This document shows positions 1-40,214 of a stretch of DNA of 40,214 bases, one piece after another. The notes beneath the pieces are model-generated. The model saw nothing but the letters and a program-made list of their open reading frames with translations, made no database searches and was not told where the DNA came from. The translations under genes and the position numbers were made by a program. Source of the DNA: Bifidobacteriaceae bacterium (lineage in GTDB: Bacteria; Actinomycetota; Actinomycetes; Actinomycetales; WQXJ01); assembly GCA_031255835.1 (NCBI GenBank), contig JAIRRT010000117.1, positions 1 through 40,214 on the forward strand. Reading direction: 5' to 3'. Numbering within the stretch: the stretch's first letter is position 1; each line of letters begins with the position of its first letter.

Positions 1-142
1 ATCTCAGACCCCACAATCCGAGAACGGCAGCCGCGCAAAGCTGCGCCCCAGATTCCAAGAAACCACAACCCGAGACTACCGCCCCCACCAACCCCTTCGG
101 TCACCCAGCCAGTGCAAGGAAAGGTCGGCCGGAGAACCCAAC

Positions 143-172
143 GTAGACATAAGTCTACTCACCCTGTAGGCT
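143..172 (+). promoter_or_regulatory. Leaderless sigma-A-type promoter of the TA operon with overlapping palindromic operator
   Basis: TAGACA (144-149), 17-bp spacer, TAGGCT (167-172), 6 nt, then ATG at 179. Perfect inverted repeat GTAGAC-ataa-GTCTAC (143-158) covers the -35. Confidence 0.7.
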
Positions 173-178
173 GGCCAG

Positions 179-463
179 ATGACCGCTGAGCCTGCAGAGG
201 TACCTCTGATCACCGTCGGGCAGCTGAGACAGAATCCGTCGCAGATGATCCACGAGGTGCGCCAAGGGCGCTCGTACGTCCTGACTGACCGTGGTGTGCC
301 AACCGCGCGCATAGTTCCCTTCCAGCCCGATGCCGCACCTGTGCCTTTGTCAACGGTGCTTGCACTGATCAACCTGCCGCCTGACGCGGCCTGGGATGAG
401 GATCGGCGAGGATTTCGCGAAGGGTTTGACCTGGCCGATCCCTGGGACGGAGCAGCCGAATGA
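179..463 (+). CDS. vapB: Phd/YefM-family type II antitoxin (VapB role)
   Basis: 94 aa; ITVGQLRQNPSQMIHEVRQGRSYVLTDRGVPTARIVP matches the Phd N-terminal DNA-binding pattern; acidic C-terminus; ATGA overlap with the downstream PIN gene. Confidence 0.88.
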   Translation: MTAEPAEVPLITVGQLRQNPSQMIHEVRQGRSYVLTDRGVPTARIVPFQPDAAPVPLSTVLALINLPPDAAWDEDRRGFREGFDLADPWDGAAE

Positions 464-855
464 GGGTTGTGCTCGACACCAACATCCTCATCGGTGCGGA
501 AATCCAACCAGCCCAGGCAGAGCGCTTCGAGGGCTTTGTCACCGCGATCTCATATGCGGAATTGGCGTTCGGTTTGGCATCCCCAAGCCTGCCTACCGCC
601 GAGCGCGTCATCCGAGAGGACCGCCTGGCTCGCATCCGGGAGGCATTTGGACCGGGACTGCCGTTCGACGATGCCGCGGCCCAGTCCTATGGATTGCTCA
701 CCCAGCTGATCCTGGGCACCGGTGGCTCGGTCAGGGGCAGGCAGGTGGACCTGATGATCGCCGCCATCGCCCACTCCCACCGCATGCCAGTCCTGACTCG
801 CGACACCACCGGATTCGCAGGAATAGACCCCCTAGTCCAGGTGATGGCTCCCTGA
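460..855 (+). CDS. vapC: PIN-domain ribonuclease toxin
   Basis: 131 aa; VVLDTNILI, ISYAELAFG, DLMIAAIA and LTRD carry the conserved PIN acidic residues. Confidence 0.92.
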   Translation: MRVVLDTNILIGAEIQPAQAERFEGFVTAISYAELAFGLASPSLPTAERVIREDRLARIREAFGPGLPFDDAAAQSYGLLTQLILGTGGSVRGRQVDLMIAAIAHSHRMPVLTRDTTGFAGIDPLVQVMAP

Positions 856-914
856 TGTGGGGGTGTGGCGCCGGGGGAGCCGGGGTTGGCGGCTGGGGCG
901 AGGATGATGGGGCG

Positions 915-969
915 GCGGCAGATTGCGCACGCGGAGTGCGGCAGATTGCGCACGCAACCTGCGGCAGAT
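915..969 (+). repeat. 23-bp-period direct repeat (GCGGCAGATTGCGCACGC x2 plus a partial copy)
   Basis: Exact 18-mers at 915-932 and 938-955, partial copy at 961-969, separated by 5-nt spacers GGAGT and AACCT. Confidence 0.85.
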
Positions 970-1090
970 CGGGCATTCGGGGGGAGGCGGGGTGCTGGTG
1001 GGGTGCCTTAACAGGCGTGGGTGTGTAGCAGGAGTCGAGCAGGTAGATCCTGGCGCGGAGTTTTGGGTTCCCGTTGTTTCCGGCTTGCGG

Positions 1091-2860
1091 CTAGGGGATT
1101 AGGCGGGTTTTTGGGGATTGGGTGGATTGGTCGGTTGGGGGGAAGGTGGGGGTTGGGGTGATTCTTAGGGTTTGGATTCTGGGGGTGTGTTCTGGGGTTA
1201 GGAGGATCTCTATGCGCAGTGGGGTCCGCTCGGCCGGGAGGGTCCACCAGATGTGAGCTTCGGACTTGGCTTGGATGGTCCCGGCTCGGGCTGCACCCTC
1301 GCCGCTGGCCGTGCTTCCGGCTCGGCCAGCGGTATCGCCCGGAACCGAACCACCGCTGTGACCTGCTGCATCGCCTGCACCGGGGCCGGGGCCCTCGCTT
1401 GTAGCCTCACCAGCCGGCGCGGTGGAGCTGGGGGCCGCGCCCTCGCTGGCAGCCTCACCAGCCGGCGCGGCGGAGCTGGGGGCCGCGCCCTCGCTTGTAG
1501 CCTCACCGGCTGGCGCGCTGGTTAAGGGGCCGGTGATCTGGAGGGATTTTGCAAGGGCTTGGCGGCGGTCGGGGAGGGGTTGGTCGGCGTCTACGTTCTC
1601 GGCGTAGATCGGGAGGTCGAAGGGGTCGCGGCCGGCTAGGAGTTCGGCGTTGATTAGGTCGCGGTAGTGCAGGGCCTCGGGCCAGGGGCGGATGGACCGG
1701 GCTACGGCGCCGGCCTCGGCTAGAACCACGCGCAGCACTCGGGCGGCGATGGTTGAGGAGTGGGCGTAACGCCCGTTTGCCAGCACAATCACGCCTATGC
1801 CTGAGTCAAGGTGCCAGCGCATCGCTGTGCCGAACCCTGGGTATCCGCCGGAGTGGTGGGCCATGTCGCCCAGCGTTGGATCGTGCTCCAGCATCAAGCC
1901 GTAGCCGTAGGAAGCGATGGAGCTCCCCTCCGCAACTGTCAGGCGTCCGCGCGAAGAACCCTGGCGGATGATCGGGGCTACTGCCGCATGCGAGATGGCC
2001 ATGTCGCGGCGCGAGGCGGTGGACAAGACTGATGGGACGGCATCGTCGGTGGGAGGGTGGGCTGCGGCTAGCCAGTTTACCCACTTGGACATATCTTCTA
2101 CGTTGCTCAGCAGGCCACCAATTGGCGAGAATGCACCTGGTCCGGAGAATGGAACTGGCACCCATTGACCTTGCCTATCGCAATATCCAGTTGCCCTCAA
2201 AGACGCCGGCACAGCCGCATAGTCATAATAGGTTCGGTGCAGTCCCAGGGGCTCCAACAAATGGCGTTCAACAAACTCGATGAACGGCATTTCGCTGAGC
2301 CGCTCCACCACCAACCCGAGCAAAGCGTAGCCTGCGTTGGAGTACTCGAACCGCACTCCCGGCGCGCTGACCAGGCGAAACCCTTCCCGGACAACCTGCT
2401 GGAACTCGGCGGCCGGCATCGATTCGAGGCGGTCGGCCCAGGGGTCGTCAACCGGCAACCCGGAGGTCATCGCCAGCAAATGCGCCAAATTGATATCGGG
2501 AGAATCGGCCGAATACCGCGCCATTCGCGCCATTGACGGAACATAGTCTGCCGCTGGATCGGTTATCCGCAATTCACCTGCCTCGGCCAGCATCAAAATA
2601 GCTGCTGCCGTGAAACTCTTCGACATTGAAGCGATCCGAAATACCGTCGATGACGTCGGCAAGCCAGCCCCAATTGCCGCCGCCCCGCAACCGCCGCTCG
2701 CCACCAACCCGTCCCGCGTCGTGATACCCCAGGCCGCGCCCGGAGCGTTGCGCTCGGCCACCAAGGCTCCCACCAGCCGCTCCACCTCGGCCAGCAACGC
2801 CTCACTTGGCGTCCACTCGCCAACCGGCCCGCGCCGCGCCTCCACCTCGTTCACATCCAT
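1091..2860 (-). CDS. Serine hydrolase, beta-lactamase class C / PBP-like family
   Basis: FRIASMSKSF (SxxK), FEYSNAGY (YxN), HSGGYPGF. Start moved to ATG 2860 (MDVNEV), which follows a GAAAGGA SD. No signal peptide. Confidence 0.85.
   Translation of the reverse strand: MDVNEVEARRGPVGEWTPSEALLAEVERLVGALVAERNAPGAAWGITTRDGLVASGGCGAAAIGAGLPTSSTVFRIASMSKSFTAAAILMLAEAGELRITDPAADYVPSMARMARYSADSPDINLAHLLAMTSGLPVDDPWADRLESMPAAEFQQVVREGFRLVSAPGVRFEYSNAGYALLGLVVERLSEMPFIEFVERHLLEPLGLHRTYYDYAAVPASLRATGYCDRQGQWVPVPFSGPGAFSPIGGLLSNVEDMSKWVNWLAAAHPPTDDAVPSVLSTASRRDMAISHAAVAPIIRQGSSRGRLTVAEGSSIASYGYGLMLEHDPTLGDMAHHSGGYPGFGTAMRWHLDSGIGVIVLANGRYAHSSTIAARVLRVVLAEAGAVARSIRPWPEALHYRDLINAELLAGRDPFDLPIYAENVDADQPLPDRRQALAKSLQITGPLTSAPAGEATSEGAAPSSAAPAGEAASEGAAPSSTAPAGEATSEGPGPGAGDAAGHSGGSVPGDTAGRAGSTASGEGAARAGTIQAKSEAHIWWTLPAERTPLRIEILLTPEHTPRIQTLRITPTPTFPPTDQSTQSPKTRLIP
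1391..1517. repeat. 48-bp in-frame tandem repeat (~2.6 copies) encoding APAGEATSEGAAPSS(A/T)
   Basis: GCCCTCGCT recurs at 1391, 1439 and 1487. Confidence 0.9.
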
Positions 2861-2882
2861 GGTCTGCCGTCCTTTCGCTCGC

Positions 2883-4160
2883 CTATTCGCGCCCAGCGCC
2901 ACGCAGCCAACCCGCCCCGCGCAGCCAACCCGCGCCGAGGGCAAACGTCGCCACCGCGTCAGCCGTTGCCGCCTGAAGCAGCTCGCTGGCCTGGGCCATC
3001 AGTTGATCGGCAGTGCGCGGACCATCGGCTATAGAACGCATCCCGACGATTCCGCTCCCCGCCAACTCATCCCGCCTCACCTTGACCGCCCCAGCCACCA
3101 CCAGCACCGGAACCCGGGCCTGATGCGCCAACGCACCGAGCGTGCCCACAACCTTGCCCGAAAGCGACTGCGAATCGAACGATCCCTCGCCGGTCAACAC
3201 CAAATCAGCCCTGCCCAACTGGTCGCTCAACCCCACCGCGTCAGCGATCAGAGCCGCGCCGGGCACCAGCTCAGCGCCAAACGCCGCCACCAGCCCGGCT
3301 GGCAGCCCGCCGGCCGCGCCCATCCCCGGCGCGTCGCCATCCAGCGGCCCCACATCGCGGGCAAGCACCTCGGCAAAGTGCGCCAACCCCTCGTCCAATA
3401 TCGCCACATCCTGCGGCGCCGCCCCCTTCTGCGGCCCAAACACAGCCGCCGCCCCCCGCGGCCCAGTCAGCGGATTATCGACGTCGCAGGCCAACTGCCA
3501 CCTCGCGGCGCGCGCCGCATCGCTCAGCCCGCCCAGGTCAATCCGGTCGATCTGCCGCAGGGCGGACCCGCCATCGTCGACCTCACTGCCGCGGGTGTCG
3601 AGCAGGCGGGCGCCCAGCGCGCGCAGCACCCCGGCACCGCCATCCGTGCAAGCCGACCCACCCAGCCCAAGCAGGATCCTGCGCGCCCCCCGCTCCAACG
3701 CATCGCGAATCACCAGGCCAGTTCCGCGGCTGGACGCGACCAGCGGAGACAGGTGGTCCGCCACCTGAGGCAGTCCGCTGGCCTGAGCCACCTCGACGAT
3801 GCCGCACCCCGCCTCATCAAGTGCGTACCGGGCGGTGCATGGCCGGCCTATCGCGTCGATGGTGGCGACGGAGTGCACCTCCACCTTTCCGCCTTGCCCC
3901 TGGAGGCCACTCAACGCCTCCACCGTCCCCTCTCCGCCATCGGCCATCGGGTAAATGCCCAGGTCAGCGGCAGGCAGGACGGCGCGCACTGCGGCGGCCA
4001 TAGCGCTGGAGGCCTCGGTGGCGCTGAGCGATCCCTTGAACGAATCGGGCGCCACAATCACAAGCCGCCCCTCCGCTGGATCATCCGCGCGCCCGGCGCC
4101 TGCCGCCGGCTCCCACGGTTCGCGCCCGCCAGCCGGCTCACCCACCCGCGTGCCACGCAT
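2883..4160 (-). CDS. glxK: Glycerate kinase (GlxK/GarK family)
   Basis: IVAPDSFKGSL, PMADGGEGT, GLGGSACTDGG, CDVDNPL, FGPQKGA, GAAGG, TGEGSFDSQSLSGKV. Start uncertain (ATG 4160 chosen). C-terminus contains an 18-bp repeat (GAGWLR x2). Confidence 0.92.
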   Translation of the reverse strand: MRGTRVGEPAGGREPWEPAAGAGRADDPAEGRLVIVAPDSFKGSLSATEASSAMAAAVRAVLPAADLGIYPMADGGEGTVEALSGLQGQGGKVEVHSVATIDAIGRPCTARYALDEAGCGIVEVAQASGLPQVADHLSPLVASSRGTGLVIRDALERGARRILLGLGGSACTDGGAGVLRALGARLLDTRGSEVDDGGSALRQIDRIDLGGLSDAARAARWQLACDVDNPLTGPRGAAAVFGPQKGAAPQDVAILDEGLAHFAEVLARDVGPLDGDAPGMGAAGGLPAGLVAAFGAELVPGAALIADAVGLSDQLGRADLVLTGEGSFDSQSLSGKVVGTLGALAHQARVPVLVVAGAVKVRRDELAGSGIVGMRSIADGPRTADQLMAQASELLQAATADAVATFALGAGWLRGAGWLRGAGRE

Positions 4161-4177
4161 TGTCCGTAGGCCCGGCG

Positions 4178-5110
4178 CTATGCGGTGAGGTTTGCCGCGA
4201 GGCCCGCCGGTTGGTTTTCCGATGCCGTCAGCCAATCGAGCCATTCGTCAATTCCAACCCCCGTCTTGGCCGACGCCGAGATGACCCGCGCCGTGGGATT
4301 GACCGCCGCCAGATTTGCCAGGAAAGCCCCGGAATCGAAGTCGAGATACGGCAACAAATCGACCTTGTTCACCACTACGGCCTCAACCACCTTGAACATC
4401 ACCGGGTATTTCAGCGGCTTGTCCTCACCCTCGGTCACCGAGAAAACCATCGCTTTGCGATGCGCCCCAACATCGAACTCGGCCGGGCACACCAGATTCC
4501 CGACGTTCTCAATCAGCAGCAAATCGAGCGCTTCCAAATCCAGATCACGCAGCGCCCGAGCCACCATCGGCGCGTCCAAATGGCACTCCCCGCCAAACCC
4601 GTTTCCGGTGTTGAGAAGCGCCACCTGATCCGCCAGCCCCCGCAACCGGTCCGCATCAATGGCAGTTTCGATATCCCCCTCGACGATGCCGGCCCTCACC
4701 CTGGCGCCCCCGCTCGCCTCCGCGCGCTGCCGCAGCGCCTTGAGTGTTGCCGCCAGCAGGGTGGTCTTGCCGGCGCCGGGCGAGGACATGATGTTGACGG
4801 CGGTGACGCCGGCTGCATCGAAGGCGGCCCGGTTGGCGGCTGCGGCGGCATCGTTCTCCGAAAAGATCCGCTCCAGCACCTCGACTCGCTCCACCTCGGT
4901 GCCGTAGCCCGAATGGTCGCCAACCCACTGGCTCGGCTCCTCGCCGTGGGGGTGAGAGTGGGCGTGGTCAGCCCCGTCCCCATGGGAGTGCCCCACCCCG
5001 TCATCATGCGAATGGGAATGCCCCTGTTCGCCATCGCGGGAGTGCCCAGCCACGTCATCGTGGGAATGGGAGTGAACTGTTCCGTCATCGTGGCGGTGGA
5101 ATCGCCCCAT
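4178..5110 (-). CDS. hypB: Hydrogenase nickel-insertion GTPase HypB
   Basis: His-rich N-terminus, SSPGAGKTT, GECHLDA, ENVGNLVCPA, EGEDKPLKYP, NKVD; AGGAGG SD before ATG 5110. Confidence 0.96.
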   Translation of the reverse strand: MGRFHRHDDGTVHSHSHDDVAGHSRDGEQGHSHSHDDGVGHSHGDGADHAHSHPHGEEPSQWVGDHSGYGTEVERVEVLERIFSENDAAAAANRAAFDAAGVTAVNIMSSPGAGKTTLLAATLKALRQRAEASGGARVRAGIVEGDIETAIDADRLRGLADQVALLNTGNGFGGECHLDAPMVARALRDLDLEALDLLLIENVGNLVCPAEFDVGAHRKAMVFSVTEGEDKPLKYPVMFKVVEAVVVNKVDLLPYLDFDSGAFLANLAAVNPTARVISASAKTGVGIDEWLDWLTASENQPAGLAANLTA

Positions 5111-5124
5111 CGCGCTGCCTCCTA

Positions 5125-5496
5125 TCAATCCGCCGCAAGACTACTCGCGCGGGGTCCTGGCTTCGCGACATCCACGGCGCGGACGGTGAACTCCTCGCCA
5201 GCCACCACGTGCAGCGCCGCACCGCCGCAAGCCGGGCAGGCCGGCGGGACAAAGAAGTCGAACTCGGACACCGCACGGCAACTCGCGCACTCGACGGCCC
5301 CGGCAATAGTGCGGACCAGCAGTTTGGAGCCATCCAGCGCAGTGCCCTGGACCACAATGCCCCAGCAGTAGACCATGCTCTCCGGCACGGCCTGGCGCAA
5401 TTGGCCAACATCGATGTGAACCGCAACCACGGGCCGGTCAGGCACGGCTTGGCGCACAATTCGATAGATCGACTGGCACAGCGACAGCTCATGCAT
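5125..5496 (-). CDS. hypA: Hydrogenase nickel metallochaperone HypA
   Basis: N-terminal MHELS and two CxxC motifs (CASC, CPAC); AGGAGG SD at 5511-5506. Confidence 0.95.
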   Translation of the reverse strand: MHELSLCQSIYRIVRQAVPDRPVVAVHIDVGQLRQAVPESMVYCWGIVVQGTALDGSKLLVRTIAGAVECASCRAVSEFDFFVPPACPACGGAALHVVAGEEFTVRAVDVAKPGPRASSLAAD

Positions 5497-5657
5497 CCCA
5501 GCCAGCCTCCTTCGCCAACCCAACCCAACCCCAAACCCAACACCGCCCAGCATGGCCGGTCCCCACTCGCGGCGCCAGTTGCGATTGCCGGTGGGGCGCA
5601 ACTTAGGGCAGACTTACTAGGCCGTCTATTGTTGTCCAGCCGGCCTGATCACGGAAG

Positions 5658-6698
5658 GTGCCCCGCTCCTTGGTTCCAAGCCATCCCGCCCCATCCGGCC
5701 GCGGTGCGCCAATCGGCATCGTCCTGGTCAATTTGGGCACCCCTGCTCAGCCAAAACCGCAGGCTGTGCGACGTTTTTTGCGCGAGTTCCTGAGTGACAA
5801 GCGGGTTGTCGAGGCGCCGGCCCTACCCTGGCGGGTCTGCCTGGAACTGTGCATCCTGCCAATCCGCTCGCGCCGCTCCGCCGCCAAGTACTCCCAGGTC
5901 TGGTACCCCGAGGGCTCGCCCATCCTGGTCCACACCCGGGCCCAAGCCGACGCCCTCCAGGCTGACCTGGGCGAGCACTTCGCAGTCCGCGCGGCCATGC
6001 GCTACGGCGAGCCGTCCATCAGCGCCGAGCTGGACTCCCTGGCCCAGGCCGGAGTCAGCCAGGTGCTCATCCTGCCGATGTATCCACAGTTCTCCGGCAC
6101 CACCGTCGCCACCATCTACGATGCCGTAGCCCAGCACTACCGCAGCCGTCGCGACCAGCCAGAATTGCGCTTTGTGCGGTCCTTCCCCACCGATCCGAAC
6201 TACATCGAGGCGCTCGCCCAGCGGATCGAGGCCACGTGGGCCGCCGCCTCCCGCCCCGACTTCGCCGCAGGTGACAAGCTCATTTTGTCCTTCCACGGCA
6301 TCCCCCAATCGATGGTCCGCGCCGGAGACCCCTACCACGGCGAATGCCAGGCCACCGCCGCCGCCCTGCGCGCCCGGCTCGGCCTTGAAGAGGCACAATG
6401 CCTGACCACTTTCCAATCGAAGTTCGGCCCCTCACCCTGGCTGGAGCCCGCCACAATCGACACGGTCACCGCCGCCGGCCAAGCCGGAGCGGGCCGGATC
6501 GACGTGGTCTGCCCTGGATTCACCGCGGACTGCCTGGAAACCCTGGAAGAAATCGACCTGCTCAACCGCGAAGCCTTCACCCAGGCCGGCGGCGGCCGCT
6601 TTGTCCGCATACCATGCCTGAACGCCGAGAAACCCTGGATCGCGTCCCTCAGCGCCCTAGTCCGCCGTCAAACCACAGACTGGATCGCTGCACGATGA
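5658..6698 (+). CDS. hemH: Ferrochelatase
   Basis: LVNLGTP, FLREFLSD.RVVE, AMRYGEPSI, LPMYPQFS, SFHGIP, FQSKFGP..WLEP, PGFTADCLETLEEI, IPCLN. Confidence 0.95.
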   Translation: MPRSLVPSHPAPSGRGAPIGIVLVNLGTPAQPKPQAVRRFLREFLSDKRVVEAPALPWRVCLELCILPIRSRRSAAKYSQVWYPEGSPILVHTRAQADALQADLGEHFAVRAAMRYGEPSISAELDSLAQAGVSQVLILPMYPQFSGTTVATIYDAVAQHYRSRRDQPELRFVRSFPTDPNYIEALAQRIEATWAAASRPDFAAGDKLILSFHGIPQSMVRAGDPYHGECQATAAALRARLGLEEAQCLTTFQSKFGPSPWLEPATIDTVTAAGQAGAGRIDVVCPGFTADCLETLEEIDLLNREAFTQAGGGRFVRIPCLNAEKPWIASLSALVRRQTTDWIAAR

Positions 6699-6739
6699 CG
6701 TCCCATAACTGACGTTTCAACCATTGCCTTCGGCGTGCC

Positions 6740-6772
6740 GTCACCCTGGTGACAAAGCTGCCCCCATACGCT
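6740..6772 (+). promoter_or_regulatory. Putative leaderless promoter with palindrome upstream of the Rv3587c-like gene
   Basis: TACGCT at 6767-6772 lies 7 nt before GTG 6780; perfect inverted repeat GTCACC-ct-GGTGAC at 6740-6753. Confidence 0.5.
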
Positions 6773-6779
6773 GGTGCCT

Positions 6780-7571
6780 GTGAGTACCCTGATGCATCCG
6801 GTGGGACCGGAACCGGCTGCCGTGTACTGGCGCCGCCGGGCACTGGTGGCTGGGGGCGCCGTAGTCCTGCTCGTAATACTTGTCATGATCATCAAGGCAG
6901 CGGCTGGCGGCGGTAGCGAAGCCCCGAAGGCCAACACGCGCTCAAATGATGCCGTGCCAACGTTGAGCGGCAGCCCGTCCCCGATAGAAGAAACGCCCTT
7001 CTGCACTCAGGCCGACATCGAAGTCGAAGCTGAGGCCACAGATTCCACGTTCCCCGCCCCTGCCAAACCGACGTTCACTGTGGCGGTGCGCAACAAGGGC
7101 ATCATCAAATGCGTCATAGATCCGGCTTCGGTCAACGTCCACATCACCTCGGGCGATGACCGGATTTTCGATTCAGGTGACAACTGCGATGTCGCAGGTG
7201 AAGGCCAGGAACCTCCAGCTAACACCGAATCTGAAACCGAACCCGACACAGGCGCCACCCAGTCCGATGAAGAGTTGCTTGACGAACTCGATGGCGCTGA
7301 GGTTGAGACGACAGTGGACCCGATCGAACCAGCCGATGATGCCGGCCTGACCAGCGCTGATGCGCTTTCTGGGCTGACACCGCCGGCCAGCTCGCAGGTT
7401 GTGCTGCTTGAGCCGGGTTCCACCGAGCCGATTTTGGTGCCATGGACCAGGGAGCGGTCAGCTCCGTCCTGCGAGGACTACCTGCTGACCACACCGGGCA
7501 ACGGCACCTATCACGCAGTGTTCACCGTTGCTGGTGTTGCCTCCAACGATGTCGTATTCGAGTTGAGCTAG
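6780..7571 (+). CDS. Conserved actinobacterial membrane-anchored protein, Rv3587c-like
   Basis: N-terminal PVGPEPAAVYWRRR plus a hydrophobic helix; beta-rich C-terminal domain with 4 Cys, W...SAP.C and GTY, as recalled for M. tuberculosis Rv3587c; ~69-aa acidic insert. Confidence 0.75.
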   Translation: MSTLMHPVGPEPAAVYWRRRALVAGGAVVLLVILVMIIKAAAGGGSEAPKANTRSNDAVPTLSGSPSPIEETPFCTQADIEVEAEATDSTFPAPAKPTFTVAVRNKGIIKCVIDPASVNVHITSGDDRIFDSGDNCDVAGEGQEPPANTESETEPDTGATQSDEELLDELDGAEVETTVDPIEPADDAGLTSADALSGLTPPASSQVVLLEPGSTEPILVPWTRERSAPSCEDYLLTTPGNGTYHAVFTVAGVASNDVVFELS

Positions 7572-7604
7572 CCCCCAACCCCAGAACGGGAACCTAGACC
7601 AGGA

Positions 7605-7627
7605 GCCCCCGGCGTCGTGCCGGGGGC
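7605..7627. terminator. GC hairpin downstream of the Rv3587c-like gene
   Basis: GCCCCCGGC-gtcgt-GCCGGGGGC, a perfect 9-bp stem with no U-tract. Confidence 0.4.
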
Positions 7628-7713
7628 CTGAACCATGAAGCTGGGAACCCCCGGTCCAGAACCGGAACCCAAACCCAGCGTCTGCCCAGAGCCAAGGCCC
7701 CGGCCGAGCAGTG

Positions 7714-7763
7714 AAAACCCCCAGTCCGGCGCTGGGCACCCGAGCCCAGGCGCCGGACTGGGG
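7714..7763 (-). terminator. Intrinsic terminator of the giant adhesin gene
   Basis: 14-bp perfect stem CCCCAGTCCGGCGC (7719-7732) / GCGCCGGACTGGGG (7750-7763) plus a 5-bp inner stem; followed by GTTTT on the minus strand; begins ~11 nt after the stop codon. Confidence 0.8.
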
Positions 7764-7774
7764 AAACCCCAGCC

Positions 7775-10700
7775 CTAGTGCATCTGCCTGTCGCGGCGGC
7801 GCTTAGTGATCAGCAGCACCAACCCGGTCAGCAGCAGTCCCAGCGCCGTGCCTGCAGCAGGAATTGCTCCGCTGGTCAGGCCGGTCTTGGACAGTGTCGG
7901 CTGGAGGACCGGATCGCCCGGCGCAGTGACCGTCACTGTCTCGGTTGGACCCGGGACCGGGCTGGCCACATGCGTGGGCACCACAACGGTCGAAACCGGC
8001 GTTGGCGTGACCGAGATGGTCGGCGATGGCGACGGCTGTACAGCCTCGATCACATCGAAGTCGGCCGGACCGGCCTTGCCGGACAGCGGGCCAGTCGCAT
8101 CAGCCTTGTGGGCGCCAAGCTCAAACTCGGCCGGAACCTTGAACGTGAACACGGCGTTGCCAGCCGGACCGGCCACTGCCGTACCCAAGTCAAGCGGCGT
8201 CGAGTGGACGATGGCGTGGACCGTCTCACCGGGCTGGAAGTTGACAACCCGAACGGTCTGATCCTCACCATGGTGCAACTCGGGCTGGTCGACAGTGATG
8301 CGCGGTTGGCCCACGCGCCACAACACCTGATCCGACACGTTGCCGTCATCGTCGGTTTGGGTGACCACGATCATCGTGCCCTCTTCGAGCGGCACCGGCG
8401 GCTTGAGCTTCCACGTGCCGTCCGGGCTGACCGAGGTTTCACCGACGGGCTCGCCGTCCTCGGTGACAACGGTGACCGTGTTGCCGGGCAGACCCTGGCC
8501 GGGAACCTGAGTGCCATCATTCGGCTCGACAGTGGGCGGCACCGGCGGCTCGGTGAACCGCACCTGATCGGAAGAATCCGCCCGCGCCCCGCCAATCGAG
8601 AACCGGACTGTTGCCGTTCCGACCTGCGTTGACGTGAGTCGAGCCGAGTAGGTGCCGTCGCCATTGTCAGTCATCGTGTCGAAGATGCCGCTCAAGCTCG
8701 CCCATCGCATGCCGGGCAAGTTGCTGGACAACGCGATGGTCAGACCGGCACCGTACTCGCCAAGGGGCTGGCCGGCATCGTCCATCACGGTGACTATGGC
8801 TATGGTCGAATCCGGCATTGCGTCGTTGCCGTTTGCCAGCAGAACCCGCGGTGCCTGGATCTCGATCAACGAGGTGGCCAGTGATGCGGGCCTGTGGGTG
8901 AAGACCGCCTGGCTGTTGGCACCAGAGGCCGGGTTGATGGTCACGGAGGCCAACTCGACTGCAATCTGCTTGACGCCGGGCCGGGTCGAGACAATCGACG
9001 CCCTATACAGGCCGTCGGAAGGAACCCTCGCCGGGTTGACCGCGGCAAACGAACCGATCACGACTCCCTCCGCCGGATCAGCAGAGGCTGACAGCTGGCT
9101 TGCCATGCCGGGCACACCATTGCCGTAAGCATCGCGGACGGTGACAGTGACGGTGTGGGCTGCTACGCCATCGGCCACCTTGTCACCGCGGCTGACCTCG
9201 AAGCTGGACCTGCCCTCATCCCAGGGACCTGGGTCGAACCCGAACACCAGATGGGTTGTGGTCCTGCTGGTTCCGGCCGGGCGGGCCGGAACAGCGATCC
9301 ACCTGCTCGGCTGGGCGGGATCGGCAATCCTGGCCGAGAGCTCGACATCGCCGGCAACATCAGAGGTGAACCGCAACATCGCCTGGCCGTTTGCGTCGGT
9401 CTGGATGGGATCGCCACCAATCGAGGTGCCGTTCCGGCGGAAATCGACGCCCAGTCCGATCAGCGGATTGTGAGCCGGGGAGGCGTCGACAACCGTCACC
9501 AGAGCGGTGTGGATACCTTCCGGATCGGCTCCGCCAACAACTCGGCGCTCATTGTCCGTTCCGGTCAACACGCTCAGGTCCATATCGGCCTGCTGCAATG
9601 CGGTGAACTCGACGGACAGATCGCCAGACTCGGGCAACGGAACCGGGCCCGTTGAGCCAGGCAAGTCGATCAGCGCGGCATGGACCCAATAGGTTCCAGC
9701 AACCGTGGTGGTGAAGTCGGTCGAGGCGATGCCGCCTTCCACCGTCCGAGGCTCACGGGCTAGCTGGTCTGGACTGAACTCGACTGGGTTGCCGTCCGAG
9801 TCAACAACCCAGAAGCGCACAGTCTGACCCACCACCGCGTTCCCGCCCCTGTCCTTGACGGTCGCGGTAATGGTGACCATCTTGGTGACTTCCTGCTGGG
9901 TTGGGTTGACGCTCAAGGACGAGTTTGTCGGATCGGCCTGATCGGACCCGAACAAAGTGGTGTCCTTGCCGCTGGGCACCTGCAGGCCGAGTGGTAGGGC
10001 CGTTCCGTTGCTCTGCGCCAAGTCGACGCCAACCTTGAACGTCCCGGCCACCGTTGAGGTGATCGGCGCCAGGTACAGCCCAGGCTTCGCGCTGTCCTCA
10101 ACGAACACACCGAACACCGGCCCGTTCTTGTCAAGACGCATATGGAGCAGATCGTCGATGCCGGTGCCTTGCAAATCGGCGTCAGCCAGGCCGGGAACCC
10201 CGACGCCCGAAGCGTCAGCCAGGAAGACTGACAGGGTTTGGCTGTCGCGGCCATTCGCTTTGACAGAAGCATCATCGGTCACCGTGAACCAGGAGGTCCC
10301 CAGCGCGGGCGGGCCGGTGATGAACTCGACTTGCACCTCACCTGAGCCTCGCGGCACGGTTTGGGTTACACCGTCCAGTCCCAGGATGGTGGCGTGAACT
10401 GTGTAGGTGCCCGGCACGCGTGAGGTGAAGTACAGGTCCGCCTCACCCTTGTCATTCGTGGGGGCAACGCCTTGCCATGCCGGATCAGTGATGGCTGGCA
10501 CGGTGGAGAACATCACGGTGGCACCCTGAACCCAGTTGCCATCCTTGTCCATGGCGGTCACCCGCACGTGGTGTTCCTCGGCCATGACCTTCATTGGCAC
10601 GGTGGTGATGGCCTCAAGCGTGGACCTCTCAGCAGAAACTGGTCCGGCGTCGAAGCGAACCCGTGATCCGCTGGGGCCCGGGGTCAGAGCCACGGTGCCC

Positions 10701-13700
10701 TTGAAGGAGACGGCGACGTTGCGCGCGGCGGCCACCGTGGAGGTGATGCGAGCCACATACACACCTGGGTTTTCGATTGGATCCTCTTCAAAGTCGCCGA
10801 TGTCGAACGGCGGGGCTTCGGCATGCAGGAAGTCCTTTTGACCGGTCATTCCGTTGCCGGTGCCATCCAGGAGCGTGACTGTCACCTCGTGGAAGTCGTA
10901 TCCAGTCGAGTTGCCGTTGGCGATCCGGATCCCGGTGGAGACGGAGAATGTGGCGCCATCGTCCGCCAACTCACCTGGCACGAATCGAACTGAGGTGGGA
11001 GAGCCAGTAGCTGGCGGAATCACATCACCAACCCGCACGGTTATGGCGTAGGTGGCAGCGCTGCGTGACGTGATCTCCGCAACGTACCGTCCATCAACAC
11101 CATCCACGGCGGTGAACCTGCCAATGCTGGCCGGCCCGGCTTTCGGAGAATTGGCATCCAGCCGCACGGAGATCTGTTCTGCCGCGCCGTTGACCTTGGC
11201 GCCGTTTACATCGACCAAGTCGACAGTCAACTCGTGGGAGTCCTCGCCGTTGGCGATGCGATCACCCGAGGTGACCGAATAGCTCGAATCAGCCGGGGAG
11301 ACGTTCGAGTGGATGAACACCAGATCGAAGTACGGCGGGTTTTGCACCGAGATGCCATTCACGCGAGCTGTCAACCGGGCCGTTCCCAGCTTGGTCGATG
11401 TGATGGTGACCTTGGCGGCACCATCACCATTGACCGGGAGCAGGCCACTGTTGGACAAACTCGCCTCCGGCAGGCCACTCAAGGCGAACTGGACCGAAGT
11501 GTCGATGGTCACCGGGTTGTCGAAGCGATCACGCACTTTCACTGTCGCCTCGTGAGGATCGGCTGGATTGTTGACCAGCTTCTCAGTTGTGGTTGCCTCC
11601 AACGTTGTCTTGGTCCATGAGATGTCGGTGGCCCGGAACACCACAGTCCGTTCGCCTGACCAGCGCAATTGCTGACCGTCCCGCGTTGTGCCGAAGGCTG
11701 CAAAGACGTGGTAGGTCCCAGCTTTCTCGGTGGTGAATTCGATGCTGGCCAGACCCTCCTTGTCAGTTGTCAAGACCGTCTGCATGGAGTCCGGCACGGT
11801 GTCCGGCACGGTCCAAACTGTGACGTCCTGGTTTTCCACTGGGTTGCCGTCATGGTCGGTGACATGGACGGTGGCTGTGTGGCTCTCGTCTTTGACGCGA
11901 CGGCTGCCTGTCGTGACGCTCAACTCACTCTTTCCAGCATCGGGAGTTCCAGCCACAAACACGGCCCGCCGGTTCAGACTGGTCCTGACATCGGTGCCAT
12001 CGAACTTGACGCTCACCAAGTGCGAGCCTGCCTTGGCAGAGCGGATTGCGGCGCTGTACTGGTCGCCATCCCATTCCGGGTCCTCAATCGAGGAGTATTC
12101 GCCAGTGGCCGTTATGCGGCTGGCATCGCCCTCGCGGACGTTGCCAAAGGCGTCTGCCACGGTGATGAATACGGTCTGATAGTCGGAGTTGTTGGCACGG
12201 ATCCCTAGGGTCTGGCTGACCCAATAGTTGATGGCACTGGCCGGTCCGGCCACAAACGTGACCGTAGGCGTCTGAGTACTGCCGCTTGCGGGCCGCAGTT
12301 CAGTTCCGCCCACCTCGACTCGCACCGGATAGGTGCCAGCCTTCTGGGAAACGATGTCGGCAATGTATGTGGCCTGTTCAGCCGAATCCGGATCGATCCG
12401 CCAACGCACAACGGTGGCGTCTGGCCCTGCAAAGCCGGCCAATTCCTTGGCTGGATCATCCAACGGCACCGGAGTGCCGAGCTGATCGAGCGTCCTGACC
12501 CGGACGGTGTGGGTCTCCACACCAGCTATCCGGGTGCCATCGGACACGCTGTAGTAGGAGGCGCGATAGTCGAGCAGATCTGGCACGAACTCCAGCGCCA
12601 GGCTTGCCGGCACTCCTGGCCGGGACAGAATCGGCAGACCGGTGGTGTAGTCACCGATCTTCGCGGTCACACGCGCAAAGCCAGCCTCGGCATTCGAGAC
12701 GATGTGGACAACCACCTCGCCGTCCGCGTTCGTGGTGGCCTGGGCCACCGTGCCACCAGACGTGATCTGCCCAGCTGGGGAAACCAGCGAGATCCTGCCA
12801 ATATCGGCAACAGAGATGGTGACCATTTGGCCAGCGATGGCGTTGCCATATATGTCATTGACGGTGACAGTCGCGACGTGGAATGCCTGGTTGTTCGCCA
12901 CCTTGCGCTCATTCTCGGTGCCAGTCAACGTTGAAGCCAACTGGTCCGGCGCACCAGCAACGAACTCAATCTCGGTTGGCGATCCGGTCACCGCCTGGCC
13001 GTTCACCTTGGCTGACGCAAGGTAGGTCAAAGCCTTTTCAGACGAAACCATTAGCGTCGCCACGCCGCCGCCAGCCGAAATGGCTGTGGCCGGAGACAGC
13101 GCCGGAACAACATCCGGAACAGTCTCAAACGTCACGGTCTGGCCATTGACCGGATTGCGTCCAGCAGAGCAATCGCGCACGATGACGCGCAGCTCCCAAG
13201 CGCCTCGACCCGCCACAACCTTGGTGTCACCCAAGGCTGGAACTGGCGTCGCGGTCAGCTGAGAATTCTGGCCGCACGCATCACCTGGGACAAACACAGC
13301 AAGGTTGTTGCGTTGCCCGGACGAGAGCGTGACAGGCGCGCTTGCGCCATCGGTGGCTGTGGCTGTCATTGTGAACGTGCCGGCTACCTCTGACCGAATC
13401 GGTGCGGTGTACTGCCCGGCCGCACCTGGGGTGAAGGTACCGACGCTCAACAGCGGGGTGTTGGCGGTGTCGGATGCTGCCATGTTCAAACCGGTCACGC
13501 CGTTGCCCTTTGCGTCACGCACCACAGCGGTCAGCGTGTGGGCTGCACTGCCGTCGGCTTTGCGGTCCGGAGGAGACGTTGTCACCTCGAAGTAGGACGT
13601 GGTTTCGCTCGGGGAACCTGGCACAAACTGCATTGAACTGCGAGGCGGAGTGTTGCTCGGATCTGGCCGGATGGTTCCGCCACTGGAATGGACAGCTGTG

Positions 13701-16700
13701 ATATTGAACGTCGCAGCATATGTCGAGGTGGCGGACACCTCGTAGACGCCCTTATCCACTTCTGTGGGATTCAGCGGCATCGTCAATGCTGTGCCGTCTG
13801 GCCTGGCTGGAGATCCCGGTGCTGGGACGGCCGTCACCGTCAAGGATTCGGCTGCGCCGACAACGGGAGCCTCCTTCTCATCGAGTAGATAGATGGTGAT
13901 CGTGTGAGGATCATTGCCACTGGCCTCGCGGGCTTCTGGCGTCACCGTGTAGTACGACTTCTCTGGCGAATAGATCGAGGGGACCCACTCCCAGGTCAGT
14001 TTGGCAGGCGAGCCATCGGCTGAGGCGTTTGTGACCGCCTGGTTGCCGATCCTCGCGGTCACGATTGTGGTGCCAAGGGCGAAGTCGCCAACATAGCGAA
14101 CCTCAGCGAACCCGCCATTCACACTAGTTGGAGTGGCGCTATAGCCGTCCACGAGCTTGCCGATCGGGGCCTGACCGGTCGGGTTCTCCAGGTGGAAGGA
14201 CACAGGCACACCGTCAATTGCGTTGCCGTACTGGTCCATCACTTTGACCTTGGCCCAGTGCTCATCCACACGGTTGGACAGCACCTGACCGGATGACCCA
14301 GTCAAGATGCTTGCCGTGGGGGAGGGAGCATCGTGGGTGAACTCGACTTCAATCTCGCCGGACTTCTTCACAGGCGTGCCGGACACGGCTGTGCCGTCCG
14401 CCAGTTCTGCATAAACGGTGTAGGTACCAGCCACCTTGGTGCTCAAAGTGGCCGTGGCCTCGCCATTTGCCTTGGTTTGGACACGCAGGAACGGCAGTGT
14501 GCCACCATCAGGATTGATCGCATCGATAGGACTGGTCCTGACCAGCACAATCTGGTTGGACACCTTGTTGCCGCGCGCGTCAAAGACCTTGATGGTGGCC
14601 TTGATCTCGCCGCCGGCAACCTGGGTCAGCCGGTCCACGCTCAGCTCCGAATCACCGGGCACTGCTGGGCCCGCCACGAAGTGGGCGGTATCCCGGGCCG
14701 GGTCTGTCGGCTCGAGTGCTTTCCCAACTGCGGTGACGCTGATCGGGAACGCGCCAGCTACCGATGATCGAATCTGGCCCACATACACCCCGGGCGGGCT
14801 GTTCGGTTTGGCGATGAACTGCTGGGTGCCGGGGGTGTTCCCATCAAGGTCCACCAGATAGGCACCGGGTCTGGCTACCACGGCCTGGATGTCACCGGCC
14901 CTGCCAGCAATCCCCACGCCTGCCTCGGTGTACAGCCAGACGGTTACCTCTTGGAAGTGCTCTGGAGCCTCATCGGCTATTACGTCGGTCCACTGGGAGA
15001 CCTCGAACTTCGACTTGATCTCCGAGATCGCGCCGTAGACAAACTCGACGGTCAATCCGGAGTTCTTCACGGCAATCGGTGCGCCGTCCCCACCCACCAC
15101 GGTCGCGTGGACTGGGTACGTGCCCTCTTGATCGGCCGTGAAGCTGAAGCGGGCTATGCCGTTCGAATCGGATGTGGCTGTCCATCTCGTGCCCTCCCAA
15201 GGCCGGGCTCCGGCCACCGAGAACGTCACCGGGGAGCTGCGTAGCTCGTTGCCTTTGGCATCGCGAACAACCACTTCAGCGATATGGAACTCGCTGGTGA
15301 CAGCCCGCGGACCTTGGGTGATGATGGTCAGCTCTGACGTGCCGGCCGGAGGCCCAGCATGGAAGTTGGCGATGTCATTGGCTGGTCCGGGCTTGATTGT
15401 GCCGCTGGAGCTGCCAAACAGGTCGATGACAACCGGGAAGGACTTGGCCAGTGCCGAGCGCACGCCAGCGGTGTAGACACCTGAGTTGGGCTGGCCGGTG
15501 AAGCCAGAGACCGTGGCGGGAGACGCGCTGCCCTTTAGATCGCCGGCCCTGCCGGGCACCTCGTTGTCGTGGGCGTCACGCAAGGTGACAACCACGCTCA
15601 CCTCGGACTCGTCATCGGCCAGGACCGATTCGGTAGCGACTGCGTAGCTGGAGTGTTCAAGGTTGACTTGGCCGGCAACCCAGGTCAGCGTGTTGCCGGC
15701 TCTTGGTGGCACGGTGCCATTGACGTTGACAGTGACAGTCATGGTGTCGGCCACAGTTGAGGTTGCAAGGGCGGTGAACACACCAGCAACCTGGCTGGAA
15801 GGACTGAACTCGCCGATGGTGGCAGAGCCCTTCGGGCCAACAATTCTCACCGAAATCGACCTCGCCACGTTCGGATCCTCGATTGGTGTGCCGAAGGAAT
15901 CACGCAGGCGGACAAACACCTCGTGGGCGTTGGCCGGCGCAGTGCTTCCATTGGCCACCCTGTCGCCAGTCGAAAGCCAGAACTCCGACTCCTCCGGGTC
16001 AATCTCGGTTACGTCGAAGTGCAACGGGATCTGGGATGGCACAGGCTGAGCTGTCGAGCCGCGCACGGTTGCTGTCAACGAGGCGGTGCCGACCCTTTGC
16101 GAGCTGACGGCGATGGTGGCCGTCCCATCGTTCAGGGTGTCGACAGCGCCGTTCACTGGGGACATTTGAGCAGTTTCCAGCCCGCTGACTGAGAAGTTGA
16201 CGCTCTGACCGATGATCGGGTTGCCGAACTGGTCCTGCAGGGTTGCCTTGACCTGGTGCGGCGTTGAGTTCACATAGGCGGTCTCGGCAGTCAGCCGTTC
16301 AAGGGTGATCGAGGCCAGGTCACCGGCACTGAACTCCACTGGCGTTGGGCTGTACTTGACAGGCGGCTCGTCCGGAAGGGCAAGCGTTGCGTGGACGTTA
16401 TGCGTGTTCACCTTGGTCGAGGTGAACGTGAACTGGGCTTGGCCGGGGTTCACCAGTGAATCGACAGGACCGCTGGTCTGGGTCAGGAAGCCAACTCCAC
16501 CACCGATTGAGGGCACAGCAAACGGGTCGAGCCACAGTTTGACAACCTGGTTTGGAACCAGGTTGTCGTACTTGTCTCGCACTGTCACAGTGGCCGCAAC
16601 CGTGTCGCCAACTCTCGGATTCTGTGGGGTTACCGTCAAAGTCGACTTGCCCGGAACGGCCTGCCCAGCCACGAACGTAGCTTTGGAAGCATCCACAGCA

Positions 16701-19700
16701 CCAGGGATGGTGATCGGTTGGGGTTGATCCAGCACCACCTGCACGGCATGGCTGCCGGACTTAGTTGATGTGATGCAAGCCTGGTAGGTGCCCTCTGAGG
16801 TCTGGGCGAACGTATGGACCAAAGCCGGATCAGCTGAGCCGTCGAGCAGGGCTGGATCGACCGTGATCGGGTTGTCGTAGCTATCAGCGAGGGTCACGGT
16901 GGCCGTTTGGCACGCCTCGCCATCGGCCAGGACTCGTGGGGTCTTGGTTACTGAGAAGCCGGAGTGGTCCGGATGGACCGGCCCAGCAGCAAATGGCGCC
17001 TGATCCGAATCGAGAGGACCTTGCGATAGTGCCTTCGATACGTCTGAATCGGCGTAGGTCACCCGGACAGTTGCCATGCCGGCAACGGTCGATGTGACCC
17101 GTGTGAAGTATTTGGCGCCTGTTGGGTCATTGAGATCCTTGGTCCAACCAGTCAACGGAGCATCGAGCTTGTTCGCGATGGTGATCCGTCCACCTAGCAA
17201 CGCTAGGTCAACCTGGGCTGGCCGGCCGCCTTCATCGTTCAGGACAACGACAACGCGGTGTTCGCCCACGCCAACAACTGGAATCGGGTCTTGGTGGCGG
17301 GTCTCCACCTCGAAAGCGGAGCCCTTTGGATCGACGGTGCCAGGCACAAACCGCAGGTAGACAGTCTGCGGTTCGGAGGTTTCAGGATCGAGGAGTTTGA
17401 CGTCGCTCGTGCCATCAGACGGTGTGTAGTAGCCGTGGACCGGCGAGGCCAAGACAGGGGTCAGAGACCGGACATACACAGTGGCCGTGCCGTCGGGCCC
17501 GGTTGTGGCTGTCGCATCCTGGCCTGGGCCCTGACCTGCAACATAGACCGGATCGAACAGCTCGAACCGAACAGGCCAGTCTGGTACCGGGTTGAGATTG
17601 ATGTCCTTCAAGGTGATCTTCACCGCGTGGGTCGCATCGCCATCGGCCGTTCTTGCACCCTCACCTTCCAGCGACAAGACGGACAGCGTCGGGTGCGGCT
17701 CCCCTGGGGTGAAGACAATCTCGCGGGATCCATTTGCGGTGCCTCGGCCGTTTTGACCGGTGAAGGTGGCCTCCACCAGGAACGTGCCGGCCTTGGTGCT
17801 CGAGACGGAGAAGGCTGCTGTGCCGCCAGAGCCAGTGGTGAGTGCGCCGCTTGGTGTCACGGTGGCTGCGCCAGTGCCGCCCACCTGGTTGGCGGTCAGC
17901 TCCACGTCAGCTCCAGACACCTTGTTGCCGAGGCAGACTTGGCCGTTCCATGCGCCATCGGTCACGGTCACCATGGCCGCGAATGTGGAGCCTGCCGTTT
18001 GAGGCCCAGTCGGATCGACCACGATGGCGGCGCATGATGCCGCGCCATGAACAAAGTTGGCATATCGGTTGGCTTGACCGCCATCGGCGGCCTGGAGGGT
18101 CTGCTCGGCCTGGCCGACTGCCGGGGTGTAGTACGCACCGATGAGGTGGCTCCCGGCTATGGCCGAGCTGACCTCAGCCTCGAACTCGAAGCCGTCCGGA
18201 GGGTTGCTGGACGCGGAGAACTGACCAACCGTGGCATCCCCAGCCAGTGCCCGGGCCTGGACCTTGGCAACGACGGCGGGATCGGTGATGGTGTTTCCGT
18301 AGCCGTCCTCAAGGTGGAGGTAGACCAGCTGGCGGCCAGTCAGAACAGGCTGGTTGTCGAACCTCGAGACAGCAAAGACTGATCTGCCATCCGGAATGGA
18401 CGGGTCGCCGGGCACAAACTCCACCCAGTCACGGCCGTTGATGGGCTCCGGTGCAATCTGCTGGGGACCCACTGGGGCGTCGGCGCGAGACCACAAGATG
18501 GTCAGATCCTTGATGCCGGCTGCGGTCGAGTTGATGGTGGCGGTGTACTCCCCGCGCTGCTGCGGGTCAGGAACAAACCCTGAAACAACCGCGTCGCCCT
18601 CGCCGCTGCGTCCGATGGCGGCACCACCCAGGAAGTCCGCCTGGCCCATCATCACCTCGCCCTCGCAAGTTTCCAGGTGGACGCGCAGCTCAAACGGAGT
18701 GGTACCGACAACCTTGGGTCCGTTCGGGGTGACCGAGTAGTTGGACATCGCCGGGTCTGTGCACGGAATGACCAAATAGTCGAACCTAAGCTCCAGCCTC
18801 ACTGGATTGGTTGTGCCTTCCTCCCAGATCGCCTGACCGTTGGCGCTGGCGGTGACAATTGCGGTGTCGATGACGGGAGAGGTCATCTCGATGGTGAACG
18901 TGCCCTCCGCGCCGGTCACTGAGGTGGCGGCAGCTGAACCGCTGGCGCTTGGACGCAGTGGATCGGAGACCACGATGCCGCCTGGCTGGACTGTGAACGT
19001 CACAGCCACGCCTGGCACCGGGTTGTCGTTGATATCCAGAACAGTCACGGTGGCCTTGTGGACACCTGTTCCGCCAGGCGGCAGAACCTGGCCGGCGGTC
19101 GCAGAAGTCAGCGTGATGGTGGCCGGATCGGTTGGCGCGAACACGATGGTGTCCAAAGCTCCAACCTTGGTCAACGTGGCGTGACCAGGCAGATACCCGG
19201 ACACCGTGTAGGTGCCGGCCTTGATCGAAACGATCTCGGCCAGATAGGTGCCTGGAGTGGAAGTCTCGGTGATGGTGATCTGTGCGGTGGATGGATCGAC
19301 AGCCACAACAAGGTCATCTTCCACGCCGGTGATCGCCTTGCCGCCGGCATCGGCCAGCTCAACCCGGACCTGGTGTGGTGTTAGGCCGTCAGCTGGCAAA
19401 GGTGTCTTGGTGAGGATCTCGAACGTGGCTTTAGACACACCCTCCAGCCCGGACAGCTCAACCCTGATCGACTCATCGGCCGAGGACACTGCCACGCCCT
19501 TCGGATCGGTGGCATCAGCCCTGACTGCGACGGTGGCATGGCCAGCCACGATGTTGGCGCCAGTGACCACATACGTTGCACTGGCCGTGACCGACTGGCC
19601 TGGCAGCAACCGGCCCGGATGGGTCGGATCAGGCCACTGACCTGTGACAATGTTGGCGAGACGGCCGTCGATGCTAACCGGCGTCACACCGTTCAACGTG

Positions 19701-22558
19701 ACGTTGCCCTGGTTGGTGATCTCGAAGGAGTAGTGGATCGGATCGCCTTGACGCACCGGGTTGTGCCACTCGGAGGTATCGGTGTCATACGTCAAAGCAA
19801 GGGTTGGTGTTTCAACACCGCGCTCGGCGTTGAAGATGGTGCACTGACCGGCGGCCTGCCAGGCAGCGTCACAGGTTGGGGGCTCGACATCGGAGATGTC
19901 AGGCGTGGCCCAACCCACAGAACCGATGGTGCTGTCGCCTTCCTCGCCAATCTCCAAAGTCCACGTCACCGTGGCGCTTTGGCCGGCAGTGAGTGGATAT
20001 GTCCAGGTGAGCAGACCTGTTTGCTGGTCGACTGTGGCCTGGCCCAAGCTGGCTGCAATCTGTCCAGTCAACGTGCCGTTGTCCAGCGCATCAGACAAGT
20101 CGACGATGACGGAAGCCGGCGCACTTTGGGTGAAGTCACCTGTGCCGGTGTTTTCGGCGGTGAAACTGAAGGTCAGGCTGTTGCCTTCAACTGGAAGAGG
20201 CTGGCCCTGGATGTCGGAGGTCAACTCCAAACGGGGCAGCGCGTTGCTCGCTTTGGCGCAGGCCTCACCGCTGGTCGAATCGTTGCCCTGAACCTGGCTG
20301 GTGCAGGTGGGCGTGACGGGCGCCGCTGGATCCTGCGGCTGGAAGGCGGTGTTCGTCATGTTGGTGTCGCCGCCTGGGCCGACCTTGCCGGAGTAGACAA
20401 TGTCGATTGATTCACCCGAAGCAAGCGCGCCGGTCCACTGCAAGCCCTTGCCGCCCTTGCTCAGCTCGCCAACCCCAGCAGGTTCGGTGACAGCGGTGGA
20501 CAGGACGGGGACGTCATCGTCGATGGCGGTTTGATCGTCATGGACTACGGCGGGGGAGTTTTCGGTGAAGTCGCCTTGGCCGGTGTTGGTGGCTGTCACG
20601 CGGTAGGTGACGTCCTGGCCAATCCGCAGATCAGTGGCCGGAGCCATTGTCTTTTCCAAGGTCAACATGGGCATGTCGAATCCGGTGGCACGGCAGGCGA
20701 CATCGTTCTGGTTCCAGACCTCCTCCTCGTCAATCTCGCACACAGGGGTGGGAACCGGCACTGCCTTTTCCAGCCAGGCAACAGTGTTGACCTCGCCGTC
20801 CCTGGCCGATGGCGGTGCTAGCGGCTTGACCGTGGCGGAGAAATCGGTGCTGAAACTGTCACCTGGGGCTGGGGGCACGAATGTCCAGTCGATCACCTTT
20901 GTGACCGGGTCATAGCTGCAGTCCTCGCCAGCGAAGTTGGTGCAGGCATCGAAGCCGTAGTCGGTGTCATCGATGATCTCGGACAGATCGGCGTGCACGG
21001 TGACTGTCTCGCCTTCCAGGGCGCTGCCGTGACCGATGTTGGTGACTGTCAAGGCGAAATCGGCCTGGTCACCGGACCGGAAATCCTGCGTGCCAGTGTT
21101 GGTGAAGTCCAGCCGCAGTCCCGGCAGGCTCAGGTGTGTGGGGTGGTCCTCCACCTCTCCGCCGAACACGAATCCAGTCGGCATGACAGCGTCAGCCTGG
21201 CTGCTGGCAATGCGCAAACGGGCATAAGTGAAGTTGTTGCCCAGGGCCTCGACGGAATCGTCCGGCACGTTCCAGCCCAGAGAGATCGTGGCAGATTCGC
21301 CCGCGTTGGCTGGGCATGCCACAGCGCCGGGGGTGACAGGTACGCCGTCGGGGGATGGTGGTCCAGATAGTTCTGTGGCATCGAAGGTTCCGTTCGAGTT
21401 GAAGTCGATCCAGCCGGCTACGTAGCCCGGTGCGGCGCACTCAATGCCCGGGACTGTGACGTGGCTGCCGATGAAGCCGCCTACCATCGGCGGGAAATCG
21501 ACGTCTTCATCGTCCTCGCCGTTGTCATCGTCAGCATCGGCGTTGGTGGAGTAGATGTAGGCGGCCTCGCCGTCCGTTGTGGCGCCGAGCCGAGTGGCGG
21601 GATTGTCCATTTCTGCCATGTCAACCTCGCCGGGAGTGGCCAGCGTGGTCCCAACGCCCAGGAGCCCACCGGTCCAACCAGGCTGGTAGATGGCGCCAGC
21701 CTGGCCGTAGGAGGCAGGGGCATCGCCCATGTCCACCGAGGTGACCACGCCCAGCGCTACAGCCGAGACGCCGCCGCCCTTGATCTCCACGTTCGCGGCA
21801 GTTGCACCCTCCATGAACGCAACAACCGTTGGGCCACCGCCCTGTCCGCATTCCTCGTCGTTGGGCCGCAGTATCAGCTTGTTGCTGCTGTCCAGCACCG
21901 CTTCTGTTGCTACGTCCTGGCAGGCTGAGTACGTGTCGAGAATGCGCCAGTTGACGCCAGTGCCATCTGGCGTTGCCGCCACGTACTCATTGGTGCTCTT
22001 GGAGGAGGATTCGGCATCGGCGATGACAAGGCCACCCACCTGGGCCGGGAGACCGCCGAACGTGACTGAGCAGGAGAACTTGAAGGAGGTCGTTGCGCTG
22101 CGAACCGCGTTGGCGATTCCCGCGATCAGCTCGTTGTCCTCACCTTCGCCGCCGACGTTGTACAGGTTGTCCAGGCCGTCGTTTCTCCATGTGCCTGGCT
22201 TGTAGGCCTTGATCCTGGGGATCTGCCCGGGGCTGGAGGAGGTGATGGAGCAGGTGGTGACGAGGGGGACGCCGCCTACGGTGCGGGTGTTGGTCACCGT
22301 CATGGGTGCTGTGAGGGTGGCATCGTGTGCGCCCCATTCGAACCAGTCGATCACCCCGGGGAACCGGCCGGAGCCTCCCGAGGCGAACTGGGCATCAGCT
22401 GGAGGTATGGATACCGAGTTCAACCCGACATATGTCAGGACCATACCTACGGACAAACTGGCCGCAAGTCCCCAGCGGATGCGGTGGCGTGTGCGCTGGA
22501 CCAAGCCCAGCCACTTATCGGAAGCGTGCGAAGAGCGAACACGGGACATACCTAGCAT
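7775..22558 (-). CDS. Giant (~4,930 aa) cell-wall-anchored fibrillar adhesin: CshA-NR2-like head, GEVED, DUF11-like domains, ~32 invasin/Big_1-type Ig repeats, sorting signal
   Basis: Uninterrupted 14.8-kb ORF; basic-then-hydrophobic signal peptide ending ADA; FASGGSGRF...IDWFEWG; GWIDFNSNGTFD...YARLRI...GGEVED; repeated V.V.D..GN.V.G..V.F units; P/T-rich linker, LSKTG, TM helix and KRRRDR tail. Start may be GTG 22597 or ATG 22558 (AAGGA SD). Confidence 0.9.
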   Translation of the reverse strand: MLGMSRVRSSHASDKWLGLVQRTRHRIRWGLAASLSVGMVLTYVGLNSVSIPPADAQFASGGSGRFPGVIDWFEWGAHDATLTAPMTVTNTRTVGGVPLVTTCSITSSSPGQIPRIKAYKPGTWRNDGLDNLYNVGGEGEDNELIAGIANAVRSATTSFKFSCSVTFGGLPAQVGGLVIADAESSSKSTNEYVAATPDGTGVNWRILDTYSACQDVATEAVLDSSNKLILRPNDEECGQGGGPTVVAFMEGATAANVEIKGGGVSAVALGVVTSVDMGDAPASYGQAGAIYQPGWTGGLLGVGTTLATPGEVDMAEMDNPATRLGATTDGEAAYIYSTNADADDDNGEDDEDVDFPPMVGGFIGSHVTVPGIECAAPGYVAGWIDFNSNGTFDATELSGPPSPDGVPVTPGAVACPANAGESATISLGWNVPDDSVEALGNNFTYARLRIASSQADAVMPTGFVFGGEVEDHPTHLSLPGLRLDFTNTGTQDFRSGDQADFALTVTNIGHGSALEGETVTVHADLSEIIDDTDYGFDACTNFAGEDCSYDPVTKVIDWTFVPPAPGDSFSTDFSATVKPLAPPSARDGEVNTVAWLEKAVPVPTPVCEIDEEEVWNQNDVACRATGFDMPMLTLEKTMAPATDLRIGQDVTYRVTATNTGQGDFTENSPAVVHDDQTAIDDDVPVLSTAVTEPAGVGELSKGGKGLQWTGALASGESIDIVYSGKVGPGGDTNMTNTAFQPQDPAAPVTPTCTSQVQGNDSTSGEACAKASNALPRLELTSDIQGQPLPVEGNSLTFSFTAENTGTGDFTQSAPASVIVDLSDALDNGTLTGQIAASLGQATVDQQTGLLTWTYPLTAGQSATVTWTLEIGEEGDSTIGSVGWATPDISDVEPPTCDAAWQAAGQCTIFNAERGVETPTLALTYDTDTSEWHNPVRQGDPIHYSFEITNQGNVTLNGVTPVSIDGRLANIVTGQWPDPTHPGRLLPGQSVTASATYVVTGANIVAGHATVAVRADATDPKGVAVSSADESIRVELSGLEGVSKATFEILTKTPLPADGLTPHQVRVELADAGGKAITGVEDDLVVAVDPSTAQITITETSTPGTYLAEIVSIKAGTYTVSGYLPGHATLTKVGALDTIVFAPTDPATITLTSATAGQVLPPGGTGVHKATVTVLDINDNPVPGVAVTFTVQPGGIVVSDPLRPSASGSAAATSVTGAEGTFTIEMTSPVIDTAIVTASANGQAIWEEGTTNPVRLELRFDYLVIPCTDPAMSNYSVTPNGPKVVGTTPFELRVHLETCEGEVMMGQADFLGGAAIGRSGEGDAVVSGFVPDPQQRGEYTATINSTAAGIKDLTILWSRADAPVGPQQIAPEPINGRDWVEFVPGDPSIPDGRSVFAVSRFDNQPVLTGRQLVYLHLEDGYGNTITDPAVVAKVQARALAGDATVGQFSASSNPPDGFEFEAEVSSAIAGSHLIGAYYTPAVGQAEQTLQAADGGQANRYANFVHGAASCAAIVVDPTGPQTAGSTFAAMVTVTDGAWNGQVCLGNKVSGADVELTANQVGGTGAATVTPSGALTTGSGGTAAFSVSSTKAGTFLVEATFTGQNGRGTANGSREIVFTPGEPHPTLSVLSLEGEGARTADGDATHAVKITLKDINLNPVPDWPVRFELFDPVYVAGQGPGQDATATTGPDGTATVYVRSLTPVLASPVHGYYTPSDGTSDVKLLDPETSEPQTVYLRFVPGTVDPKGSAFEVETRHQDPIPVVGVGEHRVVVVLNDEGGRPAQVDLALLGGRITIANKLDAPLTGWTKDLNDPTGAKYFTRVTSTVAGMATVRVTYADSDVSKALSQGPLDSDQAPFAAGPVHPDHSGFSVTKTPRVLADGEACQTATVTLADSYDNPITVDPALLDGSADPALVHTFAQTSEGTYQACITSTKSGSHAVQVVLDQPQPITIPGAVDASKATFVAGQAVPGKSTLTVTPQNPRVGDTVAATVTVRDKYDNLVPNQVVKLWLDPFAVPSIGGGVGFLTQTSGPVDSLVNPGQAQFTFTSTKVNTHNVHATLALPDEPPVKYSPTPVEFSAGDLASITLERLTAETAYVNSTPHQVKATLQDQFGNPIIGQSVNFSVSGLETAQMSPVNGAVDTLNDGTATIAVSSQRVGTASLTATVRGSTAQPVPSQIPLHFDVTEIDPEESEFWLSTGDRVANGSTAPANAHEVFVRLRDSFGTPIEDPNVARSISVRIVGPKGSATIGEFSPSSQVAGVFTALATSTVADTMTVTVNVNGTVPPRAGNTLTWVAGQVNLEHSSYAVATESVLADDESEVSVVVTLRDAHDNEVPGRAGDLKGSASPATVSGFTGQPNSGVYTAGVRSALAKSFPVVIDLFGSSSGTIKPGPANDIANFHAGPPAGTSELTIITQGPRAVTSEFHIAEVVVRDAKGNELRSSPVTFSVAGARPWEGTRWTATSDSNGIARFSFTADQEGTYPVHATVVGGDGAPIAVKNSGLTVEFVYGAISEIKSKFEVSQWTDVIADEAPEHFQEVTVWLYTEAGVGIAGRAGDIQAVVARPGAYLVDLDGNTPGTQQFIAKPNSPPGVYVGQIRSSVAGAFPISVTAVGKALEPTDPARDTAHFVAGPAVPGDSELSVDRLTQVAGGEIKATIKVFDARGNKVSNQIVLVRTSPIDAINPDGGTLPFLRVQTKANGEATATLSTKVAGTYTVYAELADGTAVSGTPVKKSGEIEVEFTHDAPSPTASILTGSSGQVLSNRVDEHWAKVKVMDQYGNAIDGVPVSFHLENPTGQAPIGKLVDGYSATPTSVNGGFAEVRYVGDFALGTTIVTARIGNQAVTNASADGSPAKLTWEWVPSIYSPEKSYYTVTPEAREASGNDPHTITIYLLDEKEAPVVGAAESLTVTAVPAPGSPARPDGTALTMPLNPTEVDKGVYEVSATSTYAATFNITAVHSSGGTIRPDPSNTPPRSSMQFVPGSPSETTSYFEVTTSPPDRKADGSAAHTLTAVVRDAKGNGVTGLNMAASDTANTPLLSVGTFTPGAAGQYTAPIRSEVAGTFTMTATATDGASAPVTLSSGQRNNLAVFVPGDACGQNSQLTATPVPALGDTKVVAGRGAWELRVIVRDCSAGRNPVNGQTVTFETVPDVVPALSPATAISAGGGVATLMVSSEKALTYLASAKVNGQAVTGSPTEIEFVAGAPDQLASTLTGTENERKVANNQAFHVATVTVNDIYGNAIAGQMVTISVADIGRISLVSPAGQITSGGTVAQATTNADGEVVVHIVSNAEAGFARVTAKIGDYTTGLPILSRPGVPASLALEFVPDLLDYRASYYSVSDGTRIAGVETHTVRVRTLDQLGTPVPLDDPAKELAGFAGPDATVVRWRIDPDSAEQATYIADIVSQKAGTYPVRVEVGGTELRPASGSTQTPTVTFVAGPASAINYWVSQTLGIRANNSDYQTVFITVADAFGNVREGDASRITATGEYSSIEDPEWDGDQYSAAIRSAKAGSHLVSVKFDGTDVRTSLNRRAVFVAGTPDAGKSELSVTTGSRRVKDESHTATVHVTDHDGNPVENQDVTVWTVPDTVPDSMQTVLTTDKEGLASIEFTTEKAGTYHVFAAFGTTRDGQQLRWSGERTVVFRATDISWTKTTLEATTTEKLVNNPADPHEATVKVRDRFDNPVTIDTSVQFALSGLPEASLSNSGLLPVNGDGAAKVTITSTKLGTARLTARVNGISVQNPPYFDLVFIHSNVSPADSSYSVTSGDRIANGEDSHELTVDLVDVNGAKVNGAAEQISVRLDANSPKAGPASIGRFTAVDGVDGRYVAEITSRSAATYAITVRVGDVIPPATGSPTSVRFVPGELADDGATFSVSTGIRIANGNSTGYDFHEVTVTLLDGTGNGMTGQKDFLHAEAPPFDIGDFEEDPIENPGVYVARITSTVAAARNVAVSFKGTVALTPGPSGSRVRFDAGPVSAERSTLEAITTVPMKVMAEEHHVRVTAMDKDGNWVQGATVMFSTVPAITDPAWQGVAPTNDKGEADLYFTSRVPGTYTVHATILGLDGVTQTVPRGSGEVQVEFITGPPALGTSWFTVTDDASVKANGRDSQTLSVFLADASGVGVPGLADADLQGTGIDDLLHMRLDKNGPVFGVFVEDSAKPGLYLAPITSTVAGTFKVGVDLAQSNGTALPLGLQVPSGKDTTLFGSDQADPTNSSLSVNPTQQEVTKMVTITATVKDRGGNAVVGQTVRFWVVDSDGNPVEFSPDQLAREPRTVEGGIASTDFTTTVAGTYWVHAALIDLPGSTGPVPLPESGDLSVEFTALQQADMDLSVLTGTDNERRVVGGADPEGIHTALVTVVDASPAHNPLIGLGVDFRRNGTSIGGDPIQTDANGQAMLRFTSDVAGDVELSARIADPAQPSRWIAVPARPAGTSRTTTHLVFGFDPGPWDEGRSSFEVSRGDKVADGVAAHTVTVTVRDAYGNGVPGMASQLSASADPAEGVVIGSFAAVNPARVPSDGLYRASIVSTRPGVKQIAVELASVTINPASGANSQAVFTHRPASLATSLIEIQAPRVLLANGNDAMPDSTIAIVTVMDDAGQPLGEYGAGLTIALSSNLPGMRWASLSGIFDTMTDNGDGTYSARLTSTQVGTATVRFSIGGARADSSDQVRFTEPPVPPTVEPNDGTQVPGQGLPGNTVTVVTEDGEPVGETSVSPDGTWKLKPPVPLEEGTMIVVTQTDDDGNVSDQVLWRVGQPRITVDQPELHHGEDQTVRVVNFQPGETVHAIVHSTPLDLGTAVAGPAGNAVFTFKVPAEFELGAHKADATGPLSGKAGPADFDVIEAVQPSPSPTISVTPTPVSTVVVPTHVASPVPGPTETVTVTAPGDPVLQPTLSKTGLTSGAIPAAGTALGLLLTGLVLLITKRRRDRQMH

Positions 22559-22661
22559 CGGATTGATCCTTCGGGTAGGAATCTTCGGAAGCGTCACCCG
22601 TGTAACAGACTGGTCTGATAGAGCGACCGTCTAGTTTTACGACATCCATATGTGTGCCGGC

Positions 22662-22714
22662 AATATAGGTCTTCGGACCTTTGCTGACAGCGCAATTTGT
22701 TCGCTAACAGCGAA
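22662..22714 (-). promoter_or_regulatory. Candidate promoter/operator region of the adhesin gene
   Basis: TATATT -10 candidate (22667-22662); palindrome AGGTC-ttcg-GACCT (22667-22680); GCTRACAGCG twice at a 20-bp period (22683, 22703). Confidence 0.4.
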
Positions 22715-22774
22715 ATCGGCGTGCTGGACCGCCCAGACTGCGGTAGGAGAGAGGGCTGGTGTGCACGGCCTATG

Positions 22775-23479
22775 TCAGATTCTCTGAACCATTTCCCCTA
22801 GTGAACGGCGGGTCATGGGGCGGCGAGGCTCCTCGAGCCGGTACCCCAGAGCCACCATCACCGCCAGGCGTTCATTGTCCGGATCGATTGCACCGGCCTC
22901 GGTGAGCACGGCGTCGGCTTCGCTGTAGACCATTCCCTCTAGAGCGCACGAGTCGATGCCTACCAAAGCGGCAGCAGTCATGATGTTTCCGAGCACGATG
23001 TAAGCTTGACGGCCAGCCCAATCGAAGATCGCGCGGTCATTTCCCCAGACTCCATAGCGTGAGGTCAAGAAACCACGGAAACGGACCTGCCACTCAGCAA
23101 ATGCAGTTGGCGGCATTTCCTTTATGTCCAATTCCATATGGCGGACAAAATCCGAATCTGGCATGACGGCGGCGGAGGTCATCGCTGTCAGCGCAAACAG
23201 GTGCGAGGCATCGACCATCTGTGCGGCCACACCGCCTGCTCGTTCCACCAGGTCGAGCCGGACCTTGCGGTCCTCGATCACCAGCAGCCGGAATGGTTCC
23301 AGCCCGTGCGATGTTGGTGAGAGCCGGGCTGCCTCCAACAGATAGTCGACATCGGCCGGAGCGATGGTCCGGGACGGATCGAAAGCCTTGATCGCCCTGC
23401 GGAATCTGAACGCGTCCAACACCATTTGGCGGGCGTGGGCGCGGGAATCGAAATCGGCTGGCGTCGGGTGCTGGCTCAT
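22775..23479 (-). CDS. NAD(P)H-dependent nitroreductase (NfsB/YfkO-like)
   Basis: FRRAIKAFD, ARLSPTSHGLEP, DWAGRQAYIVLGN..TAAA.VGIDSC.LEG, VALGYR; TACAGT -10 lies 7 nt before ATG 23479. Confidence 0.9.
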   Translation of the reverse strand: MSQHPTPADFDSRAHARQMVLDAFRFRRAIKAFDPSRTIAPADVDYLLEAARLSPTSHGLEPFRLLVIEDRKVRLDLVERAGGVAAQMVDASHLFALTAMTSAAVMPDSDFVRHMELDIKEMPPTAFAEWQVRFRGFLTSRYGVWGNDRAIFDWAGRQAYIVLGNIMTAAALVGIDSCALEGMVYSEADAVLTEAGAIDPDNERLAVMVALGYRLEEPRRPMTRRSLGEMVQRI

Positions 23480-23558
23480 GGTCGCCACTGTACCGCTCGC
23501 GCCCGCAGGATTTGTGCTCCGCCGAGCACGGCTCTGCCAGGCGCCGGCCGCAAGCCCT

Positions 23559-24803
23559 CTAAGCGCCCGTCAGGGTCTGGTACAGCAACGTGACGTTCAA
23601 AGCGACGATGGCGCCTGTCACCACCCATGAGACCACCACCGTGGCCGGCCGGTTGACCTCTGAGCCCATCAGTCCACGCCGACTTGTCAAGACGACCAGC
23701 GGCACCAAAGCGAACGGGATGCCGAAGGACAAAATCACCTGACTGATGACCAGAGCCCACGTGGGTGAACTGCCGAGCGCAAGCACAATCAGCGCTGGCA
23801 CCGCCGTCACAGCGCGGCGAACAAGCAAGGGCAGCCGGACCATCAACAGCCCCTCCATCACCTCTGATCCTGCGTAGCAACCCACCGAGGTGGAGGCCAG
23901 CCCAGAAGCCAGCAGTCCAATGGCGAACACCATCCCGATTCCAGGCCCAAGAGTCTGCACGATGACGGAATGGGCCCCCTCGATGGAGTCTGTACCGGAC
24001 GCTCCAGGCAGGCTGGCAGCGGCCAACACCAACATCGCAATGTTCACCCCGCCAGCCAGGAGCAGGGCGATCACCACATCCCAGCGGGTCGCCTTGAGCA
24101 GATGACTCCTGAGGGCTGGACCTTGGACTGGACCGTGCCTGTCCCGGGTCAACGAGGAGTGCAGGTAGACGGCATGCGGCATGACCGTTGCCCCCAGCAT
24201 CGATGCCGCCAACAGGACCGAATCTGGGCCGGCAAAACTCGGGACTAGGCCGCTGGCCAGCCCGGACGGGGAGACAGGTGAGACGAACAGTCCAGCCAGG
24301 AACCCGCCAGTGATCACCACAAGCAGCCCTGTGACAACGAACTCGAACGTCCGCTGGCCGCGACGCGATTGGACCGCCAACAGACCCATCGACCCAGCTG
24401 CCGTCACAATCCCTCCCACTATCAGCGGCAGGCCGAACAGCAGATGCAAAGCAAGCGCGCCACCAACCACCTCGGCGATGTCCGTGGCCACCGCCACCGC
24501 CTCAGCTTGAACCCAAAACGCCAGCCTGGCAGGCCGTGAGGTGTGGTCCGCAATCAGCTGTGGCAAAGACCGGCCTGTGACAATCCCAAGCTTGGCTGAC
24601 AGGTATTGGACAAGGCACGCCATCAGGTTGGCAAGGACCAGCACCCAGATCAGCCGGTAGCCGTAGCGTGAGCCAGCGCTCAGGTTGGCGGCCACGTTCC
24701 CTGGGTCCACGTACGCCACGGCCGCCACGAAGGCCGGACCCAGCAGGTGCCAAACACGCTGCGTCGGGTGGGGCGATTGTGCTGCGGACAGGTCGCGACC
24801 CAC
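23559..24803 (-). CDS. mntH: Nramp-family divalent metal (Mn2+) transporter
   Basis: AYVDPGN and GATVMPHAVYLHS metal-binding motifs, SQVILSFGIPF, about 11 hydrophobic segments. Confidence 0.95.
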   Translation of the reverse strand: MGRDLSAAQSPHPTQRVWHLLGPAFVAAVAYVDPGNVAANLSAGSRYGYRLIWVLVLANLMACLVQYLSAKLGIVTGRSLPQLIADHTSRPARLAFWVQAEAVAVATDIAEVVGGALALHLLFGLPLIVGGIVTAAGSMGLLAVQSRRGQRTFEFVVTGLLVVITGGFLAGLFVSPVSPSGLASGLVPSFAGPDSVLLAASMLGATVMPHAVYLHSSLTRDRHGPVQGPALRSHLLKATRWDVVIALLLAGGVNIAMLVLAAASLPGASGTDSIEGAHSVIVQTLGPGIGMVFAIGLLASGLASTSVGCYAGSEVMEGLLMVRLPLLVRRAVTAVPALIVLALGSSPTWALVISQVILSFGIPFALVPLVVLTSRRGLMGSEVNRPATVVVSWVVTGAIVALNVTLLYQTLTGA

Positions 24804-24850
24804 TGATCAGCCCCTTTACGCCAGCAGTTGGAACAACTTGGACTCCAACC

Positions 24851-25789
24851 CTAACGGGGCGTAGGGGGCGGAAGTGAGGAAAGAGGGATGGTGTTTTGCG
24901 GCACCTGACCATGCGCCATCGTGCGCATGTTGGAGCCCATCACTTCGATGATTCGGCCGAAGGAACCGGCCGCAAAACCGCCAACGTGCGGGGTCAGGAT
25001 CAGGTTGGGGGAGTCCCAGAGGGGGTGATCGGCCGGGAGGGGTTCAGGATCGGTCACGTCGATCCCTGCGCTGATGCGGCCACGGGCCAGCTCGGCCACC
25101 AAAGCGTCAGTGTCCACCATCCCGCCGCGCCCCACGTTGATGAAGAGGGAGCCATCCGGCATGGCCGCCAAGAGGTCGGCGTCGACAAACCGGTGCAGTT
25201 CAGGGCTCATAGGCAGGGCAACCACCACCGCGTAGGCGTCCGGCAGCCAGCTGGGCAGGTCGCTCAGCGCTTGGACTCCTGGGCGGGCTGTCCGGCCGAA
25301 CAGCACCGGCTCGGCCTCCATGGCGCTGAGAATCCGGCCAATCCGGCTCCCCATGTCTCCGGCCCCCAACACGAGCACCTTTTTGTGCTGCATGGAACCT
25401 GTGACGCCGTATATCCACTGGTGGCGCCGGCGGCCGGCCTCGAACAGCTCGAGTTTCTTGTTGTGGGCAAGGATCATGGTGACGGCCATCTCGGCAGTCG
25501 ATCCGCCGTGGGCGCCGCGGGCGTTGACAATCGAGACACCCTCGTAGCGTTGGGCCACGTGGTCATAGCCGGCGCTGGTCATGAAGATCGCCTCGAGGGT
25601 GTCAATGGAGTCGAAGAACGGCTTCAGGTCCCGCCACTGGGTGGCCTCGGACACGATGGCGCGGGCTCCGATGGCTTCTGGGGGCGGGTTTTGACCGACG
25701 GTGATCACCACCGGATCGAGTTCAGGGAACTTGCCGAGTTCGACAGCGAACCGTTGACGCGGCACGAGGACCTTCAATCTCGCGGGCAT
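24851..25789 (-). CDS. D-isomer-specific 2-hydroxyacid dehydrogenase
   Basis: VLVLGAGDMG Rossmann motif, INVGRGG, DVTDPEPLP, TPHVGG (Arg/Glu/His triad). Confidence 0.92.
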   Translation of the reverse strand: MPARLKVLVPRQRFAVELGKFPELDPVVITVGQNPPPEAIGARAIVSEATQWRDLKPFFDSIDTLEAIFMTSAGYDHVAQRYEGVSIVNARGAHGGSTAEMAVTMILAHNKKLELFEAGRRRHQWIYGVTGSMQHKKVLVLGAGDMGSRIGRILSAMEAEPVLFGRTARPGVQALSDLPSWLPDAYAVVVALPMSPELHRFVDADLLAAMPDGSLFINVGRGGMVDTDALVAELARGRISAGIDVTDPEPLPADHPLWDSPNLILTPHVGGFAAGSFGRIIEVMGSNMRTMAHGQVPQNTIPLSSLPPPTPR

Positions 25790-25878
25790 GGGCTACCTTT
25801 CCGTATCATTCGACGACGGGGCGAATGGTACCGAGCCAGCGGTTGCGCTGCCTTGACGGCCCGGAAGGAGACGATGGC

Positions 25879-26106
25879 GTGGATGAACCTTGCCGGGATG
25901 AGATCTGCCTGACATGCCGCGATGACGCCCGCCCAGGGCAGGTTCTGACCCCGCCTGGCGATGCTTGGCAGTTGGCACAGGTCAGGACGGACACAGGGGT
26001 GGAAGAGGTGGATGTCTCCCTTGTTGGCGAGGTTGTTCCAGGTGACAGGGTCTTGGTCCACGCTGGCACTGCCATCGGACGGCTGGAACAGGGGGGCGAG
26101 GTATGA
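25879..26106 (+). CDS. HypC/HybG/HupF-family chaperone paralog
   Basis: EEVDVSLVGEVVPGDRVLVHAGTAI matches the HypC OB-fold; CLTC..D replaces the N-terminal MC; AAGGAG SD 8 nt before GTG 25879; ATGA-coupled to hypE. Confidence 0.8.
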   Translation: MDEPCRDEICLTCRDDARPGQVLTPPGDAWQLAQVRTDTGVEEVDVSLVGEVVPGDRVLVHAGTAIGRLEQGGEV

Positions 26107-27224
26107 ACCAGCCGGCGGGCGGGCAGGGGGGTGGCGAGGCGGCGGCGCTTGCCCGGATTGATGCGGTCCGCGCGCGCAGGCCACGGTTGAACGATGCCGT
26201 GGTGACCCTGGCTCATGGCGCTGGCGGCAAGGCTTCAGCTGCGCTGGTGGACGCAGTTTTCATTGAGGCGTTTGGGCAGCCGTGTCCGGATGAACTGACT
26301 GATGCGGCGCTGCTGGATGTCGGATCTGGCGGACAGATTGCGCTGACCACCGACTCCTACGTGGTCAACCCGCGGCGGTTTCCCGGCGGATCGATAGGCC
26401 ACCTGGCTGTCAACGGGACGGTCAACGATCTGGCCGTCAGTGGTGCCCGGCCGGCGTGGCTCTCGGCAGCATTCGTGATCGAAGAGGGCATGGAGGTGGC
26501 TGAACTCAAGCAGATCGCGGCGGACATGCGTCAGGCCGCCAGCCAGGCTGGGGTGGCCATTGTCACCGGGGACACCAAGGTTGTGCCGAAGGGCGCTGCG
26601 GACGGCTGCTTCATCACCACGGCCGGAGTTGGGATTGTGCCGCCAGGCCGCCGCCTTGGGGCCAAGCAGGTCATTTGCGGTGATGCCATGGTGGTTTCCG
26701 GTCCGCTGGGCAGCCACGGCATGGCTGTGATGATGGCCAGGGGGAATCTGGCGTTGGAGGCGGACATCCGCTCTGACTGTGCGCCGGTAAACCACCAGGT
26801 GGAGGCCCTGTTGGCGGCCGTACCGGACGTCAGGTGGATGCGCGATGCGACCAGAGGCGGCCTGGCAACCGTGGCAAACGAGCTTGCGCGGGCGAGCGGG
26901 CTGGGAGTCATGCTGGACGATGCCGCACTGCCGGTCATCCCGGCCGTGCGCGGGGCCTGCGACATGTTGGGGATTGATCCGCTGTATGTGGCCAACGAGG
27001 GCGTGTTTGTTGCCGTGGTCCCGGCCCAGGACGCCCAAACTGCCGTGGAGGCAATTGCCAGCGTCCCAGCCCCACCCAATCACCCCGCCGATGCCGCACT
27101 CTCCCCGGCCGTCATCGGCCACCTGACCAGCCAGGCGCCCGGGCTTGTGGGCGTGCAGAACGCCTTTGGGGGCACACGGCTGGTTGACATGCTGGTGGGC
27201 GATCCGCTGCCCAGGATCTGCTGA
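26103..27224 (+). CDS. hypE: Carbamoyl dehydratase HypE
   Basis: TLAHGAGGK, TTDSYVV, GTVNDLA, GDTKVV, MRDATRGG, ANEG, C-terminal LPRIC. Confidence 0.97.
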   Translation: MNQPAGGQGGGEAAALARIDAVRARRPRLNDAVVTLAHGAGGKASAALVDAVFIEAFGQPCPDELTDAALLDVGSGGQIALTTDSYVVNPRRFPGGSIGHLAVNGTVNDLAVSGARPAWLSAAFVIEEGMEVAELKQIAADMRQAASQAGVAIVTGDTKVVPKGAADGCFITTAGVGIVPPGRRLGAKQVICGDAMVVSGPLGSHGMAVMMARGNLALEADIRSDCAPVNHQVEALLAAVPDVRWMRDATRGGLATVANELARASGLGVMLDDAALPVIPAVRGACDMLGIDPLYVANEGVFVAVVPAQDAQTAVEAIASVPAPPNHPADAALSPAVIGHLTSQAPGLVGVQNAFGGTRLVDMLVGDPLPRIC

Positions 27225-27245
27225 CAGGGAAAGGACCAGGCGACC

Positions 27246-27518
27246 ATGTGTTTGGGAATACCAGGTGAGGTGATCGGCATTGTCGATCCGCAGGAGCATT
27301 TGGCGCGGGTTGCAGTCAGCGGGGTCCACCGGACCATCTCGGCTCGCCTGCTGGCCGATGATCCGGTGCAAGTGGGTGACTGGGTGCTGGTGCATGTGGG
27401 CTTTGCGATGAGCAAGATCGACGCCCGGGAAGCTGAGCTGACGCTCGATCAGATCCGCAAGCTGGGGCAGCCGTACGTTGAAGAGATGGACGCCTTCAGC
27501 CAAACCGAGATCGTGTAG
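27246..27518 (+). CDS. hypC: Hydrogenase assembly chaperone HypC
   Basis: MCLGIPG N-terminus and VGDWVLVHVGFAM. Confidence 0.97.
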   Translation: MCLGIPGEVIGIVDPQEHLARVAVSGVHRTISARLLADDPVQVGDWVLVHVGFAMSKIDAREAELTLDQIRKLGQPYVEEMDAFSQTEIV

Positions 27519-27532
27519 GGGGCGGGTTCGTT

Positions 27533-28666
27533 TTGCGGTTCGTTGACGAGTTCAGAGATCCGGTTGCGGCTCGCCAGCTTCTGGCTGTCATTGAGGACTT
27601 GGCTGGACGTTTGGACCGAACTGTTCATTTCATGGAGGTTTGCGGCGGCCACACGCACACCATTTACCGCCACGGCCTGGAACGGCTGCTACCGCCAAAG
27701 GTCGAGTTTGTTCACGGGCCAGGCTGTCCAGTGTGTGTCATTCCAATGGGCCGTGTGGATGATGCCGTCTGGCTGGCTGGACAACCGGATGTCATTTTCA
27801 CCACTTTTGGGGACATGATGCGGGTGCCTGGAACAGGCGGCAGCCTGCTCCAAGCTCAAGCTGCGGGTGCAGATATCCGGTTTGTCTATTCGCCATTGGA
27901 TGCGTTGAAAATCGCACGGGATAACCCTGAGCGGCAAGTTGTGTTCTTCGCCGTTGGTTTTGAGACTACAGCGCCGTCCACCGCTGTGACGCTGGCCCGG
28001 GCGGCAGCCGGCGGTGTGAAGAACTTTTCTGTGTTCTGCAACCATGTTCTGATTGCGCCGCCGCTGCGAGCGATCCTGGACTCTGAGAACGTTCTTCTCG
28101 ATGGCTTCATAGGGCCCGGGCATGTTGCCACCGTGGTGGGGGCGAGCCACTTCGAGTTCATAGCCCAGGAATACCGCCTGCCGCTGGTGGTGACCGGGTT
28201 CGAGCCACTTGACATCTTGCAGTCGGTGGAACTGCTGGTCACGCAGCATTTGGAGGAACGCTGCGAGATCGAGAACCAGTACGCTCGGGTTGTGCGCCAG
28301 GAAGGCAACCCGGCCGCTCAGGCGCTGATGAGCGAAGTGTTCGAGGTGCGTGATGAGTTTGAGTGGCGTGGGCTTGGAACCATTCCACGGTCCGGATATG
28401 GCGTGGCATCCAGCTACGCAGAGTTCGATGCCGAGGTCAGATTCACTCTGCCGGGCGAGCGCGTGGCAGACCCGCCGGCTTGTGAATGCGGCAACGTTTT
28501 GACCGGAACAATCAAACCCTGGCAATGCCGAGTTTTCGGAACAGCCTGCACACCAGAAAACCCAATCGGCACCTGCATGGTCTCCCCTGAGGGTGCGTGT
28601 GCTGCGTACTACAACTATGGGCGTTGGGCCCGTGCAGCGCAGTCTTCTGGCGATACTTCGATTTGA
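27533..28666 (+). CDS. hypD: Hydrogenase maturation protein HypD
   Basis: MEVCGGHTH, GPGCPVC, GFETT, PGHVA and a C-terminal Fe-S Cys cluster (CECG...C...C...CMVS.EGAC); TTG start. Confidence 0.97.
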   Translation: MRFVDEFRDPVAARQLLAVIEDLAGRLDRTVHFMEVCGGHTHTIYRHGLERLLPPKVEFVHGPGCPVCVIPMGRVDDAVWLAGQPDVIFTTFGDMMRVPGTGGSLLQAQAAGADIRFVYSPLDALKIARDNPERQVVFFAVGFETTAPSTAVTLARAAAGGVKNFSVFCNHVLIAPPLRAILDSENVLLDGFIGPGHVATVVGASHFEFIAQEYRLPLVVTGFEPLDILQSVELLVTQHLEERCEIENQYARVVRQEGNPAAQALMSEVFEVRDEFEWRGLGTIPRSGYGVASSYAEFDAEVRFTLPGERVADPPACECGNVLTGTIKPWQCRVFGTACTPENPIGTCMVSPEGACAAYYNYGRWARAAQSSGDTSI

Positions 28667-30315
28667 TAGAACTCGACGTAAGTGTTGCTCAAAAGCGCGT
28701 CGCGTCTGAACGTTACCAGCGGGTCAGTTGAATACGGGAGATCGGTCAAGGATTGGGCGTATTGATCCCAAACAATGTAGGCCGGGCGCTCGGTCAGGTC
28801 AGAACTGCACCTATCATCAGTCCACAGCCAAGTCGAGTGAGGGAAGAAGTTCTCGAAGTGCGTGTTGGAATACAGCTCAACCACCGGGGCTGACCACCAG
28901 CCGACGCCGTAAAGGCCAGCGCCTTCGGCCGCCAGAGCATCGGCCCGCTTGGCGGCTTCGCGGATGCCCGCTTCTTGCTCGCGGTTGGGGGCATCAGCCA
29001 GCCAGGGCGCTGATCTGGCGGACCCTACGATGGTTCCGGTCAGGTCAGGCAGCGCCACAATTGCGCCCAAAGCGGTGGCGCAAGCAGTTGCCATGCCGAG
29101 CATCAGGGCGCCTTGGCGTAGACGCGGGAATGGGCGCGGAGCACTGCGCACCACAGTTAGAGCCATACACACAGCCAGGATGTACAGCAGGATCAGGCAG
29201 ACCATGGCGACAACGATGCGGCGGAACCAGGCCTTTTCGGTTGGGGTGATGGCAACCCACCACACGATGTATCCGACGCAATAGACAGCCAACTCGATGG
29301 CGACGATTCCTCGGCGTTCGGTCAGCCAGTCGCGCCAGTTGTGCCGCTGAAGCCAAGCCATACTCGCCAACAAACCCAGCGGTGTGAGCACCACAACAAG
29401 CAGTGTGAAACTGCCCATGCCGGCCGATTCGGCCAAGGCAGTCCAGTGCATGGTGATCTTGTCGAAGATCGTACGGCCAGCAAAGGCCGTTGGATCGGAT
29501 GAAAAGGCGCCGTCACCTGCCACGCCGGCCTGCTCGGCGGTGGCATGCGCTTGAGAGGTCCAAAAGTCGGCCAATTTGGATACCGACCCAAAGTTGGACA
29601 GCCGGTACAGCTCAAATGCGATGACCGGCACAAGGCCAACCGACGCGCTGGAAACCGCCAACAGCGGTTTGACAGACCTGCGCGCCACCAGCCCCAACAC
29701 AAGCCCAACCGCCAGCACCGGAACTATGAGCAGCGCCACCACTTTGACTGTCGCTGCGATGCCGGCGCAAAGGGCAGCGCCAGCGATGTACAGATACGGA
29801 CGGCGGGCGGTCTTGCGAAATCCGCTGGCCAGCAAGGCGAAGGCAACGACTGCCAACGCCGCCACGCAATACTCGCCGTATCCGCCGGTGGCCGCAGTCA
29901 CCGCCGCCATCGGATTGCCGCCATGAGGCAAGGCGAGCAGCACCAGGGAAGGGCCTATCAGCTGCGCCAGCGGCCAGGGCCGCAGCACAAGGCACACCCC
30001 GATGGCCAAAACGGCGAGTGCCAGCAGATTGACCATCTGGAATACGACAGTTCCTGGGCCCAATACCCGGATTGCTAGGGCCTGAAGCAGAAGGAACGGA
30101 CCACTTGTCTGGATTTCTTCTGGGCCCACGCGATAGCCGCCATACGCGCGGACAAACCCATCGCCATCGGCGATTGACTGGGCTACTTGGAGGTTCAGGG
30201 CACCATCGAAGGACGGTACAGAGTTCCATACGGCCAGCGTGAGAATCACCAGCGGTATTGCCACGCCGACCGAGGCGAGCACACTGGGGCGGCTTAGCAA
30301 CGTTGGTAGACGCAT
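28615..30315 (-). CDS. Polytopic membrane protein, probable GT-C (ArnT/PMT-like) glycosyltransferase
   Basis: About 11-13 hydrophobic segments; acidic first loop (SFDGALNLQVA), GE motif, A..VK, extracytoplasmic C-terminal domain. Start moved to ATG 30315 (MRLPT) to avoid ilvD overlap. Confidence 0.55.
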   Translation of the reverse strand: MRLPTLLSRPSVLASVGVAIPLVILTLAVWNSVPSFDGALNLQVAQSIADGDGFVRAYGGYRVGPEEIQTSGPFLLLQALAIRVLGPGTVVFQMVNLLALAVLAIGVCLVLRPWPLAQLIGPSLVLLALPHGGNPMAAVTAATGGYGEYCVAALAVVAFALLASGFRKTARRPYLYIAGAALCAGIAATVKVVALLIVPVLAVGLVLGLVARRSVKPLLAVSSASVGLVPVIAFELYRLSNFGSVSKLADFWTSQAHATAEQAGVAGDGAFSSDPTAFAGRTIFDKITMHWTALAESAGMGSFTLLVVVLTPLGLLASMAWLQRHNWRDWLTERRGIVAIELAVYCVGYIVWWVAITPTEKAWFRRIVVAMVCLILLYILAVCMALTVVRSAPRPFPRLRQGALMLGMATACATALGAIVALPDLTGTIVGSARSAPWLADAPNREQEAGIREAAKRADALAAEGAGLYGVGWWSAPVVELYSNTHFENFFPHSTWLWTDDRCSSDLTERPAYIVWDQYAQSLTDLPYSTDPLVTFRRDALLSNTYVEFYQIEVSPEDCAARAQRP

Positions 30316-30376
30316 CGAATCCCTCGGGGCGGTGGAGAAGTCGCACGCAAGGATAGCCCACCGGCCTCGGCGGGCT

Positions 30377-32230
30377 CTATACCTGGCCGATCCTCGACAG
30401 ATCCCGCACCGCACCGCGATCAGCTGACGTCGCCAAAGCGGCGTAAGCCCGCAAGGCAGCAGAGATTGGCCGGTGCCGGTCAGCGGGCTGGTAGCCGCCG
30501 CCCGCCTCAAGAGCCTCCCGGCGTTTGGCCAGCTCCTCGCTAGGCACAGCGAGGTTGATGGACCGGGCGGCGATGTCGATCTCGATGCGGTCGCCATCTT
30601 GGACCAAAGCGATCAGGCCACCGGCTGCAGCCTCGGGTGAGACATGCCCTATGGACAGCCCTGAAGTGCCGCCTGAGAACCGGCCGTCGGTGATCAAAGC
30701 GCACTGTTTGCCCAGGCCACGGCCCTTCAAGAACGAGGTCGGGTAGAGCATCTCCTGCATGCCGGGACCGCCGGACGGCCCCTCGTAGCGGATCACCACA
30801 ACATCTCCGGCCTGGACGCGCCCGCTCAGAATTGCCTCGATGGCGTCTTCTTGTGATTCGAGTACCACCGCCGGGCCGGCAAACTGCCAGATGGACTGAT
30901 CGACCCCAGCTGTCTTGACCACGCCGCCGTTCTCGGCAAGGTTGCCGTGCAGCACTGCAAGCCCGCCATCGGCCGAATATGCGTGGGCCACGTCGCGGAT
31001 ACAGCCGCCTGCCGCGTCTGTGTCAAGCGCGTCATATCGCTCCGACTGGGAGCAGGGTTCGGTGGTGCGCCGGCCACCGGGGGCAGCCGTGAACAGCTCG
31101 AGCGCTGCGGGGCTTGGGTTGGTGCTGCGGATGTCCCACTGGTCAAGCCAGGTTGCGGCATCGTCGGCGTGGACTGTGCGCACATCGGTTTGCAGCAGGC
31201 CGGCCCTACGCAACTCGCCCAGCAGTGCCGGCACGCCGCCGGCCCGGTGGACATCTTGGACCAGGTAGGGACCGTTCGGCGCGATCTTCGACAAACACGG
31301 CACGGAGGCGGACAGTGCGTCGATGTCCGCCAGCGTGAAGTCCACGCCTGCTTCTTGGGCGATGGCCAGCAGGTGAAGCACCGTGTTCGTTGAACCGCCC
31401 ATCGCCAGGTCAAGTGCCATGGCGTTGGCAAATGCTGCAGGTGAGGCAATGGACTTGGGCAGCAGGCCAGCATCTCCGCCCTCGTAGTACCGCCGAGTGA
31501 TATCGACGATGGCGCGCCCCGCCTGTTCATACAGACCGCGCCTTGCGGTGTGGGTTGCCAGCAGGGTGCCGTTGCCCGGCAGTGCCAGGCCGAGTGCCTC
31601 GGCCAGGCAGTTCATCGAGTTGGCGGTGAACATCCCTGCGCATGATCCGCAGGTGGGGCAGGCTCCTTGCTCGATGCACAGCAGGTCAGCATCGGAGATG
31701 TTTGGATCAGCCGCTGAGGCGATTGCGCTGATCAGGTCGATTGGTTCGCGGACCTGGCCGTTCACCAGCGTGGCTGAGCCACCCTCCATTGGGCCGCCGG
31801 AGACCAGCACCATCGGGATGTTCAGACGCATCGCTGCCATCAGCAAGCCGGGCGTGATCTTGTCACAGTTGGTGATGCCGATCAGTGCGTCGGCGCGGTG
31901 GGCGTTGACCATGTATTCCACTGAGTCGGCAATCAACTCACGTGACGGCAGCGAATACAACATGCCCTCGTGGCCCATGGCGATGCCGTCATCGACGGCG
32001 ATGGTGTTGAACTCACGCGGAATGCCGCCGGCAGCAGTGATGGCTTGGGAAACAATCCGTCCCACTTGCTGCAGGTGGACGTGGCCAGGCACAAACTCGG
32101 CGAATGAGTTGGCCACCGCGATGATCGGTTTGCCGAAGTCGGCCGGGTCAACGCCGGCGGCCCGCAGCAGTGCGCGTGCACCGACGGTGGTCCGGCTGGT
32201 GGTCAGCAGTTTGGAGCGCAGTTCCGGCAT
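30377..32230 (-). CDS. ilvD: Dihydroxy-acid dehydratase
   Basis: [59 protein letters not shown]. Confidence 0.98.
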
Positions 32231-32257
32231 GGTGATTCCTTGGGCAGTTGTTTGGGG

Positions 32258-33349
32258 TCAGACGTAGCGTTCCAGGATTGAGGTTTCGGCAATTCGCGAC
32301 AGGCCCTCGCGGATGGCGCGAGCCAGCGGTTCACCGACTCCTTCAACACCCTGGAGGTCTTCCATAGATGCGGCCAGGATCCGCTGGAGCGTGCCGAAGT
32401 GTTCAACAAGCCGGGTGGCGATGATGTCCGGCAGGCGGGGAACTCGGTGTACCAGCCGATAGCCGCGCGGCGAGACCGGTGTATCCAAATCGGCCGGGGA
32501 ACTGGCCAAACCCAGCACGGCAGCCGTGGCGTCCAGCTCCAGCAGTGCGGCCTGGTCCGCCGCCCGCAGGCTGGTCAGCGCGGTGCCAACGGACTCCGCG
32601 GATGGGGCGCCTGCCAGGTAGTCCTCAACGAGCAGCCGGCGGTCCAACGCGACCCCGGATATCAGTTCCTCATATTGCAGGTGCAGCAGACGGCCCTCGG
32701 TGCCCAGCTCCAGGACCATCGAATCGATCTCGTCTGCGATGCGTCCCACCATTTCCGAGCGTTGCGCCACCTGGGCAACATCCCTCACGGTCACCAGGTC
32801 TTCCACTTCGAGCGCAGACAGGGTGGCGGACACTTCATCCAGTCGGTCGCGGTAGCGCTCCAGCGTGGCTAGAGCCTGTTTGGCACGCGACGCGATCTCA
32901 TCGGTGTCCTCCAGGACGTGACGCAGCCCACCGGCATAGATGGCGACGGTTCGCATCGACTGGCTGACAGAGATGGTGGGCAGTCCAGCCTGTTTGGCAA
33001 CCCGCTCAGCCGTCCGGTGCCGGGTGCCCGATTCGGTGGTTTGGATGGATGAATCTGGCATCAGTTGGACTGCGGCCCGAACAATCCGGTTGGTTTGCCG
33101 GTCCACCACCACTGCGCCGTCCATCTTGGCCAACTCGCGCAGGCGCGGGGCCGAGAACTCGACATCCAAGGCGAATCCGCCTGAGCTGATGGCCTCGACT
33201 GTCTGGTTGAAGCCCAACACAACAAGGGCACCGGTGTTTCCGCGCAGCACCCGGTCCAGGCCATCGCGTAGCTCAGTGCCAGGTGCAACTGACACGAGCG
33301 TTGCGCGCATCACCTCTTCAGGCGTCGATACGCCCAAGTGCTGGTCCAT
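32258..33349 (-). CDS. disA: DNA integrity scanning diadenylate cyclase DisA
   Basis: VAPGTELRDGL, KMDGA and GTRHRTAER catalytic motifs, C-terminal HhH (VEGVG); directly downstream of radA. Confidence 0.97.
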   Translation of the reverse strand: MDQHLGVSTPEEVMRATLVSVAPGTELRDGLDRVLRGNTGALVVLGFNQTVEAISSGGFALDVEFSAPRLRELAKMDGAVVVDRQTNRIVRAAVQLMPDSSIQTTESGTRHRTAERVAKQAGLPTISVSQSMRTVAIYAGGLRHVLEDTDEIASRAKQALATLERYRDRLDEVSATLSALEVEDLVTVRDVAQVAQRSEMVGRIADEIDSMVLELGTEGRLLHLQYEELISGVALDRRLLVEDYLAGAPSAESVGTALTSLRAADQAALLELDATAAVLGLASSPADLDTPVSPRGYRLVHRVPRLPDIIATRLVEHFGTLQRILAASMEDLQGVEGVGEPLARAIREGLSRIAETSILERYV

Positions 33350-33386
33350 ATTCGAGCCCCTCACGACAGGCAAAACCGCATTGATC

Positions 33387-34841
33387 CTAGTCCCCATCCT
33401 GATCGCCAAACACTTCGGACGCCAGCTCCCTGTCCAGGGCCGCGCCCAGGGCAACGGCGACATTGGGCACCTGTAACACTTCGAGATCGGCAAGGGCGGC
33501 GGCATCGTTGCCGTCGGCCAGCACGTCGAGGGTGCCCGGTGGCACCACAGCTCGGGTGAAACCCAACCGGGCGGCCTCTGCCAGGCGGCGGCGGGCGCCG
33601 CGCACTTTCAGCATTTCCCCGGTCAACCCGACCTCCCCAACCACAACGGTGCCGGGTATGGCAGGAATGTCCCAATGGGCGCTTGCACAGGCCACCACGA
33701 TTGCTCCGTCGAGTGCGGGCTCGGTGCCGCGCGCACCGCCCACGGTTGAGACGTAGACATCCTGGGTGGCCAACGGGATCCGGGCACGGCGCTGCAAAGT
33801 GGCCAGACACATGGCCAAACGCGAGCTGTCCACCCCGCTGGTGGTACGCCGCGGGCTGGCCAACGCGGACGGTGCAACCAGCGCCTGGATCTCGACAGCG
33901 ACGGGCCGCCGGCCCTCCAACGCCACCCCGATGGCTGTGCCAGGAAAGGCCCAGTCCTCATGTCGAACGAACAATCCGGAAGGATCAGACACCTCGCGCA
34001 GGCCGGCGTCACCCAGCTCGAAACAGCCGATCTCCTCAGCTGAGCCGTAGCGGTTCTTTGATGCTCGCAGCATCCGCAAAGCGCCTTTGGTGTCACCCTC
34101 GAAGGAACAGACCACGTCCACTAGATGCTCCAGCGTGCGTGGCCCGGCCACGGTGCCGTCCTTGGTGACGTGTCCCACCAGCACAACAGCGATGTTGCGC
34201 GCTTTGGCGGCGGCCACCAACTCTCCGGTCACCTCCCGAACGTGGGCCACTCCGCCAGGCACGCCATCCAGCCCGGCGGCGCTCAAGGTCTGGACCGAAT
34301 CGACAAACACCAGGTCCGGCCGCAGATCATCGACATGCCGCAGCAGCTCGCTCAGGTCACCTGTGGACAACAGGAAAAGATCTGGGGCCAGTGCGCCTAT
34401 CCGGTCCGCCCGCAACCGCACCTGGGCGGCTGTCTCCTCACCGGTGGCATACAGCACCCGCCGGCCGTCCCGGGCGGCGCGAGCCGCAACATCGAGCAGC
34501 AAAGTGGACTTGCCAACCCCTGGATCTCCGGCCAACAAAACCACTGACCCAGGTACGATGCCGCCCCCCAGCACCCTGTCGAACTCACCTATCCCTGTGG
34601 GCCAGGCCGCGACGGCGGATGCGTCCACCGAGCCGATGGGTTCAGGCTTGCCGCTTGCCTCTGCCACCAACCGCAGGCGCGTCGGCTGTCCGAGCCCGCC
34701 ACCCTGCCCTGCCCTGGGTGCGCTCACGGCGGCCAGGGCGTCCCATTTGCCGCACCGGCCGCACCGACCAGCCCATTTGGGAGTCCGCCAGCCACACCCA
34801 GAGCACTCGAACTCACTTCCCTTGGGTAACTGTCGAGCCAT
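33387..34841 (-). CDS. radA: DNA repair protein RadA/Sms
   Basis: C4 zinc finger CSGCG...KW.GRCGRC, Walker A GDPGVGKST, GHVTKDG, KNRYG, Lon-like C-terminus. Confidence 0.98.
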   Translation of the reverse strand: MARQLPKGSEFECSGCGWRTPKWAGRCGRCGKWDALAAVSAPRAGQGGGLGQPTRLRLVAEASGKPEPIGSVDASAVAAWPTGIGEFDRVLGGGIVPGSVVLLAGDPGVGKSTLLLDVAARAARDGRRVLYATGEETAAQVRLRADRIGALAPDLFLLSTGDLSELLRHVDDLRPDLVFVDSVQTLSAAGLDGVPGGVAHVREVTGELVAAAKARNIAVVLVGHVTKDGTVAGPRTLEHLVDVVCSFEGDTKGALRMLRASKNRYGSAEEIGCFELGDAGLREVSDPSGLFVRHEDWAFPGTAIGVALEGRRPVAVEIQALVAPSALASPRRTTSGVDSSRLAMCLATLQRRARIPLATQDVYVSTVGGARGTEPALDGAIVVACASAHWDIPAIPGTVVVGEVGLTGEMLKVRGARRRLAEAARLGFTRAVVPPGTLDVLADGNDAAALADLEVLQVPNVAVALGAALDRELASEVFGDQDGD

Positions 34842-34848
34842 GGGCCGA

Positions 34849-34875
34849 ACCATAACTCCCACCCCCGACATCGCC
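34849..34875 (-). promoter_or_regulatory. PafBC / RecA-NDp-type DNA-damage promoter of radA (leaderless)
   Basis: TGTCGG (34870-34865), N10, TATGGT (34854-34849), N7, ATG 34841: an exact fit to TGTCGG-N10-TANNNT. Confidence 0.8.
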
Positions 34876-35053
34876 TCCCACCAGCACGAATCCGTGACGC
34901 TGGCGTCATGGAGCCAGGCATAAGCGGGCCACGGCGGCCAGATGAGTCGAGCCAGACCGGAAGTACTCGGAGTGGCCGGTGCCAGGGTGATGGTGGGCGG
35001 GGACGGCGGGGGGTTGGGGGGTGTGCGGGCGTTCAGCGGCTACGGTGGCGGGC

Positions 35054-36664
35054 ATGGATGGGCGGGCGCTGCCGGCGGGGACCGAGTTGGGTGGATACCT
35101 GCTTGGCGAAGTCCTGGGCAGCGGCGGGATGGGGACCGTCTACCGAGCTGTGGACGCCGACGGCGCAACGGTGGCCCTGAAGCTGTTACATCCGGCGCTC
35201 GCGGCTGATCCGGATTCCAGGCGCCGGTTGCGCCGCGAGGTCGAGGTGCTCCAGCGGGTGCGTTGCCCAGGTGTGGCGCGCGTTGTTGACGCTGAAGTCG
35301 AGGGCGCTGAGGCCTTTGTTGTCACCGAGTTTGTTGACGGGCAAACCCTGTCATCCACCGTCGCGGCCGATGGCGTATACGAGGGCGAGGAGCTTGCGGA
35401 ATTGGCTGAAGCCCTGGCCGCCACTTTGAGTGAGGTTCACCGGGCCGGGGTGATTCACCGCGATTTGAAGCCGGGCAACGTGATGATTAGCCCAAATGGT
35501 CCGGTGCTGATCGACTTCGGCATTGCCCAATCGGATGAAGCGACCCGGCTGACTGGCACTGGTTTTGTGATCGGGACACCCGGATTTGTGGCGCCTGAGC
35601 TGATTGCTGGCGGTGAGCCGACCCAGGCCAGCGATGATTGGGGTCTGGCTGCTGCGCTGGCTTTTGCTGCCACCGGGCGAATGCCATTTGGTGAGGGGCG
35701 TTTCGATGTGGTGTTTGGGCGTGTGGCGTCCGGCCGCGCCGATGTTGCTGGGTTGCGCCCGGATGTGGCTGACGCCCTGCTCGCCGCCATGCGCCCCAAC
35801 CCTGCCGACCGCCTGACAGCGTCATCGTTGGCCGCCGCCCTGCGCCACGCCGCCGATGCCGTCCCTCACCATCCCGGCGAGCCCGCAACTTCGCGTCTTG
35901 GCTGGGCTGCGCGGGCCGATGCCGCTCGGTACCACGGCCGGTCCGCCACCGCGCCGACAGAGCTTGACGCCGGCTGGCCTGACACCGGCCCCCCGGCAGC
36001 TGTCAGGCTCAACTCGGGTGGACTTGACGGTCCGGCTGGGTCGGGTGGGCCAACCAGCTACTACGGCCCAGGGGACTATGACGAGTTTGACCCGGACTCG
36101 CCCTGGGCCGATCCCTTGCCACCGCCACGGCGGCGAATCCTGGCCGTGGCCCTTTGGGCGGGACTGTGCGCCACGGCGACGTTCCAGCCAGTGGTGGCGG
36201 GCGGCATCGTCGGAGGGATATTGCTGGTGGGGCGGGCCTATGGGATTGGACTGGACAGTCTGCGGCGCTGGCGGGCAAAGCGGGGTGCGCGGGGCGCGGA
36301 CGGGTTGCGGCTGGTGGTGGCGTCCCCGGCCTATGTGGTGCGGGCCGCGGTTGGGCTGGCGCCGGCGGTGGCGGTGGGCGCGATTCTGGGGGCGTTGGTG
36401 TGGGTGACTTTGCGCTACGGCGTGAAGGCCGATTTCCCGCCTGACCTGGCACTTGGCGTGGGGATCATGGTCGGGACAGGTGCGGTTTGGGCGGTGCCGA
36501 CATCCGAACGGACACGGCGCGGCACGCTCGAGTTGCTGGGCCGCGTGGCCGGGCCGCTATGGCTGCGTCTGGTTGTGGGCACGGTGGCGGCAGCATGGGC
36601 GGCGGCCATAACAGCGAGTTGGCTGGTGGGGGGAGCCGCATGGCCACTGGTCTGGCCTGGGTGA
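35054..36664 (+). CDS. Hanks-type Ser/Thr protein kinase with C-terminal membrane helices
   Basis: LGSGGMGTVY, VALK, HRDLKPGN, IDFGIA, GTPGFVAPE; several C-terminal TM segments; TACGGT -10 lies 7 nt before ATG 35054. Confidence 0.93.
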   Translation: MDGRALPAGTELGGYLLGEVLGSGGMGTVYRAVDADGATVALKLLHPALAADPDSRRRLRREVEVLQRVRCPGVARVVDAEVEGAEAFVVTEFVDGQTLSSTVAADGVYEGEELAELAEALAATLSEVHRAGVIHRDLKPGNVMISPNGPVLIDFGIAQSDEATRLTGTGFVIGTPGFVAPELIAGGEPTQASDDWGLAAALAFAATGRMPFGEGRFDVVFGRVASGRADVAGLRPDVADALLAAMRPNPADRLTASSLAAALRHAADAVPHHPGEPATSRLGWAARADAARYHGRSATAPTELDAGWPDTGPPAAVRLNSGGLDGPAGSGGPTSYYGPGDYDEFDPDSPWADPLPPPRRRILAVALWAGLCATATFQPVVAGGIVGGILLVGRAYGIGLDSLRRWRAKRGARGADGLRLVVASPAYVVRAAVGLAPAVAVGAILGALVWVTLRYGVKADFPPDLALGVGIMVGTGAVWAVPTSERTRRGTLELLGRVAGPLWLRLVVGTVAAAWAAAITASWLVGGAAWPLVWPG

Positions 36665-36741
36665 GGGTTCGCCTGGGGACGCCGAGGCAGCGTTGGAGCA
36701 CGGCACAGCGCGGCGTAGGCGTGCTTGCGGGGTGCCTGGTT

Positions 36742-36969
36742 TCAGACAGCGCCGAAGCCCACGCGGCGTGGTCCTTCTGGGCCGATGTGGACGAATCCGA
36801 TGGCTCCGGCGGGCACTATGGTGACGCGTCCGTGCTCGTCAGTCACCGAGAGGATGCCGGTTGAAACGGACAGGGCGTCGCTGACGGCGGCCTGCAACTC
36901 CTCGGCGGACATGTTGGAGTGGATGGTCAGTTCGCGGCTGAGGTGCTTGATCCCGATGGTGATTTCCAC
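36742..36969 (-). CDS. DUF3107 family protein
   Basis: MEITIGI...RELTI, TDEHGR, IGFVHIG, RRVGFG; usual neighbour of adnAB; TAGTAT -10 lies 6 nt before GTG. Confidence 0.88.
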   Translation of the reverse strand: MEITIGIKHLSRELTIHSNMSAEELQAAVSDALSVSTGILSVTDEHGRVTIVPAGAIGFVHIGPEGPRRVGFGAV

Positions 36970-37000
36970 GCCCCGATACTAGATGGCACGCCGCCTTGAC

Positions 37001-37027
37001 GGCGATGTCGGGGGTCTGTGGTTGGGT
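37001..37027 (+). promoter_or_regulatory. PafBC / RecA-NDp-type promoter of adnA (leaderless)
   Basis: TGTCGG (37006-37011), N10, TTGGGT (37022-37027, one mismatch to TANNNT), N7, GTG 37035; GGCGATGTCGGGGGT is identical to the radA promoter. Confidence 0.7.
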
Positions 37028-37034
37028 ACTGACC

Positions 37035-40000
37035 GTGACACAGAGCCAGCCCAGAGTCGAGGTGACAGGCCGCCGCCAAGCACCGGCAGAGCCAGCCCTT
37101 TGCGCTGAGCAACGTGCAGCTCTGGAGCAGATCGAGGCTGGTGGACCGGTGGCGGTGGCAGGGGCGCCTGGAACTGGCAAGACGGTTTTGGCTGTCGCGG
37201 CGGTGGCTCGGTTGGCGGCGCTGGAGCGGGGCTCTTCTCCGGCAGGGCAACAGTCGGTGTTGCTGTTGGCGCCGACGCGCCGGGCGGCTTCAGCGTTGAA
37301 GATCCGGGTGGATGCGGCAATCGGAGCAACCACAACAGGGGCATCCACCATGACGGCGATGGCGCTGGCCTACGCCATCGGGCGGCGGGCTGCGGTGGCT
37401 CGCGGTGAGCCGCCACCAATCGTGGTGACCGGCGCGGAGCAGGATGCGATCATCGCTGATCTGCTGGCTGGTCACGCTGAGGGCATCGGTGCGCCAGTTC
37501 GCTGGCCGGACTCGGTGCCGCCGGCCACTCGCAGCCTGCGGGCGTTTCGACACGAGCTGCGCGATTTGATGATGCGCGCGGCAGAGCGGCAGATCGGGCC
37601 AGTGGAACTGGATGACCTTGGCCAACGTCACGGCGTAGCCGAATGGCGCGCCACAGCCCAGCTGTACCAGGAGTACCTCGATGTCCAGGCTTTGCGCGGC
37701 TCTGTGGCCCAGTCCGGGGCGCGCTATGACGTGGCGGCGTTGGTTTCCAGTGCAACCCAGGTGCTGCGGGACCAGCCGGACTGGACACCGCCGTGGCGCC
37801 GGATAGTTGTGGATGACTATCAGGAGGCATCCAGCGCCACCCGTGATCTGCTCCACCAACTTGCTGAGCGAGGAGCCCAAGTTGTTGTTCTGGGCTGCCC
37901 CGACATCTGCGTCCAGACCTACCGCGGAGCCAGACCGGAACTGCTGGCTCAGGCAACGGACCGCCCGCCGGTTGGGCTCGGCGCTGAGTTGGTGCGCCTG
38001 ACTGTCAACTGGCGTCAGGTGGACCGGCTACGTCAGGCGACGGCCGGCATCGTCCGCCATATCCGTCCGGGACGGCTCGCAATGGCGGCTCGCGAGACTG
38101 TCCCGCCGCCACCCGAGCCTCCCGGAGCGCCTTCTTGTGCCGACGATGCCGGAACCTCGGCGGTCGCGGTGGCGTTGCCCAGCGCGGCTGAGGAGGCGGC
38201 ATATATTGCCCACGCCCTGCGTTCGGCACATCTGCTTGGTGGGATGCCATGGTCGGCAATGGCTGTGCTGACCAGGTCTTCTGCTGCGGTTGGGCGGTTG
38301 CGGCTCGCTCTAGAGGCGGCGCGGGTGCCTGTCGATGTGCCCGGGATGGAGGTGCCGATCCAAACCGAATCGGCCGTGCGGCCGCTGCTGCGGCTGCTCA
38401 GCATCGTGTCAGGCGAGGGTGAACTGACGCCGGCGGACGCTCATGGGTTGCTGGCCTCGCCAATAGGTGGAATGGACGCGATGTCGCTGCGCAAACTGCG
38501 CCGGGCGTTGCGGGCACAGCAGCTTGACCGGCCGGTGGATGAGCTGATGGTTGGAGTGCTTCAGGATCCTGCAGCAATCCTGGATCTGCCTGGTCCTTTG
38601 CGCCGGCCGGTGGCCCGGTTGGCTGCCGTGCTGGCAGCTGGTGCTGAGGCGGCGGCCGAGCCTGGCACCGATGCTGAGTTGGTGTTGTGGGCGCTGTGGG
38701 AGGCCACCGGTCTGGCCCCCACCTGGCAGGCCATCGCTGTGTCCGGAGGGGCTGGGGCGGCGCGTGCCGATAGGGACCTGGACGCTGTGGGTGCCTTGAT
38801 GGACGCGGCTGGCCGGTATGCCGAACGCAGGCCAGGTGCCAGTCCGGCATCGTTCGCCGAGGCACTGGAATCGCAGGAGGTGCCGGCCGATACGTTGGCG
38901 CCCAATGTCATAGGCGAGAGGATCACGCTGGCAACGGCAGCAGCCGCCATCGGACGCGAATGGGACCTGGTGGTTGTGGCAGGTTTGCAGGAGGGGGTGT
39001 GGCCTGACCTGCGGTTACGCAACACGCTGCTTGGTGCGGGGCGGTTGGCTGACCTGGTGGACGGGCGGGGTGAATCCCTTGATTTGGCCGAGCAGCGTCG
39101 CAGCGTGCTGGATGACGAGCTGCGGTCATTTGCCCTGGCCTGTTCCCGGTCGCGGCGCCGGCTCATCTTGACGTCCGTGGCCTCGGATGAGGAGCGGCCC
39201 TCGGAGTTCTTCGGACTGACCGGCGTTGACGTGGAGCGGGACGGCCAGGGCCGTCCGGTGGTGACCCGGGCGCCGCTGCCAGTTGACCTGCGCGGCCTGG
39301 TGGCTGAGTTGCGAGCCAAAGCCATCCAATCCGACGGTGACTCAACTCGCCTGCTTGCAGCCCTTGCCGAGCGCGGGGTGGCTGGCGCGGCGCCGGACTC
39401 GTGGTCAGGCCTGTTGCCGGTCAGCTCAACCGACCCGCTCTATTTGCCTGGCACCAAGGTTGTCCTGACGCCGTCACGAGTCGAGACGCTGGCGGCCTGC
39501 CCGCTGCGTTGGGCCCTGGATGGGGTTGGTGGGCACGGGCCACCCCAACCTGGTCAGGTGTTGGGCACCATCCTTCACTCCATTGCCGAGACGACAAGGT
39601 CAGCGGATGTCGCTGTCCTTCAGGCGGCGTTCGATGACCAATGGCGTGAACTGGAGTTTGAGGACACCTGGCTGAACCGCCGCGAATACCAACGCGGCCA
39701 GGCGATGGTTGCCCAGCTGGCTGTCTACAACGCCGCCCATTCGGAGCCGATCACCGTTGAGGCGCCGTTCGAGATTGAGGTTGAGGGCGTCACAGTGCGC
39801 GGAAAGATCGACCGGATTGAGCCGGCCACCAGCGGGGCTCCCCTCGGTGGGCCGGAGGCGGGCGTGCCGGGGGCCGGGGATGAGGAGGAGCCGGAGTCGC
39901 CGCGGGGTGAGACGGGTGCCATCCCTGTGCGGGTGGTCGATTTCAAGACCGGCCGGCAGGTGGTCTCGGTGGCCGAGGCCGCCAACAACCCACAGCTCGG

Positions 40001-40214
40001 GGTGTATCAGCTGGCCATCAACCTGGGAGGGCTCGACAAGGAGGTCGGAGCGCCGCTCCGCTCCCAGGGCGCCGGGCTGGTTTACCTGGCCAAAACCTCA
40101 AGCAGCGGGCCAACAATCCGCGGACAACAACCGGTTGGTGACGGCGAAGAGTGGGTGAGACCGATGCTGGCGGACTGTGGCGCTGCCGCAGTTGGGCCGT
40201 CATATGTTGCAGTG
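37035..40214 (+). CDS. adnA: AdnA-like UvrD helicase / PD-(D/E)XK nuclease, truncated at the window end (missing from the ORF track)
   Basis: Frame translated in segments by hand: Walker A GAPGTGKT, VVDDYQE, QTYRGA, GLQEGVWP, ACPLRWAL, RGKIDRIE, VVDFKTG, QLGVYQLA. First and last motifs are in the same frame and the track lists no closed ORF in it. Confidence 0.9.
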   Translation, partial: MTQSQPRVEVTGRRQAPAEPALCAEQRAALEQIEAGGPVAVAGAPGTGKTVLAVAAVARLAALERGSSPAGQQSVLLLAPTRRAASALKIRVDAAIGATTTGASTMTAMALAYAIGRRAAVARGEPPPIVVTGAEQDAIIADLLAGHAEGIGAPVRWPDSVPPATRSLRAFRHELRDLMMRAAERQIGPVELDDLGQRHGVAEWRATAQLYQEYLDVQALRGSVAQSGARYDVAALVSSATQVLRDQPDWTPPWRRIVVDDYQEASSATRDLLHQLAERGAQVVVLGCPDICVQTYRGARPELLAQATDRPPVGLGAELVRLTVNWRQVDRLRQATAGIVRHIRPGRLAMAARETVPPPPEPPGAPSCADDAGTSAVAVALPSAAEEAAYIAHALRSAHLLGGMPWSAMAVLTRSSAAVGRLRLALEAARVPVDVPGMEVPIQTESAVRPLLRLLSIVSGEGELTPADAHGLLASPIGGMDAMSLRKLRRALRAQQLDRPVDELMVGVLQDPAAILDLPGPLRRPVARLAAVLAAGAEAAAEPGTDAELVLWALWEATGLAPTWQAIAVSGGAGAARADRDLDAVGALMDAAGRYAERRPGASPASFAEALESQEVPADTLAPNVIGERITLATAAAAIGREWDLVVVAGLQEGVWPDLRLRNTLLGAGRLADLVDGRGESLDLAEQRRSVLDDELRSFALACSRSRRRLILTSVASDEERPSEFFGLTGVDVERDGQGRPVVTRAPLPVDLRGLVAELRAKAIQSDGDSTRLLAALAERGVAGAAPDSWSGLLPVSSTDPLYLPGTKVVLTPSRVETLAACPLRWALDGVGGHGPPQPGQVLGTILHSIAETTRSADVAVLQAAFDDQWRELEFEDTWLNRREYQRGQAMVAQLAVYNAAHSEPITVEAPFEIEVEGVTVRGKIDRIEPATSGAPLGGPEAGVPGAGDEEEPESPRGETGAIPVRVVDFKTGRQVVSVAEAANNPQLGVYQLAINLGGLDKEVGAPLRSQGAGLVYLAKTSSSGPTIRGQQPVGDGEEWVRPMLADCGAAAVGPSYVAV

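Follow-up and report, generated by a model that had tools for sequence, protein, structure and literature searches.

Probable nested domain duplications, among them an old 14-domain block duplication, in the stalk of a giant actinobacterial adhesin

Introduction

In the fibrillar adhesins that carry CshA_NR2 and GEVED domains, the Streptococcus gordonii CshA family in the wide sense, these two domains form the N-terminal tip of a long β-sandwich stalk that ends in a C-terminal Gram-positive sorting signal, according to the available parts of PMC10952558 and PMC8286594. The term Big_1 has no occurrence in the main text of PMC10952558. Rods of Big_1/Invasin_D3 domains with short linkers are instead found in invasin, intimin, FdeC and InvD of the proteobacterial inverse autotransporters; the accessible text on intimin gives it four bacterial Ig-like domains, with stronger conservation close to the cell than at the tip (PMC4943183). 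Periscope proteins likewise present an N-terminal functional domain on an anchored rod of tandem folded domains, and their stalk repeats are described, in the portion of PMC9704523 available, as near-identical in DNA and changed in length by homologous recombination. The giant adhesin of Mobiluncus mulieris (Actinomycetaceae) is an LPxTG-type anchored single chain of 7651 aa with 51 Ig-like domains of two kinds. These domains are ester-/isopeptide-cross-linked CnaB/Cpe0147-like folds arranged in runs of one kind, homologs differ by a block of 21 domains, and no super-repeat is described in the available text of PMC10619420.

Super-repeats are known from the titin A-band (7 and 11 domains) and from nebulin (7 modules), where two domain types stand in fixed order and equivalent block positions are more alike than neighbours (PMC10665226, in the parts available), with recursive duplication of multi-domain units (same parts, and those available of PMC1553488). 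Repeat growth by several domains at once is common, bacterial Ig-like repeats are named among the prokaryote-specific expansions, and the general principle of growth by multi-domain units is already in print, as far as the available text of PMC1553488 goes. Here we describe an adhesin from a Bifidobacteriaceae bacterium, encoded in a window of 40,214 nucleotides (contig JAIRRT010000117.1, the whole stretch of DNA analysed). A first-pass annotation had read its stalk as a titin-like 14-domain super-repeat present twice and knew of no such pattern in an actinobacterial adhesin, which is consistent with our literature searches.

Results and Discussion

Gene and domain layout

The annotated interval (9235–18760) corresponds to residues 1280–4455 and lies inside a single minus-strand ORF at 7775–22597, on which strand all features below are located. 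The ORF spans 4940 aa counted from the first GTG, with its stop at 7775–7777. Translation probably begins slightly downstream of that GTG; the database version (P0002) has 4889 aa, and the relative P0062 starts opposite about residue 34 of the adhesin (P0001). The N-terminus carries a CshA_NR2-type adhesive head at residues 82–285 (21743–22354; Pfam PF18651, 170.9 bits, cut-off 24) and a GEVED domain at residues 392–485 (21143–21424; PF20009, 40.5 bits, cut-off 24.4), followed at the head–stalk junction by DUF7927/DUF11 and DUF7507 β-sandwich domains at residues 645–1039 (19481–20665; PF25549, 69.4 bits, and PF24346, 81.3 bits). C-terminal to the stalk are a Big_6-type Ig domain at residues 4692–4758 (8324–8524; PF17936, 46 bits, cut-off 27.6) and a sorting signal, read directly from the sequence, of LSKTG, a hydrophobic stretch and KRRRDR at residues 4902–4940 (7778–7894). 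The corresponding motif in relatives is LAKTG, and the adhesin's own genome has one sortase gene. Over the whole protein, 21 stretches match Big_1 (550 bits in total) and 17 match Invasin_D3 (422 bits).

From these domains the protein is predicted to be a sortase-substrate fibrillar adhesin of about 4,900 aa with a CshA_NR2 and GEVED head and 32 Big_1-superfamily Ig units. It shares its overall plan with the CshA-type adhesins, but its stalk is built of Big_1/Invasin_D3 and not of CshA_repeat. Family and fold of the stalk are those of the inverse autotransporter rods, from which it differs in having no β-barrel translocator, a sortase anchor, an N-terminal head and 32 units compared with the four of intimin.

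Two types of Ig unit

An HMM iterated on the protein itself returned 32 Ig units, their cores starting between residues 1073 and 4596, which matches the 2+14+14+2 units counted in the first-pass annotation. The order it had read, AB|AABBAABBAABABB|AABBAABBAABABB|AA, was returned exactly by clustering blind to its A/B labels: UPGMA and spectral clustering of all-vs-all Smith–Waterman scores both gave ABAABBAABBAABABBAABBAABBAABABBAA, with the own-type mean score above the other-type mean in 32/32 units. On the ML tree the A/B label amounts to one change (support 85/85; 0/500 shuffles as low). Units 1–2 (A, B; residues 1059–1284; 18746–19423), placed by the self-iterated HMM and clustering, are N-terminal to the duplicated blocks. 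Copy I of the 14-unit block comprises units 3–16 (AABBAABBAABABB; residues 1285–2880; 13958–18745) and copy II units 17–30 in the same order (AABBAABBAABABB; residues 2881–4463; 9209–13957), both delimited by internal HSPs, clustering and profile scores. Units 31–32 (A, A; residues 4464–4696; 8510–9208) were placed by the self-iterated HMM and comparison with relatives.

The proposed family names fit type B, where Big_1 outscores Invasin_D3 in 14 of 15 units, but type A is not cleanly Invasin_D3: that family leads in just 8 of the 17 A units, Big_1 leads in 5, and 4 have no match. The strict motifs given for each type are absent from the opposite type, but each is found in just 2 to 12 units. 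The anchor pairs were recovered with their offsets: GTASLTA (16070–16090) and GTARLTA (11366–11386) at 4704 nt, GTYPVHAT (to 15124) and GTYTVHAT (to 10411) at 4713 nt, and SGEIEVEFT (14336–14362) and SGDLSVEFT (9602–9628) at 4734 nt, although for this last pair the annotated coordinates were 15 nt off. Units 11 and 25 contain GDRVANG and GDRIANG, respectively, and a Cys pair is present both around unit 5 (C1522/C1555) and around unit 19 (C3108/C3143).

An AF2 model of units 21–25 (pLDDT 92.2, pTM 0.60) has about 5 residues from the last strand of one unit to the first strand of the next, and the best Foldseek matches were invasin 1cwv (E = 4e-15), FdeC 4e9l (TMt 0.61) and InvD 5ldy. These results suggest that invasin-like Ig domains, joined by short linkers, make the stalk a rod that acts as a spacer. 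If each domain adds about 3.6 nm, a value scaled from the invasin rod and assumed to apply here, such a rod would place the head at a distance from the wall on the order of 100 nm.

Growth by tetramers

Both types divide further, giving four subtypes whose fixed order is A1-A2-B1-B2. Profile scores within a subtype exceed those to its sibling for B1 (83 vs 56, p = 3e-7), B2 (80 vs 56, p = 1.5e-5), A2 (87 vs 70, p = 0.001) and A1 (82 vs 70, p = 0.008). A FastTree tree of 183 units, in which 11/32 orthogroups are not monophyletic, has an A2 clade {4,8,12,14,18,22,26,28,31} (0.82), a B2 clade {2,6,16,20,30} (0.89) and an A1 grouping {1,3,7,11,17,21,25}; the single-protein ML tree has 0 strongly supported branches. 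On these subtypes the 14-mer reads as three tetramers with an additional A2-B1 pair at positions 12–13. In the relative L002 a single AABB tetramer has been duplicated in tandem more recently (identity 61% in protein and 66% in DNA), which argues that the tetramer is a real duplication unit.

The hierarchical growth proposed earlier, from AABB tetramer to 14-mer to duplication, is thus supported in outline by the four subtypes and the tetramer duplication in L002. Nested segmental duplications, each copying whole domains, are the likely route by which the stalk grew. A four-unit module A1-A2-B1-B2 would have been multiplied, one module would have acquired the additional A2-B1 pair to give AABBAABBAABABB, and this block of about 14 units (~1,570 aa) would then have been duplicated once, in tandem; we infer this order of events.

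Duplication of the 14-unit block

When 450-aa windows were BLASTed against the whole protein, the top 11 non-self HSPs all lay at offsets of 1561–1587 aa, the dominant off-diagonal near 1,570 aa expected from the annotation. These HSPs have 31–34.6% identity and up to 168 bits, compared with 114 bits for the runner-up at offset 909, and include single collinear alignments of 420–470 columns. Same-type pairs of units 14 apart had a mean Smith–Waterman score of 87 (n=17) against 63 for other same-type pairs (n=224; Mann-Whitney p = 5.6e-4), and with profiles of orthologous units the means were 101 and 71 (p = 1.5e-5). Unit-score autocorrelation peaked at lag 14 in 4/5 relatives, and in the fifth at lag 4 first and then 14.

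Lag 14 alone has nearly all of its pairs same-type (17/18), which inflates raw per-lag means by type. The signal could on that ground be a by-product of the subtype grammar, or of convergence under structural constraints, with no block duplication at all. We disfavour this reading as highly improbable, given that lag-14 pairs outscore even same-subtype pairs (101 vs 83, p = 0.005), that 8/10 reciprocal-best profile pairs are 14 units apart (5-19, 7-21, 8-22, 10-24, 11-25, 12-26, 13-27 and 14-28), that no other offset yields alignments comparable to the collinear ones above, and that the Cys pair (units 5 and 19) and the additional A2-B1 pair are oddities found in both copies. In the 183-unit tree, 5-19 (0.94), 14-28 (0.93), 13-27 (0.905), 10-24 (0.90) and 11-25 (0.886) are sisters. 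The two copies are about 30–43% identical in protein and orthologous units 36–52%, which supports an old duplication, as the annotation had it.

The claim that units 14 apart are each other's closest relatives holds for part of the block but not for units 3, 4 and 16. The lag-14 partner was the top match for 5/14 copy-I units with one tie by single-sequence scores and for 9/14 by profiles, where units 9 and 15 had it in second place. Units 5–15 against 19–29 give a clear signal, which is weak toward the block edges, and reciprocal-best pairs and tree sisters mark the best-supported duplicated core as units 5–15 of copy I (14312–18031) and 19–29 of copy II (9563–13249). By profile, unit 3 is closest to unit 21 (94) with unit 17 only fourth (71), unit 4 scores 119 with unit 8, 111 with unit 22 and 81 with unit 18, unit 16 is closest to unit 20 (126; 69 with unit 30), and the nearest matches of units 17 and 18 are 25 (135) and 26 (121). 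Tree support is 0 for pair 16-30 and 0.15 for pair 12-26.

Since the edge units do not look like simple copies, the duplicated segment may have been shorter or its ends overwritten later. A segment of about 11–12 units (5–15/16 and 19–29/30) would leave the AA starts to separate duplications, with 3–4 derived from 7–8 or 21–22 and 17–18 from 11–12 or 25–26. The higher profile scores of 3-21, 4-8, 4-22, 16-20, 17-25 and 18-26 favour such a history, as does the tree, which makes units 3 and 21 sisters (0.82) and mixes units 4, 8 and 22 among one another. On the other hand, within P0001 alone unit 3 scores highest with unit 17 (Smith–Waterman 103), collinear HSPs at offsets 1586–1587 aa extend back to residues 1507–1602 (units 4–5), and the spacing is exactly 14 units throughout, which separate events would not ensure; trees are also noisy for short domains at about 30% identity. 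We regard the shorter segment as somewhat unlikely, and it refines the main explanation, duplication of the block, without replacing it.

Retention of the block in relatives

Unit-for-unit retention of the block extends to nine other proteins, among them P0065, a paralog from the adhesin's own genome, and their collinearity agrees with the retained domain order noted in the first-pass annotation. Collinear units by best Smith–Waterman match numbered 29/29 in P0062, 29/30 in P0063, 29/30 in P0064, 28/30 in P0065 and 20/29 in P0066; by orthogroup HMM, in proteins outside HMM training, they numbered 30/30 in P0090, 23/23 in P0091, 31/31 in L001 and 26/29 detected units in P0092. The orthogroup profiles were trained on six proteins including two paralog types, which makes the mapping of those six partly circular, and the independent mapping consists of the Smith–Waterman one and the HMM mapping of proteins not used in training, including L001. 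In full-length alignment the relatives are 35–53% identical to P0001, and they carry the same stalk block under different heads, as domain shuffling predicts for CshA-type adhesins (PMC10952558 and PMC8286594, in the parts available).

The relatives' lengths differ at both ends of the block. Between units 31 and 32, P0063-type relatives have three more units (A B B) and L002 has seven more. A length difference of one whole 14-mer was seen in no homolog. A second paralog from the same genome, P0093, is a shortened form missing 21/30 block units by an in-register multi-unit deletion without DNA homology, and its open frame persists. Three paralogs of 21, 32 and 47 units occur together in one 2.2-Mb genome. 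Multi-domain blocks separate homologs here as in M. mulieris, where the arrangement differs from the interleaved AABB grammar of this stalk. Conservation is higher in copy II, the cell-proximal one, than in the distal copy I (48.7% against 42.7%, 13/14 positions, p = 1.2e-4), which shows a position-dependent constraint and parallels intimin.

Stasis or ruler

No tandem DNA repeat was found, and direct DNA repeats reach at most 45 nt, at ≤73%; there is therefore no substrate for unequal homologous recombination. This sets the stalk apart from those of periscope proteins: its repeats are about 30% identical, its core is constant across relatives, and length variety is supplied by paralogs in the genome. 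The array would have evolved without homogenisation, each unit as a separate orthologous lineage, and the block would have been passed on unit for unit to paralogs and orthologs with differing heads. Low identity between adjacent domains is expected in tandem Ig arrays that fold co-translationally. Order could then be kept because recombination has no substrate and because purifying selection removes arrays with partly deleted domains that cannot fold. Frozen divergence with selection on folded domains is the simplest account of the retained order, and does not require a titin-like ruler. Since deletions of the P0093 type can occur, retention of all 30 units in nine proteins is a hint that selection acts on length or on single units, and passive stasis is not the whole story.

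That hint is also what would be expected of a functional super-repeat as in titin, in which period and order are kept because single positions have their own jobs (docking of a periodic partner, a graded unfolding order or an exact reach) in a ruler or mechanical device. The conservation of each unit as its own lineage under different heads and the stronger conservation of the cell-proximal copy agree with this, and the coexisting 21-, 32- and 47-unit paralogs would be compatible with a series of stalks that differ in reach. In titin, super-repeat positions are likewise more alike and are tied to a 43-nm partner periodicity (PMC10665226, in the text available). Two copies, however, make no real periodic lattice, no partner is known or visible and the genes adjoining the adhesin gene are housekeeping, common descent predicts the lag-14 likeness without any function, and the lack of DNA repeats accounts for the stasis. 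The relatives vary in length at both block ends. Since P0093 is functional, or at any rate still an open frame, without most of the block, a fixed length is not obligatory. We therefore consider a functional super-repeat unlikely, and "titin-like" stands as an analogy only. Unlike titin and nebulin, the adhesin is prokaryotic and extracellular, and its two types are subtypes of one Ig family; the likeness seen is one of evolutionary pattern. The order of domains in the stalk probably records an old 14-domain block duplication, an evolutionary fossil and not proof of a titin-like ruler.

Architecture and Genomic Setting of the Adhesin

The adhesin (P0001) is encoded on the minus strand of the window by an ORF at 7775-22597, with 4940 codons counted from the first GTG, which encloses the stretch that the first-pass annotation had assigned to the adhesin stalk. 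Pfam placed a CshA_NR2 domain (PF18651) at residues 82-285 (170.9 bits, profile positions 2-196 of 196), GEVED at residues 392-485 (40.5 bits), DUF7927/DUF11 at 645-767 and DUF7507 at 931-1039, followed by a stalk run matching Big_1 (550 bits, 21 stretches) and Invasin_D3 (422 bits, 17 stretches) and by a Big_6 domain at residues 4692-4758. Residues 4902-4940 hold LSKTG, then a hydrophobic stretch, then KRRRDR, which is a Gram-positive sorting signal. LAxTG appears among the accepted Gram-positive motifs in the available excerpt of PMC8286594, and LSKTG is a variant absent from the list given there; relatives of P0001 carry LAKTG at this place. The adhesin's own genome (G000) has a single sortase gene, with one PF04203 match of 101 bits on contig C19, which is not adjacent to the adhesin. 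With adhesive domains (CshA_NR2, GEVED), 32 tandem stalk units and a surface anchor, P0001 has the features by which fibrillar adhesins are recognized (PMC8286594), and its sequence identifies it as a fibrillar adhesin anchored by sortase, in which a stalk of Big_1 type carries a head of CshA type.

The start codon is uncertain over window positions 22444-22597, the first ~51 codons of the ORF, which begins with GTG. The database copy of the adhesin (P0002) begins 51 codons further in, within what is presumably the hydrophobic segment of a signal peptide, and the closest relative, P0062, begins at ~codon 34 of the window ORF. An early Met codon seems likelier as the true start than the first GTG or the database start. 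The neighbours of the adhesin are housekeeping genes (ferrochelatase, Nramp, ilvD, disA, a radA-like gene and a UvrD/PD-(D/E)XK helicase-nuclease). A few kb from the adhesin, at 26103-28666, an AIR-synthase-related gene lies beside the hydrogenase maturation gene hypD (518 bits), and no hydrogenase structural gene was seen in the window.

Unit Types and Subtypes of the Stalk

An HMM iterated on P0001 itself delimited 32 Ig units of 99-123 aa each, with core starts at residues 1073-4596. The first-pass annotation had read two types of unit, A and B, in a set order, and this order was reproduced when all-vs-all Smith-Waterman scores were clustered by UPGMA and by spectral clustering, blind to the earlier labels: both gave the identical string ABAABBAABBAABABBAABBAABBAABABBAA. 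The mean score to the unit's own type exceeded that to the other type in 32/32 units, and the A/B label amounts to one change on the ML tree (support 85/85). This single-protein tree of 32 units had 0 starred branches and 15 of its 29 inner forks fell below 80, and we relied on it only to separate A from B and for four pairs of sisters. Semi-global percent identity between units of different type produced artefacts, such as 56% between units 22 and 30 over a short stretch, and scores were preferred.

The sequence anchors proposed earlier are all present, with offsets of 4704, 4713 and 4734 nt, though one pair had been misplaced by 15 nt. The strict type motifs were never found in the other type, but each occurs in only 2-12 units. 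A clean division of A and B between Invasin_D3 and Big_1 did not hold, as both Pfam models match most units; Pfam was rejected as an A-vs-B classifier, with four A units matching neither model.

Within the two types the units fall into four subtypes: A1 (units 1, 3, 7, 11, 17, 21, 25), A2 (4, 8, 12, 14, 18, 22, 26, 28, 31), B1 (5, 9, 13, 15, 19, 23, 27, 29) and B2 (2, 6, 10, 16, 20, 24, 30), the A1/A2 split being less sharp than B1/B2. The array is thus a series of A1-A2-B1-B2 modules.

Recurring Cys pairs had also been noticed, and pairs do flank units 5 and 19. The only eight Cys of the stalk (window ~13167-18761) form four pairs with a spacing of 32-45 residues: C1279/C1311 in unit 3, C1522/C1555 in unit 5, C1896/C1941 in unit 8 and C3108/C3143 in unit 19. 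In three of the four pairs, the cysteines lie just ahead of the first strand and within the loop of the D..GN motif. The pairs of units 3 and 5 also occur in the related protein P0063, and that of unit 19 is present in P0062 and P0066 and absent in P0063. All four are possible disulfides of an extracellular Ig domain.

The 14-Unit Duplication

The central claim of the first-pass annotation was that 14 units are present twice in the stalk (copy I, units 3-16; copy II, units 17-30), and a dominant off-diagonal near 1,570 aa had been set beforehand as a check. Whole-protein self-BLAST of P0001 returned the self match only and was uninformative. Ungapped whole-diagonal identity was rejected as a test; it gave no peak around 1570, since over the length of the block indels displace the register by as much as ~25 aa. 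When 450-aa windows were BLASTed against P0001, the off-diagonal was recovered: the 11 best non-self HSPs had offsets of 1561-1587 aa over 375-474 columns, with 31-34.6% identity and up to 168 bits, and the best HSP at any other offset reached 114 bits.

Unit scores agree with this. Same-type pairs 14 units apart (n = 17) had a mean Smith-Waterman score of 87, compared to 63 in the other 224 same-type pairs (p = 5.6e-4). Per-unit profiles built from six collinear proteins and compared all-vs-all with hhalign gave a mean of 101 at lag 14 versus 71 (p = 1.5e-5), and 101 versus 83 when same-subtype pairs served as the comparison (p = 0.005). Reciprocal-best profile pairs were 5-19, 7-21, 8-22, 10-24, 11-25, 12-26, 13-27 and 14-28, along with 15-23 and 16-20. 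In a FastTree phylogeny of 183 units, 5-19 (0.94), 14-28 (0.93), 13-27 (0.905), 10-24 (0.90) and 11-25 (0.886) were sisters, whereas 12-26 had little support (0.15) and 16-30 had none. Units at the edges are nearest elsewhere, with 3 and 4 closest to 21, 8 and 22, 17 and 18 closest to 25 and 26, and 16 closest to 20. The greater likeness of units 14 apart therefore stands for 5-15 versus 19-29 and is weak at the block edges. From these comparisons the duplication is secure for units 5-15 versus 19-29; the edge units do not conform. Overall, the earlier observation is confirmed with minor corrections.

Relatives and Collinearity of the Stalk

A word-indexed search found five proteins (P0062, P0063, P0064, P0065 and P0066) that cover 94-100% of the 3179-aa stalk query at 34-53% identity. 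An exhaustive phmmer search of 1.84 billion representative proteins with units 14-19 (691 aa, across the copy junction) as query returned 267 proteins at E ≤ 0.001; only 7 were collinear over the whole 691 aa (693-970 bits, the next reaching 388 bits), making the family rare. In the search for related loci, a single-sequence query gave 0 relatives among 110 pattern matches and a six-protein alignment gave 2 loci.

Best-hit mapping of units to P0001 was collinear and one-to-one for 29/29 units in P0062, 29/30 in P0063, 29/30 in P0064, 28/30 in P0065 and 20/29 in P0066. Orthogroup HMMs extended this to proteins outside the training set (P0090 30/30, P0091 23/23, L001 31/31), and in P0092 26/29 detected units were collinear, with a 115-aa gap at the expected unit 7. 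The carriers are distinct proteins: L001 and P0062 share 78.7% identity, P0063 and P0065 56%, and P0092 and P0001 34.6% over 3735 columns. Positional counterparts across proteins are 36-52% identical versus 22-43% for lag-14 partners; the duplication is therefore older than the family, with no homogenization of the repeats since then. The autocorrelation of unit scores is highest at lag 14 in P0062, P0063, P0064 and P0065, and in P0066 it is highest at lag 4, followed by 14.

The CshA_NR2/GEVED head of P0001 is shared by L001, only DUF7507 is recognizable in L002, and PF18651 is missing from the precomputed Pfam lists of P0063-P0066. Heads thus differ among carriers of the block.

Length Differences, Tetramer Growth and Paralogs

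Nine relatives share an unchanged core block of 30 units; variation at the ends amounts to 3, 4 and 13 units, and 21 block units are missing from one paralog. P0063, P0065 and P0090 are longer by 12-13 units at the N-terminus and by three units between 31 and 32, where P0066/L002 is longer by seven, and in P0001 and P0091 unit 31 stands directly before 32. Differences in length are located outside the block or are deletions. Whether homologs vary by 4 or 14 domains had been proposed as a check. One AABB tetramer duplication was seen, but none of the 22 mapped proteins was shorter or longer by an entire 14-mer within the block.

The tetramer duplication is in L002, a Micrococcales MAG record, where a module of unit 31 and three further units occurs twice in tandem (12941-14296 and 14297-15655) at the wall-proximal end of the stalk. 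Between the two copies, identity is 61% at the protein level and 66% at the DNA level, and each shares 43.5% identity with the one such module that P0063 has. The tetramer duplication is lineage-specific and far younger than that of the 14 units, and it provides direct evidence of the tetramer as a duplicating unit. In P0001, an extra A2-B1 pair is found in the third module, at positions 12-13 of both copies, which implies that the pair must be older than the block duplication. The proposed order of events (tetramer, 14-mer, duplication) is supported in outline by the subtypes and the L002 tetramer duplication. Among short metagenome protein fragments, P0097 has the unit order 10-15, 17-19, 8-10 and P0101 the order 29, 30, 24-30; these may point to other rearrangements of several units at a time within the family, one of them of 7 units, but could be assembly artefacts.

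G000 (2.21 Mb, 206 contigs) also carries P0065 on contig C103 (6804 aa, 47 units, with a different head) and P0093 on contig C148 (3367 aa, 21 units, with a heavily deleted block), the head of P0093 being 40% identical to that of P0065. The genome thus has at least two paralogs with the same ancient stalk block, and part of the block's "conservation" is between paralogs of one genome. Other giant Big_1 proteins are P0129 (C42), P0104 (C192) and P0133 (C94), and surface adhesins make up a large share of this small genome. The P0093 block consists of units 2, 3, 4, 9, 12, 15, 16, 17, 18 and 32 only, with 4, 2, 2 and 13 consecutive units gone. We considered whether P0093 could be a pre-duplication form and rejected this, since its units are copy-specific (its unit 17 scores 140 against orthogroup profile og15 and 74 against og29, and its unit 18 scores 137 against og16), which points to a deletion derivative.

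Stasis of the Array and Predicted Fold

TRF found 0 tandem arrays and the longest direct repeat was 45 nt, with at most 73% identity, so that homologous recombination has no substrate left at the DNA level. Neighbouring units are on average ~29% identical, with a maximum of 40% by this rough measure, which matches the 30-40% range cited for tandem domains avoiding misfolding in the available text of PMC9704523. Stasis of the array can be passive in part but not entirely, because P0093 has in-register deletions and yet nine proteins keep all 30 units. Across five proteins, the wall-proximal copy II (9209-13957) is more conserved than the distal copy I (13958-18745), with a mean identity of 48.7% versus 42.7% and the higher value at 13/14 positions (p = 1.2e-4). 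A similar membrane-to-tip gradient, with more conserved domains near the membrane, is described for intimin (PMC4943183).

An AlphaFold2 model of units 21-25, built from 12 aligned rows of segments taken from the window, L001 and L002, has five beta-sandwiches (mean pLDDT 92.2, pTM 0.60). In the model, about five residues separate the last strand from the first strand of the next unit, and a short helical turn follows the second strand in A units only. The best PDB matches were invasin 1cwv (E = 4e-15), FdeC 4e9l (TMt 0.61) and InvD 5ldy. Scaled from the invasin rod, the stalk presumably measures ~100 nm or more. It is most likely a rod-like spacer holding the head far from the wall, and its domain order is probably the trace of nested segmental duplications. 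A further reading is that the stalk, rather than a passive spacer, is a positionally differentiated device, in which each of the 30 units has its own job, such as partner docking at fixed heights or ordered, graded mechanical unfolding, and that the three paralogous stalks of the genome (21, 32 and 47 units), all derived from one ancient array, act as fixed rulers of differing reach. We regard this combined reading as improbable; if true, such a set would be the hard-wired counterpart of recombining periscope proteins.

Comparison with Known Systems

P0001 resembles CshA/CshB of S. gordonii in its CshA_NR2 ligand-binding domain, but its stalk is Big_1/Invasin_D3 while CshA-type repeats belong to CshA/CshB; the 15 Pfam families that P0001 matches at E ≤ 0.01 do not include CshA_repeat. 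Like the inverse autotransporters (intimin/invasin), it has a rod of Big_1-type Ig domains, but it is without their N-terminal invasin_beta barrel: PF11924 is absent from its Pfam result, and NCBIfam intimin_all reaches only 15 bits against a cut-off of 1400. It is the reverse of the periscope proteins, as the high-identity DNA-level tandem repeats described for these in the excerpted PMC9704523 are missing. The likeness to titin and nebulin super-repeats is that equivalent positions of blocks are more alike (units 5-15 versus 19-29), and the difference is that P0001 has two copies only, with partial AABB modules at the ends, rather than many blocks. In titin, the same positional likeness is tied to a 43-nm partner period (PMC10665226, in part).

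Domain repeats commonly grow several domains at once, as shown by score autocorrelation, with the seven-domain unit of nebulin as an example, and the same passages of PMC1553488 name bacterial Ig-like repeats among prokaryote-specific repeat expansions. CshA_NR2/GEVED heads are shuffled onto many stalk types (extract of PMC10952558), and PMC10619420 describes giant adhesins of actinobacteria that have Ig-like domains of two kinds as well as multi-domain indels. In searches of the full-text literature, we did not find a conserved multi-domain super-repeat described for a bacterial Ig-type stalk. What is new here is the organization of the stalk and its mode of evolution; the kind of protein is already known.

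Adhesin stalks are usually viewed as near-identical repeats that grow and shrink by recombination, and the P0001 family represents the opposite regime. It has an old, non-homogenized array in which each Ig domain is a conserved lineage of its own, the domain order still bears the marks of three rounds of multi-domain duplication, nested in one another, and the array has stayed intact beneath adhesive heads of different kinds and in several paralogs encoded by a single small genome. This makes the family a clean case in prokaryotes for testing how arrays of tandem domains expand and later freeze. It also offers a natural set of at least 30 Big_1 domains, diverged yet foldable and with neighbours that are known, in which the avoidance of misfolding and the interfaces between domains can be studied, and it raises the testable question of whether stalk length, or single stalk positions, are important for adhesion.
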